Shown here: positions 1 to 64,000 of the stretch, piece after piece
Layout: every line of letters begins with the position of its first letter
How positions within the stretch are numbered: position 1 is the first letter of the stretch
NCBI GenBank assembly: GCA_050249535.1
Contig: JBFWQI010000001.1
Coordinates: 149,541 to 213,540, forward strand
DNA length: 64,000 nucleotides
Direction: 5' to 3'
Source: Blastocatellales bacterium
Lineage (GTDB): Bacteria > Acidobacteriota > Blastocatellia > RBC074
The notes under the pieces: generated by a model
The model's input: only the letters and a program-made list of their open reading frames with translations
What the model was told of the DNA's origin: nothing
Database searches by the model: none
Position numbers and translations under genes: made by a program

Positions 1-1930
1 GCGTGATATTACCGAGCAGAGGTTCGGGGCGGTCGCCGCCGGGCAGCGGCGCGTTGATGTTGCGACCACGCAGCTGATGCGCGCCCCTCCGCCAGGAGTA
101 CTGAGTCATAAGACGAAGATTCCCCGGCAACTGCTGCTGGAGGGCGATCGATGCCTGATAGACGATCGGCATCCGAAGATTCCTCTGGATCGTGATCAGG
201 CTCGGCGGAAGCGTGACTCCCAGACCGCCCGAGAACGGATCGGGATATCCCGGAGCGATGATGATCAGGTCGTTCTGCTGCTGACCGTTGACCCGCAGCG
301 CCTGTTCGATTGTTTCTGCTCCCAGCCAGTCGTAGAAGATTCCGGCCCCGCCCCGGATCGTCGTGTTGCCGCTCTTGACCGGAGACCATGCGAACCCGAA
401 TCGCGGAGCGAAATTGCTTCTGTCGTCGAGGTTAGTCTGAACTTCATGGCGCAGTCCGAAGCTCAGCGTCAGGCTCTTGGCCGCTCGCCAGTCGTCCTGA
501 GCGAACCAGCCGAACTGCGTCTGATTCAGATCGATCTCACCGGGTCCGCTGCGCCGCGTGTAGATGATCGGAAAGCCGATATTGAAATCCCGCAGACTGG
601 AAAAAATGAAGGTGCCGTTAAGATTCAGGAGCTCCTCGCTCTGAAACCGCGTATGCTCGAATGACGCTCCGGCTCGAAGCGAGTGGTTTCCCGCCGCGAA
701 ATCGACATTGTCCGAGAGGATCAGCTCCTGCGCGCGTCGCGTCGAATCGTTCTGAGCTCCGCCGGTATTGAAGGCGTTGAGCACCAGAATAGTCGGCTCG
801 TTCGAGAGCGAGTCGATCGATGTCCGAAACCAACGGGACTGGAACTTGATTTCATTGAACAATCTCCTGCCGAGGTTTCCCGAATCGGCGAAACGCAGCA
901 GTTCCTCCTCGGAGTCGCTCGTGTATCCGCGCTCGGGCAGATCGAAATTGCCGACACCCAGGTTGTTGCGTCGTGCTGTATTGCGCTGGAACTCGAAGCG
1001 CGAGGTGTGCGACGGGCGCAGCAGGTGTTCGAGCCGCGCCGTCGCGTTGAGCGTTCGTCCGGGCTGCCTGGCCTGCTCGAGGAATGTTCCGCCCGGCAGT
1101 GCGGCGACGATCGTTCTCGCCTCGAACGAGTTCTGACCGTCGGCCGACAGGAAGAGCGATGTCCTGTTTTTCCAGATCGGACCGCCGAGATCGAATGCGA
1201 AACGGCGGTGCTGCTCCGGCGCGCGATACGAGGCGAAGGCGTTGCGTCCGTTGAGCGATTCGTCGCGGAAGCCGAGGTTGATGCTTCCGTGCCACGCATC
1301 GACTCCCGGTTTGGTCAGGATGTCGACGCTCATGAAAGATGATCCGTGGCTCTCCGCGGCATAGGCATTGGTCCTGAATCGGATCTCGCGGATCTGGTTC
1401 TTCGGCGGCAGACGGCCGCCTCGAAATCCGTTGACGCTGAATGACGCTCCGGGGCCGGCCATCTGCCTGATCGCTTCCTCGAACTCGTCCGGATCGTCGG
1501 GCAACATTGCGATCTGCTCGGCCGATAATACGGTCGAAAAAGCGCTCCCGTGTCGATCGGTGCTCGATTCGCGCGGATCCCGCTCGATTGCAACCTCATC
1601 CTGGACCGCGGCGATCGCCAGTCTTATCTCCTGCCGGTTCTCGCCCGGCCTGATCGCGATCGGCCCCAGGCTCGTGGACTCGAAACCCGGCGCCGCCGCC
1701 TCGATCCTGACTTCACCGGTTTTGATTCCCCTGAATGTTGCCTGTCCGCTGCTGTTCGTCCTCGATGTCAGCTTCGTTCCAGCCAGCTTCACCTCCGCAT
1801 TCGGGATGGCCGCTCCGCTTGGATCCAGCACGGTCACGTTCAGTACGGCCTCCTGCGCCGGCCGGTTTTGAGCGACGACCGGAACGGTCACGAGAACAAA
1901 CATCGATAAAATTGAAAAAAATGTCTTCAT
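1..1930 (-). CDS. TonB-dependent receptor-like outer-membrane protein with an N-terminal carboxypeptidase-regulatory-like domain. It is partial: the C-terminus runs off the window start.
   Basis: I translated the minus strand from the ATG at 1930-1928. The product begins [68 protein letters not shown], which is a signal peptide followed by a CarbopepD_reg-like beta-sandwich. The frame stays open to position 1; I spot-checked the segment [13 protein letters not shown]. The gene is absent from the ORF track only because there is no stop codon inside the window. It resembles the complete paralog at 44675-48613. Confidence 0.65.
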
Positions 1931-1932
1931 CG

Positions 1933-2355
1933 CTAATCGATCTCTGAGTTCCCGGATTCCGGCTGGGCGCGGATCCCGATGATCCCGTGCGGGGCCGCGG
2001 AATCGACAGACATATTGAACCGGACCTTCATCCCCTCGTTCTTCGTCTCGGCGATGACCGTGATCTCATACTCCTCGGATGCCGCCACGCTGATCACCTT
2101 CAGCCCTCCCGACTGCTGATAGAAACCGAGGTCCTTCTCAGCATTCTCTTCGCTCCCGCCCCGGTCCCTGTGAAAAGCCTTCATCTTATTGATATCGCCT
2201 GAATTCAGGGCTTCGAGAAAGGCTGTGAAGGTCTTTCCGGCTGCCGTGGAGGGGATCGTGGCTTCGTTCTGCGCACCGGTAACCTTCGTTCCGACCATGA
2301 CGATCAAAGTCAGAGCGGCTGCAATGGTCATCGCATGTGCGATCAGTCGTTTCAT
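1933..2355 (-). CDS. Small secreted hypothetical protein (140 aa) directly upstream of the TonB-receptor gene and probably co-transcribed with it.
   Basis: The N-terminus is a signal peptide ([29 protein letters not shown]). The stop codon is 3 nt from the receptor start. I recognise no domain. Confidence 0.45.
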
Positions 2356-2376
2356 ATGTTTATCTCCTTCTCTTGT

Positions 2377-2657
2377 GTAACTACCCAGCTCACAGAGGGG
2401 AAAAGAAGAAATTAGACAGGATTTACAGGGTTAAGTCAGAGGGTATTGAGGCCCGTATTCACCGGCAAATGTACTTCGACTTTTTTTCGAACTCATTTTA
2501 TCCGTAACTGCTCAGCCTGTTCTGAGCCCGCTCCGCGGGCTTGCCCTCCAACGGAGGCTGTGCAGTTACTTTTATCCTTTGGTTTAATCCTGTAAATCCT
2601 GTCAAATCCTGTAAATCCTGTCTAATTTCTTCTTTCCTCCGAGGGCTGAGCAGTTAC
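2377..2657. mobile_element. MITE-like non-autonomous element, copy A (281 bp). It has about 70-bp imperfect terminal inverted repeats that begin GTAACTRCTCAGCC, with subterminal CAGGATTTA/GACAGGATTT tandem units. It is degenerate relative to copy B.
   Basis: The left arm is gtaactacccagctcacagaggggaaaagaagaaattagacaggatttacagg. The right arm is ...cctgtaaatcctgtcaaatcctgtaaatcctgtctaatttcttctttcctccgagggctgagcagttac, which is its reverse complement. A second copy lies at 32276-32498. The flanking 8-mers are tctcttgt and tcacctgt (6 of 8 match). The element is AT-rich and non-coding in a GC-rich genome. Confidence 0.55.
2504..2569. mobile_element. Nested 66-bp mini-MITE with the same termini (GTAACTGCTCAGCC...GGCTGTGCAGTTAC). 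It is inserted inside MITE copy A and flanked by a perfect 8-bp target-site duplication, TTTTATCC.
   Basis: Copy B reads cattttatccttgg at the homologous position. Copy A reads cattttatcc[66 bp]ttttatcctttgg. The direct repeat ttttatcc lies at 2496-2503 and 2570-2577. Confidence 0.5.
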
Positions 2658-2710
2658 TCACCTGTCAGTGTTATTTCAGATCGTCGCCCGCCGTTCAGGC
2701 CTTGCGACGA

Positions 2711-3607
2711 TCACTTCTTGACGAACTTTTCGGGTTTGAATTTCGGGTTGATCTCGATCTTTTTGATCTCCCATTCCTCGTTTGTCTCGCCCGCGATGCT
2801 GCGCGTCAGGCGGTGAGGAAAAGTGATTCCGCCGACTTCACGGAAATCGTCCAGAAACATCTGATATTCCACTTCCGGTTCCTTCGCGGCCTCGGCCTCG
2901 GACTCCCTGATGCTCTTTTCGATCTCTTCGCGCGAGCGGGCCGGTCCGGTCATGGTCCGTGAAATCATCCTCGGCTTTCGCCCCTGCCAGGTCATCATCA
3001 GCAGCCGATTCGACTTCTGTTCGATGAAGAGCCGGGTGTTGATGCCGAAGGAGCTGTTGACATTGATCACGTCGGCGTTTCCATCGGGCGATTCGGCCAC
3101 CCCGGCAAAGCTGTATTCGACGGGGATGTTTTCGGGTGTCCTGAGCAGCCAGCCGAGTATCAGGCGACCGAAATCGGTCTTCAATGAATTGAGTCTGATC
3201 TGCTCGCCGTTCGGTGAGTCGTCTCCGGGACGTTTGATCATGATCATCGCGCCGCCGGTTCCGCTGGTCTGCTGATCTGCCCAGGTGCTGTCGCCGACCA
3301 GGGCCTCGAGGCGGGTGAACTCGATGCCGGGCATCGGAGCCATCGTCTCAGTTCGCAGGATGCGATCCGGCAGTTGAAGGTCGATCTGGACCTCGCCGCT
3401 CATGTCGCGTCCGCCCATCATCCTGCGGTATCCAGCGATGACGCTCAGTCCGGCGATCGACTCGACCTTTTTGCCGCCGATCGCCGCCCGCGCTTTCGCC
3501 AGAATCTCGATGGCTTTCGTTTTCGGGTCCTGTGCCAGAGCCCCGGGCAGGATTTCGGTCACGGCAAATCCTGCCAGAAGAATTATCATCAGAATTTTCT
3601 CTCTCAT
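2711..3607 (-). CDS. Secreted hypothetical protein (298 aa) with an N-terminal signal peptide.
   Basis: The complete ORF begins [28 protein letters not shown] recognise no domain. Its N-terminus and 5' region are duplicated at about 7030-7270. Confidence 0.55.
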
Positions 3608-4081
3608 CTTTTCTCCAGTCTGATCGATTGCCGGCGAATTGCCGCCGTGTGGGAGGGATCATCTCTCAGAATACTACCCGAATGGTTAAGGCGGAGAAAA
3701 GAGATTGTTAAGGATGTAAAATTTCGATTTTTTTAATCGGATCGAGATAATTTCTATCAGTACCTCACTTCCACATCAAAATAAAAACATACGCCATCGA
3801 AACAGGTAACACCTTGGAGAGTCCATGGAATGACAATTGCCTCGTGTCATGTAAGAGGCCATAAACTGGGGAAATTTCCTGCTTGGGGCGTGAAATACCG
3901 CCAATTACTCAGGCCAAGTGGAAAATCAGCCAATTTATCCTAGCTTAAAACAACACTGTAATTTTCATGTTTGCTCAACGGATCAATATGTCTGAGTCGC
4001 GGAGAGAGAAGGGGTCCGGGATCCTGACTGAAAATCCCAAAAAGTCATGGATGGCACTCAAAAGAGGCCGGAGGAGGTTTT

Positions 4082-6949
4082 ATGAGTTATCGAGGGATGC
4101 TGAAATTGGCGGCTCCGATCAGTTTTTTGTTGATGCTGATGGCAGTTTTTCTACGGGTGAACTCAGCCCTGGCGCAAAATTCGACGATTCCGCCCGGCAC
4201 CTATACGGCGGTGGCGAGCGATATGGTGATCACCGCACTTGCCCAGCCCGGGGAATACCGGATCACATTAAAGGAGGACGGCAAATTTGTATACGGTTAT
4301 AACGTTCGCACTCTGAGCACGGGAATTTATGCGGTAAACGGGGACAATCTGGAATTCACCATGACCTGGGGAATTGGTGATTGCGCGGGCAAGAGCGTCT
4401 TCAAGTGGAGTCTGCAGGGAAACAGACTGAGCCTCGCGCCCGCGCCCGGCCAGACCTATTCCTGCCAGCTCATTCCGTGGCTGTCGGGGGCTTACTTCAA
4501 GACCGATCAGGTGGATAAGCTTTGGAAGAACATCGGCCCGACGGGCGGCAACATCCGTTCGCTGCTGGTCAAGGACACCAAAATATTCGCAGGAACTTAT
4601 GGGGGCGGCATTTTTTCGTCGGCCGATCAGGGGCAGAGCTGGAATGTCAAGGGGACATACAGAGGCGGTACGATCACGGCTCTGGCGGCGTTCAACGGCA
4701 ATCTGTACGCTGGAACCGAAAACAATATTATTCTGATTTCTCTGGATGAAGGCGAGACGTGGCAATTTCAGCAATGGTCGACAGGGGGGGCTCCGCCCAA
4801 CTTCACGCTATCGGATTTCGCCGAATTCAATGGAAAGCTCTATGCCGCGACGAGAGGGCAGGGCGTTATTCGTCTGACCGATAATCCGATTGTCTGGGAG
4901 AATTCCGGTACCACCGGCCTGACCGACCTGAACGCCACTTCGCTGGTGGTTGCGGGTGGGATGCTGTATGTGGGCACCGACGGCGGGGGAGTCTTTGTCT
5001 CCACGGATGGCAATATCTGGGCGCCGGCCAGCAACGGGATCACCTTCCCGCGCATTTCGACGCTGGCGGTGAGTGGCAATACAATTTATGCCGGCACTTC
5101 AGCAGGCACCCCCGCTACCAATGAAGTCTATTACACCCAGAACAACGGGCAGAACTGGACGCGCGTGGGGAACGGTCTGGCCGCCAGCTTTCAGGCGGGA
5201 TATCAGAACCAGGTATACGACCTGCTGCCGTTCGGAGGAAAGCTCTTTGCGGCCTCATCCAACGGAGTGATCGTCAATGAAGGGGCGAACTGGCGCGCGG
5301 TTTATCAGGGGACTTTCATCCCTTACTTTTATTCCCTGGCCGTGAGCGGGAACCAGATTTTCGCCGGCTCAGGCGGGTTTGGTAATGATGGCATATCCCG
5401 CTCGAGCGACGGCGGTACGACATGGAGCCAGGTCAACAATGGTCTCTATGCACGGAATGTCTCGGCGGTTCTAAAGGACAATGGCGTGCTGTACGTTGGA
5501 GTAAATGATGGGGCTTTCATCTCGACCAATGACGGTCAGACCTGGACGCGGACCAACATTCCCGGCCCGACGGTAGCTAACTTCCTGGCCTTTGACGGCA
5601 AGGTCCTGGCCGGAACGACATTCGGAGTCTATTCCAGCTCCAACCAGGGGCAGTCCTGGACGCGGACGAGCAACGGACTGGCATCGGGACAGGTCAATCG
5701 AATCGTTCCGCTGGGAAACACGCTTTTCGCATCGGTCTATAATGCGGGCGTTTATCGTTCGACCGACAGCGGGGCGAACTGGACATCGGCCAATAACGGC
5801 CTCGCCAGTCCGAAGGTCTGGGACCTGGTTGCAATGAACGGCAATCTGTTCGTCTCGACACTGGATTCCGGAGTATTGAGATCGACTGATCAGGGACAGA
5901 GTTGGTCGGCGGCGCCGAACAGCGGGCTGCCGTCAGGCCAGATTCAGGCGATGGCTGTGAGCGGCAACATCCTTTTCGCAGCCGTTATGGAGCAGGGCAT
6001 CTATTATTCGATCGATAATGGAGGCGCCTGGGTGAAATCCACCGGTGGGTTCAGTAATCCGTATGTGGCCCGACTTCATGTGAGTGGCGGAAATATATAT
6101 GCAGCCGGCGGCTTCGGGATCGGGGTCATGCGTTCGACCGACAACGGTCAGAACTGGGGGTTATACAATGCCGGCTTCGATTCGGGTTACGGCCTCGCAC
6201 TTTTCGTCAGCGGGTCGACGCTCTACGCCGGGGGATTGAATGGTCTTTACGCCAGTACATGCCTGGTCAATCCTGAGGTGACGGTCTCGGCCGCAGATTA
6301 CTCCGTGGGTTCGATCGTCGAGAAATCGATCGTGGCCGCCTATGGAGTCCAGCTGGCGACAGGGATCGAGATTGCAACTTCGCAGCCGCTGCCGACCTCG
6401 CTTGCGGGAACGACCGTCAAGGTCCGCGACAGCAATGGCGTCGAACGCCTGGCGCCGTTGTTCTATGTTTCACCGGACCAGATCAATTATGAAGTCCCGG
6501 CTGGAACGGCCACCGGGCCTGCGACTGTAATGATCTTGAATGGAGACGGCTTTGCGGCGATCGGCAGCATGCATGTCAAATTGTCGGCGCCTACGATCTT
6601 CACAAACAATTACAGTGGTTCGGGACCTGCCGCAGCGCTCGATGCCTTCACATATGCGCCCGGCCCGTTCAACGCCACTCAATCAAACGGGCAGCCCAAT
6701 ATCCTGGCGGTTTTCGGGACGGGGCTTGGAGGCGACGCCACCGAAGTCTCGGGCGATGTCAGCGGCAGCGTCACTACGCGGCTCAACGGGAATGTGATTG
6801 TTACGGCGTATGCCGGGAACGCTCCGGGATATGTCGGCCTCAACCAGTACAACATAATTCTGCCCGAGGGGATCGGCACCGGCACCTATTCACTGACGTT
6901 CGCGCGAGGAGGCGTCACAAGCAACACGGTTACGATTTCAATCCGTTGA
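4082..6949 (+). CDS. Secreted BNR/Asp-box (sortilin/GH74-like) repeat protein with a C-terminal Solibacter-type domain (Soli_cterm), 955 aa.
   Basis: A GGAGG ribosome-binding site sits 6 nt upstream. There is a signal peptide. More than 10 S-x-D-x-G-x-T/S-W Asp-box motifs are present (SADQGQSW, SLDEGETW, TQNNGQNW, SSDGGTTW, STNDGQTW, SSNQGQSW, STDSGANW, STDQGQSW, SIDNGGAW, STDNGQNW). The C-terminal 250 aa (VSAADYSVGSIVEKSIVAAYG...PLFYVSPDQINYEVPAGTATG...) matches the C-terminus of the 2089-aa protein at 14931-21200. I recall this pattern as the TIGR-defined Soli_cterm domain of Solibacter. Confidence 0.75.
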   Translation: MSYRGMLKLAAPISFLLMLMAVFLRVNSALAQNSTIPPGTYTAVASDMVITALAQPGEYRITLKEDGKFVYGYNVRTLSTGIYAVNGDNLEFTMTWGIGDCAGKSVFKWSLQGNRLSLAPAPGQTYSCQLIPWLSGAYFKTDQVDKLWKNIGPTGGNIRSLLVKDTKIFAGTYGGGIFSSADQGQSWNVKGTYRGGTITALAAFNGNLYAGTENNIILISLDEGETWQFQQWSTGGAPPNFTLSDFAEFNGKLYAATRGQGVIRLTDNPIVWENSGTTGLTDLNATSLVVAGGMLYVGTDGGGVFVSTDGNIWAPASNGITFPRISTLAVSGNTIYAGTSAGTPATNEVYYTQNNGQNWTRVGNGLAASFQAGYQNQVYDLLPFGGKLFAASSNGVIVNEGANWRAVYQGTFIPYFYSLAVSGNQIFAGSGGFGNDGISRSSDGGTTWSQVNNGLYARNVSAVLKDNGVLYVGVNDGAFISTNDGQTWTRTNIPGPTVANFLAFDGKVLAGTTFGVYSSSNQGQSWTRTSNGLASGQVNRIVPLGNTLFASVYNAGVYRSTDSGANWTSANNGLASPKVWDLVAMNGNLFVSTLDSGVLRSTDQGQSWSAAPNSGLPSGQIQAMAVSGNILFAAVMEQGIYYSIDNGGAWVKSTGGFSNPYVARLHVSGGNIYAAGGFGIGVMRSTDNGQNWGLYNAGFDSGYGLALFVSGSTLYAGGLNGLYASTCLVNPEVTVSAADYSVGSIVEKSIVAAYGVQLATGIEIATSQPLPTSLAGTTVKVRDSNGVERLAPLFYVSPDQINYEVPAGTATGPATVMILNGDGFAAIGSMHVKLSAPTIFTNNYSGSGPAAALDAFTYAPGPFNATQSNGQPNILAVFGTGLGGDATEVSGDVSGSVTTRLNGNVIVTAYAGNAPGYVGLNQYNIILPEGIGTGTYSLTFARGGVTSNTVTISIR

Positions 6950-7164
6950 AATTGTGACCGGCTCAATTTCGTTACCTGATTCAAGGGCAGGGCCATCTGG
7001 TTAAGACCAGATGGCCTTGCCTTTCCTGTTTCTCCGATCGCCGCCGGCAGCTTGCAGGCTATCTCGGCCGCCTTCGATTTCGGGTTTTGATCCAGATTGC
7101 CGGGCAGGATTTCGATCACAGTGAATCCGGCCTGAATACATGTTTTCAGTATTTTCTCTCGCAT
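6886..7164 (-). pseudogene. Remnant N-terminal fragment of a paralog of the 2711-3607 gene. About 50 codons are conserved before the sequence diverges, and the promoter-proximal DNA is duplicated.
   Basis: MREKILKTCIQAGFTVIEILPGNLDQNPKSKAAEIACKLPAAIGE aligns with [45 protein letters not shown]. At DNA level, 7020-7215 is about 75% identical to 3440-3640, and the shared motif ttgttaaggatgtaaaattt occurs at 3700-3720 and 7262-7281. The remainder of the ORF has no similarity. Confidence 0.4.
6988..7030 (+). terminator. Rho-independent terminator-like hairpin after the BNR gene.
   Basis: The sequence is agggccatctgg-ttaaga-ccagatggcct followed by the T-rich tract tgcctttcctgtttc. It lies 40 nt past the stop codon. 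Confidence 0.4.
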
Positions 7165-7365
7165 CTTTTCTCCAGCTTGATCAATTGACAGCGAAATATA
7201 GCCGTTCATGAGGAGCATCTCACTGAACTTTATCTGAACGGTAAAAACCTGGGGCAGATTTTGTTAAGGATGTAAAATTTGCAGCGGACGGGAAACGGCG
7301 CCGAATCGCTGTGGTATGATGCGCGGGTCGAGGGGCCCTGAAGAGCCCGGAAATCGCGGTGAATT

Positions 7366-9949
<2,584 letters not shown>

Positions 9950-10075
9950 GCATGGAGTCCCGCATGGAGTCCCGTATGGAGTCCCGACATAAGGCGGGGT
10001 ATTCAGTGATCAAACGAAGCTCTCATTGATAACCAAATAACCCGCCTGAATTCGGGACTCCATACGGGACTCCTT
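9950..10075. repeat. Nested inverted repeat built from 12-bp YATGGAGTCCCG tandem units, immediately after the response-regulator stop codon.
   Basis: The sequence reads gcatggagtcccgcatggagtcccgtatggagtcccg ... cccgcctgaattcgggactccatacgggactcc. The outer stem is about 21 bp and the inner stem aggcggg/cccgcct encloses a loop of about 50 nt. Confidence 0.5.
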
Positions 10076-10433
10076 TTCGAGCTCCTCGATGAATCGATCG
10101 ACGGTCAGTTCGGCCAGGGATTCGTCCGGAGTTGTGAGAAGGCAAAGTGAAGTTCCGTCCCCGGGGCTGACGCAGGATCTGAAGAGTCCCGTTCCATACT
10201 CTCTGATGACGCAGGCAATCCATCCTTTCCGGTCGGCCATAATAATCGTCCTTTCCATTTTTCATCCCTTGATCTGTCTGAGTGAAGTTCGCTTATCTCA
10301 AGACGCCAGAAGGCGACCGAAGTTTCAAAATATTGCCGACGTCGGAGCCGGACTTCTCATTCCAATCTCATCTGTTTTGATTTAGCATGGCTCGGAAAAA
10401 AATCACTCTTGAGTCCATCCCTCGAAAGGAGAA

Positions 10434-12641
<2,208 letters not shown>

Positions 12642-12673
12642 AAATATGGCTCAACTGCTATAATTGCCATTGT

Positions 12674-14860
<2,187 letters not shown>

Positions 14861-14930
14861 AACCGCATATTTTCAGTCCACCCCGGGAAGTAAACTTCAT
14901 TCTCATCCCCATAAGATCAGGAGATAGTCA

Positions 14931-17900
14931 ATGTCATACCGTCATTATGCCTGGGTTCTGTTGATACTGTTGTCGCCGGCAGTGGTGAATGGCGTCTCGG
15001 TTCTGGCGGAATTTCAGGAAGAGAGGGACCGCGGGGCGGGGCGGCCGGCTATGGAAGGATCGCCGGTCGCACGGCGACGTGACGAGCGAAGGAAGGTCAA
15101 GTCTCCGCCGAAACGACGGCTGTCGGAAATCCTGACGGGGCAGGTCGAGCCGGGAGAGAGGCCGCGAACAGATACCGGGCCCGGCGATGCGAACCGTGTG
15201 AACCGGCTGATGGAAAAGGCTGAAGCGCGTTATGACCAGCCACGTGAGGCGATGGAGTTCTTCAGGCTCAAGCGACTGCCGGAGGGGATGAAGAATATTC
15301 CGATCGAAAAGTATCTCGAAGCGGGCGAGCGGATGAAGGGCATGGCGCGATACTCGTCGCTGCTCGATCGCAAGATGGGCGCGGAAGAGTCGCTGAATCT
15401 GACCGCCGGGGGCGCTCAGGCGGGCGCCTGGCAGTCTCTCGGGCCGGGAAACATCGGCGGGCGGACGCGGGCTCTGGTGATCAACCCGCAGAATCCCAAT
15501 GTCATGTACTCAGCGGGCGTTTCGGGCGGTGTCTGGAAGACGGTCAATGCAGGCGCGACGTGGACGCCGATCGCGGATCTGGTTGGCAACATCACTGTCA
15601 GCTCGATCGCCATGGAGCCGGGAAGTCCCGATACGCTCTACATCGGCACCGGCGAGGGAGTGGCGATCTTTTCGCGCGATACCCAGGGCGATTTCAGGGG
15701 CGCCGGAATTCTGAAGACGACCGACGGCGGTCAGACGTGGACCAGACTCGAGTCAACCGCCGGCGAAGACTTCCATTTCGTCAACGATCTGGTCATCAGC
15801 CCCGTCGACAAGAACCGGATCTATGCCGCAACCAGATCCGGGATCTGGCGCTCGACGGATGCGGGCGTCTCGTGGACGAATATCCTGACGCCCAGAAACG
15901 ATTTCAACGAGACGGTCACCGGCGGTTGCCTCGACCTGGCGATCAGAACCGATGTCCAGTCCGATTACGTCTTCGCATCGTGCGGGACTTTCGAGAAGGC
16001 TTCCGTCTATCGCAACACTGACGCCTCGGGAGGAGGCCTGTGGACGATTGTTCTGTCGGAGGAGGGGATGGGACGGACGGCGCTGGCGATCTCACCCTCG
16101 AACCAGAGCATCGTATACGCGCTGGCTTCGAGCGTCGAGTTCGGTCCTTACGAGCTGGCGCTGTATGCCGTCTTCAGGTCGGACAACGGCGGCGACGGTT
16201 GGAATGCCGTGCTCCGCAACACGAGCCAGAACAAGCTGAGCACATCGATCCTGTCGATTCCGCAACTGGCGCTCGGCAGCGATTGCGGATCCAGCGAATT
16301 CGACGACTTCTTCGGGCAGGCCTGGTACGATCTGGTGATCGCGGTGGATCCGGTCGATCCCAACCGGGTCTGGGCCGGAGGCATCGACATCTTCCGATCG
16401 GATGACGGCGGTCTGAGCTGGGGGCTGGCCGGGCCGTCATACGCCAACACCAACTTCGATCTGGGGCCGATCCATCCGGATCATCATGTCATCGTCTTTC
16501 ATCCGCAGTATGACGGAACATCGAATCAGATAATGTATGTCGGCAACGACGGCGGGTTGTACCGTACCGACAATGCTCGCGCCGGAGTCGTCCTCAATCC
16601 GGCGGCGATCTGCGGTCCGATCAACCCCGGCGTCAAATGGATGAGCATCAACAACAATTACGGAGTGACGCAGTTCTATCACGGGACGGCGATGCCCGAT
16701 GGGAAGACGTTTTTCGGCGGAACGCAGGATAACGGTACGGTGCTCGGGACGGAATCTGCCGGCATCGACGGGTGGAAGGAGATCAATGGAGGGGACGGAG
16801 GCTTTGTCGCGGTCGATCCGACGGATCCGGCGACACTCTATGCTTCGTTCACCGGTATCTCGTTCAGAAAGAGCACCGACGGCGGATTGTCGTTCGGGAG
16901 CGCGACATACGGCATCGGTTCCGGCGACACGGGATTCTTCATCACGCCGTATGTCATGGATCCGAGCGAGCCCCAGGTTCTGTGGACCGGCGGCGATTAC
17001 ATCTGGCGGACGACCAGCGGCGCGTCGCGATGGGAGCGCGCCAGCGCCCTGACGGCCGGAACGACCAAGGTCAGCGCGATTGCCGTCGCTCCGACAGATT
17101 CCAATCGCGTAATGGTCGGAATGGGCGACGGGTATATTCTGCGAAACCAGTCCGCGCTGACCTCCGATTTCAATACGACCTGGCAGTTTAGCCGGCCGAG
17201 GGACGGCTACGTCTCATCGCTGACCTTCGATCCGCTCAACCGCGACATCGTGTATGCCACATACTCGACCTTCGGCGGGAAGCACGTCTGGCGTTCGATC
17301 GACGGCGGCGTGATCTGGACGAGCATCGACGGCTCAGGAAGCGGTGCGATACCGGATGTGCCGGTTCACTCGCTCGCCGTCGATCTGTCGAACACGTCGC
17401 GACTATACCTGGGCACCGATGTCGGGGTCTTCATCTCGAACGACGGCGGGGCGAACTGGGCCGTCGAGAACACCGGATTCGCCAATGTGATAACCGAGAC
17501 GCTGCAGATCAGAGTCATCAACGGCGTGACGATGCTCTTCGCGTTCACCCACGGGCGCGGAGCATGGCGGGTTCCGATCAACAATTCGGGATGCGGCTAC
17601 AGTCTCTCGAAATCCACGATCAGGGTCGGGGCCGCCGGTACGACGGGCAACTTGAATGTCAGCGCCGCACCCGCCGGGTGTAACTGGATGGCGTCATCCA
17701 ATGCCAACTGGCTGAGCGTCAGCGGTTCGGGCAGCAGCGACGGTGCAGCCGCCTGGTCGGTCGAGGAGAATACGGGCTTCGATTCCCGGACAGGCACCGC
17801 GACCATTGCCGGACGATCGTTCATTGTCATCCAGGACGGGCGAAGGGATGACGCCGTTCCCGTCGTGGCGATCACGTCGCCTTCCGGCGGACCTGTGACC

Positions 17901-20900
17901 GGCAACACGAGCGGCATGATCAGTCTGGCCGGAACTGCCAGCGACAACCGCGAGGTGACGATTGTCAGATGGAGGAACGAGCGCGGTCTGAGCGGGGTTG
18001 CGCAGTACAACTCCGCAGCCATGACCTGGTCGGCTGACGCAATTCCGCTGGCGACCGGATTGAACCGGATCACTGTCAGCGCTGAAGACGAGGCGGGCAA
18101 CATCGGTCGGACAGTGATCGACGTTAATTCGGTTCCCGCGTCGATTCTCGTTACCGTAGCCGGAAGCGGCAACAGCGGAAATTCCGGCGACGGAGGGCAG
18201 GCCGTCAGGGCGGACCTGTCACGCCCGATCAGGATAGATTTCGACACGGCAGGCAATCTCTATCTGACCGATTCAGACAACAACACCGTCCGCAAGGTGG
18301 CGCCCAACGGTGTCATCACGACCGTGGCCGGAAACGGAACCGAAGGGTTTTCGGGCAACGGCGGACCGGCGACGCAGGCGCAGCTCAACTTTCCAGTCGG
18401 AGTTGCGTTAGACGGCGCCGGAAACATCTACATTTGCGACAATTTCAACAGCGCAGTCAGGAAGGTAACGGCATCCAACGGCATCATCAGCACTCTGACC
18501 GGAAACGGCTCGGATGGATACGGCGGGGATGGCGGCCCGGCAGCCGCAGCGATTCTCAACAACCCGCAGAATGTGGCCGTCGATGCGGCCGGCAACGTCT
18601 ACATTTCAGATTTCGGCAACAACCGGATTCGCAAAATCAACGCGGCTGACGGGACGATCTCGACCGTGGCCGGGACGGGAGTCCAGGGCTTTTCGGGCGA
18701 CGGAGGACCCGCAACCTCGGCAATGCTCAACCTGCCGAACAATGTCTGGGTCGATAAATCCGGCAACATCTTCATTTCAGATGCCGGAAATAACCGGATC
18801 AGGAAGATCAACGCGGCGGATGGAGTAATCAGCACGATAGCCGGCAACGGAGCTCGCGGTTTCAACGGCGACGGCGGCCCGGCGCTGAATGCCGAACTGT
18901 TCGGGCCGGCATGCGCGATTACGGACACAGCCGGCAATCTTTATATCTCAGATCGTTCGAATCACCGTGTCAGACGCGTCGCCGCGGATACGGGGATCAT
19001 CACGACTATTGCCGGTCAGGGGACCGCCGGCTATTCGGGCGACGGGCTCGCCGCGATCTCCTCGGCGCTCAATGCGCCAACGGGGCTCGCATTCGATCCC
19101 GCCGGCAGACTGCATATCGCCGATCGTCAGAACCGACGCGTCAGAAAACTTGTCAGCGCCGTGGCGAACGACTCTGCTCCGCCGGTCATCGCGATCACCG
19201 ATCCGGGATCTCTGCCCGGCTATGTCACCGCCGAGAGTACGTTCAGGTTGTCCGGCACCGCCGCGGACAATACAGGCATCTCGCAGGTGATCTGGAGCAA
19301 CGATCGTGGAGGCAGCGAGCAGGCCTCCGGCCTTGAGAACTGGACCGTCCAGCGGGTGCCTCTGCAGGCCGGCGAAAACAGGCTGACGGTCACGGCCTGG
19401 GACTTCAACGGGAATGCCGCCAGCGCGAGTCTGACGGTGACATTCAACCCGCCGCAGATTCTGACAACCTATGCCGGCACGGGAGTCGAGGGCAACAGCG
19501 GCGAACCGGGAGCGGCGATTGCGGCGAGGCTCTCATTTCCGTCGGGCATCGCCTTCGACAAGCAGGGCAATCTGTACGTCGCCGAAGCCGGCAATCATCG
19601 GGTCAGAAAGATCACGCCGGGCGGTCTGATCATGGCCTTCGCCGGGAACGGGATGCTCGGTTCGTCCGGCGACGGAGGCCCGGCGACAGATGCGAGATTG
19701 AACGAGCCCACCAGCGTGGCTGTCGATTCCAAAGGGAATGTCTACATCGCAGACAACGGCAACAACCGTGTCCGGAAGGTATCGACGGACGGGACGATAT
19801 CGACCGTCGCGGGAACCGGAGCCGAAGGATTTTCAGGCGACGGAGGCCCTGCAGTCCAGGCACGACTCTATCTTCCGATCGGAATCGGCATCGATGGATT
19901 GGACAATCTGCTGATCGCCGACGCGGGGAATCTGAGGATCAGGAAGGTCAATGCCTCGACCGGCGTCATCTCGACGATTGCCGGCGACGGTCGCGTCGGA
20001 TTCGGCGGCGACGCCGGGCCGGCGACCGGTGCGCAGTTCAGGTTCCCGTACGGAGTGACCGTCGATCCGAGCGGCGTAATCTACATTATCGATGCGGCTG
20101 ACCATCGCGTCCGTCGAATCTCACCCGATGGCATTATCACGACCTATGTCGGGACCGGCGACGCCGGTTTCAGCGGGGACGGCGGACCTGCCGCACAGGC
20201 GCAGATCAATTTCGCCTCTTACATCAGGACCGATTCGGCGGGAAATCTGTATATCGCCGACTATGCCAATAACAGAATCCGCAAGGTCACACTGACGACC
20301 GGCATCATCACAACGATTGCCGGAACGGGTGTCGGAGCGTACGGAGGGGACGGATCCTCGCCGCTGCTGGCCGACCTGAATCTGCCCAACGACATCGCCT
20401 TCAGCCCGCAGGGCGATCTCTACATTGCGGATTACCGGAATCATCGCATCCGCAGGATCGCTGATCCGGCATCCTTCCTCGCGGTGACGGGCGTTTCGGC
20501 CGCCAGTTATCTCAGCGATGCTCTGGCGGGCGAATCGATAGTCGCGGCCTTTGGAGTCGATCTGGCGACATCGGTCAGGGTCGCCGGTCAGACGCCCTTG
20601 CCGTTCGATCTCGACGGCACTACCGTCAGGATCAGGGACAACGAGGGAGTCGAAAGACTATCGCCGCTCTTCTTCGTCGCGCCGGGGCAGATAAACTTCC
20701 AGGTTCCGCCGGGCACGTCGAGCGGACTGGCGACCATCTCCGTCACTTCGGGAAGCGGCAGCCTGTCGACCGGGACGTCCAGGATAGCCGCCGTCGCACC
20801 GGGTATCTTCTCGGCGAACTCCGATGGAAGCGGCGTCGCCGCGGCCGTTCTGCTGCGCGTCAAGGCGGACGGTTCGCAGACCTTCGAGACGGTCGCCAGA

Positions 20901-21200
20901 CTGGATAATGCCACCGGGCGGTTCGTCAGCATTCCCGTCGACCTCGGGCAGCCCGGCGATCAGGTCTTTCTGATACTTTTCGGCACCGGCATCAGATTTC
21001 TCAGCTCTCCGGCCGGTGCGTCGGCGACGGTCGGAGGAATGCCGGCTGAACTGCTGTTCTCCGGCGCACAGGGCTCGTTTGTCGGCCTCGACCAGATCAA
21101 TCTGCGCCTCGGTCCCGAACTTGCCGGCAAGGGAACCGTCGAGATCAGACTGACCATCGATGGACGCGTCTCGAATCCGGTCACACTGGAGATAAAATGA
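14931..21200 (+). CDS. Giant secreted protein (2089 aa): an N-terminal sortilin/BNR-like beta-propeller region, Ig-like domains, about 14 NHL repeats and a C-terminal Soli_cterm domain.
   Basis: There is a signal peptide. Asp-box motifs are present ([52 protein letters not shown]). Repeated NHL units of the form [46 protein letters not shown] occur. The C-terminus ([21 protein letters not shown]...[21 protein letters not shown]...) is homologous to the C-terminus of the 955-aa protein. Confidence 0.85.
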
Positions 21201-21357
21201 TTGCCGGCCGGACTCCTTCAACTCCGGCCTGTTTTCCTGTAGAATGCCTGTTTCAGATTTGAGGCGGGATCGCGGTTGCCGGCTCTTCATCTCGGGCATC
21301 GAGACGTCGGGCATTCTGGCGAACAGTTACTTTCATTACAGGGAATCATCAATCTTC

Positions 21358-21732
21358 ATGGAGATCATAAGAACAGACCGGGCGCCCGAAGCGATCGGAC
21401 CGTATTCACAGGCAGTCAGAGCCAACGGGATGGTATTCGCGTCGGGCCAGATACCTCTCGATCCCGCGACCATGCAGATCGTCGATGGAGACATTCGCGT
21501 TCAGACGGAACGGGTACTGCTCAATCTGAAAGCTGTGCTCGAAGCCGCCGGCACGTCGCTCGAAAAAGTCGTCAAAACGACAGTTTATCTGGCCGACATG
21601 AATGAATTCGCGGCGATGAATGAAGTTTACGCGAAATTCTTCGGCGAGTCCCGACCGGCACGGGCGACCGTTCAGGTTGCGCGACTGCCGCGCGACGTGA
21701 GAGTCGAAATAGATGTCATCGCCCTGGCGTGA
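21358..21732 (+). CDS. ridA: RidA/YjgF-family reactive-intermediate (enamine/imine) deaminase.
   Basis: [38 protein letters not shown]...[24 protein letters not shown] is the canonical RidA signature. The upstream ATG at 21244 lacks homology, so I take 21358 as the start. Confidence 0.8.
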
Positions 21733-21770
21733 TTGTACCGAGGGGCAAAACAGCAGTTATTCAATCGATG

Positions 21771-22910
21771 AAAAGGAGCATATCAACTGTGCGAAAATTT
21801 CTGATGCCGTCTTTCTTTCTGGCAGTCGCGCTTGTCGTTACGGCCTGCAACAGCGGCGGATTGACAGGCTCGACAGAGGGCGGAGATGACGTGGCCGCAA
21901 TTGTTAACGGCACCAAACTGATGGTCAAGGATGTGGACCGGGTCATCACCCAGCAGTTCAGGGGGCAGGAGAACCAGCTCTCGCAGCTGGCTCTGGCAGC
22001 CTATCGACTTCAGGCGCTCGACAATCTGATCAATCAGGAGGTTCTCTATCAACGCGCCCAGAAAGAGAACAACACCCCGACAGACGATGAGATCCGGCAA
22101 TACCTTCAGCGGTACAAGCAGGAGAACGGATACACCGAAGAGGCTTTCGCCAATGAGCTGAAGCAGACCAACCAGACCGAGGAACAGTTCAGGGAGTTCG
22201 TCCGGAAGCAGTTGGCGATTCAGAAGCTGATCGAGAAGGCGGAGGCTCAGTTGAAGGTCCAGGATCGCGAGGTCGCCGACGTCTACAATGCCAATCCGAA
22301 GCAGTTTTCGATTCAGCCGGGCGTCCAGCTTTCGGACATCATCATCGATCCGGCCGACAACGGGATGAAGTTCGATGTGCAGGGTGAAACGGCCGCCGAG
22401 CAGCGCGTTCGCGAGATACAGACGCGACTGCGCAACGGATCCGATTTCGCGACCGTCGCGCGCCAGCTCTCCGAGCACCAGACCGCGCTCCAGAGCGGAG
22501 ATCTTGGTTTCCTGCCGCAGAGTCAGTTCTCAGGCCTTCCCCAGATGATGGGTCTGCCGGCAACCCTCGGCGAGAGATTCATGGCGATGAAGGAAGGCGA
22601 CATCACCGAGCCGATCAAGGATTCCGCCGGCCGGTGGCACATCTTCAAGCTGACCGGCAAGCAGACCGAGACGCGCGACCGGACGATCGACGATCCTTCC
22701 GTCCGGCGCGAGATTTCGGATGCGATCCTCAATCAGCGCAAGCAGATCGTCGGATCGGCGCTTCAGGCGCGCGCGAGAGATGAAGCCAAGATCGACAATC
22801 TGCTGGCTCAGCGGACGATCGAGAACCCGAACAGCTTCGGCGTGCTGAGACCGGTTCCGGCAGCGACGGCGGCGGCGTCCCCGTCAGCAACGCCGAGCCC
22901 CGCGAAGTAA
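21771..22910 (+). CDS. SurA/PpiC-type (parvulin) peptidyl-prolyl isomerase lipoprotein.
   Basis: There is a lipobox, LVVTAC. The N-terminal region is SurA-like. A PpiC rotamase region is present (QLSDIIIDPADNG...GDLGFLPQSQF...). The alternative start at 21729 overlaps ridA. Confidence 0.65.
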   Translation, partial: KRSISTVRKFLMPSFFLAVALVVTACNSGGLTGSTEGGDDVAAIVNGTKLMVKDVDRVITQQFRGQENQLSQLALAAYRLQALDNLINQEVLYQRAQKENNTPTDDEIRQYLQRYKQENGYTEEAFANELKQTNQTEEQFREFVRKQLAIQKLIEKAEAQLKVQDREVADVYNANPKQFSIQPGVQLSDIIIDPADNGMKFDVQGETAAEQRVREIQTRLRNGSDFATVARQLSEHQTALQSGDLGFLPQSQFSGLPQMMGLPATLGERFMAMKEGDITEPIKDSAGRWHIFKLTGKQTETRDRTIDDPSVRREISDAILNQRKQIVGSALQARARDEAKIDNLLAQRTIENPNSFGVLRPVPAATAAASPSATPSPAK

Positions 22911-22947
22911 GCGGCGTCGCTCCATAACTGCAGAACGATTCGGACCG

Positions 22948-22992
22948 CGAAGGTCGTCTCCAAAGGGGCGGCGACCTTCGCTTCGCATTTTC
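22948..22992 (+). terminator. Possible rho-independent terminator after the PPIase gene.
   Basis: The sequence is cgaaggtcgtctccaaaggggcggcgaccttcg followed by cttcgcattttcgg. Confidence 0.3.
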
Positions 22993-22999
22993 GGAATCA

Positions 23000-24922
23000 A
23001 TGCTTTTTCGACTTTCCGATGTTCATAAGTCATACGGCGCGCAGGAAGTTTTGCGCGGCGTGACGCTTCAGTTCAATCCTGGCGAACACGTCGGCCTGGT
23101 CGGTCGCAACGGGGCCGGCAAGACGACGATTCTGCGGATGATCGCCGGCACGGAGACTCCCGACAAGGGCGAGATCGACCGGCTGCGCGGTCTGCGTGTC
23201 GGTGTGCTCGACCAGCACGTGGATTTCAGCGGCGCCGAGACTTTGCTCGATGCCGCGCTCGGCGTCTTCGAGAGATTGCGCGGACTCGAGGGCCGGATGC
23301 GCGAACTCGAGCACGCAATGACCGAAGCATCCGGCGAACAGCTCGACCGGATCATGCACGATTACAGCGACGCGCAGCACACTTACGAACACGAGGGCGG
23401 TTTCAGCTACCACGCGCGGGCCGAGAGCGTCCTGCTCGGGCTCGGGTTCTCGACCGGGGACTTCCCGAAGCGGGCTGAGAGTCTGTCCGGAGGCGAGAAG
23501 AACCGCCTCGGCCTGGCGCGCCTGCTCCTGCTCGAACCCGACATTCTCCTGCTCGACGAGCCGACCAACCACCTCGACGTCGATGCCGTCGAATGGCTCG
23601 AAGAGTACCTGGCGGCCTCGAAATCCGCCTATCTTGTGATCTCACACGACCGGTTCTTTCTTGATCATACAGTCAGCAGGGTGCTCGATCTGGAGTTCGG
23701 CAGGATCGAGAGCTACAAGGGAAACTACAGCGACTATCAGGTCGAGAAGGCGGAACGCCTCGAGATGCGGCAGCGCGCATACGAGCAGCAGCAGGAGATG
23801 ATCGCGCGAACGGAAGATTTCATCCGCAGGAATCTGGCCGGTCAGAAAACCAAGCAGGCCAAATCGCGCCGCAATTTTCTCGATCGCCTCGAGCGGCTTG
23901 AAAACGTATCGAGTCAGGACTCGGCGAATTTCAGGATCTCGCCGACCGTCAGAACGGGCGATCAGGTGCTGGTGATCGAGGATCTGTCGATCGGTTTTCC
24001 GGGCAGGACGCTGGCAAGCGGGATCAATCTGCTTCTCCGTCGTGGAGAGCGTCTCGGGATCATCGGCGGCAACGGGACTGGCAAGACCACGCTGGTCAGG
24101 ACACTGCTCGGCGAGCAGCGGCCGCTCGACGGCGAAATCAGGTGGGGCGCCGGCGTCGATATCGGATACTACGACCAGCGGCTGCTCAGCGTCGATGACC
24201 GGAACACTGTCATCGACGAGCTTCGAACGGCCGCCGCATCGACCGTTACCGACGGTGAACTGCGCGGGTTTCTGGGGCGATTCCTCTTCTCTGGCGACGA
24301 CGTTTTCAAACCTGTTTCCGCGCTCTCGGGCGGGGAGAAGGGAAGACTCGCGCTGGCCAAGCTGATCTACTCGCGCGTCAATGTGCTGGTGCTGGACGAG
24401 CCGACCAACCATCTGGACATCGACTCACGCGAGGCGCTCGAGGACGCGCTCAACTCTTTCGGCGGGACGATCATCACGGTCTCTCACGACAGATATTTTC
24501 TGGACCGGATCGCCACTCAGATACTGCACTTCGGTGATCCGGGCGTCGAGTTCTTCAACGGCGGATACAGCGAGTATCACGACGAACAGTTGAGGCTCAG
24601 ACAAGCCCGTCAGGCGGCCGAGGCTGAGGCGCAGAAGCAGGAGCGCGCGGCCCGCAAGGCGCAGGCCGTCCGGACGCCCGCCTCGAAAAAGTCGAAAACG
24701 AAATCTCCCTCGCCGGCGGAGATCGAAGCTGCCATCGCGGAAGCAGAGGCCGAGCAGCATCGCCTCGCGGAGATGCTTTCGACCGACGAGATCGCCCGCG
24801 ACAAGGATCAGCTCTTCGCCCTGACCGAGCAGTACCAGACGCTCGACGATCGCCTCAAGGATCTCTACGCCCGCTGGGAGGACGCGCTCGAAGAGGAAGG
24901 CCGCTCGATGGCACAGGGATGA
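23000..24922 (+). CDS. ABC-F family ATPase with two ABC domains and no transmembrane domain, similar to translation/ribosome-associated factors.
   Basis: There are two Walker A motifs (GRNGAGKTT and GGNGTGKTT) and two LSGGEK signature motifs. A linker separates the domains, and the tail is a lysine/alanine-rich coiled coil. Confidence 0.85.
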
Positions 24923-24923
24923 T

Positions 24924-25391
24924 ATGAAGACGATCGCCGCCCGCATACTCGACTCCCTCGGGATCGAATACGAACTGCGGGCCTATGAAGTCAACGAAGA
25001 CGAACTCGACGCGATCACCGTCGCTCGAAAGGTGGACATGCCGCCCGAGGCCACCTTCAAGACGCTGGTCGCCCGCGGAGACAGGTCCGGCGTCGTCATG
25101 GCGTGCATCCCCGGCGATCAGGAACTGGATCTGAAAAAACTCGCTTCCGTAACCGGCTCGAAGAAGATCGATCTCGTTCAAGTCAGGGAGATCCTCGGAC
25201 TGACCGGGTACATTCGCGGCGGAGTCTCGCCGCTCGGCTCGAAGAAAAAGTATCCGCTCTTTATCGACGAGACCGTCATACTTCATGACCGGATCAGCGT
25301 CAGCGCCGGGCAGAGAGGGCTTCAGATGATCCTCGCGCCGCAGGATCTGATCGATGCATCAGAGGCTCGGCTCGCCGACCTGACTAAATGA
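24924..25391 (+). CDS. ybaK: YbaK/ProX-type Cys-tRNA(Pro)/aminoacyl-tRNA deacylase.
   Basis: The product begins [21 protein letters not shown] and includes TFKTLV and [11 protein letters not shown], which are characteristic of the YbaK family. Confidence 0.75.
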
Positions 25392-25855
25392 TACCTCATC
25401 GAAAGCCTGAACATATGAACGACACCTTTGAAATGGTTCCGCCCGCCTCTTCGGCAATCATCGTCTTCATCTGCATCATCGGCCTTCTCGGGGCAATGAC
25501 GCTGCTCTTCTCGTGGATGTCCTACAAGTCGATGCGGACGTCGATCAGCGTGCGCGACGACAAGCTGGTTCTCGACACGGCCATCTACGGCAGATCCGTT
25601 CCGCTCTCAATGATCAAACATCAGGAAGTCGAGATAATCGATCTCGGTAAAGGATCTCCCTGGGAGCCGCGGATTCGGTCGAACGGCATCGGGCTGCCGG
25701 GATTGCAGATCGGCTGGTTCAGCCTGCGCAACGGGGAAAGGGCGCTGCTCGCCGTCACGGACAGATCCCGCGCGGTACGAATTCCCGTCAATGACGGATA
25801 TACGATCATCGCCAGCGTCAACCATCCGGAACGACTGGTCGGACTTTTGAAATAA
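25388..25855 (+). CDS. Hypothetical membrane-anchored protein with a bacterial PH-like domain.
   Basis: There is an N-terminal transmembrane helix ([20 protein letters not shown]). The start overlaps the ybaK stop by ATGA. I make no confident domain call. Confidence 0.4.
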
Positions 25856-25883
25856 GCGCTCGAATCCTACTGACCGTGATCCG

Positions 25884-26615
25884 ATGAAATCGATCGGCAA
25901 AAAAAGAAAGCACGATCTGGCGCGGTCTCTGCCCGACATACCGCGATGGATCGAGACGCGATCGATGCTCCTGTCCGGCGATTGCGAACTTGTCGGACCG
26001 ATCGAATCCGCGCCGCCTGCGTTCATCGTCAGGAGGCTGCGGACCGGACTGATGGCCGTCGTCGGCCTGCCTTCGCCGGGATCGATCAGTTCAGCCGCCG
26101 ATGGTTGTGAGACCATTCTGGCGCCGCCGGAAACGACTGAGCACGTGCTTAGGGCGCTCGACGGGTGGACCGCGACCAAAGCGCTGCTTCACCTGCCCGG
26201 TGAAGCGCCCTTTCCGCTTCCCGATACGAAGTTGGATATCAGGATGATCGGCGCGGCCGAACTCGAGAGAGGACGTGAGATCCCTGACGAACTGAAGGAA
26301 GAACTGCTCGATGCCTGCAGCGTTTCGCCGGTTGCCGCGGTCTTTTCAGGATCCGAGCCGGTGTCGTTCTGTTACCCCTCGGCGATCACCGAGACTCTCT
26401 GGGACGTTTCGATCGACACGCTACGGCAATATCGAAATCGCGGATACGCCCGCGCGGCGGTGCTGTCGATGATCGAATTTATGCGAATAAGCGGGCGCCG
26501 GCCCGTCTGGGGCGCCGAGGTCTCGAATCAGGCCTCGATCGGCCTCGCCCGGAAGCTGGGTTTCGTGGTCGTGGATGAACTCAATGTTATCGTAAAGCCG
26601 GAAGGGGAGCCGTGA
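25884..26615 (+). CDS. GNAT-family N-acetyltransferase.
   Basis: The C-terminal region (RNRGYARAAVLSMIEFMRISGRRPVWGAEVSNQASIGLARKLGF) matches the acetyl-CoA-binding motif A/B pattern of GNAT enzymes. Confidence 0.55.
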   Translation: MKSIGKKRKHDLARSLPDIPRWIETRSMLLSGDCELVGPIESAPPAFIVRRLRTGLMAVVGLPSPGSISSAADGCETILAPPETTEHVLRALDGWTATKALLHLPGEAPFPLPDTKLDIRMIGAAELERGREIPDELKEELLDACSVSPVAAVFSGSEPVSFCYPSAITETLWDVSIDTLRQYRNRGYARAAVLSMIEFMRISGRRPVWGAEVSNQASIGLARKLGFVVVDELNVIVKPEGEP

Positions 26616-26662
26616 TTGCACTCCTCACGGCTCCCCTCGGTGTTATTTCGATACGCTGGCCG

Positions 26663-28039
26663 TCAGCGGATCTTCGCGATCTCCTCGAAGTACTTGACGA
26701 ACATCTTTATTCCGCCGGATGTCTGGCGCCAGTCGTAGTTCTCGTTCTTGGCGTGATAGCCGTGTTCGGGAAGGCTCAGGCCCAGGAAATTGATCGGCGA
26801 CTTGAGATGCTTCTGAAGCGTGACCACCGCGCCGATCGACCCTCCCTCGCGGGTGAAGGCCGGTTCCTTGCCGAAGGCGAACTTCATCGCCACGCGGGCC
26901 GCGTCAGCGTAGGGCCCTGAGAAATCGCCGATGTAGGGCTCGAGCTTCTGAATCGCATCGACGCGGACATCAGGATTGATCTTTCTGACGAAATCCCTGA
27001 CCAGCCGCGCAATCTTGTCGCCATCCTGATTCGGCACCAGACGCGTGCTGATCTTTGCCTCGGCGCGGTAGGGAACTATCGTTTTCACGCCCGGCCCGCC
27101 GTATCCTCCGGTAATGCCGTGCAGTTCGAAGGTCGGCGCCGCCATAAAAGCCTTGAGCACATCGGCCTCCGTTTTCAGATTCGGTCTGATCGATTTCAAC
27201 TCGTGCGCTCGCTTGAACTCTTTCGTCGTGAAGCCGGAATTGACGAAGCTGGCGATCTCGGACTTGGTCGCTTCGCGGACATCATCGTAAAATCCGGGAA
27301 TCTTGACCTTGCCGGTCTTCGCGTCGTAGCACTGGCTTATAACCTGCGCCAGTTCGCCGATCGGATTCCGCGCGACTCCGCCAACCAGGCCTGAATGAAC
27401 ATCCTTGGCATGCGTCTCGAGGCTGAAGATGAAGGCCTGGAGCCCCCTCAATCCGTAGGGCACCGCCGGCTGCTTGCGCGAGATCCAGATCGTATCCGAG
27501 ACCAGAAACGAATCGGATTTCAGTTCCTTGCGGTTCTTTCTGACGAAATACTCGAAATTCGGCGATCCGATCTCCTCCTCGAGTTCCCAGATGAACTTGA
27601 AATTGAGCGGGATCTGATGCTCGACCGCGTATCGGACGGCCATCAGCGCAGTCAGCGCGGGCCCTTTGTCGTCAGTCGTTCCGCGCCCTTCGTACCTGTC
27701 GCCGGTCCTGTAGAATGTGAACGGCGCCTTGTTCCATTCCGACGGGTCCGCCGGCTGAACGTCCAGGTGGTTGTAGATGGTTACCGTCGGGTAGTCGCTG
27801 CCGGTGACGATCGAACCGAAGACTACCGGATTGCCGGGCGTCTTGACCGGAGCGGCCGTCGCGCCAACTTCCCGCAGATACTGCGAGGCAACCTCAGCGC
27901 ATTTGAGTATATCCGCCTGGCGTTCAGGCTCGCTGCTGACGCTCGGGATTTCAACCAGCGCTCCGAGCTTGTCCTCGAACTCAGCCCGGGAGCTGCGAAT
28001 ATATGAATCGAGATCTTTATATAGTCCGTTTTTGCTCAT
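26663..28039 (-). CDS. M20-family metallopeptidase/dipeptidase (ArgE/DapE/CPG2-like).
   Basis: [11 protein letters not shown]...[10 protein letters not shown]...ELEEEIGS motifs are present. These give the His, Asp, Glu and Glu/His metal ligands typical of M20 enzymes. Confidence 0.8.
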
Positions 28040-28060
28040 CTCATCCTCCTACGATTATGT

Positions 28061-29980
<1,920 letters not shown>

Positions 29981-30064
29981 GTGATTAATTTCAGATCAGC
30001 GGGTATTGCGGATGACAATGATCCAATCGGATCGATTCGGCCTGATCGATCGGATTGAAAATTT

Positions 30065-30769
30065 TCAGGAGATGAACTTGAGGGTTGTCTCACCGATCTT
30101 GACCACGTCGCCGTTGCTGAGCGGGTATTGCTCCTGCGGTTTGAGGCGCGTCATTCCGTTGACTATCGTTCCGTTGGCGCTTCCCAGATCCTCGACGAAA
30201 AACTGCCGCCCCTTGACAGTCACTCTGGCGTGCCTTCGCGAAATCCTGGATGCAGGATCGAACTTGGTCAGATCCACGTCGGGACGTATGCCGCGATGCG
30301 GATCGAGCCGGCCGATCGTGATCTCGCCATCGGCCGCCAGCGGATACTGCGCATCCACCTCGACATCCATGACCACCAGTTTGGCGATCGTCCTTTCGAC
30401 GCTCGGCGGGCGCTCGCCGAAGTAAATCCGGTAGAGGTCGCTCGGCGTCATCTCGTGCCCGCAATGAATGCAGGGAGTTATCGACGGAACCGGCGCATTC
30501 CCGACCTGCGTCGAATAGAGCTCATTCTCATGAACCAGATTATCGAGGAAGTGTTCCCGCTCCGCTTCCGCCATCCGATCCCAGTCGATCCCTCTCTCCC
30601 GGCAGATTCGCTTGAGCTGGGCGACGGCGAAATCAAGTCTCGCCGATCTCTGCAAACGGTCGTCTTCAGCCAGCATCTGCAACAGGGAGCGCTTGTGTTC
30701 CGGCGCCAGTTGCGAAACCCAGTCCCTCAGTTGGTCTTCGGCTGATGGTGAATTCGTCATCCCTTTCAA
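30065..30769 (-). CDS. FHA-domain protein with an N-terminal zinc-ribbon-like region and a C-terminal FHA domain.
   Basis: The C-terminus reads [15 protein letters not shown]...ISRRHARV...[16 protein letters not shown]...[11 protein letters not shown], which is the FHA signature. A CIHCGH motif lies upstream. Confidence 0.7.
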
Positions 30770-31056
30770 CCTCTCTTCATCGCGATCGCATCCGCTTAGC
30801 CTGTCAATTTACCGCTGCGCGATCTCTCTGTTATTCTGCCGCGTCGTCTTTGAAGATTCCTGATGCCTCATAGTTTACTTCATTTTCACGGCCCGGACCC
30901 TCCAAATTACGCATGATTAAAAAATGTTTTGCTTTGATTCACAGGATTGAACTAATATAATATTCCTTCATCATAAATCAGTCTTTTTGAAGTTATAAGA
31001 ATCAGAAGGAATACAGGAAGGGAAGCGACGACGGGGGGCTTGTTTCAGTAAAGCCA

Positions 31057-34165
<3,109 letters not shown>

Positions 34166-34415
34166 ATGTTTGTTCTTTTGTCTCCGTTCAGCATCTTTTC
34201 CTTCAGTCTCCGTGACGCCTCTGTCATCCCTGTGTCTCGGTTGTGAGTTAAACCGCGGTTACACAGAGATCACTGAGGTCACGCAGAGAGCAGTGCTGAC
34301 AGGTTACTATTTAATTTTCTGAGTTGCGATTTTCGCTGGAAAAATTCACCGAAAAGGGGTATAAATTTCGGTATCCCCGTACAGGCTGTGCCCGCCCTAT
34401 ACCTCACTGGCCCCC

Positions 34416-34742
34416 TTGGAGTTGATAATGCAGATTGAATCAAGGGTTGCTGCAACGTACAGCAAGAATTCAGGTGTAACTGTATCAGATTATCCGGATA
34501 TTCATGTTTCCGGAAAATTCAGAAATCCCGCCGATATCAAGGCGAAACATCTCACCCGCGAATCCAGAGTCGATCAGGTATCGGCGTCGGTCGTAATCGG
34601 ACTGACTGCGCTTTTCATCGCATTCATGTTCGGGTGGGTGACCAGCCTGATTACTGACATCACCGAGAACCTCCTCCTGAGCCTGTTTATGGGGCTCTGT
34701 GTTGGCGTGATAGCATACGCCCTGATGAAGGAAGAGGACTAA
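34416..34742 (+). CDS. Small hypothetical membrane protein.
   Basis: There are two C-terminal hydrophobic helices. The call is weak; the stop overlaps the convergent glucosidase gene. Confidence 0.3.
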
Positions 34743-36712
34743 CGGTCCGCGAACAGGTCGTAATCCGCGATCACTCGAAGAATTTCAGCTACGCTCCAGG
34801 CCTGGGCAATGCACCCTCCCGGTCGGTGAGGGGCGTCGCCGTCGAATACTTCAGAGATTTGACCGAGTCCGGCCTGCTGCAGATGCCGTTCGATGCCGGC
34901 CAGCCATTGGCGGGCCTCGTCTCGCGTCGATTCCGAGACTCCGAACAGTCTGAAATGCGCGTCGATGAAGGGACCAATCAGCCAGGGCCAGACCGTGCCC
35001 TGGTGATAGGCGCCGTCGCGGCTGGCGATGTCTCCTCCATACCTTCCACGATACTTCGGATCAGTCGGGGAGAGCGTTCGCAGGCCGCAGGGCGTCAGCA
35101 GGTGATCGCGAACGGTTTCGAAGACCCGCTTCGCATACCGGTCATCCAGAATGCCATGCTTGAGACTGACGGCCAGAATCTGATTCGGTCTGATCGAAGC
35201 GTCCCGATTCTCGCCATCGATCACATCATACAGGCATCCTGTCACGTCATTCCAGAAGATGTCGTTAAAACTGGTTTTAACCCGGGCCGCGAGCGATGCG
35301 TATTGTTCTGACCCGGACCCGAAGGCGGCGGCCAGCTTCTCCATGACCTTCAGCGCGTTGTACCAGAGCGCCTGTATTTCGACCGCTTTCCCGGTTCTCG
35401 GCGTCACGACGAAATCGCCGATTCGGGCATCCATCCACGTCAGTTGCACCCCGGGAACGCCGGCCTGAATCAGTCCGTCACCGTCGCAGTGTATGCCGTA
35501 TCTGGTTCCTGAAAGGTGATGCTCGACGATATCGCGCAGGACCGGATAGATCCGCTCGCGGATAAAGTTTTCATCCCGCGTGACATCGAGGTATCTCCTG
35601 ACGGCCTCGAAGTACCAGAGCGTCGCGTCGACGGTGTTGTATTCAGGCTCCTCGCCCGACTCAACGAACCTGTTAGGAAGCATTCCCCGGCTGACGTGGT
35701 TTGAGAATTCCAGAAGGATGCTGCGCGCCGTCTCGGGCAGGCCGGCAGTCAATCCGGGCAGGGCGATCATCGTATCGCGGCCCCAGTCGGCAAACCAGTG
35801 ATAGCCTGCGATGACAGTCTGCTGCTCTCCCCGCGAAACGATGAACTGCCGGGCCGCAGAGGTCAGATCCCGCCTGATTCCGCCGCCGGGAACCGAATCG
35901 GCGATCTCCACGCGGCGCGCCCTCTCACGATCGAGCAGAGCCGGCGCTTCCGAAATCAGATGCATCGCGGTCGATACGATCAGCGCGGCGTCACCACGGG
36001 CCGTCAGATCGCACTCGAGCTGGAAATGGTTGAAGAGGTCCTCGCTGAAATCGAGGCCGCGCTCCCTCTCGGCTTCATACTCGAAGTTGCGGTACCAGTA
36101 TCCGGAGGCGCTGACCGACTCCGCATCGTGAGAGAAGTGAAGTCCTGGAAGATCCGGGTACGGTCTGATAGAGATCGTCCCGGGGCCCTCGCTGAACGTG
36201 CCGTCGATCGAAGCGTTTTCCCTCGTCAGTGAATGATAATCCCGAAACGAGACCAGCGGCCTGATCCGAAGCCGCAGGTCTCTGCAATCGGGCGGGCGTT
36301 CGATCACGCGATAACGCACGACGACGGTATTCTCGCCGTCGATCATGCAGATCTCTTTTTCCAGTTCGACGTTCCCCGCCTGCCAGGTAAAGACCGGCCA
36401 CGGATCGAGTCTGAATCCGGTCTGAAGCAGGTGCCCCTGTGGGTGAATGACCGACCCGGAATCACCCCAATACCGGTTGACGGAGATGTCGAACGATGCG
36501 CCGTCGACGATCAGCATCTCTTCGAGTTTCGAGAGCAGGGCGGCCCGTCCGGCCGGAGGGTTGACGGCGGCCATCAGCAGCGCGTGGTAGCGCCGCGTGT
36601 TGAGCCCCGTAATCGTCGAGGAGGCGTAACCTCCCAGACTGTTGGTTTCAAGCCACTCGAGATCTTTCGCGATCTCCAGATTTTCGCACGCACCGGCATC
36701 GTACTCGATCAT
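34739..36712 (-). CDS. Glycogen debranching enzyme / amylo-alpha-1,6-glucosidase family protein (GDE N-terminal and GDE C-terminal domains).
   Basis: [24 protein letters not shown] is the N-terminal domain signature of bacterial GDE. The C-terminal (alpha/alpha)6 glucosidase region follows ([17 protein letters not shown]...). Confidence 0.8.
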
Positions 36713-36866
36713 CTCTCACCCCCGAAAAAGTAGCAGGCAGCAGGGAGTAGGCAGTATTTAAGAAAAAACAAGCAGGTTTTTAATCGGATATAACGATCAG
36801 AAAAACGGGTTATATCTGAACACTGCCTGCCGCCAACTACCTATTCTATGATCCGGGGGCGCCGGT

Positions 36867-38387
36867 TTATTCCTCGATCTTCCACCATTCCTGGCCGTCG
36901 CGGGTGAGCAGTTCATCGGCCTCTTTGGGGCCCCAGGTTCCCGCCGCATAATTCGGGAAAGCGCGCGGAGGAAGAGCCTTCCAGACGTCCAGTACCGGTT
37001 CGATGACGCACCAGCCCGCTTCGACCATATCGGCCCGCTGGAAGAGCGTTGCGTCGCCGATCATGCAGTCGTAGAGCAGCCTTTCATATCCCGTGCTGGG
37101 AGTGCTGCCGAAATAGTCCATGTAACTGAAGTCCATCTCGACCGCGCCGACACGCATGATCGGCCCGGGAATCTTGGCGCCAAACCGCAGCGAGATGCCT
37201 TCATTCGGCTGGATTCTGATCGCCAGGCGGTTGGTTCGGAGCCTGTCGACGGGCGTGTCGCGGAAGAGCAGCAGCGGCGGGCGCTTGAACTGGATCGAGA
37301 TCTCCGTCACCCGTTTCGGCAGGCGCTTGCCGGTTCGCAGATAGAACGGGACGCCCGCCCAGCGCCAGTTCTCGATACCGAGCTTCATTGCGACGAATGT
37401 TTCGGTGTTCGAGTTCGGATCCACCTGGGCTTCGGCACGGTATTCCGGCACGGGCTCGCCGTTCATGCTTCCGCTGCCGTATTGCCCGCGGACCGTCCGC
37501 GTCAGAACATCCTCGGGATTGATCGGCGACATCGCCTGGAGCACCTTGGCCTGCTCGTCGCGAACTGCATTCGCGTCGAAAGAGATCGGCGGCTCCATCG
37601 ATGTCAGCGAGACGAGCTGGAACAGATGGTTCGGAACCATGTCCCGCAACGCGCCGGATGTGTCGTAGTATCCGCCCCGTTTCTCGACGCCGACCGTCTC
37701 GGCCGCGGTTATCTGCACGCTGTCGATGTAACGCCGGTTCCAGATCGGCTCGAAGATCGCGTTTCCGAATCGAAATACCAGCAGATTCTGAACAGTCTCC
37801 TTGCCGAGGTAATGATCGATCCGGTAGATCTGCCGTTCGTCGATCACGGTCCGGATAGTGGCGTTGAGCGACCTTGCCGATTCGAGGTCCGTGCCGAAAG
37901 GCTTCTCGATGATTACACGCCGAAACTGCCCGTTGACCTCCTTCGTCAATTCGATACCGCCGAGATGCTCGATCACGGGACCGAAAAATGACGGAGCGGT
38001 GGCGAGATAGAAGAAATAATTCCCCCTCGTGCCGTGCTCTGCGTCGACTGCAGCCAGCTGATCGCCGATGTTGCGATACGTCTGGACATCATTGAGATCG
38101 CCGCCGACATAATAGATGCGTTTCAGGAACCATTCCCAGATGCCGTCCTCGACCTCGCTCGTCGCATACGTGCGGATCTCCTGCGACAGCTGGTCGCGCC
38201 AGGCCTCGCTGGTCATCTCTGTCCGCGACGTGCCCACAATCGCAAATTGATCCGGCAGAAGTCTGCTTTTGACCAGATTGTAAAGCGCCGGAATGAGCTT
38301 CCGTTTGGTCAGATCTCCGGTCGCACCGAAGATCACCATCACGCACGGAGGGGCCGGGTTTCCCGGCGTTAATTCCTGTTCGGACAT
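36867..38387 (-). CDS. zwf: Glucose-6-phosphate 1-dehydrogenase.
   Basis: The NADP-binding motif is [14 protein letters not shown]. The G6PD active-site signature is RIDHYLGKE. Confidence 0.9.
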
Positions 38388-38394
38388 GTTTGAA

Positions 38395-38466
<72 letters not shown>

Positions 38467-38467
38467 A

Positions 38468-39463
38468 TTATCCTCCTGCCGGCCTCTCTACGTGGCCGCC
38501 GAATTTATGGCGCATGGCCGAGAGGACCTTTTCGGCATAGGTATGTTCCTGACGGGATCTGAAACGGGTGAAGAGCGAGGCTGCCAGGACATCGGCCGGC
38601 ACGGCCTCCTCGATCGCCGCCTGGATGGTCCAGCGGCCTTCGCCGGAGTCCTGGACGAAGCCAGAATAGTTCGAGAGGCTCGGATTTTCGAGCAGCGCCA
38701 TGGCCGTCAGGTCGAGCAGCCACGATCCGACGACACTGCCTCGCCGCCACACCTCCGCGATATCGGCCAGGTTCAGTTCGAACCGGTGTTCCTCGGGCAA
38801 CTCGGTCGAGACGGCATTGCGCATGATGTCGAAACCCTCGGCATAGGCCTGCATGAGCCCATATTCGATGCCGTTATGGACCATCTTGACGAAATGGCCT
38901 GAGCCCGAGGGGCCGCAGTAGAGGTATCCGTCCTCGGCAGTTCTGCTGAAATCGGCTGGTGCGGATTCGCGCCCCGGAGTGCGTTCTATTTCGCCGCGTC
39001 CCGGGCTGAGGGTTTTGAAGATCGGCTGGAGGTGGTCGAAGACCTCTTTCTCGCCTCCGATCATCAGACAATAACCGCGTTCGGCGCCCCAGATGCCCCC
39101 GCTCGTGCCGACGTCGACGTAATGGATACCTTTCTCGCTCAATGCTTTCGCGCGCCTGACGTCATCCTTGAAATGAGAGTTCCCGCCGTCGATCACGATA
39201 TCGCCGCCGGACATGAAGACCGACAGCGTATCGACTGTCTGTTCGGTCGCCGCTCCGGCGGGCACCATGACCCAGATCGCCCGGGGCTTCTCCATCTTCT
39301 CGACCAGATCCTCGATCGTTCGCGCGGCGATCGCGCCCTCCGATTCGATCTGTTTGACGTTGTCCTGATTGAGATCGAAGACGAAGCACTGGTGCCCGTC
39401 ACGCATCAGACGGCGCACCATGTTCGCTCCCATGCGCCCCAAACCTATCATTCCTAGCTGCAT
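38468..39463 (-). CDS. gnd: 6-phosphogluconate dehydrogenase (decarboxylating), short NAD(P)-dependent form.
   Basis: The Rossmann motif is [11 protein letters not shown]. Catalytic-domain motifs are present ([14 protein letters not shown]). Confidence 0.85.
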
Positions 39464-39514
39464 CGGTTATCTCCTGAAAAAATTGATTGCGGTTGTTCAA
39501 GGTCGAAATGAGAT

Positions 39515-39961
39515 TCAGTATTTGTCTTCAAGCGATTTTACTTTGTCCAGTCGTTTCTGATGGCGCTCATCGTGTGAGAAGCGTGCCGAGAGAAAGGCCC
39601 TGACCAGTTCGCGAGCGGTCTCGATGCCGATGATCCTGCCGCCGAGTACCAGCACGTTCATATCGTCGTGCTCAACGCCCTGGTGAGCCGAATAAGTGTC
39701 GTGCGTCAGGCCGGCGCGAATGCCGGACATCTTGTTTGCGGCGATCGACGCCCCGACGCCGCTGCCGCATATCAATATTCCTCGCTCAGCCTTGCCCTCG
39801 AGGACCGCCTTGCCGACCGCTTCCGCGTAATCCGGGTAATCGACCGAGGCCGTCCCATGCGTGCCCAGGTCCGACACCTCATGCCCGAGATCGTTCAGAT
39901 ACGGGATAAGCGCCTGTTTAAGATCATATCCAGCATGATCGGCCCCGATCGCCAGTCGCAT
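39515..39961 (-). CDS. rpiB: Ribose-5-phosphate isomerase B.
   Basis: [15 protein letters not shown]...[16 protein letters not shown] is the canonical RpiB/LacAB signature. Confidence 0.85.
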
Positions 39962-40394
39962 GATTGCTCCTCTTGCTTTTAAAAAATTAAAAAATCAGAT
40001 CGAAATCGATCTCACGGCAGGTATGAAGTGTAGTCCTTGTCCGTTCGGGTGACAAGGAATCGATACGATCGCTGCTCCAGATTACGCAGGGTTTTGGCAA
40101 TAATCTGTTGACCGAACGCGAAATTCAGCTGGATGAGGGGATCCGGGTCGTCAATACGATATTAATAATGATGTGGTCGGCGTGCCATTGAATGTCTTGC
40201 AACTATTGTAGTTACAGGCAGTATTCGTTAATATCCTTAACATTACAGGCATTATTTTCCTGGTAAAAGGCACAGGATGGCTGTCATTACCAGCCTATAA
40301 TCAGAGCAACAAACGGTACTTTTAGAAATCAAAATTCTGGTCAGCCCCGTGAGAAGAACCATTTCTCATTGCACATTGATAAGGAAAAATCCGT

Positions 40395-43300
40395 ATGCTC
40401 GCCATGAGTGGAAAAAGGCTGAAAGCCGAATTGTGGCTTCCTGACCGCATCACCTCCATCAGGATAGGTCTTCTTTTCCTTGCAGTCATATCCGTTCTCC
40501 AGTCGGATCGTGCGATTGTGACCGGGGAAGCGACCACTGGCGGCTCCAGCGGGTTGAGTCGCTCCGGCGCTGCGACGATCACCGTTCAAAACGCGAACGA
40601 CAGCGGGCCCGGCTCGCTTCGAGACGCTATCTCAGCCGCATCTCCCGGGGATACCATCAACTTTTCATCAGGAGTGGTAAGCCTCGGCGCGATCAATCTG
40701 ATCAGCGGTGAGTTGCTGATCAACAAGAACCTGAGGATCGAAGGACCCGGGCACGGATTGCTGGTTGTCCAACGAAGCGCTTCCGCTCCTGACTTCAGAA
40801 TATTGAAGATCACCGGCGGAGCGGTTGTCACAATAGCCGGGCTCGATATTGCCAACGGGAGGGCGACTAATACTTCCTTACCTCAAGAGGACGATGGCGG
40901 TGGAATACAGATTATCAGCAGCGACCTGACGCTCAGCGGGTGCGTGATAAATGGAAACCATGCAACAGGAAGCGGGGGAGGCATCGATCTCATCGGCGGA
41001 TTGCTGACCATCTCGGGATGTACAATTAACGACAATACTGCTGATACCGGCGGCGGCATTAATGTCTATTTCGGTGCTGTTCTGGCTCTCGATTCCTGCA
41101 CTATCAATGCCAACAGAGCGCAAAATGCATCCGCGATAGAGGTTGAGAACTCTGATGTCTACCTTACCAATGCGACTATCAGCGGCAACCTGACGCTGAC
41201 CGGCGGCGGCGCAATAAATAATTACGCGGCGACGGGGCAAAACTCAAAATTGGCATTTAACAACTGCACGGTCGTTTTTAATAAAAACTGGGGGGCGCTG
41301 GCCAAAGCTGATCCCGGCGGGCTGGCCGAGATCATTCTGTCCAGTTCGATTTTCGAGGACAATGGACAGAATTTCCAGACGAGCGGCTCCGGCGCATTTC
41401 TTACGAATATCTGCTGCAATTTTGACAGCGACGGTACGAGCGGTTTCGTTAACGGTGCGCAGGGCGGATTTGTGGGCAGCGCCAGTTCGCCCATTTCGGC
41501 TTTACTTGGTTCGCTGGCAGACAATGGGGGACTGACGAAAACGCATGCCCTGCGCTGGGGCAGTCCGGCGCTCGATGTCGGAGCGACCATCGGCGGGCCG
41601 GTTGTCGATCAGCGTGATAATTCGAGATTCGGGCCGGAAGCCGACGGCGACGGCGACGGATTCGGCGCAGCCGACATCGGCGCATTCGAGGTGCAGAAGT
41701 ATATTGTCAATAATGAGATGGATTCAGGGCCCGGATCCCTCCGCCAGGCAATCACTGACAACAACAATTACGGCGGTGGACTGATTGCGTTCGATATATC
41801 CGGAGCCGGGGTTCATTCGATTGCTCCCCTGACGCCGTTACCCGTTGTTACAAGAACCGTGACGATTGACGGTTATTCTCAGCCCGGCGCCATGCCGAAA
41901 ACGAGTTTTCCTTTCACCGGCACCGTCATCAATATTGAATTGAGTGGCGCGAATCTGGCGCAGGGTGAAGGGCTTGAATTGCAGGCAGCATACAGCGTAA
42001 TCAGAGGCCTCGCCATCAATGGGTTCACCAACGGGATCATGCTTCGCGGAAGCAATGCGTCATTCAACAGTATTCTGGGTAATTTCATCGGCACGCATAC
42101 GACGGGCAAAATAGCTGTGCCGAATACATTCTCAGGCGTCAACATTCTGGAAGGTGCCGCAGGTAATCGTGTCGGTACAGAGGCGTTTGCCGACCATAAT
42201 CTGATCAGCGGAAACCTTGGAGCCGGGATAATAGTTCAATCGCCGGGCACGACTTCGAACACTATCGTCAGGAATTCGATCGGTCTGACTGTCGGAGGCG
42301 GCACTACGCTGGGGAACAAGGCCGGGCCGGGCATAAATCCCGGGTTCGGCATACTGATAGGTTTCGGTGCCAATCAGACCACGATCAGGCAGAACTTCAT
42401 TTCCTACAATGAAGCCGCCGGCATCGCTGTATATTCGGACAGTACGGCTCCGCAGCCGAAAGGCAACAAGATCTTCGATAACAACAGGATCCATTCAAAT
42501 GGCGGTTTAGGAATAGATCTCGGATTTGATGGGGTTACTCAGAACGATTCGGACGACTCGGACAGCGGGCCGAACGATCTTCAAAATTTTCCGGTTCTTG
42601 ATCCGATCACTACGCCGGGAACAATCACCGGCACTCTCACCAGCATTCCCGGTAAAACCTATCGAATCGAGCTTTTTTCCAGCTCGAAATGCGACAGTTC
42701 GGGATATGGAGAGGGCGAAGAGCCGGTGTCGGCAATCACTGCCGTTAACACCGACCCACAGGGCAAATTAACCTTCAGTTTCGGATACACACCGCCTTCG
42801 ACAAGGCCATACATCACTGCGACCGCAACGAATAATGATACCGATGAAACATCAGAGTTTTCGGCGTGTGTATATATTTCTCCGACTCTGACGCTGGTCA
42901 ATAATGTAAATAACGACAATGGCGGGACGCTGACGGCAGGTGATTTTCCTGTCGCCATCGACGGAAGCCCGGTTTCATGGGGAGTATCAATACCGGTCAG
43001 TGAGGGATCTCATACTGCCAGTCAAACGACAAAAAGTGGCTACAATGCCTCAACCTGGGGTGGAGACTGCGCAGCCGACGGAACGATCACCTTGGCGCCG
43101 GGCGAGAACAAGACCTGTACGATCACCAACGACGATATCGCGCCGTCACTGACGCTGGTCAAACAGGTGGTAAACAACAACGGCGGCACTGCACTCACGA
43201 CGGATTTCATCCTGAGTGCCGCAGGCCCCACGCCGATCTCAGGCGCCGGCAATGCTGCCAGCGATGCGAGCTTCAAGGCGGGAGTCTACGCATTGTCCGA

Positions 43301-44645
43301 GACCAACCTGCCGGGATATGTGGCCAGCGGCTGGTTATGCACCGGCGGAGTGCTGACAGGCTCAGACCTCACGCTGGGAGTGGGCGAGTCGGCGGTCTGC
43401 GTAATTGCCAACGATGATATTCCTGCCCAACTGACACTGATCAAATCAGTAATTAATGACAATGGCGGGACGCTGACGGCCAATGATTTCCCTGTCTTTA
43501 TCGACGGCAATCCGGTTTCGTGGGGAGTCACATTCAATCTCAATGCAGGAGTATATTCGGCGAGTGAGACCACCAGCTCCGGCTATACTGCTTCGCCCTG
43601 GGGGGGAGACTGCGCTGCTGACGGGACGGTCGTCCTTGCGCCGGGCGACAGCAAGATCTGCAGGATTACCAATGACGATATCCCTCTGACCCCTCCAACA
43701 ATCACCGGGATGGTCGTCTTTGATAATCTGATCATCGCAAGCGGGACAGGTTATGTCGATCCGGTGCAGGTGCTGATCGACGGCGTCGGGTTTTACGACC
43801 CGGCGAAGGTGGAGAGTCAGGGGACCGTGATCAGGCAGGCCGGACTGCTTTCGGACGGACGAACGATCCTTCAGGCAACGCCGGCGGGCAAGCCGGTCAC
43901 CATAGAGATCGTCAACAGCGGCGGTTCGAGAACTGCATATACATACACGCGCAGCCGCACGTTTACCCCATCGGATGGGGTGAGCCGCAAGCCTCGCGTG
44001 CCGCCGATCCAGTTGACCAGTGTAGTCTTCGACGACATAGCCAAAACAGTAGAGATTACAGGCCTGCTGACAGGGCTGGCGCCGAATACCGTTTACACGA
44101 TCTATATTCTCTACACGCCCTCGGGTGACGACGGCTCTGAGACGAAGAGCTGTCAGGATGCGGCAAATTTAGAGAAGACCATCGTTCTCGAGGCATTCAC
44201 AATCAGGACGGACGAACGAGGTAATGCCAAATTCAACCGGAAATATCCGGTCGAAAAAGGGAAGGGCTTCATCAATGCGATCGCGATTCCGGCCACAGGT
44301 AACCAGGTTCCCGTGACCTCGAACTGCCTCGGTGCGGCTCCGCCTCCCGGTCCGGCGATCTTCGAGATCAGGCTTGACCTGCAATCCGGCCAGCAGAGCG
44401 ACGATCGGATGATCATCATCGGGTTCGGATTCAACGAACCCAGGGTCTTCATCAATGATATTCCGTTTGTCGAAAATCCGATGCCTGAAACCCATCAGAA
44501 TATTATCGGGCAGCAACTGGAGCTGAAGGGGAGTCTGGAAGGCGGCCTGAGAATCCGGGACCTGATTAAACCCGGAGCGACGGTGCGAATCAGGGTCACG
44601 AACGGCAACGGAGGCTCGACCCAGTACTTTTTCAGGTATCGATAA
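40395..44645 (+). CDS. Giant secreted or surface protein (1416 aa). It has a Pmp-like parallel beta-helix region, three tandem 90-95-aa beta-sandwich repeats and further C-terminal Ig-like domains.
   Basis: There is an N-terminal signal/anchor. Repeated GGGI...LTLSGCxINxN units resemble polymorphic-membrane-protein and right-handed beta-helix repeats. Three repeats (at about 42880, 43150 and 43430) follow the pattern [21 protein letters not shown]...[36 protein letters not shown]. Their DNA has diverged to about 75% identity. Confidence 0.7.
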
Positions 44646-44674
44646 TCGAACATTATCGACCCCGGAGCGGACGG

Positions 44675-48613
<3,939 letters not shown>

Positions 48614-48646
48614 TTTCATATTCCAGACGGCAATAATCTGATCCGA

Positions 48647-51600
48647 ATGAACCACCTCAACACGCCTCGAGGAGGCGATGAAAATCCGTATGTCGGCCCC
48701 CGGCCTTTCGAGACCGGGCGACGGCTCTTCGGCCGGGACAGGGAGACGGAGGATCTCTACTACCTGCTCAGCGCTGAGCGGATCGTGTTGCTCTATTCGC
48801 CGTCGGGCGCAGGCAAGAGTTCGCTGATTCAGGCCGGCCTTGTGCCGCGCCTGGCGGGCAAGTTCGATGTCTGGGGACCGACGCGCGTCAATCTGCAACC
48901 CTCCGGCGAGTTGCCCGCGGGAGTCAATCGTTATGTCAGGAGCGCCATGCTCGGGCTGGAGCAGGGCATACCCGAATCGCGCCGCCGCCCGGAGTCTGAG
49001 CTGGTCGGGCTGTCGCTGGCGGATTACGTCAGCGGGCGTCCGCGCAGGCGATCCGCGCCGGACAACATTGTGATCATCTTCGATCAGTTCGAGGAGATAC
49101 TGACCGTCGATCCGCTGGCGGTCGAGGCGAAGAAGGAGTTTTTCAATCAGCTCGGCGAGCTTCTGCTCGATCCCCGCATCTGGGCGCTGTTCGCGCTGCG
49201 AGAAGACTATCTGGCTCCGTTCGACACGTACGCTGAGATGATTCCGACGCACCTCAGAAACCGGTTTCGACTGGATCTGCTCGGGCGTGAGTCGGCGCGC
49301 GAGGCGATCGTCAATCCGGCTCGCGACGGCGGCCGCGAATTCGCCGATGAGGCCGTGGAAAAGCTGGTCAGCGATCTGGCGACGGTCAAGGTGCAACAGC
49401 CCGACGGGAAGTTCATAGACCAGCTCGGACAGCACGTCGAACCTCTTCAGCTTCAGGTCGTCTGCCGCCGGCTCTGGGAGAGGATGCCGGATGAAGACAG
49501 GCGCATCGATCTCGAGGATGTCCTCGAACTCGGCAACGTGACCGAGGCGCTGTCAGGTTATTACGCCGGTGAAGTCGGAAAACTGGCCGCGGGCGATGAC
49601 CGGACCGCTCGCGAGATCAGGGAATGGGTCGACGAAAAGCTGATCACTGCGGACGGCATCAGGTCGCAGGTGCTGCGCGGCGCCGGACGGAGCGAGGGGC
49701 TCGACAACGATCTGATCGCGCGGCTGATCAACACCCACCTCATCCGCGCCGAGCAGCGCGTCGGAGCGGTCTGGTACGAACTCGCCCATGACCGCCTGAT
49801 CGCTCCGATCAGAGAGGACAATCGCCGGTGGTTCGATTCGCATCTCCATCAGGTTCAGAAACTCGCCAAGATCTGGGGGGCGCAGGATGAGCCGCCGGGG
49901 CTTCTGCTGGCGGGGAAGGAGCTCGAGGAGGCCCGGCAATGGGCCGCCCGAAACGATCGGATTCTAGATCTCGAGCGCCGGTTCATCGAAAAATCGACCG
50001 TCCGTCAGGAGCAGATAGAACGCGAGCGCCGTCAGGCGATCAGGCAGCGCAGAATGCTCCGAATCGTGAGCGTGCTGACGGTCCTTGCGATCGCGGCTGC
50101 GATTGTGGCGTTCTGGCAGATGCGTGTGGCTGAACAGAAGGAGCGGGATCTGCAGGCAAGTCTCAGGACTTCGCGCGGTCTGCTCTACGTCGCCAGTCAG
50201 TTGCAGGCATGGGAAGCGTACGACGCCAGACAGTATTCCCAGGCCGCCGAGTATCTGGAAAGCTCCATGCCGGACGCGACGGTTGGAGGTCCCGATGTCA
50301 GAAGTTACGACTGGTATCTGCTCTGGCGGTTGATGCACGACGAAAAGCAGACTCTGGCCGGCCATCGTTCCAATGTCACCTCTGTCGTCTTCTTTCCCGA
50401 CGGGCGGACTGCGGCGAGCGGTGATGCCGGCGGCGAACTGAGAGTCTGGGATACGGCTTCCGGAAAAGAAGTGCGGACGATTGCGGATGCCTCCGATTCG
50501 ATCAGCTCGATGGCGCTATCCGGCGATGGAAGAATGCTGGCTGTCGGCGGAACGAAAGCAGTAAGGCTCTTCGAGACAACGAACTGGAAGATGATCAGGG
50601 AAATTGCGGCCATTCAGTCCCCGGCCCTCTCGCTTGCATTCGCGACCGGCGGGAAGATGCTGGCCTCAGGGCATGCCGACGGCACCGTCGTGCTCCGGAA
50701 TCCGGGAGATGGAAGTGAGCTTCAACCGCGCCTTGAAAAACATGACGCCGGCGTGATCGCGGTTTCATTCTCGCCGGACGGCAATTTCCTGGCCTGTGGC
50801 GATCTGGACGGCACAGTAAAGGTGTGGGATGTCGGGAACGGAAATCGACGGCAGGAGGCCTTGCTCCTGCTTCAGACCACGCTCACCTCGCTCGCATTTT
50901 CGCCGGACGGCAGCAAGCTGGCGATCGCATACGGAGCCGGCATCATCAGCCTGCGGAATGCGGCTGACCGCCGCGAAATATGGAAGACAACAAACGGCGG
51001 AGCTATCATCAACACGATACGGTTTTCGCCCGACGGTAAACTGCTCGCCTCCGCGTCGGTGGACGGGAGCATCAGGCTGATCGATGCGGCGACAGGCACT
51101 GAAGCGCGGGCGCTCAAGGGCCATCTCGCCAGCGTCAGATCCTTTGCCTTCTCTCCCGATGGGCGCTCGCTGGTCAGCGGAAGCCACGATCATACCGTCA
51201 GGATCTTCGATCTGACGGCGCTGCCTGAATATCCGAAACTTTCCGGACACGACAAGGACGTCATTGCCGTTCGCTATTCCGCCGACGGTCGCATGATCGC
51301 GAGCGGAAGCGAGGACGGGACGGTCGCCCTGTTCGATGCCGGGAGCCGCAAGTTGCGCTGGCGATCAGAAGACCAGGGATCGCCGGTCAATGCGATAGCG
51401 CTCAGTCCTGACGGGAGCCGTCTGGCAGGCGGCGCGGGCGACGGGAAGCTCCGCTTGTGGGATGCCGCGAACGGATCGACGCTCTGGCCTCAGCCGCAGG
51501 TCCACGGCGAAAGCATCAAGTCCGTCGCTTTTTCAACGGACGGAAAGTCGCTGGCCAGCGGTAGCGATGACGGTTCGATCGTGATTCACGCGGCGTCTGA

Positions 51601-52150
51601 CGGGAAGGTCGAGCGGGAGCTCAAAGGCCACGAAGGCGCGGTCATTGCGGTTGCTTTCTCGCCCGACGGCACTACGCTCGCAAGCGGAGGCGAGGACGGA
51701 TCGATCCGTCTTTGGGACTTCACAAAAGGAAACCTGATCAGAAAGCTCGACGGGCACAAGGTGCCGGTCAGTTCGCTCAGCTTCTCGATGAGCGGAACTT
51801 TACTTGCGAGCGGCAGCGACGATCAGACGGTCAGGCTGTGGGATGTTCGGAGCGGCGTCGCAGTCCGCTCGCTCGAAGGGCATAGTCTGTACGTGCTGGC
51901 AGTCGACTTCACGCCGGACGAGAGGACGCTGGCCAGCGTCAGCGACGGCGCGATATGGCTGTGGGACGTCGGAACCGGCAAACTGTTGCGAAAGATCAAA
52001 GAGGAGTTCGAGTCCGTCACGTCGGTCTCATTCTCGCCCGACGGGCGAACGCTGGCGGGCGGCATCAGCAACGGCAGTATCCATCTCTGGCCCGGCGCCC
52101 GGGACGAGCAGATCACGCGACAGTGCGGCAGGTGCGCATCGAAACGATGA
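48647..52150 (+). CDS. STAND-type P-loop NTPase (nSTAND-like, NPYxG...FFGRD family) followed by a predicted transmembrane helix and about 14 WD40 repeats (1167 aa).
   Basis: The N-terminal motif is NPYVGPRPFETGRRLFGRDRETEDLYYLL. Walker A is SPSGAGKSS at residues 51-59 and Walker B is IVIIFDQFEE at about 141-150. A hydrophobic helix (IVSVLTVLAIAAAIVAFW) lies at about residues 472-490, nt 50054-50117. Repeated WD40 units of the form GHxxxVxSVAFSPDGxxLASGSxDGTVRLWD run from about nt 50320 to 52140. Confidence 0.8.
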   Translation: MNHLNTPRGGDENPYVGPRPFETGRRLFGRDRETEDLYYLLSAERIVLLYSPSGAGKSSLIQAGLVPRLAGKFDVWGPTRVNLQPSGELPAGVNRYVRSAMLGLEQGIPESRRRPESELVGLSLADYVSGRPRRRSAPDNIVIIFDQFEEILTVDPLAVEAKKEFFNQLGELLLDPRIWALFALREDYLAPFDTYAEMIPTHLRNRFRLDLLGRESAREAIVNPARDGGREFADEAVEKLVSDLATVKVQQPDGKFIDQLGQHVEPLQLQVVCRRLWERMPDEDRRIDLEDVLELGNVTEALSGYYAGEVGKLAAGDDRTAREIREWVDEKLITADGIRSQVLRGAGRSEGLDNDLIARLINTHLIRAEQRVGAVWYELAHDRLIAPIREDNRRWFDSHLHQVQKLAKIWGAQDEPPGLLLAGKELEEARQWAARNDRILDLERRFIEKSTVRQEQIERERRQAIRQRRMLRIVSVLTVLAIAAAIVAFWQMRVAEQKERDLQASLRTSRGLLYVASQLQAWEAYDARQYSQAAEYLESSMPDATVGGPDVRSYDWYLLWRLMHDEKQTLAGHRSNVTSVVFFPDGRTAASGDAGGELRVWDTASGKEVRTIADASDSISSMALSGDGRMLAVGGTKAVRLFETTNWKMIREIAAIQSPALSLAFATGGKMLASGHADGTVVLRNPGDGSELQPRLEKHDAGVIAVSFSPDGNFLACGDLDGTVKVWDVGNGNRRQEALLLLQTTLTSLAFSPDGSKLAIAYGAGIISLRNAADRREIWKTTNGGAIINTIRFSPDGKLLASASVDGSIRLIDAATGTEARALKGHLASVRSFAFSPDGRSLVSGSHDHTVRIFDLTALPEYPKLSGHDKDVIAVRYSADGRMIASGSEDGTVALFDAGSRKLRWRSEDQGSPVNAIALSPDGSRLAGGAGDGKLRLWDAANGSTLWPQPQVHGESIKSVAFSTDGKSLASGSDDGSIVIHAASDGKVERELKGHEGAVIAVAFSPDGTTLASGGEDGSIRLWDFTKGNLIRKLDGHKVPVSSLSFSMSGTLLASGSDDQTVRLWDVRSGVAVRSLEGHSLYVLAVDFTPDERTLASVSDGAIWLWDVGTGKLLRKIKEEFESVTSVSFSPDGRTLAGGISNGSIHLWPGARDEQITRQCGRCASKR

Positions 52151-52173
52151 TCGGAATACCTGGAGAATAGAAG

Positions 52174-54843
52174 ATGGCGGATCAGTCGAAATTTCTGCAT
52201 TTCAACGGCATCAATGGAGCGACCGGCGATTACGGCATTCCACCGATGACCGGCGAGGAACTGGCCGGCTTCATCAAAGGTGAGTCGGCTCCCGAGAACC
52301 TTGCCGAGCTCAAGTTTCGCCGGCAGCAGGCCTCGCAGAGCCATTACGGCGTCAAGGAAGGCGTCGATCCGAAGAAACTCGACGAAGCCGGGTGGGGAGT
52401 GATCTTCGCGCACGATGCCGCGCCCGGGATCAGGGAGGCGCTCAAGCCTCTGCTCGACCTTCGCCAGGAGCAGGCCGGAACGCGGTTTCGCATTTACGAG
52501 GGCGGAAACGGGTATCGGGTCGGGAAGGACACCAAGAGTTCATTTCTTGCCAGGCACGGCGCCGGGCCCGGCCCTGCCGATCCGGACAAGGTGCCTTATT
52601 ACCTTCTGATCGTCGGCGGTCCTGATGTCATCCCCTATCGTTTTCAGTCGCAACTGGACGTCCAGTACGCCGTCGGCCGCATTCATTTCGAGACTCTCGA
52701 GGATTACGCCGTTTATGCTCAGAGCGTGGTCGCGGCCGAAAACGGCGGGATAAAGCTGGCGCGAAGGCTGAGCTTTTTCGGCGTGACGAATCCGGATGAT
52801 CCGGCCACCGGAGCTTCCGAACAGTCTCTGGTCAGCCCGTTGTATGCATATTTCAAGGACCGTCCCGGATGGCAGGTCGAAGCGATTCTCAAGGAGCAGG
52901 CCGGCAAGTCGAAGCTGGCTGAGTTGCTGGGAGGAGGCGCCACTCCGGCGCTGCTCTTCACTGCCAGCCACGGCATGGAGTTCCCTCTCGGGCATGCCAT
53001 GCAGATTCCGCACCAGGGGGCACTGCTTTGCAGCGACTGGCCGGGCCCGAAGAATTTTCACGGAGCGATCCCTGAAGACTTCTACTTCGCCGGTGACCAT
53101 CTGGCGAGTGACGCGAGACTGGCGGGACTGATCAGCTTCCATTTCGCCTGTTATGGCGGAGGCACTCCTGAACTGGACGAATTCGCCCAGCAGGCATTCA
53201 AGGGGCGCCAGGCCATCGCGCCGAAGGCTTTCCTGTCTGGTCTGCCCACACGGATGCTGAGCCACCCCAAAGGCGGGGCGCTGGCCGCGATCGGTCATGT
53301 CGACAGGGCATGGTCGACATCATTCGCATGGTCTGGGGCGGGCGCCCAGACGACGGTCTTCGAGAGCACTATCCAGCGCCTGATGGATGGCCATCCGGTC
53401 GGCTCGGCGCTCGAATATTTCAACGAAAGATATGCCGAGTTATCGACCGTTCTCAGCGATGAACTGGAAGAGATCCAGTATGGAAAGATCGTCGAACCGT
53501 ACGAACTGGCAGGCATGTGGACGGCCAACAACGATGCGCGCGGTTACATGATCCTTGGAGACCCCGCAACACGATTGCCGCTTGCGGCCGACGGGGAAGA
53601 ATCTCGTGAACGGCAGGCGATCGAGATCGTTCCATATACCGCGGGCAACGCGACGGCTCCGCCGCCGGTTGCTTCCGCGCCGGCTGATAGACCGCCGGCC
53701 GAACCCGGCCCCGCGAGCTTCAGCGTTCCCACAACGGCCGGGGACGATGTTCTCTTCAGCGCTTTTCACCCGCGGGCGCTCGATGTCGGAGAGTGGCAGA
53801 AACTGCTGATATACGCTCATCTGCAGGAAGCCCTCGATGCGATCAAGACCGACTCAGGGCAGGTGCTGGGATTGAAGTCGCCCGACTATCGACAGTCTGA
53901 GGCCAAAGCGACCGCCAAGATCGCCCATGGGACCGAAATCACACTCGTCCCGCAGGCGGATGGACTGGAATTCAAGCCTCAAAGCGCCACGCTGACGTGG
54001 TCAGGCGCATGGCAGCGTGCGGATTTTGAAATGGCCGCGACCGACAAGCGTGCCGGCCATGTCGTGACGGGAACGGTCGCATGCTATGTCGGCCCGTTGC
54101 TGATCGCCCAGATCAGGTTGCCGGTGGTAGTCAAGCGCCCCGGGGCTGCAATCGAACCGGAGGTCGACGGGCAGGCGGTCGAATCGGCCAAAATGTATCA
54201 GGCTGTCTTCGCCTCCTATTCACACGCCGACACGCAGGTGGTCGAGGCGGTCGAAGCCGCCTACAAAGCCCTCGGAATGGATTACCTGCGCGATGTGATG
54301 ACTCTCAAGAGCGGGCAGAAATGGTCCGATCAGCTGCTCAAGATGATCGACGATGCAGACATCTTCCAGCTCTTCTGGTCGGACAAGTCCAGCGCGTCAC
54401 CGTATTGCGAGCAGGAGTGGCAGTACGCGCTGAGCCTGGCAGAGCGCAAGGGGCCGGCCTTCATCCGGCCGGTCTATTGGCAGAAGCCGATTCCGAAGGT
54501 GCCGGAGGGACTTCGCGCGCTCCACTTCGCGCCGGTCGATTTCAGCCGTTTCATCGCTCCCGCCGCGAAGCCGGAACAGCCTGCGATTACAGCGCCGGTC
54601 GAAATTGACGATGAGCTCAAGAAACTGACCGTTTCGACATACACCGTATCCGATCCGGCGAATCCTCAAAATCCGCGACTCGTAGCGAGGTCGCGCATCA
54701 CGCTCGATGGCGATGTCGAGAACTTTGTGCTGGAGAATCTGACTGCTGACGATGAGAAATACCTTGAGCTTCACCATCGGATGTCGGGAGAGGCCGCGTC
54801 TGCGCGTCTGACATATATTGAAAAGCTCGCGAAGAATCGTTAG
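52174..54843 (+). CDS. Fusion protein (889 aa): an N-terminal clan-CD caspase/gingipain-like cysteine-peptidase-like domain, a proline-rich linker, a beta-rich middle domain and a C-terminal TIR domain.
   Basis: Candidate catalytic His266 in LLFTASHGMEF and Cys326 in ISFHFACYGGG show the clan-CD HG...AC spacing. The TIR signature runs from about nt 54190 to 54540: YQAVFASYSHADTQVVEAVEAAYKALGMDYLRDVMTLKSGQKWSDQLLKMIDDADIFQLFWSDKSSASPYCEQEWQYAL. It includes the conserved Glu of TIR NADases in the CEQE motif. Confidence 0.7.
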   Translation: MADQSKFLHFNGINGATGDYGIPPMTGEELAGFIKGESAPENLAELKFRRQQASQSHYGVKEGVDPKKLDEAGWGVIFAHDAAPGIREALKPLLDLRQEQAGTRFRIYEGGNGYRVGKDTKSSFLARHGAGPGPADPDKVPYYLLIVGGPDVIPYRFQSQLDVQYAVGRIHFETLEDYAVYAQSVVAAENGGIKLARRLSFFGVTNPDDPATGASEQSLVSPLYAYFKDRPGWQVEAILKEQAGKSKLAELLGGGATPALLFTASHGMEFPLGHAMQIPHQGALLCSDWPGPKNFHGAIPEDFYFAGDHLASDARLAGLISFHFACYGGGTPELDEFAQQAFKGRQAIAPKAFLSGLPTRMLSHPKGGALAAIGHVDRAWSTSFAWSGAGAQTTVFESTIQRLMDGHPVGSALEYFNERYAELSTVLSDELEEIQYGKIVEPYELAGMWTANNDARGYMILGDPATRLPLAADGEESRERQAIEIVPYTAGNATAPPPVASAPADRPPAEPGPASFSVPTTAGDDVLFSAFHPRALDVGEWQKLLIYAHLQEALDAIKTDSGQVLGLKSPDYRQSEAKATAKIAHGTEITLVPQADGLEFKPQSATLTWSGAWQRADFEMAATDKRAGHVVTGTVACYVGPLLIAQIRLPVVVKRPGAAIEPEVDGQAVESAKMYQAVFASYSHADTQVVEAVEAAYKALGMDYLRDVMTLKSGQKWSDQLLKMIDDADIFQLFWSDKSSASPYCEQEWQYALSLAERKGPAFIRPVYWQKPIPKVPEGLRALHFAPVDFSRFIAPAAKPEQPAITAPVEIDDELKKLTVSTYTVSDPANPQNPRLVARSRITLDGDVENFVLENLTADDEKYLELHHRMSGEAASARLTYIEKLAKNR

Positions 54844-54873
54844 CCGGATCAGTAATTCTGAAGGGATGATTAG

Positions 54874-56965
<2,092 letters not shown>

Positions 56966-56979
<14 letters not shown>

Positions 56980-59014
56980 CACAACTTCCGAAGCCTCGAT
57001 GGCCGGTCTGAATCCGTATATCGGTCCGAAGCCCTTCGAAACGGGTCGCCGTATTTTCGGGCGCGATCGTGAGACAGAAGACCTCTACTACCTGCTGAGT
57101 TCCGAGCGGATAGTGCTGCTGCACTCTCCCTCCGGGGCAGGTAAGAGTTCGCTGCTTCAGGCCGGACTCATCCCCCGACTGGCCGGGAGATTCGATGTCT
57201 GGGGGCCGACGCGCGTCAATCTCCGCCCGCCGCCTGATCTCCCCGCCGGCGTCAACCGATATATCCGCAGCGCCATTCTGGGATTCGAGGAGGGGATACC
57301 TCAAAGCAGGCGTCGAAGCGAAGACCAGCTCAATCAGATGACGCTGGCCGAATATGTCAATAACCGGCCGAGGAGGCGATCGGCTCCTGAAAACATCGTA
57401 CTGATCCTGGACCAGTTCGAGGAGATCCTCACCTCCGGTCCGCTGGAGATTGCAGCGAAGCGCGAATTCTTCTCGCAGATCGGCACGCTGCTGCTCAATC
57501 CCAGGATCTGGGCCATCTTCTCGCTTCGCGAAGATTATCTCGCCCCGCTAGATCCATATTCCGGCTATGTCCCAACGCACTTCAAGAACCGGTTTCGCCT
57601 GGACCTGCTGACCCGTGAAGCGGCACTCGAGGCGATCGCCGGCCCCGCTTTGCAGGGCGGCCGCGAATTCACTCCTGAAGCTGTCGGAAAAGTGATCAAC
57701 GATCTCTCGACTGTCAAAGTGCAGCAGCCTGACGGATCGTTCATCGATCAGCCTGGCGAATATGTCGAGCCGTTGCATCTGCAGGTTGTCTGTCGCCGGC
57801 TCTGGAATCAGATGCCGGGTGACGACCTCCGGATCGATCTCGAGGATGTGGTCAATCTCGGCGATGTGTCGGAGGCGCTGTCCGGATACTATTCGTCCGA
57901 AGTCCGCGAAATAGCCGGCGGCGATGATACCCTAGAGCGAGAAATCCGGGAGTGGGTCGGAAACAGGCTGATTCGCGCCGGCGGAATACGCGGCCAGGTA
58001 TTGAAAGGGGCAGGCAAGAGTGAAGGACTGGACAACGACCTTATCGCTCAACTCGTCGATGCTCACCTTGTCAGGGGTGAAGTGCGCTCCGGTGCCGCCT
58101 GGTATGAGCTGGCTCATGATCGTCTGATCGAACCTGTCAGATCCGACAATAATAAATGGTTCGATGACCACCTCCACAAATTTCAGAAGGTTGCGCTGAT
58201 CTGGAATGCCAACGGCAACCCTGACAGCCTGCTCCTGCTCGGAGCGGATTTGAACGAGGCGAACGAGTGGAAGCAGTCGAATGCAGACAGGCTGACCGAA
58301 GTCGAGAATAAATTTCTTGAATCCTCGAACGCAAAACAGTCGGCAATCGATCAGAGGCGCAGCCTGCGAAAAATGAAGGTCGCCGGATGGGTCCTGGCCG
58401 CCGTGGTGCTCATTCTTTCAATCCTGGGTATTAATCTCTGGCTGGTTTATAAGCAGGTGGTGGCTGCCTGGTCCGAAGCGAAAATTCAAAGCGAACTCGC
58501 CAGTCAGCAGAAAATAATCGCTGAATCCAACATGAGGCTGGCGCAGGCTGAAGAGAAGAAGGCCAGGGACCTCAGCGAAGCTGCTCGCCAGCTCGCAGCG
58601 CGCGAACTTGCGCTCAAGCTGCAGAGCCTCGCCCGGCAGAAAAAACTCGACGAGGTGAGCGAAGTCATCGAGTCCATCAAGATAATCGCAGACAATGAAT
58701 TCAGATTCTCGGTCTCTGTCGCCCCGGCCGACGCCGAAGGGACAGGATTCGATACACTCTGGTGGATCGAATTACACCCGAAAAAGGAGTCGCTCGAAGG
58801 GAAGGCTGAAAAGATCGCGAGGATTTATTACATCCTCAATCACGAATCCTTTTACCAAAACCTGCGCGTCGGGCTGCCACAGAACAATTTCTTGTACAAG
58901 TATCGCGGATGGGGCTGCCTCGAAGAGGTGATGGCGATCGTCGAGTACAAGGATCCGAAGACTGCACCGTCAATCTCGTTCTTCGATCAATGCGCTGAAT
59001 GGAAGGAAAAATAG
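56966..59014 (+). CDS. Second STAND-type NTPase, paralogous to the 48647-52150 gene. It has a transmembrane helix, a coiled coil and an unknown C-terminal domain of about 110 aa in place of the WD40 repeats.
   Basis: MAGLNPYIGPKPFETGRRIFGRDRETEDLYYLLSSERIVLLHSPSGAGKSSL is about 80% identical to the first NTPase over roughly 400 aa, with Walker B ENIVLILDQFEE. A transmembrane helix (VAGWVLAAVVLILSILGINLWLV) lies at nt 58378-58452. A coiled coil of about 70 aa (SELASQQKIIAESNMRLAQAEEKKARDL...) follows. The start is ambiguous: 56966 overlaps the upstream gene by 14 nt, 56999 is the MAGLNPY start, and the ORF-track start is 56936. Confidence 0.75.
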
Positions 59015-59028
59015 AATGGGAGGCAAAG

Positions 59029-61463
<2,435 letters not shown>

Positions 61464-61488
<25 letters not shown>

Positions 61489-61666
61489 TTACGGTATCCC
61501 TCCTGCATTACTCCGGACGACATCGGCTTGCCGGTCTCATCGAGGATCACCGGATTGGCCTCGCGGGCGACGAAATAGAGCGCCACCAGGATGCCGATGA
61601 ACAACAGAAAGATCAGTCCGAGGATCAGCTGCAGAAATCTGCCGCCGCCCGGAGCTCCGGCTTTGC

Positions 61667-61670
<4 letters not shown>
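61464..61670 (-). CDS. Small single-transmembrane-helix membrane protein (68 aa) lying between ccoG and ccoI, in the position of CcoH/FixH.
   Basis: There is one hydrophobic helix (FLQLILGLIFLLFIGILVALYFV). It overlaps ccoI by 25 nt. I see no confident similarity to CcoS or CcoH. Confidence 0.3.
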
Positions 61671-63040
<1,370 letters not shown>

Positions 63041-63056
63041 TTATTAATGTACCTGA

Positions 63057-63250
<194 letters not shown>

Positions 63251-63290
63251 GGCAACTTCACCTTATTGCTGGCAGTTGCGGGAAATATGA

Positions 63291-63977
63291 TCAATGACAG
63301 GTTCCGGCGGCGGATTTTACGGCGGCGCCCGCGGGCGTTGCGCTCCAGAGCATGACACCTCGAAAGATCAGGACCAACCCCAGCAGAACCACGCTCACGG
63401 CCGCTACGCGGCTGCCCCATCGACTCAGTTTCCTGCTGACGAAACCAGAAAAGAGCCCCAGCATCATCAGCGCGCCGGCCGTTCCGAGGCCGAAAACCGT
63501 CATCGTAAGTGCACCTGCAAACGGCGTGCCTGATGCCATCGCCTTGAGCAGCGCGGCATAGATCAGGCCGCATGGCAGGAAGCCGAGCATCAGCCCGAGA
63601 GCGAATTTATCGATTGTCCTGGACGATGAGATCCGTTTGCCGAGCGGTTTGAGGAAGCCGGATGTGACCCTCAGCAGGTCCAGTTTGCGGAGCTTCTCGA
63701 TCGGAACCAGATCCAGCATGACCAGACCGGCAAGAAGCATGAGAATCCCGGCGATAATGGCTGTAAGGTTTTCTATGCCAGCAAGTTGACCGGCCAGATC
63801 AAGACTCCGGCCGGTCAGTCCGGCAATCCCTCCAAGGACGGTGTAGGTGATGATTCGACCGGCATTGTACGCCGCATGCGCGGGCAGCATTCTGATCCCC
63901 GGCCGGTCGCCGATGGCGATGCTGTACGAGAGAACTACGGGCCCGCACATCTGAATGCAATGCAGGCTGCTCAGCAA
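63291..63977 (-). CDS. Polytopic membrane protein with paired Cys motifs (DsbD_2/TauE-SafE-like), associated with the cco maturation cluster.
   Basis: The 228-aa product has about 6 transmembrane helices. An N-terminal CIQMCGP motif and a central GFLPCG motif are present. Confidence 0.45.
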   Translation of the reverse strand: MLSSLHCIQMCGPVVLSYSIAIGDRPGIRMLPAHAAYNAGRIITYTVLGGIAGLTGRSLDLAGQLAGIENLTAIIAGILMLLAGLVMLDLVPIEKLRKLDLLRVTSGFLKPLGKRISSSRTIDKFALGLMLGFLPCGLIYAALLKAMASGTPFAGALTMTVFGLGTAGALMMLGLFSGFVSRKLSRWGSRVAAVSVVLLGLVLIFRGVMLWSATPAGAAVKSAAGTCH

Positions 63978-64000
63978 TCCGAAACTGAAGATGATTGAAA

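Follow-up and report, generated by a model that had tools for sequence, protein, structure and literature searches.

ISDge4 of Deinococcus geothermalis belongs to the ISBst12 group of the IS66 family, encodes a single 449-aa transposase, and has the published inverted repeats GTGACTACTCAGCA / GTAACTGCTCAGCA and an 8-bp direct repeat, CCTCGATG (PMC12898284). We were led to this element by a full-text literature search with the terminus of the repeats described below, in which the remaining matches were primers. Bacterial MITEs in general, such as the IS982-derived ones of Cardinium and MITEPsy1/2 of Pseudomonas syringae, are short and non-coding, have the termini of an IS family, are flanked by target-site duplications, and lie between genes or nested in other repeats, and the elements described here resemble them in all these respects. 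Another kind of small repeat, REP/REPIN, consists of multicopy, dispersed intergenic palindromes, some of which are found, as inverted copies, on either side of a small nuclease-type gene; the gene of the REPIN system is RAYT, a Y1 HUH transposase.

We analyzed a 64,000-nt stretch of DNA from a Blastocatellales bacterium (GCA_050249535.1, JBFWQI010000001.1:149541-213540; hereafter, the window; sequences outside it carry L numbers). The first-pass annotation had reported here two copies of a MITE, one of them with a mini-element inside, and both copies, A and B, were recovered with the same coordinates and sequences (Table 1). The 14-mer terminus GTAACTGCTCAGCC occurs with no more than one mismatch at 2504 (+), 2556 (-), 2644 (-), 32276 (+), and 32485 (-); at up to three mismatches, there are 15 matches, compared with 3.5 +/- 1.9 in shuffled sequences, and 15 was reached in none of 100 shuffles. 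The elements show the generic features of MITEs, being small (66, 223, and 281 bp), non-coding, and bounded by terminal inverted repeats and a target-site duplication. They contain short spurious ORFs only, and the public annotation calls no gene there. In approximately 80 kb of the contig, there are two long copies and one mini-element.

Table 1. Coordinates of the MITEs, target sites, reference elements, and hairpin-associated genes (positions in the window unless an L number is given)
Feature	Position	Strand	Detail
MITE copy A	2377..2657	none	281 bp with the nested element, 207 bp when it is removed
Left terminus, copy A	2377..2390	+	GTAACTACCCAGCT; decayed, 3 mismatches to GTAACTGCTCAGCC
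Right terminus, copy A	2644..2657	-	GTAACTGCTCAGCC, exact
Left flank, copy A	2369..2376		TCTCTTGT
Right flank, copy A	2658..2665		TCACCTGT
Left ACAGGATT-repeat arm, copy A	2411..2432	+	lacks one 19-nt double unit relative to copy B
Right ACAGGATT-repeat arm, copy A	2586..2621	-	
Nested mini-MITE	2504..2569	none	66 bp; termini GTAACTGCTCAGCC / GTAACTGCACAGCC
Target-site duplication TTTTATCC, left	2496..2503		directly abuts the 66-bp element
Target-site duplication TTTTATCC, right	2570..2577		directly abuts the 66-bp element
MITE copy B	32276..32498	none	223 bp; termini GTAACTGCTCAGCC / GTAACTACTCAGCC
Left ACAGGATT-repeat arm, copy B (putative passenger hairpin)	32312..32347	+	
Right ACAGGATT-repeat arm, copy B	32427..32462	-	
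Target-site duplication TTTTACTT, copy B left	32268..32275		perfect, 8 bp
Target-site duplication TTTTACTT, copy B right	32499..32506		perfect, 8 bp
Host heptamer-repeat hairpin	32184..32527		AGTAGAA/AGTAAAA units; split by copy B, which sits in one arm
Intact heptamer hairpin	12533..12653		12602-12632 is an exact empty site for copy B
Intact heptamer hairpin	38397..38478		38434-38464 is a second exact empty-site reference
Heptamer hairpin in flank, L129	970-1067		
Heptamer hairpin in flank, L144	4310-4365		
Heptamer hairpin in flank, L144	5817-5911		
Geobacillus pHTA426 element (L122)	14107-15741		termini GTATCTATTCAGCC / GTAACTATTCAGCC; GACGAGTT twice
ISDge4 (L131)	630-2082		termini GTGACTACTCAGCA / GTAACTGCTCAGCA; GAAGAAAA twice
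Chlorohelix element (L132)	648-2151		termini GTAACAATTCAGCC / GTAACAGTTCAGAC; AATTATTT twice
Acaryochloris element (L133)	510-2060		termini GTTACTGCCCAGGC at both ends; CTTCATTC twice
Leptolyngbya element (L136)	545-2119		termini GTAACTACTCAGGT / GTAACTACTCAGGC; ATCAGCGG twice
B. thuringiensis element (L134)	626-2255		termini GTAACTACTCAGCT at both ends; no duplication
Arm-bracketed GxxExxY gene, L035	2165-2640		
Arm-bracketed GxxExxY gene, L060	2165-2615		
Arm-bracketed GxxExxY gene, L074	1780-2300		
Arm-bracketed GxxExxY gene, L076	1-170		
Arm-bracketed GxxExxY gene, L094	2018-2434		
Arm-bracketed GxxExxY gene, L054	1490-1950		
Arm-bracketed GxxExxY gene, L137			
Arm-bracketed GxxExxY gene, L140			
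Arm-bracketed GxxExxY gene, L141			

As a reference set, we used six full-length single-ORF IS66-like elements from four phyla, whose ends were read directly. All six have termini of the form GTAACTnCTCAGsC, and five are flanked by perfect 8-bp duplications. The 12 termini of these elements are identical to the MITE termini at 10-13 of the 14 positions, and the positions that are invariant across the 12 (1, 2, 5, 10, 11, and 12) are all kept in the MITE. For ISDge4, the MITE terminus matches the published repeat at 13 of 14 positions (13/14 and 12/14 for GTAACTGCTCAGCA and GTGACTACTCAGCA, respectively), and the copy on pDGEO01 is flanked by an 8-bp duplication, GAAGAAAA. However, ISDge4 is 1453 bp long and encodes its own transposase, whereas the window elements are non-coding and span 66-281 bp, and copies A and B, unlike ISDge4, carry what is most likely a foreign hairpin. 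Similarly, the elements of Geobacillus kaustophilus pHTA426 (annotated as 'IS66-like element ISGka4 family transposase'), Chlorohelix, Acaryochloris, Leptolyngbya, and B. thuringiensis share GTA(A/T)CTATTCAGCC and similar termini with the MITEs, and perfect 8-bp duplications flank all but one of the five (there is none at the B. thuringiensis copy), but they are autonomous, 1.5-1.65 kb long, and free of subterminal repeat arrays. The Geobacillus transposase scores as DDE_Tnp_IS66, zf-IS66, and NF033517. ISKpn15 (L143), taken as a control for classical three-ORF IS66 elements, turned out to be a single-ORF, more distant relative; with its termini GTAAGTATTCACC and 8-bp duplication TCGTGATA, it extends the terminus pattern instead.

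Since both sequence-level hallmarks of the ISBst12 group, the matching termini and the 8-bp target-site duplication, are found in the window elements, and coding capacity is absent, we classify copies A and B and the 66-bp element as ISBst12-type (single-ORF IS66) MITEs. This agrees with the earlier view that the elements are non-autonomous, end in 14-bp inverted termini, and transpose with an 8-bp duplication, and the single-ORF IS66/ISBst12 group would gain a non-autonomous branch; no earlier description of an IS66/ISBst12-derived MITE was found in the searchable literature. The window contains no transposase of this kind, as had been stated (tblastn with the Geobacillus IS66/ISBst12-type transposase, 0 matches); with this query, none was detected in L001-L121 or in 19 viral loci either, and no autonomous ISBst12-type element is present in the window or its flanking contig sequence (7.3 kb and 9 kb). 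We infer mobilization in trans by a transposase encoded elsewhere in the genome.

The nested insertion in copy A provides direct evidence of transposition with an 8-bp target-site duplication. The 66-bp element is placed between two copies of the octamer TTTTATCC, as originally claimed, and the octamer is single at the homologous site in copy B (32411-32418). The interior of the element is a G+C-rich stem-loop (GCCCGC..GCGGGC) without CAGGATT repeats, and only the termini and a few adjacent bases are common to it and copies A and B. Rather than a derivative of these copies, as had been proposed, it would more aptly be named a second MITE family within this IS group. Scanning metagenomes (JGI) for GTAACTRCTCAGCCNNCRGAGG yielded four matches, among them two real mini-MITEs with the same termini, one flanked by TTGGCAAG twice (L126, 3639-3740) and the other by AAAAATTG/AAAAACTG (L123, 2624-2733). 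Both have a G+C-rich internal stem and resemble the 66-bp element in design. The remaining matches, a solitary end (L124) and a match in a coding region (L125), were uninformative. With the extended-terminus pattern, neither further copies of the A/B type nor a full-length IS were found in the JGI metagenomes, and there were 0 matches in viral contigs. Natural nested insertions of this kind indicate that approximately 14 bp of terminus suffices for mobilization with an 8-bp duplication.

Copy B interrupts a hairpin of AGTAGAA/AGTAAAA heptamers. When copy B and one octamer are deleted, the result is CTTTCTACTTTTTACTTTCTACTTTCTACTT, a 31-mer that is identical to segments of two intact heptamer hairpins in the window (Table 1). 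The flanks of copy A, TCTCTTGT and TCACCTGT, match at six of eight positions (binomial chance about 0.004) and are a decayed target-site duplication. The source is metagenome-assembled, and short-read contigs break at these repeats, so the two loci might be suspected to result from segmental duplication, recombination, or mis-assembly rather than transposition. We find this hardly credible: A and B are similar precisely up to the termini and no further, there are perfect 8-bp duplications and exact empty sites, and the junctions of copy A with the adjacent gene and of the nested element are identical in the Logan assemblies of SRR21707643, SRR27751815, and SRR27422803. Because these three runs were assembled independently, the junctions are not an assembly artefact.

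Short-read contigs typically break at repeats. Logan contigs from three or four runs (L128 and L130 at their ends, L165/L166 and L167 at their starts) break inside the elements, at constant points 1-30 nt into the MITEs or 13 nt into the 66-bp element, which suggests that further copies exist elsewhere in those metagenomes. A check for insertion polymorphism between strains, proposed along with the first description, gave filled sites or repeat breaks in the Logan contigs of three runs, and no empty allele was seen. The filled and empty sites could serve as clean strain-typing markers in this uncultured, probably acidobacterial lineage. The AT-rich target preference that had been put forward holds only weakly, in that TTTTATCC and TTTTACTT fit it but other members of the group used GACGAGTT, ATCAGCGG, TTGGCAAG, and CCTCGATG. 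Both fresh insertions in the window (2496-2503 and 32268-32275) lie inside other palindromic elements, at TTTTAYYY, and may reflect a transposase preference for AT-rich or hairpin DNA, or mere tolerance of insertion there.

Terminal inverted repeats of about 70 bp had been described for both copies; the repeats are present, but in copy B the arms are longer, 85 nt, with 85% complementarity and a predicted fold of -72.9 kcal/mol (z = -17.4). The ACAGGATTTACAGGATT unit has seven matches in the window, compared with 0.05 expected. The internal CAGGATTTA/GACAGGATTT subterminal repeats of copies A and B had been regarded as candidate transposase-binding sites. Multiple transposase-binding sites are found at the ends of Mu, Tn7, and IS21, and the 70-85-bp repeats could, by analogy, be the true ends of an unseen full-length transposon, consistent with the symmetry of the arms from the terminus through the repeat array. 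However, the repeats are absent from all six full-length ISBst12-group elements, whose inverted repeats extend over only about 14-16 nt and which have CAGGATT arrays at none of their ends. Furthermore, the 14-bp termini alone were enough for the transposition of the 66-bp element, L126, and L123, array-less mini-elements that are flanked by fresh duplications, unlike what would be expected if repeat arrays were a required part of the ends, as in the Mu, Tn7, or IS21 type.

The ACAGGATT(T/A/G) repeat hairpin inside the MITEs also occurs as a stand-alone intergenic module. Its 18-mer GACAGGATTTACAGGATT is present at at least 120 loci in species-representative genomes, compared with an estimated 17 or so expected by chance. 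The hosts, among the matches listed, are Verrucomicrobiota, Kiritimatiellia, Acidobacteriota, Chloroflexota, Desulfobacterota, Bacteroidota, Gammaproteobacteria, Bacillota (including Pelotomaculum isolates), Planctomycetota, and the archaeon Methanoperedens; the 18-mer is also found in 19 IMG/VR contigs. By simple alignment, about half of the listed loci contain a hairpin, with (T)AGACAGGATTnACAGGATTnACAGGAT followed by a loop and the inverted copy. Only 27 of the 140 listed matches (19%) fall inside ORFs, compared with 79% of random positions. At the 120 listed loci, the GTAAC terminus with up to two mismatches was seen eight times, that is, at about the chance rate (some six expected, by estimate), and only at L048 does an ISBst12-like terminus adjoin the hairpin.

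This exception, from an unrelated Chloroflexota MAG (JAIOAS010000080.1; L048, 2785-3003), contains two direct copies of AGTCAAG+GTAACTATTCAGCC; the second copy encloses a ACAGGATT hairpin, is flanked by GAGTCAAG twice, and has a degenerate right terminus. L048 reads as a second, independent composite of an ISBst12 end and a hairpin, which speaks for the longer repeats as true ends, and the hairpin might, to some extent, be functionally connected with the ISBst12 group. Nevertheless, given the chance-level occurrence of the terminus elsewhere, the array-less relatives, and the arms that, at five listed loci, bracket a gene of another kind instead (see below), we consider it unlikely that the repeats are transposon ends, and the subterminal CAGGATTT repeats probably do not serve for transposase binding. 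Because the hairpin occurs independently of the termini and the full-length elements lack arrays, copies A and B can be read as composites in which the CAGGATT-repeat hairpin is most likely a passenger. As a matter of method, what looks like a long inverted repeat with subterminal repeats can be a composite, in which a captured palindrome is joined to true ends that are short. A and B differ from bacterial MITEs in general in that most of their length would be a passenger hairpin that is independently present across phyla.

If the hairpin were itself the mobile unit, A and B would have spread as members of the dispersed-hairpin class, and the GTAAC termini would be incidental remnants of separate IS insertions. 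The hairpins are abundant and intergenic, and this genome has many other repeat-armed hairpins, as that account would predict; it is very unlikely all the same, as A and B share the termini, the spacing from termini to arms, and a homologous centre, as expected of one composite unit. Moreover, the duplication and the exact empty site of copy B lie outside the GTAAC termini, and the unit that moved is therefore bounded by these termini.

Altogether, we regard it as likely that A, B, and the 66-bp element are ISBst12-type MITEs mobilized in trans, with A and B carrying a captured passenger hairpin. A DDE transposase of the ISBst12 group, encoded elsewhere in the genome, would recognize the approximately 14-bp termini, GTAACTnCTCAGCC, and insert the element by an 8-bp staggered cut, the repair of which would yield the 8-bp duplication. 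At some stage, a separate hairpin module would have become enclosed between two ISBst12-type ends and would now be carried along. Copy A, with its decayed left terminus and decayed duplication, would be the oldest insertion; the 66-bp element would then have entered the central loop of A, at TTTTATCC. Copy B would have inserted into the arm of the heptamer hairpin, at TTTTACTT.

Without the 66-bp element and one octamer, copy A aligns to copy B at 180 of 227 columns. The right end of A is identical to the left end of B at 32 of 32 positions, and the left end of A matches the right end of B at 27 of 33. For the centres, alignment in the same orientation gives 71 of 84 matching positions, compared with 44 of 94 when reversed. 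Thus, the end types are swapped between the copies (2377-2421 / 2613-2657 against 32276-32320 / 32454-32498), with the orientation of the centre kept. Such ends swapped around a common centre imply that the centre was inverted relative to the ends, and the long inverted arms would offer the substrate: after the element was duplicated, arm-arm recombination would have flipped the central segment.

The passenger palindrome points to a widespread, unnamed hairpin class that is linked to GxxExxY genes. At five listed loci (L035, L060, L074, L076, and L094), ACAGGATT arms directly surround a gene of approximately 125 aa, and the bracketed genes score as GxxExxY (TIGR04256) / PDDEXK_3 (PF13366). Neighbour clustering around the 120 listed hairpin loci revealed no enriched gene family except GxxExxY. 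PF13366 is listed as a family of function unknown that occurs in mixed bacterial and archaeal clades (PMC3424549). The GxxExxY gene of L054, elsewhere in that locus, is bracketed by arms of a different unit, GGAAACCAG.

We also inspected six plasmid GxxExxY genes chosen without regard to hairpins. Those of Gemmatirosa, Sphingomonas, and Bernardetia are bracketed by inverted arms of tandem units, and the cassette on the Sphingomonas plasmid is inserted between fabD and fabG. The Treponema gene has a shorter inverted repeat, and direct repeats flank the genes of Persicobacter and a Fusobacteria isolate. Flank similarity, inverted or direct, was at or above the 99th percentile of 1500 random segments for six of seven GxxExxY genes. 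The tandem arm units seen were ACAGGATT(n), AGTAGAA/AGTAAAA, CTTCAGTCC, CGCGAAGG, CACAGAGA, and GGAAACCAG, and the units of the GxxExxY cassettes differ between lineages. The arrangement looks like a mobile cassette that has gene-less hairpin relatives.

The passenger hairpin resembles REP/REPIN sequences in being a dispersed, intergenic, multicopy palindrome that is occasionally found around a small nuclease-type gene. Unlike in the REPIN/RAYT system, however, the flanked gene belongs to GxxExxY / PF13366, of the PD-(D/E)XK type and not Y1 HUH (no RAYT gene was seen beside the hairpins), the arms are made of 7-12-nt tandem units, one unit is common to several phyla and an archaeon, and mobility is putative. 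More speculatively, and with considerable doubt, the hairpins could constitute an undescribed cross-domain class of palindromes, the gene-less partners of GxxExxY cassettes, which the nuclease spreads or maintains, much as in a REPIN/RAYT-like system, and one of which hitch-hiked in an IS66-type MITE. If so, the hairpin inside the MITE would gain a second route of spread. The GxxExxY nuclease may mobilize the hairpins, or its gene may simply insert into them.

No paper describing this hairpin class was found in the literature searched, a full-text search with the hairpin unit returned one irrelevant primer match, and the whole window gave 0 matches in Rfam at the gathering score. Two other identities for the hairpin units were dismissed by reasoning only: CsrA-sponge-like CAGGAU repeats, given that the units are paired in the hairpin and present in an archaeon, and sigma-70 TTGACA boxes, given the pairing, the archaeal occurrence, and the absence of a matching -10 element. 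In our view, the hairpin class is a more intriguing lead than the MITE.

Copy A lies between the stop of ORF 2711-3607 (-) and ORF 1933-2355 (-), within an apparent two-gene unit. The element is situated 21 nt upstream of the ATG of the latter and ends 8 nt from the Shine-Dalgarno sequence of that gene, and most of the spacer is filled by the MITE. A consensus scan for promoters and terminators around copy A returned nothing above shuffled sequences inside the element. Copy B is placed between the convergent ORFs 31138-32181 (+) and 32522-34165 (-), the former corresponding to ORF 31057-32181, for which the public gene call starts at 31138. Based on the predicted folds, the hairpins of A and B could terminate or stabilize transcripts or expose them to processing. 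The products of neighbouring genes have Pfam matches to the CarboxypepD_reg/OMP beta-barrel, Sortilin/BNR, and NHL-repeat families. This gene content is typical of Acidobacteriota and, with a protein identity of 67% to a Blastocatellia MAG, weakly supports a probable acidobacterial origin.

Other repeats and gene clusters were observed in the window and its flanks. There are six AGTAGAA/AGTAAAA heptamer hairpins in approximately 80 kb of contig, all intergenic, two of them inside a cbb3 oxidase gene cluster just past the window end. The window itself has four kinds of gene-less, repeat-armed hairpins, including those at 9966-10073 and 63089-63209, which are built of the 12-nt unit CATGGAGTCCCG and of CATTT-type heptamers. 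A run of four large genes at 48647-59014, whose products have Pfam matches to nSTAND1+WD40, Peptidase_C25/TIR_2, CHAT+SIR2_2, and nSTAND1, resembles an island of defence or NLR-like genes. Between its two nSTAND genes, DNA identity is 72-75% (48683-49543 against 57011-57871). Finally, a repeat of approximately 220 bp (3504-3724 and 7061-7280, 71-76% identity), which ends in the common motif GTTAAGGATGTAAAATTT, covers the 5' end of ORF 2711-3607 (-) and that of ORF 4082-6949 (+), extending slightly past each.

What the first reader, a model, noticed from the sequence alone, without database searches (positions are those of the whole stretch)
48647..52150. STAND NTPase with a predicted transmembrane helix between the NTPase module and a 14-blade WD40 array
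The NPYxGxxPFETGRRLFGRDRE ... SPSGAGKSS ... IIFDQFEE signature is the NTPase family widely fused to WD40 and TPR arrays in multicellular bacteria. Here a strongly hydrophobic 20-residue helix at nt 50054-50117 separates the NTPase from about 600 aa of WD40 repeats. That could place the sensor array on the opposite side of the membrane, or it could be an amphipathic oligomerisation helix. Either way the topology is unusual for cytosolic Avs-type sensors.
Basis: partly seen in the sequence, partly recalled or inferred. Interest (0 to 1): 0.6.

Follow-up and report, generated by a model that had tools for sequence, protein, structure and literature searches.

The report
Membrane-spanning STAND receptor with outside WD40
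This gene most likely encodes a receptor with an ATPase switch inside the cell, one membrane helix and a large WD40 sensor outside; the same layout recurs across a very large family that usually sits next to a SIR2 (NAD-degrading-type) gene, which suggests microbes can trigger NLR-like suicide or defence modules from outside the cytoplasm.

Summary
ORF 48647-52150 (1167 aa) has three parts:
- an nSTAND1 NTPase, residues 14-386;
- one uniformly hydrophobic 22-residue helix, residues 470-491;
- 14 WD40 blades, about residues 565-1150.

The helix is the family norm, not a quirk of this gene. About 95% of 248 close relatives have a single hydrophobic segment at the same place, whatever follows it (WD40, TPR, FGE, GH19, pYEATS, CHAT). 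So do 61 of 78 relatives at 22-55% identity from many bacterial phyla and archaea.

Four results point to NTPase inside, WD40 outside:
- Positive charges favour the N-terminal flank in 267 of 299 members.
- The uncharged stretch has a median of 22 residues and is not amphipathic.
- 91 of the 120 most similar WD40 arrays follow a signal peptide or a membrane helix.
- In Bacteroidota the architecture is split: SIR2, then nSTAND1 with the helix, then signal-peptide WD40 or LRR proteins.

The gene sits in a four-gene cassette with a C25-like peptidase-TIR protein, a CHAT-SIR2 protein and a second nSTAND1 gene with the helix. A SIR2 ORF abuts the nSTAND1 gene in 50 of 75 loci.

I read it as a transmembrane NLR-like sensor driving cytoplasmic protease and NADase effectors. 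Topology and function are inferred, not shown.

The parts
48647..52150 (+). Whole gene: nSTAND1 NTPase, transmembrane helix, 14-blade WD40 array (1167 aa).
   Evidence: ORF list. The identical protein is called on public contig JBFXDQ010000002.1 of GCA_050180995.1.
48686..49804 (+). nSTAND1 NTPase module (residues 14-386). Walker A SPSGAGKSS is at nt 48797-48823 and Walker B IIFDQFEE at nt 49073-49096.
49805..50011 (+). Conserved helical extension of the NTPase module (residues 387-455; invariant or near-invariant N392, W395, L400, W410, L419-L420, W432, E443).
   Evidence: Alignments A1 and A2. AF2 helices 382-399, 402-412, 424-435 and the start of the long helix at 441.
50012..50053 (+). Arg-rich cytoplasmic juxtamembrane stretch (residues 456-469, EQIERERRQAIRQR).
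   Evidence: Six K/R in the 15 residues before the helix against three after it. The same bias holds in 267 of 299 family members.
50054..50119 (+). Predicted transmembrane helix (residues 470-491, MLRIVSVLTVLAIAAAIVAFWQ), oriented N-terminus in, C-terminus out.
   Evidence: Kyte-Doolittle 19-residue mean 2.5. Hessa-scale sum -0.5. Hydrophobic moment 0.09 at mean hydrophobicity 0.86. It lies inside one continuous AF2 helix, 441-524/529, with pLDDT 81-89. Its position is conserved in relatives.
50120..50338 (+). Helical stalk or linker between the membrane helix and the first WD40 blade (residues 492-564).
   Evidence: AF2 helices continue to residue 524, then 530-539 and 555-564, at low confidence. 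The region is not conserved in sequence.
50339..52096 (+). 14 WD40 blades, enough for two 7-bladed propellers (that split is my inference; residues ~565-1150). Predicted to lie outside the cytoplasm.
   Evidence: Pfam WD40, 11 significant repeats, and many propeller families. 14 repeat ends at ~42-residue spacing. Only 22-30% identical to the nearest full-length relative, while the NTPase part of the same alignment is far more conserved (55% over residues 13-604). 91 of the 120 most similar arrays follow a signal peptide or a membrane helix.
52097..52150 (+). Short C-terminal tail with a CxxC motif (C1160, C1163), then the stop codon.
   Evidence: Direct reading of the translation. Significance unknown.
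52174..54843 (+). Neighbour 1: C25-like caspase-fold peptidase (His in SHG, Cys in ACYGGG) fused to a TIR domain (residues 678-791). It has no signal peptide. One sub-threshold hydrophobic window (1.82 at residue 635) was not pursued.
   Evidence: Pfam TIR_2 E 4.8e-17 and Peptidase_C25 E 1.2e-6. The C25-like module recurs beside relatives with E 1e-143 to 1e-175. Hydrophobicity scan.
54874..56979 (+). Neighbour 2: CHAT caspase-like peptidase fused to a SIR2_2 domain with degenerate catalytic motifs. Predicted cytoplasmic.
   Evidence: Pfam CHAT E 3.5e-26 and SIR2_2 E 2.7e-14. The motif comparison with 60 partner SIR2 proteins shows F552 in place of the His of the 'HG' motif, and GTDL in place of GAGA.
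56966..59014 (+). Neighbour 3: second nSTAND1 paralogue with the same membrane helix, then a coiled coil and a pYEATS-like end. The longest ORF starts at 56936; the public gene call starts at 56966.
   Evidence: Pfam nSTAND1 E 2.9e-35. Translation. Kyte-Doolittle 2.69 at residue 465 of the 671-aa form. BLASTP E 4e-6 to the pYEATS region of P0050.

Best explanation
The gene encodes a single-pass (type II; N-terminus in, C-terminus out) inner-membrane receptor of the nSTAND1 family.

Predicted layout:
- Cytoplasm: the AAA+/STAND NTPase with its winged-helix region (residues 13 to ~455).
- Membrane: an Arg-rich stretch and a 22-residue helix (470-491) anchor the protein.
- Periplasm: a helical stalk carries two WD40 propellers (14 blades).

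The helix is the defining architecture of a very large clade whose members swap the outside domain (WD40, TPR, FGE/C-type-lectin-like, GH19, pYEATS, LRR) while keeping the NTPase constant.

Inferred mechanism:
1. The variable outside domain binds an extracytoplasmic ligand. This could be a phage or competitor component, or an envelope-damage product.
2. Binding clusters or re-orients the receptors, so the cytoplasmic NTPase modules oligomerise in an NTP-dependent way.
3. The oligomer switches on the cytoplasmic partners encoded in the cassette: the caspase-fold proteases (CHAT, C25-like) and the NAD-degrading TIR. In most relatives the partner is a SIR2 with intact motifs, encoded immediately upstream.
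4. The outcome is NAD+ depletion, proteolysis and growth arrest or death.

Shown here: the domains, the helix and its conservation, the charge bias, the gene neighbourhoods and the split variants. Inferred: the actual topology, the ligand, oligomerisation, effector activation and the biological role.
For: Helix properties:
- Kyte-Doolittle 2.5 and Hessa sum -0.5; it is the only such segment in the protein.
- Not amphipathic: hydrophobic moment 0.09.
- AF2 places it in one uninterrupted helix, 441-529, that starts at the end of the NTPase fold; pLDDT 81-89.

Conservation:
- 110 of the 120 best relatives have a hydrophobic segment at the same place, regardless of C-terminal domain.
- A search with residues 1-458 only, so without the helix, returned 128 new representatives. 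About 121 of them carry one hydrophobic segment right after the matched region.
- 61 of 78 loci at 22-55% identity carry it too. They come from Acidobacteriota, Chloroflexota, Bacteroidota, Planctomycetota, Proteobacteria, Verrucomicrobia, Methanosarcina and Nitrososphaeraceae.
- The uncharged stretch has a median of 22 residues, sd 3.3.
- Some members have several hydrophobic segments after the NTPase: P0011, P0085, P0108, P0147, L056, L070, L076.

Orientation:
- K/R on the N-terminal flank exceed the C-terminal flank in 267 of 299 members, are equal in 25 and lower in 7.
- Of the 120 proteins with the most similar WD40 arrays, 64 start with a signal-peptide-like sequence and 27 have an internal membrane helix before the array (kinase-, sigma70- or TIR-linked). 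The same signal-peptide heuristic flags 5 of 248 nSTAND1 N-termini.
- Split versions exist. On Haliscomenobacter hydrossis pHALHY02 the order is SIR2, then nSTAND1 with the helix (550 aa), then two WD40 proteins that each start with a classical signal peptide. L057 has a signal-peptide WD40 protein. L058 has a signal-peptide LRR protein, and L053 an LRR protein whose N-terminus is only weakly signal-like.

Conflict-system context:
- The cassette holds a C25-like peptidase-TIR protein, a CHAT-SIR2 protein and a second nSTAND1 gene.
- A SIR2 ORF ends within 200 nt of the nSTAND1 start in 50 of 75 loci.
- CHAT-SIR2 lies directly upstream in L003-L018 and L027, and a C25-like gene is adjacent in eight loci.
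- The NTPase part is far more conserved than the sensor. Identity is 55% over residues 13-604, with most differences after ~470, against 22-30% in the propellers.
Against: - No topology predictor (DeepTMHMM, Phobius) and no experiment was available. Every orientation argument is indirect.
- In a single sequence the hydrophobic peak is only about 1% significant against composition shuffles.
- Classical STAND control relies on direct contact between sensor and NTPase, which a membrane between them precludes.
- A few relatives place CHAT or pYEATS after the helix. These domains are usually considered cytoplasmic.
- A TM-less subgroup with TPR fused directly to the NTPase exists (L022-L025, L034). 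The NTPase therefore does not need a membrane.
- No adaptor (EAD) domain was found to link receptor and effectors.
- No PADLOC defence model matches the system.
- The block is flanked by ordinary chromosomal genes.
- The SIR2 domain of this cassette lacks the catalytic His.
Confidence: 0.65

Rival explanations
1. The helix does cross the membrane and the WD40 array is outside. However, the system is not anti-phage or anti-invader immunity. It is an envelope-stress, kin or cell-contact recognition, or developmental cell-death signalling module.
For: - No PADLOC defence model matches it.
- The block sits among housekeeping and outer-membrane genes, not in an obvious mobile island.
- The architecture 'cytoplasmic enzyme, membrane helix, outside WD40' is shared with Ser/Thr kinases and sigma-70-family factors, which are signalling proteins.
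- The literature links nSTAND-type conflict systems with bacteria of multicellular habit (PMC7159879, PMC8195603).
Against: - The partner domains (TIR, SIR2, caspase-fold proteases) are the standard suicide or abortive-infection effectors. This rests on established knowledge of Thoeris, DSR and Avs5.
- The rapidly diverging sensor on a constant NTPase and the tandem sensor paralogues behind one effector gene (L006) are typical of immune receptors.
- Relatives occur on plasmids.
Confidence: 0.2
2. The hydrophobic helix does not span the membrane. It is a buried oligomerisation element or a peripheral, in-plane anchor, and the WD40 array stays in the cytoplasm as in Apaf-1 or Avs-type sensors.
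For: - STAND proteins are classically cytosolic, with the sensor folding back on the NTPase.
- TM-less family members exist.
- Composition shuffles reach the same hydropathy in about 1% of trials.
- CHAT and pYEATS domains follow the helix in some relatives.
Against: - The helix is uniformly hydrophobic: moment 0.09-0.11 at mean hydrophobicity 0.80-0.86.
- Its length is tightly distributed around 22 residues.
- Its sequence is unconserved while its position is conserved.
- There is a strong positive-inside bias, 267 of 299.
- Multi-TM variants exist.
- Split variants encode the WD40 or LRR part with its own signal peptide.
- Most of the closest WD40 arrays are signal-peptide or TM-linked.
Confidence: 0.08
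3. The membrane helix is itself the effector. On NTPase-driven oligomerisation the helices bundle into a pore that depolarises the cell, and the WD40 array is merely tethered.
For: Membrane-disrupting TM effectors are common in abortive-infection systems (established knowledge: CBASS, some Avs and bNACHT). Oligomerisation would bring 6-8 or more helices together.
Against: - A single apolar helix without conserved polar or small residues is a poor pore former.
- Dedicated enzymatic effectors are conserved next to the gene.
- The helix sits between the NTPase and the sensor, not at the effector (N-terminal) position.
Confidence: 0.05

Closest known systems
nSTAND1 conflict-system NTPases (Pfam PF20703; named by Kaur, Iyer, Burroughs & Aravind, eLife 2021, PMC8195603)
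   Same: - The NTPase family is the same: 134.8 bits against a cut-off of 27.1.
- The logic is the same: a constant NTPase with variable C-terminal repeats or FGE domains.
- The association with TIR, caspase and SIR2-type effector domains is the same.
   Different: - Published descriptions couple nSTAND1 to effectors through N-terminal EAD or Death-like domains, or through fused N-terminal effectors. Here the protein starts directly with the NTPase.
- The main texts I could search do not mention a membrane helix after the NTPase, or a dedicated upstream SIR2 gene.
- I could not read the Pfam or InterPro entry text or the papers' figures.
Avs / bNACHT antiviral STAND (bacterial NLR-like) sensors, including Avs5 (SIR2-STAND)
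   Same: - STAND NTPase with a C-terminal repeat sensor and a death effector such as SIR2.
   Different: - Avs proteins are soluble single polypeptides with the effector fused at the N-terminus and a cytosolic TPR-like sensor that binds phage proteins inside the cell.
- Here there is no N-terminal effector, the effectors are separate genes, a membrane helix separates NTPase and sensor, and the sensor is predicted to lie outside.
- No PADLOC Avs model hit.
Apaf-1 / CED-4 apoptosome
   Same: - NTPase followed by two WD40 propellers.
- It works with a caspase-fold protease.
- Foldseek finds CED-4 and Apaf-1 among the matches.
   Different: - Apaf-1 has an NB-ARC NTPase and a CARD adaptor, is cytosolic and senses cytochrome c in the cytosol.
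- This protein is nSTAND1 (NB-ARC is not among the 25 of 67 Pfam hits shown), has no CARD or EAD, and has a membrane helix before the propellers.
Bacterial transmembrane signalling proteins with outside repeat domains (Hanks-type Ser/Thr kinases such as PknB/PknD; sigma-70-family factors with a membrane helix and WD40)
   Same: - The topology plan is the same: cytoplasmic enzyme or regulator, one helix, extracytoplasmic propeller or repeats.
- Such proteins are among the closest WD40 relatives of this array: P0250, P0261, P0278, P0341 (kinase) and P0260, P0294, P0336, P0344 (sigma-70).
   Different: The cytoplasmic module is a STAND NTPase switch instead of a kinase or sigma factor. The output is probably effector activation, not phosphorylation or transcription.
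Toll-like receptors (functional analogy only)
   Same: Outside repeat sensor (WD40 here; LRR in the split relatives L053 and L058), a single membrane helix, and a cytoplasmic module that works with TIR or NADase signalling.
   Different: There is no homology of the cytoplasmic module. In TLRs the TIR is fused to the receptor; here TIR and SIR2 are on separate proteins and an NTPase is interposed.

Membership tests
nSTAND1 (Pfam PF20703) | Match to the family HMM above the curated gathering score. | tested here: met
   134.8 bits against a cut-off of 27.1, residues 14-386. The second paralogue scores 123.1 bits.
nSTAND1 (Pfam PF20703) | Intact Walker A (GxxGxGKS) and Walker B (hhhhDQFEE) motifs. 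| tested here: met
   SPSGAGKSS at 51-59 and IIFDQFEE at 143-150. G56, K57, S59, D146, Q147, F148, E149 and E150 are invariant in 74 sequences.
STAND NTPases (Leipe et al. 2004 sense) | AAA+-type P-loop core followed by helical and winged-helix domains, structurally nearest to the ORC/Cdc6 and NLR NTPases. | tested here: met
STAND NTPases (Leipe et al. 2004 sense) | C-terminal superstructure-forming repeats acting as sensor or scaffold. | tested here: met
   14 WD40 repeats. Relatives carry TPR, WD40 and FGE domains.
Avs (antiviral STAND) systems | Effector domain fused at the N-terminus of the same polypeptide. | tested here: not met
   The NTPase motif starts at residue 13, and nothing lies in front of it.
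Avs (antiviral STAND) systems | Match to the Avs family models used for defence-system annotation. | tested here: not met
   PADLOC gives only a WD40-driven HEAT-ARM hit and a weak P-loop hit to mad8. No Avs model hit.
Avs (antiviral STAND) systems | Protection against phage through recognition of a phage protein. | not testable with these tools
   This needs phage challenge and binding assays.
Single-pass type II (N-in/C-out) membrane protein | One hydrophobic segment long enough to span the bilayer, and no others. | tested here: met
   Residues 470-491, Kyte-Doolittle 2.5, Hessa sum -0.5, and the only segment above threshold. The family median uncharged stretch is 22 residues.
Single-pass type II (N-in/C-out) membrane protein | Positive-inside charge bias consistent with a cytoplasmic N-terminus. 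| tested here: met
   Query: 6 K/R before the helix against 3 after. Family: N-flank higher in 267, equal in 25, lower in 7.
Single-pass type II (N-in/C-out) membrane protein | Experimentally demonstrated membrane integration and outside location of the C-terminal domain. | not testable with these tools
   This needs PhoA/LacZ/GFP fusions, fractionation or protease accessibility. Dedicated predictors (DeepTMHMM, Phobius) were not available.
WD40 beta-propeller | Repeated ~42-residue WD units, about seven per propeller. | tested here: met
   Pfam WD40 E 2.4e-116 with 11 significant repeats, plus multiple propeller families. 14 periodic repeat ends. The AF2 blades are only partly confident because the repeat alignment is poor.
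SIR2-nSTAND1 two-gene unit (defined here from neighbourhoods) | A SIR2-domain gene immediately upstream of, and co-directional with, the nSTAND1 gene. | tested here: inconclusive
   Met for the second paralogue: CHAT-SIR2 at 54874-56979 is followed by nSTAND1 at 56936/56966. Not met for the gene in question, whose upstream neighbour is an outer-membrane barrel gene; it shares the cassette two genes away. In relatives the adjacency holds in 50 of 75 loci.

The most novel reading that the evidence does not exclude
nSTAND1 proteins with the post-NTPase helix form a very large, cross-phylum and cross-domain class of transmembrane NLR-like receptors. The NTPase-only search found 29,637 cluster representatives at E <= 1e-3.

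On this reading:
- They sense ligands outside the cytoplasm with exchangeable WD40, TPR, LRR, FGE or lectin ectodomains.
- They signal through one helix to an NTPase switch.
- The switch activates a dedicated SIR2 NADase encoded just upstream. In the subclade of this window, the partners are instead a CHAT protease docked through a dead SIR2 domain, plus a C25-like protease and TIR.

This would be a prokaryotic outside-in innate-immune or cell-death pathway that combines the logic of Toll-like receptors with that of NLRs. It is absent from current defence-system catalogues.
Probability: 0.4. Interest if true: 0.85.

Novelty: new variant of a known kind. Interest (0 to 1): 0.62.

Why it matters
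Known prokaryotic STAND/NLR-like immune sensors (Avs, bNACHT, Dsr1-type) detect invader proteins inside the cytoplasm. A large family whose sensor lies outside the cytoplasm would change that picture.

- Microbes could arm NAD-depleting or proteolytic suicide modules before, or independently of, cytoplasmic entry. The trigger could be phage adsorption or injection machinery in the periplasm, competitor toxins, cell-wall damage or neighbouring cells.
- It poses a mechanistic question: how does a STAND NTPase get switched through a single membrane helix, without sensor-NTPase contact?
- The split variants make the idea directly testable. They encode the helix-bearing NTPase and secreted WD40 or LRR proteins as separate genes. 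One example is in a cultured organism, on a plasmid: Haliscomenobacter hydrossis DSM 1100 pHALHY02.
- The conserved SIR2-nSTAND1 pairing is a candidate system missing from PADLOC v2.

Tried and rejected
- **Amphipathic oligomerisation helix.** Rejected: hydrophobic moment 0.09.
- **Helix as a chance hydrophobic run.** A single-sequence shuffle gives only about 1%, so I relied on positional conservation. I also searched with the NTPase alone, to avoid biasing hits towards helix-containing proteins.
- **Literature.** I searched for a prior description of the helix or the SIR2 partner using nSTAND1, STAND plus transmembrane, SIR2 plus STAND, and prokaryotic WD40 surveys. nSTAND1 is named in PMC8195603, but no searchable main text mentions the helix or the partner. 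The supplement of PMC13581612 is not held.
- **PADLOC and NCBIfam.** No system-level or equivalog hit.
- **PDB by sequence.** Nothing for the NTPase or the C25-TIR protein; only weak SIR2 hits for CHAT-SIR2.
- **Promoter and terminator scan of 39400-59300.** Counts equal the shuffled expectation, so the operon limits are unresolved.
- **Full-length AF2.** The WD40 blades are partly low-confidence because the repeat alignment is poor. I did not use that model for fold search.
- **Upstream SpaA_2 and outer-membrane barrel genes as part of the system.** Rejected provisionally, because they are absent next to relatives.
- **Nonomuraea hit H1.** The record has no annotation and the ORFs were unclear, so I did not pursue it.

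Full report
**1. The observation**

The window carries an ORF at 48647-52150 on the + strand, 1167 aa. The identical protein is called on contig JBFXDQ010000002.1 of the metagenome-assembled genome GCA_050180995.1. Its best relatives come from Bryobacterales and Terriglobia, which are Acidobacteriota.

- NPYVGPRPFETGRRLFGRDRE at residues 13-33
- SPSGAGKSS (Walker A) at 51-59
- IIFDQFEE (Walker B) at 143-150

Pfam assigns residues 14-386 to nSTAND1 (PF20703), with 134.8 bits against a cut-off of 27.1. It assigns the C-terminal ~600 residues to WD40 and propeller families. Eleven repeats score individually. The repeat ends recur every ~42 residues 14 times, from 598 to 1145.

The hydrophobic helix is residues 470-491, MLRIVSVLTVLAIAAAIVAFWQ, at nt 50054-50119. 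Its Kyte-Doolittle 19-residue mean is 2.5, and no other window in the protein exceeds 1.6. The sum on the Hessa biological scale is -0.5, against +7.5 or more elsewhere.

A caution applies. The protein is rich in Ala, Leu and Val. In 5000 composition shuffles, 54 reached 2.5. The single sequence is therefore suggestive, not decisive.

**2. The helix is a family hallmark**

- *Close relatives.* Among the 120 best database relatives of residues 1-578 (51-68% identical), 110 have a segment at the same place that also passes the Hessa criterion. This holds whatever follows: WD40, TPR, FGE-sulfatase, CHAT, GH19, pYEATS, DUF4337, DUF3455 or nothing recognisable.
- *Unbiased search.* To avoid circularity I searched 1.84 billion cluster representatives with residues 1-458 only. 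That gave 29,637 hits at E <= 1e-3 and 3,429 at E <= 1e-30. Of the 128 new best representatives, about 121 carry exactly one hydrophobic segment directly after the matched region.
- *Distant relatives.* A scan of one genome per species returned 80 loci, of which 78 gave an analysable nSTAND1 ORF, at 22-55% identity. They come from Acidobacteriota, Chloroflexota, Bacteroidota, Ignavibacteria, anammox Planctomycetota, Proteobacteria, Verrucomicrobia, Methanosarcina and Nitrososphaeraceae. 61 of the 78 ORFs have the segment.
- *Pooled statistics over 299 members.* The uncharged stretch has a median of 22 residues (sd 3.3). Mean Eisenberg hydrophobicity is 0.80 with a moment of 0.11.
- *Sequence against property.* The amino-acid sequence of the segment is not conserved, whereas the NTPase before it has dozens of invariant positions.
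- *Structure prediction.* AF2 models the NTPase at pLDDT ~95. It puts residues 441-529 into one uninterrupted helix that begins at the end of the NTPase fold.
- *Variants.* Some members have several hydrophobic segments after the NTPase. A minority lack the helix altogether and fuse TPR directly to the NTPase (L022-L025, L034).

**3. Orientation**

The NTPase has no signal peptide and needs nucleotide, so it should be cytoplasmic. With one span, the WD40 array must then be outside. Three independent results agree.

- *Charge bias.* In the 15 residues before the helix, K/R exceed those in the 15 after it in 267 of 299 members. They are equal in 25 and lower in 7. The means are 5.8 against 3.2; the query has 6 against 3.
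- *Relatives of the WD40 array.* Of the 120 proteins with the most similar arrays, 64 begin with a signal-peptide-like sequence. Another 27 have an internal membrane helix between an N-terminal kinase, sigma-70 or TIR module and the array. The same signal-peptide heuristic flags only 5 of 248 nSTAND1 N-termini.
- *Split architecture.*
  - On plasmid pHALHY02 of Haliscomenobacter hydrossis DSM 1100, a 'SIR2 family protein' gene comes first. It is followed by a 550-aa nSTAND1 protein that ends about 100 residues after its membrane helix.
  - Two WD40 proteins follow, each starting with a classical signal peptide: MKKIGFIFLFLWGGDLAQLSAQ and MKKGLLIALIFCLQALPVFAQ.
  - The same arrangement occurs with a signal-peptide WD40 protein in L057 and a signal-peptide LRR protein in L058.
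  - In L053 the downstream LRR protein has an N-terminus that is only weakly signal-like.
  - When the sensor is a separate gene it is exported. This is what an outside location of the fused sensor predicts.

**4. Genomic context**

The gene heads a co-directional block:
- nSTAND1, helix and WD40 array: 48647-52150
- a C25-like caspase-fold peptidase fused to TIR: 52174-54843
- CHAT fused to SIR2_2: 54874-56979
- a second nSTAND1 paralogue with the same helix, a coiled coil and a pYEATS-like end: 56936/56966-59014

*Conservation of the partners.* In relatives, CHAT-SIR2 lies immediately upstream of, and overlaps, the nSTAND1 gene. One locus has three tandem nSTAND1 genes with the helix and TPR behind a single CHAT-SIR2 gene. 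A highly conserved C25-like gene is adjacent in eight loci. Across the wider set, an ORF matching the window's SIR2 domain ends within 200 nt of the nSTAND1 start in 50 of 75 loci, archaeal ones included. The deep core is therefore SIR2 followed by nSTAND1 with a variable C-terminus. The CHAT fusion and the C25-like gene mark the subclade to which the window belongs.

*The SIR2 motifs.* Standalone partner SIR2 proteins keep the GAGA and HLHG motifs. All CHAT-fused ones, including the window's (G390-T-D-L and Q550-I-F552-G), have lost them. From established knowledge, the His of the 'HG' motif is the catalytic base of sirtuins. The SIR2 domain here is therefore probably a non-catalytic docking module. 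That leaves CHAT, the C25-like peptidase (His in SHG and Cys in ACYGGG are present) and TIR as the likely active effectors.

*Other context.* The NTPase part is far more conserved than the sensor. The main alignment with the nearest full-length representative is 55% identical over residues 13-604, with most differences after ~470. The propeller segments are only 22-30% identical. The rest of the window is ordinary chromosome: EF-G, RelA/SpoT, ABC-F, G6PD and a P-type ATPase.

**5. Mechanism**

My best reading is a transmembrane STAND receptor.
1. A ligand binds the periplasmic propellers.
2. Binding clusters or re-orients the receptors.
3. The cytoplasmic NTPase modules oligomerise with NTP.
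4. The oligomer activates the cytoplasmic protease and NADase partners.
5. The result is NAD+ depletion, proteolysis and growth arrest or death.

Only the anatomy, its conservation and the neighbourhoods are shown. Topology, ligand, oligomerisation, partner activation and biological role are inferred. Several points count against it:
- Sensor-NTPase contact, the usual STAND autoinhibition, is impossible across a membrane.
- CHAT or pYEATS lie after the helix in some relatives.
- No adaptor domain was detected.
- No PADLOC model matches the system.

**6. Comparison with known systems**

- *nSTAND1.* By family, this is an nSTAND1 member. The clade was named in PMC8195603, where it is described with N-terminal EADs or effectors and FGE or repeat C-termini. 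The searchable main texts mention neither a post-NTPase membrane helix nor an upstream SIR2 partner. I could not inspect figures, supplements or the InterPro text, so prior notice cannot be excluded.
- *Avs.* It is not an Avs: there is no N-terminal effector, no Avs model hit and the predicted location is not cytosolic.
- *Apaf-1.* It resembles Apaf-1 in having an NTPase, two propellers and a caspase partner. It differs in NTPase clade, adaptor and topology.
- *Topological plan.* The plan matches Ser/Thr kinases and sigma-70-family factors that carry a membrane helix followed by WD40 repeats. These are among its closest WD40 relatives.
- *Toll-like receptors.* By logic it recalls them: outside repeats, one helix, and TIR or NADase signalling inside.

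**7. Verdict**

The 'amphipathic helix' alternative is rejected.

The helix is typical of the family, not peculiar to this gene. That makes the gene itself ordinary within its clade. The clade, however, is interesting: a very large, apparently undescribed class of membrane-spanning NLR-like receptors with a conserved SIR2 partner.

I rate it a new variant of a known kind, with interest 0.62. My confidence in the topology is about 0.8, and about 0.65 in the topology together with the conflict-system function.

Noticed in passing
window 54874-56979 (+): The SIR2_2 domain of the CHAT-SIR2 protein has degenerate motifs: G390-T-D-L instead of GAGA, and Q550-I-F552-G instead of H-L-H-G. All CHAT-fused partners share this loss, whereas standalone SIR2 partners of relatives keep both motifs. 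The domain is probably a catalytically dead docking module.
   Followed up: partly
window 56936/56966-59014 (+): A second nSTAND1 paralogue has the same post-NTPase membrane helix (KVAGWVLAAVVLILSILGINLWLVY), a ~100-residue coiled coil and a small C-terminal domain. That domain is weakly similar to prokaryotic YEATS (BLASTP E 4e-6 to P0050). The ORF overlaps the end of the CHAT-SIR2 gene.
   Followed up: partly
window 52174-54843 (+); also L003-L005, L007, L011, L013, L027: The ~480-residue 'C25-like' caspase-fold module barely matches Pfam Peptidase_C25 (E 1e-6). Yet it is extremely conserved next to nSTAND1 genes from Acidobacteriota to Chloroflexota and Rhodoferax (phmmer E 1e-143 to 1e-175). 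Only the window copy carries a C-terminal TIR. It looks like an undescribed partner family.
   Followed up: partly
L087 (Haliscomenobacter hydrossis pHALHY02, record 1-7007); L057, L058, L053: These loci carry split versions of the system. SIR2 comes first, then a short nSTAND1 protein with the helix, then large WD40 or LRR proteins. The downstream proteins have classical signal peptides in L087, L057 and L058; in L053 the N-terminus is only weakly signal-like. L087 is on a plasmid of a cultured strain, which makes it a convenient experimental entry point.
   Followed up: yes
L006 (OZ375331.1, 12.2 Mb genome), locus 5888-16320: One CHAT-SIR2 gene is followed by three tandem nSTAND1 genes with the helix and TPR. 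This suggests that several sensors share one effector.
   Followed up: no
L022-L025, L034: A subgroup of SIR2-linked nSTAND1 proteins lacks the membrane helix and fuses TPR repeats directly to the NTPase. The family therefore has both soluble and membrane-spanning branches.
   Followed up: partly
L073, L077, L085 (Saprospiraceae): A second P-loop NTPase-like motif (GxxGVGKTSL...) appears about 400 residues into the same ORF. This suggests tandem nSTAND1 modules in one protein.
   Followed up: no
window 52124-52135 (residues 1160-1163): The target protein ends with a CxxC motif (RQCGRCASKR). These are two of only four cysteines in 1167 residues. Significance unknown.
   Followed up: no
window 40395-48613 (+): Two large envelope genes lie on the same strand, 29-33 nt apart and 33 nt before the nSTAND1 gene. 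One is a SpaA_2-repeat protein of 1416 aa. The other is a CarboxypepD_reg plus outer-membrane beta-barrel protein of 1312 aa. They are not found next to relatives, so they are probably unrelated, but co-transcription cannot be excluded.
   Followed up: partly

Follow-up and report, generated by a model that had tools for sequence, protein, structure and literature searches.

The window, a stretch of 64,000 nucleotides from a Blastocatellales bacterium (GCA_050249535.1 JBFWQI010000001.1:149541-213540), contains a gene for a protease-TIR fusion protein that lies between genes for an nSTAND1 NTPase and a CHAT-SIR2 protein (Table 1). A first-pass annotation had described this target gene as a single 889-aa protein, with a clan-CD peptidase domain joined to a TIR domain. 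Its coordinates proved exact, and the + strand and the ATG start were confirmed; the strand opposite the ORF is rich in stops. Full-length homologues of the protein have 48–95% identity. The two-domain call was correct as well, with an N-terminal fold that matches gingipains, a TIR_2 match, and a Glu748 that aligns with the glutamate of plant TIR domains. The target protein is a gingipain-type (C25, clan CD) cysteine protease, predicted to be cytoplasmic, joined to a TIR domain. Its two domains do not form a device that stands by itself: TIR is an exchangeable, lineage-specific cargo, and the C-terminal tail and the gene neighbourhood are conserved.

Table 1. Genes and protein features at the locus, with nucleotide positions counted from the first letter of the window; domain E-values are from Pfam.
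Feature	Position (nt)	Strand	Characteristics
Upstream partner, 1167 aa	48647..52150	+	nSTAND1 NTPase (E 7.6e-39), one TM helix, WD40 propellers (E 2.4e-116)
Whole target ORF, 889 aa	52174..54843	+	ATG start; C25-like protease, linker, Ig-like domain, TIR domain, tail
N-terminal conserved segment, aa 1-60	52174..52353	+	Motif F10-N-G-(I/V)-(N/D)-G-x-(T/S)-G18-x-Y20, then low-confidence connector aa 37-60
Gingipain-like (Peptidase C25, clan CD) catalytic domain, aa ~61-470	52354..53583	+	Two alpha/beta subdomains
His266-Gly267, predicted catalytic His	52969..52974	+	Context LLFTASHG; after predicted strand 260-264
Ala325-Cys326, predicted catalytic Cys	53146..53151 (Cys codon 53149-53151)	+	Context ISFHFACYGGG; after predicted strand 320-324
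Pro/Ala-rich linker, aa 471-526	53584..53751	+	Holds E-R480-(P/Q)-x-I motif, Arg codon 53611-53613
Ig-like beta-sandwich domain, aa ~527-654	53752..54135	+	One inserted helix; AF2 pLDDT >90
TIR domain, aa 678-791	54205..54546	+	Pfam TIR_2 E 4.8e-17, 63 bits vs cutoff 28
Predicted catalytic Glu748	54415-54417	+	In S742-P-Y-C-E746-Q-E748
C-terminal tail domain, aa 813-887	54610..54834	+	Three strands and long helix (AF2); motifs TxY, LDGD
Downstream partner, 701 aa	54874..56979	+	CHAT protease (E 3.5e-26) fused to SIR2-like domain (SIR2_2 E 2.7e-14)
Second nSTAND1 NTPase, 692 aa	56936..59014	+	nSTAND1 E 2.9e-35; one TM helix nt 58382-58450

Clan-CD peptidases are defined by a His-Gly pair followed by an Ala-Cys pair, each after a hydrophobic strand. 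The target has this dyad order, with each pair preceded by a hydrophobic beta-strand. The HG...AC arrangement noticed earlier, with His266 and Cys326 separated by 60 residues, was exact: His266/Gly267 is kept in 91 of 91 relatives and Cys326 in 89, the other two (both extra tandem copies) having Ser. Asp209, which follows the first strand of the catalytic subdomain, is kept in 91 of 91 relatives and may be considered a candidate for the S1 residue. As HG occurs four times in the protein and AC twice, the motifs say little when taken alone, and the case for the active site rests on conservation and fold instead. The near-complete invariance of the His/Cys dyad in single-copy members argues for catalysis, and the target protease is probably catalytically competent.

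The clan-CD fold proposed for the N-terminal domain was borne out by fold comparison, which revealed a caspase-hemoglobinase alpha/beta fold whose two subdomains are laid out as in the catalytic domain of gingipains. RgpB and Kgp matched the structure much better than PorU. Pfam PF01364 (C25) scored 28.5 bits against a gathering cutoff of 23, in a match that covers only aa 360–468 (profile 288–374); in the homologues P0144, P0171, P0220 and P0168 the match spans approximately profile positions 110–374. Sequence searches of the PDB with the full protein and with a profile of the N-terminal domain gave no meaningful match, and fold comparison alone worked.

The gingipains RgpB and Kgp of Porphyromonas gingivalis (MEROPS C25, clan CD) have the same His-Gly … Ala-Cys pairs after hydrophobic strands as the target. 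The Pfam C25 match is above cutoff, yet sequence identity is only 13–15%, and the spacing between His and Cys is 60 residues in the target versus 33 in gingipains. Moreover, the target lacks a signal peptide, a gingipain-type N-terminal prodomain and a type IX secretion C-terminal domain, and is therefore predicted to be cytoplasmic. In contrast to the gingipains, it carries fused intracellular effector domains, and its gene is linked to that of an NTPase.

The first 60 residues precede the catalytic domain. Four residues of their motif (F10, N11, G12, G18) are near-invariant, and the AF2 model has a pLDDT of 93 at aa 11–20 and of 53–62 at aa 31–60. No Pfam match above threshold was obtained for the N-terminal 70 aa. 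An amyloid-like signalling motif was considered for FNG(I/V)(N/D)GxxGxY and set aside, as the segment is confidently predicted to be docked on the protease body and the motif was not seen on the neighbouring proteins.

The Pro/Ala-rich linker and the beta-rich middle domain of the first-pass annotation were both recovered. Model confidence is low over aa ~490–526 of the linker (AF2 pLDDT ~47–56 at aa 490–519). Within this otherwise variable linker, R480 is conserved in 76 of ~80 ungapped sequences, and its motif is a candidate processing site. The middle domain, at aa ~527–654 according to AF2 and Foldseek, gave no Pfam match above threshold; its Foldseek matches are generic Ig/fn3-like accessory domains. 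Among the related loci it was found only in TIR-bearing members.

Foldseek matched the TIR domain to MyD88, TRR-2 and the SPARTA TIR at probability 1.0. Glu748 was aligned with the Glu of 'WCLDEL' in RUN1 (6o0w) and AtTIR (3jrn) at weak pairwise E-values of 0.25–1.2; this Glu is the catalytic residue in RUN1. Neither E746 nor E748 varies among 65 full-length homologues. The claim of a TIR domain with a conserved Glu thus agrees with the TIR_2 match and with the position of Glu748 at the plant TIR Glu, and the domain is predicted to be of the NAD-cleaving type.

Contrary to the earlier reading, the TIR domain is not the C-terminus of the protein, as it is followed by a conserved domain of ~75 aa (aa 813–887). 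With a profile of this tail, matches were obtained at the C-terminus of most C25-like proteins, in standalone proteins of ~110–130 aa whose genes follow directly in other phyla, and in a GH108 lysozyme fusion. Among related loci, the C25-like protein has the tail in common with proteins of ~265 and ~125 aa, whose genes lie downstream in Chloroflexota, and with a lysozyme. It was found on neither the NTPase nor CHAT-SIR2, and within the window it occurs on the target protein only. It has no Pfam match and corresponds to none of the Pfam EAD models. Against a large protein database, the tail profile retrieved almost only standalone proteins of 105–131 aa and no further fusion partners.

The target gene is separated by 23 nt from the upstream nSTAND1 gene and by 30 nt from the downstream CHAT-SIR2 gene, which is overlapped by 44 nt by the gene of the second NTPase. 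The upstream NTPase has a Walker A motif GAGKS and a predicted TM helix at aa ~471–492 (nt 50057–50122), and the CHAT-SIR2 protein has the dyad motifs VCHG and LASCES. The second NTPase is a paralogue of the first (55% identity over 610 aa), and its C-terminal region gave a weak pYEATS match (E 0.003–0.008) below cutoff. The unassigned parts of the partner proteins had no Pfam match above threshold and no EAD family. Further upstream, the genes of an outer-membrane barrel (44675–48613) and of a 1416-aa 'choice-of-anchor Q' protein (40395–44645) are syntenic only in the close relatives L001 and L006; because both are missing from other phyla, we place them outside the system.

PADLOC and NCBIfam returned only weak matches to TIR, SIR2 or CHAT models and no known defence system at the locus. 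Membership of Thoeris was rejected: Pfam detected neither SLOG nor Macro, TIR is part of a protease fusion and not standalone, and the PADLOC matches are weak. A scan for promoters and terminators over positions 44000–60000 gave counts at or below shuffled expectation, so the scan is uninformative on operon structure.

The same gene neighbourhood recurs in other genomes. Of the 43 related loci that are flanked by 6 kb or more on each side, 34 encode a homologue of nSTAND1 and/or CHAT no more than 10 kb away. The linkage extends over Acidobacteriota, Chloroflexota, filamentous cyanobacteria and others, and related Acidobacteriota are syntenic with the arrangement in the window. In the related loci, the NTPase is usually followed by one TM helix and WD40 repeats, and CHAT is often fused to SIR2. 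The TM helix lies between NTPase and WD40 in 37 of 43 nSTAND1 segments, and its N-terminal flank is positively charged. The cyanobacterial gene that adjoins the C25-like gene encodes nSTAND1-WD40 with CHAT fused at its N-terminus. A STAND NTPase is thus found with a peptidase and nucleotide-targeting effectors in a conserved neighbourhood, in which nSTAND1, CHAT and SIR2_2 are adjacent. The target gene is one part of a widespread three-gene system of an nSTAND1 NTPase predicted to span the membrane, a CHAT-SIR2 protein and a C25-like protease. At the remaining 9 of the 43 loci, neither STAND nor CHAT is encoded within 10 kb; they include L004, which encodes a full-length C25-TIR homologue, and L002, which encodes a minimal one. 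Hence, the C25-like protein may also act alone or with partners encoded elsewhere. At the orthologous locus L001, we observed neighbours of the toxin-antitoxin type (HEPN/MNT).

The C25-like family is large, with ~3,700 members, 1,856 clusters at 50% identity and at least 563 matches among GTDB species-representative genomes, and it is common in filamentous cyanobacteria and Chloroflexota. Its protease is a constant module with exchangeable cargo: the variants carry no cargo, Ig+TIR, Endonuclease_NS, Trypsin_2+Endonuclease_NS, Peptidase_S8, DUF3160 or HEAT repeats. The Ig-like and TIR segment is the lineage-specific cargo of this acidobacterial lineage, placed between the protease and the conserved tail. 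The version with trypsin-nuclease cargo also adjoins nSTAND1-WD40 and CHAT-SIR2. Median identity is 59% for the C25-like domain, 44% for the NTPase, 43% for CHAT and 38% for SIR2, and the C25-like domain evolves more slowly than its partners. Such slow evolution would make it a good handle to find and classify these systems. In P0121 and P0131, nSTAND1 is fused directly to tandem C25-like domains, which occupy the C-terminal 'sensor' position, and some C25-like copies lack the Cys, such as the tandem copies in P0040. For Cys-less copies and copies at the 'sensor' position, a binding or regulatory role would fit as well as an executioner role.

Several known systems resemble this arrangement. 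Two-gene systems of EACC1 and a caspase have a constant N-terminal caspase-superfamily peptidase and variable effectors, for which autoproteolytic release was proposed (Kaur, Burroughs, Iyer, Aravind 2020, PMC7159879). These and other NTP-dependent conflict systems of multicellular prokaryotes (PMC7159879; 2021, PMC8195603) have in common with our system the plan of constant peptidase and variable effector, the nSTAND1 clade, an effector pool of TIR, SIR2, trypsin, NucA endonuclease, S8 and lysozyme, and a similar phyletic bias. However, their partner is the EACC1 membrane protein, which is not the partner here; the peptidase here is C25-like, and the tail matches no Pfam EAD model. Neither paper mentions C25 or gingipain, and we did not find the trio of nSTAND1-TM-WD40, CHAT-SIR2 and C25-like protein described in them. 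Known STAND NTPase-WD40 systems with a caspase-like CHAT effector show the same pairing, and the cyanobacterial CHAT at the NTPase N-terminus stands beside a C25-like gene. They differ from the system described here, in which a TM helix is predicted between nSTAND1 and WD40 and a second, separate C25-like protease is conserved. Literature on C25 or gingipain together with TIR, CHAT or STAND yielded no description of the family or the system. The three-gene system is apparently undescribed so far, and we regard it as a variant, itself new, of known STAND/caspase-like conflict systems.

A precedent for a cascade from CHAT to a caspase-like protease is SAVED-CHAT/PCaspase of a type III-B CRISPR-CBASS hybrid (Steens et al., 10.1101/2023.06.23.546230). 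It likewise combines two different clan-CD proteases in one immune-type locus. In contrast, it senses cyclic oligoadenylate through SAVED, a part played in our system by an nSTAND1 NTPase with WD40. Its second protease is caspase (C14)-like, whereas ours is C25-like and both proteases carry fused domains predicted to be NADases. Furthermore, SAVED-CHAT/PCaspase is a cascade, whereas here a cascade is proposed.

On this basis we propose that a signal at the WD40 part, predicted to lie outside the cytoplasm, would cause NTP-dependent assembly of the cytoplasmic NTPase modules. The assembly would gather and activate both clan-CD proteases, CHAT and the C25-like protease, possibly as a cascade. 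A cut in the flexible linker might then free or unmask the TIR domain, and SIR2 on the partner protein. The TIR and SIR2 effectors would consume NAD+, leading to cell arrest or death. We consider this reading of the C25-like-TIR protease within an nSTAND1/CHAT-SIR2 system, from sensor-driven assembly through protease activation to the release of NAD+-consuming effectors, about equally likely to prove right or wrong. Its enzymatic activities, order of events, cleavage sites, membrane topology and biological trigger are what we infer, and a role in immunity is assumed by analogy. A more specific version, which we regard as rather unlikely, resembles the apoptosome: an extracellular or periplasmic cue, sensed by the WD40 propellers, would make nSTAND1 assemble on the cytoplasmic side and activate CHAT as 'initiator', which would process the gingipain-like protease as 'executioner'. 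By cutting itself or being cut at conserved Arg sites, the latter would release effectors (TIR here; nucleases, proteases or lysozyme elsewhere), with the tail as a new homotypic adaptor or inhibitor.

Proteolytic control of TIR in cis or in trans by the tethered protease, as originally suggested, is plausible. It could be taken further to a self-contained protease-TIR toxin, in which cis autoproteolysis in the linker would control the TIR domain and the neighbours would be unneeded. The flexible linker with its conserved Arg and the homologues without a STAND or CHAT neighbour (L004, L002 and the rest of the nine loci) are consistent with such a toxin. Yet, the neighbourhood is kept in most of the well-flanked loci across phyla (34 of 43) and is unchanged when the cargo is swapped, fusions of nSTAND1 with C25-like domains exist, and a toxin with neither external trigger nor antidote would be hard to restrain; we find it quite improbable. 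The C25-like domain might instead be mainly a binding, adaptor or transpeptidase module, which could serve the NTPase as peptide sensor or decoy or, like PorU, be a sortase with tail-bearing proteins as substrates. Such a role would agree with the 'sensor'-position tandem copies of P0121 and P0131, the Cys-less tandem copies of P0040, the unusual conservation of the domain, and the tail common to several adjacent gene products in related loci. However, the dyad is essentially invariant in single-copy members, the window encodes no tail-bearing partner, and PorU is a much weaker structural match than RgpB and Kgp, which makes this alternative distinctly unlikely.

The adjacent TIR and SIR2 could also point to Thoeris-like signalling, where a nucleotide signal made by TIR from NAD+ would switch on the neighbour's SIR2 (or CHAT) and the C25-like domain would be the regulator or sensor of TIR. 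In type IV Thoeris, which likewise has a TIR domain and a clan-CD protease in one system, TIR-made signals activate a caspase-like protease (10.1101/2024.10.24.620036), and PADLOC gave weak matches to a ThsB-type TIR (E 0.005–0.008) and to a ThsA-type SIR2 (E 3.9e-9 over the SIR2 region). These matches are far below the level that identifies a family, however, and in the CHAT-SIR2 protein Pfam detected neither SLOG, Macro or SAVED nor any other domain known to bind signals. The type IV components are separate proteins linked by a diffusible nucleotide, whereas here a single polypeptide is involved and TIR is dispensable in most family members. Since TIR is missing from most systems of the family, which do have CHAT-SIR2 and a C25-like protein, their core logic cannot be TIR signalling, and we judge this alternative very improbable. 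A different question is whether the system acts against phages at all, or serves multicellular or filamentous bacteria as a signalling module for programmed cell death, kin recognition or development, with an extracellular cue received through outward WD40. The frequency of the family in filamentous cyanobacteria and Chloroflexota, the TM helix between NTPase and WD40 in 37 of the 43 nSTAND1 segments with its positive N-terminal flank, and the enrichment of related systems in multicellular prokaryotes (PMC7159879) would suit such a module. Against this, the topology is a prediction only, the effector set of TIR, SIR2, nuclease and protease is typical of abortive-infection systems, and the orthologous L001 has HEPN/MNT toxin-antitoxin-type neighbours. 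We consider a non-immune role unlikely; as it concerns the trigger and the biological role, the molecular mechanism could be the same and is compatible with it.

To our knowledge, nearly all gingipain-type proteases known so far are virulence factors that are secreted. If the sensor-driven reading is true, they would gain a large cytoplasmic branch devoted to the regulated delivery or activation of NADases, nucleases and other toxic domains. Bacteria would also have a second cascade in which two caspase-like proteases follow each other, here with a STAND NTPase as its driver. With such a driver, its design would be nearer to the animal apoptosome than the CRISPR-linked SAVED-CHAT/PCaspase. With its TM helix between NTPase and WD40, the STAND protein may be a sensor of the cell exterior, unlike the cytosolic Avs and NLR proteins. 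In the acidobacterial protein, the fused TIR domain would offer a simple NADase read-out of protease control.

The open reading frame of the target gene matches exactly the coordinates proposed in the first-pass annotation, and the opposite strand beneath it carries stop codons throughout. The residues which that annotation had read as a peptidase dyad and as the glutamate motif of a TIR domain are all found where it placed them. HG and AC dipeptides are weak evidence on their own, because the 889-aa protein contains four of the former and two of the latter. The case for a protease therefore rests on fold and conservation rather than on the bare dipeptides.

Features of the target protein and of the adjoining genes (nucleotide positions refer to the window, aa positions to the target protein)
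Feature	Position	Strand	Remark
First nSTAND1 NTPase with WD40 repeats	48647-52150	+	upstream of target gene
Hydrophobic helix of first nSTAND1	50057-50122	+	in gene 48647-52150
Target ORF	52174-54843	+	ATG start, 889 aa
Predicted catalytic His	His266-Gly267 in LLFTASHG	+	position confirmed in translation
Predicted catalytic Cys	Ala325-Cys326 in ISFHFACYGGG	+	position confirmed in translation
R345	53206-53208	+	conserved Arg, flexible loop after catalytic Cys
R480	53611-53613	+	conserved Arg, flexible linker after protease domain
Pro/Ala-rich linker	about aa 490-526	+	low confidence in model
Ig-like beta-sandwich	about aa 527-654	+	model; structural matches are generic accessory domains only
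TIR domain	aa 678-791	+	Pfam TIR_2, E 4.8e-17
TIR motif	S742-P-Y-C-E746-Q-E748	+	position confirmed in translation
Tail	aa 813-887	+	model: three strands and long helix, separate from TIR
CHAT-SIR2 protein	54874-56979	+	downstream; VCHG and LASCES motifs intact
Second nSTAND1 protein	56936-59014	+	after CHAT-SIR2 gene
Hydrophobic helix of second nSTAND1	58382-58450	+	in gene 56936-59014

Sequence searches of the PDB with the protein and with a profile of its N-terminal domain gave no match, and the Pfam Peptidase_C25 match (aa 360-468) scores 28.5 bits (cutoff 23) and covers only the C-terminal third of that model. Residues 1-489 were modelled confidently with AlphaFold2 from a 54-sequence alignment (pLDDT 88.8, pTM 0.90), and the model matched the gingipain Kgp in Foldseek (E 5e-10). 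Lower in the ranking of its structural neighbours stood separase (16.6), CHAT/Csx29 (14.4) and metacaspase (12.0), followed by PorU (11.0), legumain (10.4) and, at about 9, caspases. These structural neighbours identify the modelled domain as a clan-CD fold with the two-subdomain layout of gingipains, in agreement with the clan-CD peptidase originally suggested. In the model, beta-strands 260-264 and 320-324 directly precede His266 and Cys326, respectively. Across 91 related domains, His266, Gly267, Asp209, Arg169, Trp289 and Arg378 are invariant, and Cys326 is kept in 89; the other two, with Ser, are extra tandem copies. Fold, dyad and Pfam score all place the protease domain in family C25. 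What sets it apart from known gingipains is its location, its partners and the domains fused to it. Since the N-terminus does not resemble a signal peptide and the protein carries NAD-directed domains, we take it to be cytoplasmic.

The C-terminal half, modelled separately (residues 490-889; pLDDT 85.1), contains the Pro/Ala-rich linker and the beta-rich middle domain of the first-pass annotation, the latter as an Ig-like sandwich. Foldseek matched the TIR domain to MyD88, TRR-2 and the SPARTA TIR with probability 1.0. In the alignment, Glu748 lies opposite the WCLDEL Glu of RUN1 and AtTIR, the catalytic residue of TIR NADases, and neither E746 nor E748 varies among 65 full-length homologues. 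With a clan-CD fold found and this glutamate in place, both domain calls therefore stand; only the placement of the TIR domain at the very C-terminus needed revision, as a separate tail follows it.

Two conserved arginines, each within an RQAI sequence in the target protein, may be processing sites. One lies in the motif E-R480-P-x-I just after the protease (Arg in 76 of ~80 ungapped sequences), the other in F-K-x-R345-x-x-I-A-P.

The homologue search gave more than 4,330 matches; searched exhaustively at E ≤ 1e-30, the cluster representatives yielded 1,856 clusters. The full C25-Ig-TIR-tail layout occurs only in Acidobacteriota-type sequences (48-95% identity), and the ~480-aa C25-like domain alone is found at 55-67% identity in Chloroflexota, filamentous cyanobacteria, Desulfobacterota and others. 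Most members have ~600 aa and consist of protease, linker and the same tail. Other members carry Endonuclease_NS, Trypsin_2 with Endonuclease_NS, Peptidase_S8, DUF3160, HEAT repeats or an N-terminal metallophosphatase. Hence, the TIR domain is one among several exchangeable cargoes on a constant protease. In some members the C25-like domain is repeated in tandem, as two or three copies, and several of these copies no longer have the Cys; in P0040, a homologue of 1298 aa, it is absent from all three.

The tail matched no Pfam model. In related loci, its profile matches most C25-like proteins at their C-terminal ends, a free-standing tail copy of ~125 aa, and a portion of a ~265-aa protein whose C-terminus is hydrophobic. 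Genes for these two small proteins, neither with a Pfam match, lie directly downstream of the C25-like gene in 25-32 loci, and the pair is conserved in Chloroflexota and some other lineages. Examples are L052 (11911-12693 and 12949-13341), L048, L084, L041, L036, L038, L040 and L045, among others. Next to the C25-like gene of another related locus (L017, 7011-7988), a GH108 lysozyme with a PG_binding_3 domain is joined to the same tail, which suggests that different effectors can use the tail as a portable adaptor. Its distribution resembles the 'effector-associated domain' principle (Kaur et al., PMC7159879). However, no tail was found on either the NTPase or CHAT-SIR2, and the 64-kb window lacks both small genes.

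The target gene lies in a same-strand run of four genes with gaps of 23, 30 and -44 nt. The two nSTAND1 proteins of this run are paralogues (55% identity across about 610 aa) with different C-terminal parts, namely WD40 propellers in the first versus a coiled-coil region and a weak, sub-threshold match to pYEATS in the second. The orthologous acidobacterial locus L001 keeps the trio of nSTAND1-WD40, C25-TIR and CHAT-SIR2, and the genes beyond it differ. There, the second nSTAND1 gene is absent, and CHAT-SIR2 is followed (16280-17392) by a 268-aa protein, a gene of AlbA_2/Schlafen-like type and a pair of HEPN/nucleotidyltransferase genes. This flank of the system has the look of a variable hotspot.

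Relatives are encoded in at least 563 stretches of the species-representative genome collection. We searched six-frame translations of 79 of these loci with the window's domains. Flanks of at least 6 kb on each side were available at 43 loci, and 34 of these had a homologue of nSTAND1 and/or CHAT within 10 kb (nSTAND1 in 27, CHAT in 32, SIR2 in 16). Each query was a single sequence, so these counts are minimum values. Many Chloroflexota have the order CHAT-SIR2, nSTAND1-WD40, C25-like gene, and in cyanobacteria the C25-like gene adjoins a gene in which CHAT, nSTAND1 and WD40 are fused into one protein of about 1,600 aa. The trypsin-nuclease variant likewise adjoins nSTAND1-WD40 and CHAT-SIR2. 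The parts are also linked by two homologues, P0121 (1641 aa) and P0131 (1463 aa), in which the nSTAND1 NTPase is joined directly to tandem C25-like domains. In a comparison of 32 loci, the C25-like domain evolves more slowly than any other part of the system: its median identity to the window is 59%, against 44% for the NTPase, 43% for CHAT and 38% for SIR2.

Each nSTAND1 protein of the window has one strongly hydrophobic helix with an Arg-rich N-terminal flank directly after the NTPase module. The same helix occurs in 37 of 43 nSTAND1 segments of related loci, invariably between NTPase and WD40. From its sequence, nSTAND1 is predicted to be a membrane-spanning STAND protein; by the positive-inside rule, the Arg-rich flank would place the WD40 propellers outside the cytoplasm.

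The system falls into the broad class of conflict systems that are built around a STAND protein and have caspase-like peptidases and NADases as effectors. PADLOC did not recognise a system at the target locus. In the literature searched, C25 or gingipain is not mentioned in the setting of STAND conflict systems, nor is the nSTAND1/CHAT-SIR2/C25-like trio described. The TIR-C25 fusion itself is already visible in databases, where automatic annotation names some homologues 'TIR domain/Peptidase family C25'. The sequences themselves show the domain identities, conserved catalytic residues in the C25-like, TIR and CHAT domains, exchangeable cargo, and conserved linkage and fusions with nSTAND1 and CHAT; the mechanism is inferred. 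In the best-supported model, the NTPase would assemble in response to a signal and activate the clan-CD proteases through proximity. The CHAT and C25-like proteases may act as a cascade, for which SAVED-CHAT and PCaspase offer a precedent (10.1101/2023.06.23.546230). Cleavage of flexible linkers would free or unmask the TIR and SIR2 domains, and these effectors would deplete NAD+. A published conceptual parallel is provided by the EACC1-caspase systems, in which variable effectors on a constant caspase are proposed to be released by autoproteolysis (PMC7159879).

Alternatively, the target protein might be a self-contained toxin, but its conserved neighbourhood, with recurrent linkage to nSTAND1 and CHAT, speaks against this. 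Thoeris-like signalling is made less likely by the fact that most of the systems lack a TIR domain. The C25-like domain might also be a sensor, adaptor or transpeptidase rather than an executioner. In the fusions P0121 and P0131, no TM helix lies between the nSTAND1 NTPase and the tandem C25-like domains; these proteins and P0040 indicate that C25-like domains can form the 'sensor' end of the NTPase and can lack catalytic activity. The system as a whole might also serve a non-immune role in cell death or signalling.

Just upstream on the same strand (40395-48613), with gaps of 29 and 33 nt, are genes for a 'choice-of-anchor Q' protein of 1416 aa and an outer-membrane beta-barrel protein of 1312 aa that has CarboxypepD_reg domains. 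Their synteny is limited to close acidobacterial relatives, and they are probably unrelated to the system. A 2089-aa ORF (14931-21200) with NHL/teneurin-like beta-propeller repeats, bacterial Ig domains and Sortilin/BNR-like repeats probably encodes a large surface protein and is unrelated to the system. Elsewhere the window consists of ordinary chromosomal sequence, with genes for EF-G, RelA/SpoT, G6PD and a glycogen debranching enzyme among others.

Follow-up and report, generated by a model that had tools for sequence, protein, structure and literature searches.

Gene B occupies positions 56966..59014 of the + strand of the window (the whole 64,000-nucleotide stretch of DNA that was analysed), and all features given below lie on this strand. 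It encodes a protein of 682 aa plus stop in which an nSTAND1 NTPase is followed by a transmembrane (TM) helix, a long helix and a pYEATS domain; the preliminary description had proposed a gene at this position, and the + strand ORF ending at 59014 is real. Upstream lie paralogue A (48647..52150; 1167 aa), in which an nSTAND1 NTPase and a TM helix precede WD40 propellers; a gene for a clan-CD (C25/gingipain-like) peptidase fused to a TIR domain (C25-TIR, 52174..54843; 889 aa; Pfam TIR_2 4.8e-17, Peptidase_C25 1.2e-6); and a gene for a CHAT protease fused to a degenerate SIR2-like domain (CHAT-SIR2, 54874..56979; 701 aa; Pfam CHAT 3.5e-26, SIR2_2 2.7e-14). Over the aligned NTPase module A is identical to P0008, a protein of a Blastocatellales bacterium MAG. 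The locus sits in conserved synteny, with outer-membrane and secreted-protein genes on one side and a copper-ATPase / cbb3-oxidase cluster on the other, and has no obvious defence-island setting.

The longest ORF begins at 56936, with further in-frame ATGs at 56966 and 56999. Starting translation at 56966 places the first codons of B (MTGS...) within the last codons and the stop (56977-56979) of CHAT-SIR2 (...DDWL), resulting in a 14-nt overlap, ATGACTGGCTCTGA (56966..56979); that the start overlaps this stop had been noticed from the sequence. The same overlap motif is present at this junction in loci L001, L003 and L004, a relic of it is found in L005, the gene call of L006 likewise gives a 14-nt overlap, and L002 has a TGATG overlap. 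Since the 14-nt overlapping start recurs in distant homologues, the start at 56966 is supported. P0001, a 682-aa protein that is 99% identical to B, has been called elsewhere from the same start. Nine nt upstream of this ATG lies a Shine-Dalgarno-like purine run, AGGA (56953..56956), and purine runs occupy the equivalent place in L003 (GGGAGG), L004 (GGAGAG) and L002 (GGAGG) despite differing upstream protein sequence. The start at 56936 was rejected because its ATG is missing in L001, and 56999 is the less likely candidate: an internal Met is missing at that place in L003 and L004, and the ATG is not preceded by a purine run. Overlaps of 1 nt and 4 nt were seen in L002 and L064, where pYEATS-type NTPases lie downstream of CHAT-SIR2 or TIR genes. 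A promoter and terminator scan returned counts at shuffle expectation and found no intergenic terminator.

The NTPase module of B extends from aa 17 to about 440 (57014..58285). It matches PF20703 (nSTAND1) over aa 17-389 with 123.1 bits against a Pfam cut-off of 27.1 (E 2.7e-35), the full-length AF2 model has pLDDT >90 over aa 11-470, and Foldseek matches the module to an archaeal ATPase, ORC/Cdc6, Avs4 and Apaf-1. Both P-loop NTPase motifs (GxxGxGKS and hhhhDQFEE) are intact and invariant in alignments A4 and A5, namely the Walker A motif SPSGAGKSS (57125..57151; aa 54-62, with G57, G59, K60 and S62 invariant) and the Walker B motif VLILDQFEE (57398..57424; aa 145-153, with D149-E152 invariant). 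Use of the Walker B motif as a search pattern retrieved 514 genomic relatives. No NCBIfam model matches B, nor does any PADLOC 2.0 family at E up to 0.001, and a single-protein scan of the genome contigs found no close relative.

Following the NTPase, B has a single predicted TM helix, VLAAVVLILSILGINLWLV (58391..58447; aa 476-494), with its N-terminal end predicted inside and its C-terminal end outside. The proposal that A and B carry a TM helix at an equivalent place was borne out, with one strongly hydrophobic 19-mer in each (Kyte-Doolittle mean 2.69 for aa 476-494 of B and 2.50 for aa 471-489 of A). Of 63 complete relatives, 57 have a TM helix between NTPase and sensor, and in 70 of 73 relatives the K/R count is higher in its N-flank than in its C-flank. 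Hydrophobicity and charge bias thus place the NTPase probably in the cytoplasm and the pYEATS domain beyond the cytoplasmic membrane. In close homologues the NTPase is followed by other C-terminal modules of envelope type (GH19, DUF1311/YecT, DUF3455 and FGE-sulfatase). The helix of B leads into a long alpha-helical stalk (58463..58675; aa 500-570), modelled by AF2 as helices 500-557 and 561-570, in which A/E/K/L/Q/R make up 71% of residues and Pro and Gly are absent. This segment had been described as a 70-aa coiled coil. A long helix is indeed predicted, at a moderate pLDDT of about 72, but a coiled coil is no more than possible, with a weak heptad signal: the 3.5-residue power was equalled by 134 of 2000 shuffles, and in the best register hydrophobic residues fill 65% of a/d positions versus 35% elsewhere.

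The remaining C-terminal region, previously left unassigned, is folded rather than low-complexity (about 105 aa, AF2 pLDDT 94.9), and its fold, a profile match with motif register and its family membership now identify it as a prokaryotic YEATS (pYEATS) beta-sandwich domain (58706..59005; aa 581-680). The predicted structure has the YEATS-type immunoglobulin-like beta-sandwich fold. By itself B matches PF20305 (pYEATS) at 16.5 bits, below the cut-off of 26.9 (E 0.0082), over profile positions 16-65 of 73. A word-indexed search for homologues, queried with the last 133 aa of B, returned no hits. Homologues of the domain came from an exhaustive HMMER search; PF20305 is matched at E up to 0.01 by 34 of the 79 retrieved (best 1.1e-20), and PF03366 (eukaryotic YEATS) is matched by three of the homologues, not by B. 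One protein, P0103, is already annotated as nSTAND1 plus pYEATS. On sequence and modelled structure, the C-terminal domain of B is a bacterial relative of the eukaryotic chromatin YEATS reader domain. The prokaryotic domain (PF20305) was reportedly introduced by Burroughs and Aravind in J Bacteriol in 2020; our literature searches found no paper on prokaryotic YEATS domains.

Two loops of the domain align with the reader pocket of YEATS4: HESF (58841..58852; aa 626-629) with the H-E-S-Y of LHESY, and the GWG of GWGC (58907..58918; aa 648-651) with the YEATS4 GWG, the Cys being family-specific. A second near-invariant Cys is found in FDQC (58982..58993; aa 673-676). Across 38 family members the HESF and GWG pocket motifs are kept; in the family alignment columns G83 and G85 are invariant and C86 and C111 reach 90% or more. 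The pYEATS alignments A2 and A3 contain no conserved stretch of 7-10 columns. In the AF2 model the FDQC Cys lies 3 residues past strand 669-673 and C651 lies 4 residues ahead of the preceding strand 655-661, and from these secondary-structure positions the two cysteines (C651 and C676) probably form a disulfide. In beta-sandwich fold and conserved motifs B agrees with the PF20305 pYEATS domains, and its subgroup adds a TM helix and stalk before the domain as well as the conserved Cys pair. The H-x-S-aromatic and G-W-G loops align in sequence with those of the eukaryotic YEATS acyl-lysine readers (GAS41/YEATS4, AF9, ENL, YEATS2, Yaf9). However, the B domain is only 13-22% identical to these, has Leu in place of the second pocket aromatic after GWG, contains two additional cysteines and is predicted to be extracytoplasmic. 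Because the predicted site is extracytoplasmic, and hence without chromatin, the ligand would have to differ from that of eukaryotic YEATS domains.

The comparison of A and B confirms that the two are paralogues within a single nSTAND1 subfamily that differ in the modules following an equivalent TM helix, and revises their history. Their similarity is not confined to the P-loop: the N-terminal 460 or so residues of B align end to end with A (BLASTP 660 bits, E = 0). The module swap is also real, in that the NTPases are 71% identical and the B sensor has no match in A. The identity of about 80% claimed earlier was too high: the first 400 aligned residues are 71% identical in aa and 69% in nt, and over 446 residues the values are 68% and 67%, with third codon positions only 46% identical. 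The DNA stretch offered as an example (48760-48850 versus 57080-57170) is out of register and 16% identical as written; a shift of 8 nt (to 57088-57178) gives 77%, in the best-conserved P-loop region. The longest exact word common to the two genes is 17 nt.

A recent duplication, as suggested in the preliminary description, is contradicted by dS of about 1.8, near saturation of synonymous sites (pS 0.68, dN 0.26), and by A not being the nearest relative of B: P0004, P0003, P0005 and P0006 are as close to B as A or closer (values relative to B of 0.71 for P0004 and 0.70 for P0003, both from other genomes, versus 0.67 for A). Judging from the dS of 1.8, the NJ tree, the presence of both genes already in L001 (a related genome) and the junction relic in L005, which lacks B, the split between the A and B lineages is an old one. 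Its direction is probably opposite to that implied earlier, with B in the canonical slot and A not. The sensor parts diverge faster, and P0121 shares 41% identity with B in the sensor but just 24% in the NTPase.

The canonical slot is defined by gene order. In 56 of 77 related NTPase genes a (CHAT-)SIR2 or TIR gene ends within 200 nt upstream, and therefore B occupies the canonical NTPase position and the WD40 paralogue A is the extra copy. A gene of the CHAT-SIR2 type lies directly upstream of the NTPase in L001-L006 and in 18 genome loci; it is accompanied by a B-type NTPase alone in L002, L003, L004 and L006 and by an A-type NTPase alone in L005. A C25-like gene is present in 10 of 18 CHAT-SIR2 loci versus none of 34 SIR2-only loci (Fisher p = 3e-6). 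The SIR2 half of CHAT-SIR2 has lost all three catalytic motifs (QIFG, LNASPD and IVGTD stand in place of xHG, TTNYD and GAGxS), with Phe aligned to the catalytic His of 7uxt and 9v0g, 9v12 being the His-to-Ala mutant of the latter; all three motifs are retained where, in other loci, the SIR2 partner stands alone. Based on these motifs, the SIR2 half looks catalytically dead.

We consider B to be the sensor and switch subunit of a (CHAT-)SIR2 / nSTAND1 conflict system, with a predicted role in immunity or programmed death, and assign this reading a probability of roughly 0.6. An envelope-side ligand, perhaps an acyl-amide (an acetamido sugar or muropeptide) or a foreign protein, would bind the pYEATS pocket, and the signal would be relayed via the stalk and TM helix, releasing NTP-dependent oligomerisation of the NTPase. 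The B oligomer would then activate the co-translated CHAT caspase-like protease; no adaptor domain linking NTPase and effectors was found, so this step is drawn by analogy with other STAND systems. The SIR2-like half, its catalytic residues lost, would probably serve as a docking or regulatory module. The protease may in turn act on the neighbouring C25-TIR, leading to NAD+ breakdown and growth arrest or death, and paralogue A, with its WD40 sensor, could provide a second input of the same kind.

That A and B are two putative sensors feeding shared effectors, as had been proposed, is plausible. They may instead belong to two independent two-gene systems that share nothing, A working with C25-TIR only and B with CHAT-SIR2 only. 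The canonical unit across phyla, an effector gene followed directly by an nSTAND1 gene, speaks for such a separation, as do L002, L004 and L006, where CHAT-SIR2 and a B-type NTPase occur alone, and the overlap that couples B specifically to CHAT-SIR2. However, L005 retains A, C25-TIR and an intact CHAT-SIR2 without a second NTPase; one NTPase can serve both effectors, because at least 10 loci pair a single NTPase with both a C25-like gene and CHAT-SIR2; and A precedes its supposed effector, against the usual order of the family. We regard full independence as possible but rather unlikely. Least probable, in our judgement, is that B acts not as an independent sensor but as a modulator that co-assembles with A in mixed oligomers and tunes or restrains its threshold. 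Such a role would fit the A/B similarity over the whole oligomerisation module, the same predicted membrane and topology, and the dispensability of B in the syntenic locus L005, but in most genome loci, as in L002, L003, L004 and L006, B-type genes have no A-type partner, the Walker A and B motifs of B are intact, and the pocket motifs are conserved as expected of a ligand-binding receptor.

The location and the purpose of the sensor each admit a different reading as well. Were the hydrophobic segment merely a tether, a cytoplasmic pYEATS domain could read acylated lysines on invader or host proteins, in line with the alignment of HxSF and GWG to the acyl-lysine pocket of YEATS4 and with the intracellular detection of phage proteins by characterised bacterial STAND sensors (PMC13581612). 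We hold this to be quite improbable: a single 19-residue segment (Kyte-Doolittle mean 2.7) separates the two ends across the membrane, the NTPase depends on NTP from the cytoplasm, 70 of 73 relatives show the same charge bias, the two near-invariant cysteines, which eukaryotic YEATS domains lack, fit an oxidising compartment, and sibling proteins carry GH19, DUF1311 and DUF3455 modules at the same position. It is unlikely in our estimation, though less so than a cytoplasmic sensor, that the system is not aimed at invaders and serves a soil acidobacterium as a death switch in envelope stress, development or kin recognition. In favour of such a switch, the sensors are predicted to look towards the envelope, the locus is not on a mobile island and keeps its chromosomal synteny with genes for a TonB-like outer-membrane protein and a large secreted protein, and those who described nSTAND-type systems (PMC7159879, PMC8195603) linked them to bacteria of multicellular habit. 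Against this, the effector set (TIR, SIR2, caspase-like proteases), the sensor shuffling and the faster sensor divergence are typical of conflict systems, and presence varies among close relatives (L005 versus the window).

Gene B itself is no discovery, because the nSTAND1 and pYEATS families both have names and public annotation already contains their fusion. Less familiar is that the TM helix is nearly always found between NTPase and sensor in the sampled family, with a charge bias that puts the sensor outside the cytoplasm, and a YEATS-like pocket at such a position raises a concrete ligand question. Every bacterial STAND sensor characterised so far, to our knowledge, detects its targets inside the cell. 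Within the sensor-and-switch reading we tentatively propose, as something possible more than probable, that nSTAND1 proteins of the B type are outside-in receptors, the disulfide-braced YEATS-like pocket of B reading an envelope acyl-amide cue and signalling through the TM helix to a caspase-like protease cascade in the cytoplasm. An example of such a cue would be a peptidoglycan fragment freed by a phage, predator or competitor. If true, this would give a bacterial YEATS domain its first assigned function and supply a bacterial equivalent of surface pattern-recognition receptors. The loss of SIR2 motifs just where the CHAT protease is fused suggests a route from enzyme domain to adaptor, and annotation of CHAT-SIR2 loci of this kind as encoding a NAD-depleting SIR2 effector is unwarranted.

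B is an ordinary member of a widespread, computationally defined family of predicted bacterial conflict systems. The nSTAND1 domain (PF20703) was named by Kaur, Iyer, Burroughs and Aravind (2021, PMC8195603), and the NTPase module of B scores far above the family cut-off. With this family B shares the STAND layout, in which a variable sensor lies C-terminal to a central NTPase, and the link to TIR, caspase-like and NAD-processing effectors. That paper describes coupling through an N-terminal adaptor (EAD / death-like); relative to that description, B has no N-terminal domain, its NTPase starting at residue 16, its effector is a separate upstream gene, and a TM helix lies between NTPase and sensor. 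EACC1 systems (Kaur 2020) were considered and rejected, since their constant component, a small TM protein, pairs with a caspase gene, an arrangement that B does not have. The SIR2-like half of CHAT-SIR2 gives weak PADLOC and PDB matches to ThsA-type SIR2 domains, but, compared with Thoeris ThsA and other defence SIR2 NADases, has Phe for the catalytic His, has lost the GAG and TTNYD motifs, has no SLOG domain and is fused to a CHAT protease; membership in Thoeris was rejected. With Avs/AVAST and bacterial NLR-like proteins B has in common a STAND NTPase, a variable C-terminal sensor and a cell-killing effector. Membership in Avs/AVAST was likewise rejected (no PADLOC match, NTPase from residue 16, TM helix present): Avs proteins are soluble single chains with the effector at their own N-terminus, whereas B is predicted to span the membrane, and its effector is the product of another, translationally coupled gene.

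The C-terminal domain of gene B (56966-59014, plus strand, 682 aa) has only a sub-threshold match to the Pfam prokaryotic YEATS family (pYEATS, PF20305; 16.5 bits against a cut-off of 26.9, aa 616-666), and a word-indexed homologue search with this region returned no match. With aa 559-682 as query, exhaustive HMMER searching recovered 98 proteins at E ≤0.001. A Pfam scan covering 79 of the 98 detected pYEATS in 34 (best 1.1e-20), nSTAND1 in 36 and eukaryotic YEATS in three (5.8e-9). The AF2 model of aa 566-682, based on a 38-sequence alignment, is a seven-strand sandwich (mean pLDDT 94.9), and the best 50 Foldseek matches in the PDB are YEATS domains throughout (GAS41, Yaf9, YEATS2, ENL), the top match having E 5e-5 and a TM of ~0.56. 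The preliminary description was thus right to see a distinct domain here, which Foldseek and profile comparison now assign to YEATS. The family profile matches the YEATS4 sequence with E 0.0077, placing HESF on LHESY and GWG on GWG, in the loops that form the acyl-lysine cage of YEATS domains. Two near-invariant cysteines (GWGC and FDxC) have been added in the pYEATS family of B, as judged by the 38-sequence alignment. In the model, the first lies four residues ahead of strand 655-661 and the second three residues past the next strand, 669-673; the two would probably be adjacent if these strands pair as a hairpin. The pYEATS domain of an nSTAND1-TM-pYEATS gene in a Segetibacter MAG (Bacteroidota; L064, 6469-10019) lacks the C-terminal cysteine, and the pair is therefore not universal.

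Both B and its WD40-bearing paralogue A (48647-52150, plus strand, 1167 aa) contain one hydrophobic 19-mer at the equivalent place (plus-strand 58391-58447 in B, Kyte-Doolittle mean 2.69; approximately 50057-50113 in A), in agreement with the transmembrane helix proposed earlier for each. A scan of species-representative genomes yielded 80 loci of NTPase relatives (L007-L086) from many phyla. Among 63 complete genes having more than 60 aa beyond the NTPase, a hydrophobic segment directly follows the NTPase in 57. In 70 of 73 relatives, Lys plus Arg residues are more abundant in the N-terminal than in the C-terminal flank of the segment (mean difference 3.2). Since the NTP-dependent module lies on the N side, the flank charge leads us to predict that the sensors of this NTPase family lie outside the cytoplasm; these proportions would imply that extracytoplasmic sensors are typical of this STAND family as a whole. 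A hydrophobic segment also precedes the domain in 38 of 41 pYEATS proteins of at least 450 aa. In the full-length AF2 model of B (pLDDT 88.9), helix 445-488 is followed by a low-confidence break (488-503), two further helices at 500-557 (pLDDT ~72) and 561-570, and finally the sandwich. A long helix is therefore modelled where a coiled coil of about 70 aa had been described, but heptad periodicity is weak, and for this reason we refer to a helical stalk rather than a demonstrated coiled coil.

Through its N-terminal module B matches Pfam nSTAND1 (PF20703; 123 bits, cut-off 27.1); the protein matches no PADLOC or NCBIfam model, and the NTPase module of A is identical to P0008, a homologue listed by NCBI as Blastocatellales bacterium MAG (Acidobacteriota). 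BLASTP aligns aa 16-460 of B with aa 13-457 of A without large gaps. Identity is 71% aa and 69% nt over 400 residues (68% and 67% over 446), short of the roughly 80% first reported for protein and DNA alike; the DNA example offered was 8 nt out of register, and once this is corrected its two stretches, which correspond to the P-loop, are 77% identical. Third codon positions are 46% identical, and the longest exact word in common is 17 nt. A recent duplication, as initially proposed, is contradicted by a dS of ~1.8 (Nei-Gojobori; pS 0.68, dN 0.26), by P0004 (0.71), P0003 (0.70) and P0005 (0.70) all being more similar to B than A is (0.67), and by L001, a related metagenomic contig with the same four genes and flanks, which places the A/B split before the divergence of L001 from the window. 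Neighbour-joining of 62 NTPase modules groups B with P0001 and P0002, as sister to a larger clade comprising the WD40-type A clade and proteins with other C-termini; we count the resulting tree as suggestive, since it is without support values. We therefore regard A and B as paralogues of long standing. Between the window and L001, divergence is much greater for A (58% aa identity to L001 890-4417, dS 1.7) than for B (85% to L001 9216-11264, dS 0.6), reflecting either fast-evolving sensors or replacement of A; within B, dS is higher for the pYEATS part (1.3) than for the NTPase (0.5).

Past aa 460, A-B similarity falls over consecutive windows of 40 residues, to 49%, then 29%, then 22%, confirming that a different module replaces WD40 after the NTPase. 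Over its last 125 residues B shares 41% identity with the C-terminus of P0121, against only 24% between the two NTPases, and the tails found in close NTPase relatives of B are of WD40, TPR, GH19, FGE-sulfatase, DUF4337, DUF3455 or DUF1311 type. It follows that nSTAND1 lineages have swapped sensor modules with one another, the junction lying in the TM and stalk region.

As previously noted, B begins within the end of the CHAT-SIR2 gene (54874-56979, plus strand, 701 aa; CHAT + SIR2_2): ATG 56966 lies in ATGACTGGCTCTGA, which gives ...DDWL* when translated in frame with CHAT-SIR2 and MTGS... when translated in frame with B. The 14-nt junction recurs in L001, L003 and L004, the latter two with NTPases only 58-59% identical to B and lacking an internal Met near the N-terminus. 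The overlap is likewise 14 nt in L006, whereas L002 (CHAT-SIR2 + nSTAND1-pYEATS) has TGATG with GGAGG ahead and L064 a 4-nt overlap with the preceding gene for a 505-aa TIR-domain protein; a purine-rich run precedes the overlapping ATG in each case. We take 56966 as the start. Of the other candidates, 56999 has no purine-rich run ahead and the ATG at 56936 is not kept in L001. The coupling between the B-type gene and CHAT-SIR2 is conserved as a trait of the family.

In the genome loci, 56 of 77 NTPase genes have a gene with an effector domain ending at most 200 nt upstream (SIR2 34, CHAT+SIR2 18, TIR 2, CHAT 1, SIR2+TIR 1), so B sits in the canonical slot. The SIR2-like half of its partner (56035-56532, plus strand) has lost the motifs that stand-alone SIR2 partners at other loci keep: GAGxS, TTNYD and HLHG are replaced in the same columns by IVGTD (NAD loop), LNASPD (Asn lost) and QIFG (catalytic His lost, LHG to IFG). 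In PDB alignments the partner has a Phe where ThsA (7uxt) and a Sir2 (9v0g) have the His; 9v12 is the deposited His-to-Ala mutant of 9v0g. The His is lost in all CHAT-SIR2 fusions with a locatable motif, and those of L011, L014 and L020 still keep TTNY. With CHAT motifs present (CHG, aa 220-222; SCES, aa 267-270), we infer from sequence that this half is a pseudo-enzyme with a docking or regulatory role and that CHAT is the active part.

A C25-like gene accompanies CHAT-SIR2 + nSTAND1 in 10 of 18 CHAT-SIR2 loci and occurs in 0 of 34 SIR2-only loci (p = 3e-6), hinting at a two-protease cascade. Besides the window (C25-like peptidase + TIR, 52174-54843, plus strand, 889 aa), C25/gingipain-like peptidase genes are found in L003, L007, L013, L017, L020, L024, L034-L036 and L038; TIR fusions are confined to the window, L001 and L005. 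Another acidobacterial MAG contains the syntenic locus L005, in which A, C25-TIR and CHAT-SIR2 occur without a second NTPase; at 18417-18460 the CHAT-SIR2 end is still ATGACTGGCTCTAA, after which come a 9-codon stub and, in place of B, a GH3 glycosidase gene, an arrangement compatible with loss of B. The locus data allow, without proving, effector use shared by A and B. Stacked sensors recur in a Chloroflexia MAG (L011, 2019-13532), with two tandem CHAT-SIR2 + nSTAND1 (+WD40) units in one locus.

Six co-directional ORFs occupy plus-strand 40395-59014, 23-33 nt apart except for the overlapping final pair. The first two (40395-48613, 29-33 nt gaps) encode a secreted protein of 1416 aa that contains a choice-of-anchor Q domain, and a TonB-dependent-receptor-like outer-membrane protein of 1312 aa; no terminator was predicted between them and the system. 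The outer-membrane gene is syntenic with the system in L001 and L005, and so is a large upstream gene in L005; these genes may be functionally linked to the system. Downstream on the minus strand (59029-63040) lie a heavy-metal P-type ATPase gene (HMA domains), whose stop is 14 nt beyond that of B, and a FixG-like ferredoxin gene, a block that runs on into cbb3-type oxidase genes in L001. This flank is ordinary housekeeping surroundings, not a defence island.

Both nSTAND1 and pYEATS are already curated families, and P0103 is annotated with both. We found no PADLOC model or literature description of the TM-bearing (CHAT-)SIR2 + nSTAND1 arrangement, nor, in the literature, a function for any bacterial YEATS domain. 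Worth testing are the family-level TM topology, the locus context and the loss of SIR2 motifs in the partner. The idea that B might bind an acyl-amide or a muropeptide draws only on conservation of the pocket, on the compartment predicted for it and on the envelope-type modules that sibling proteins carry. Ligand binding would lead to NTPase oligomerisation, CHAT activation and possibly a C25-TIR cascade, a chain proposed by analogy with other STAND systems (PMC13581612, PMC8195603).
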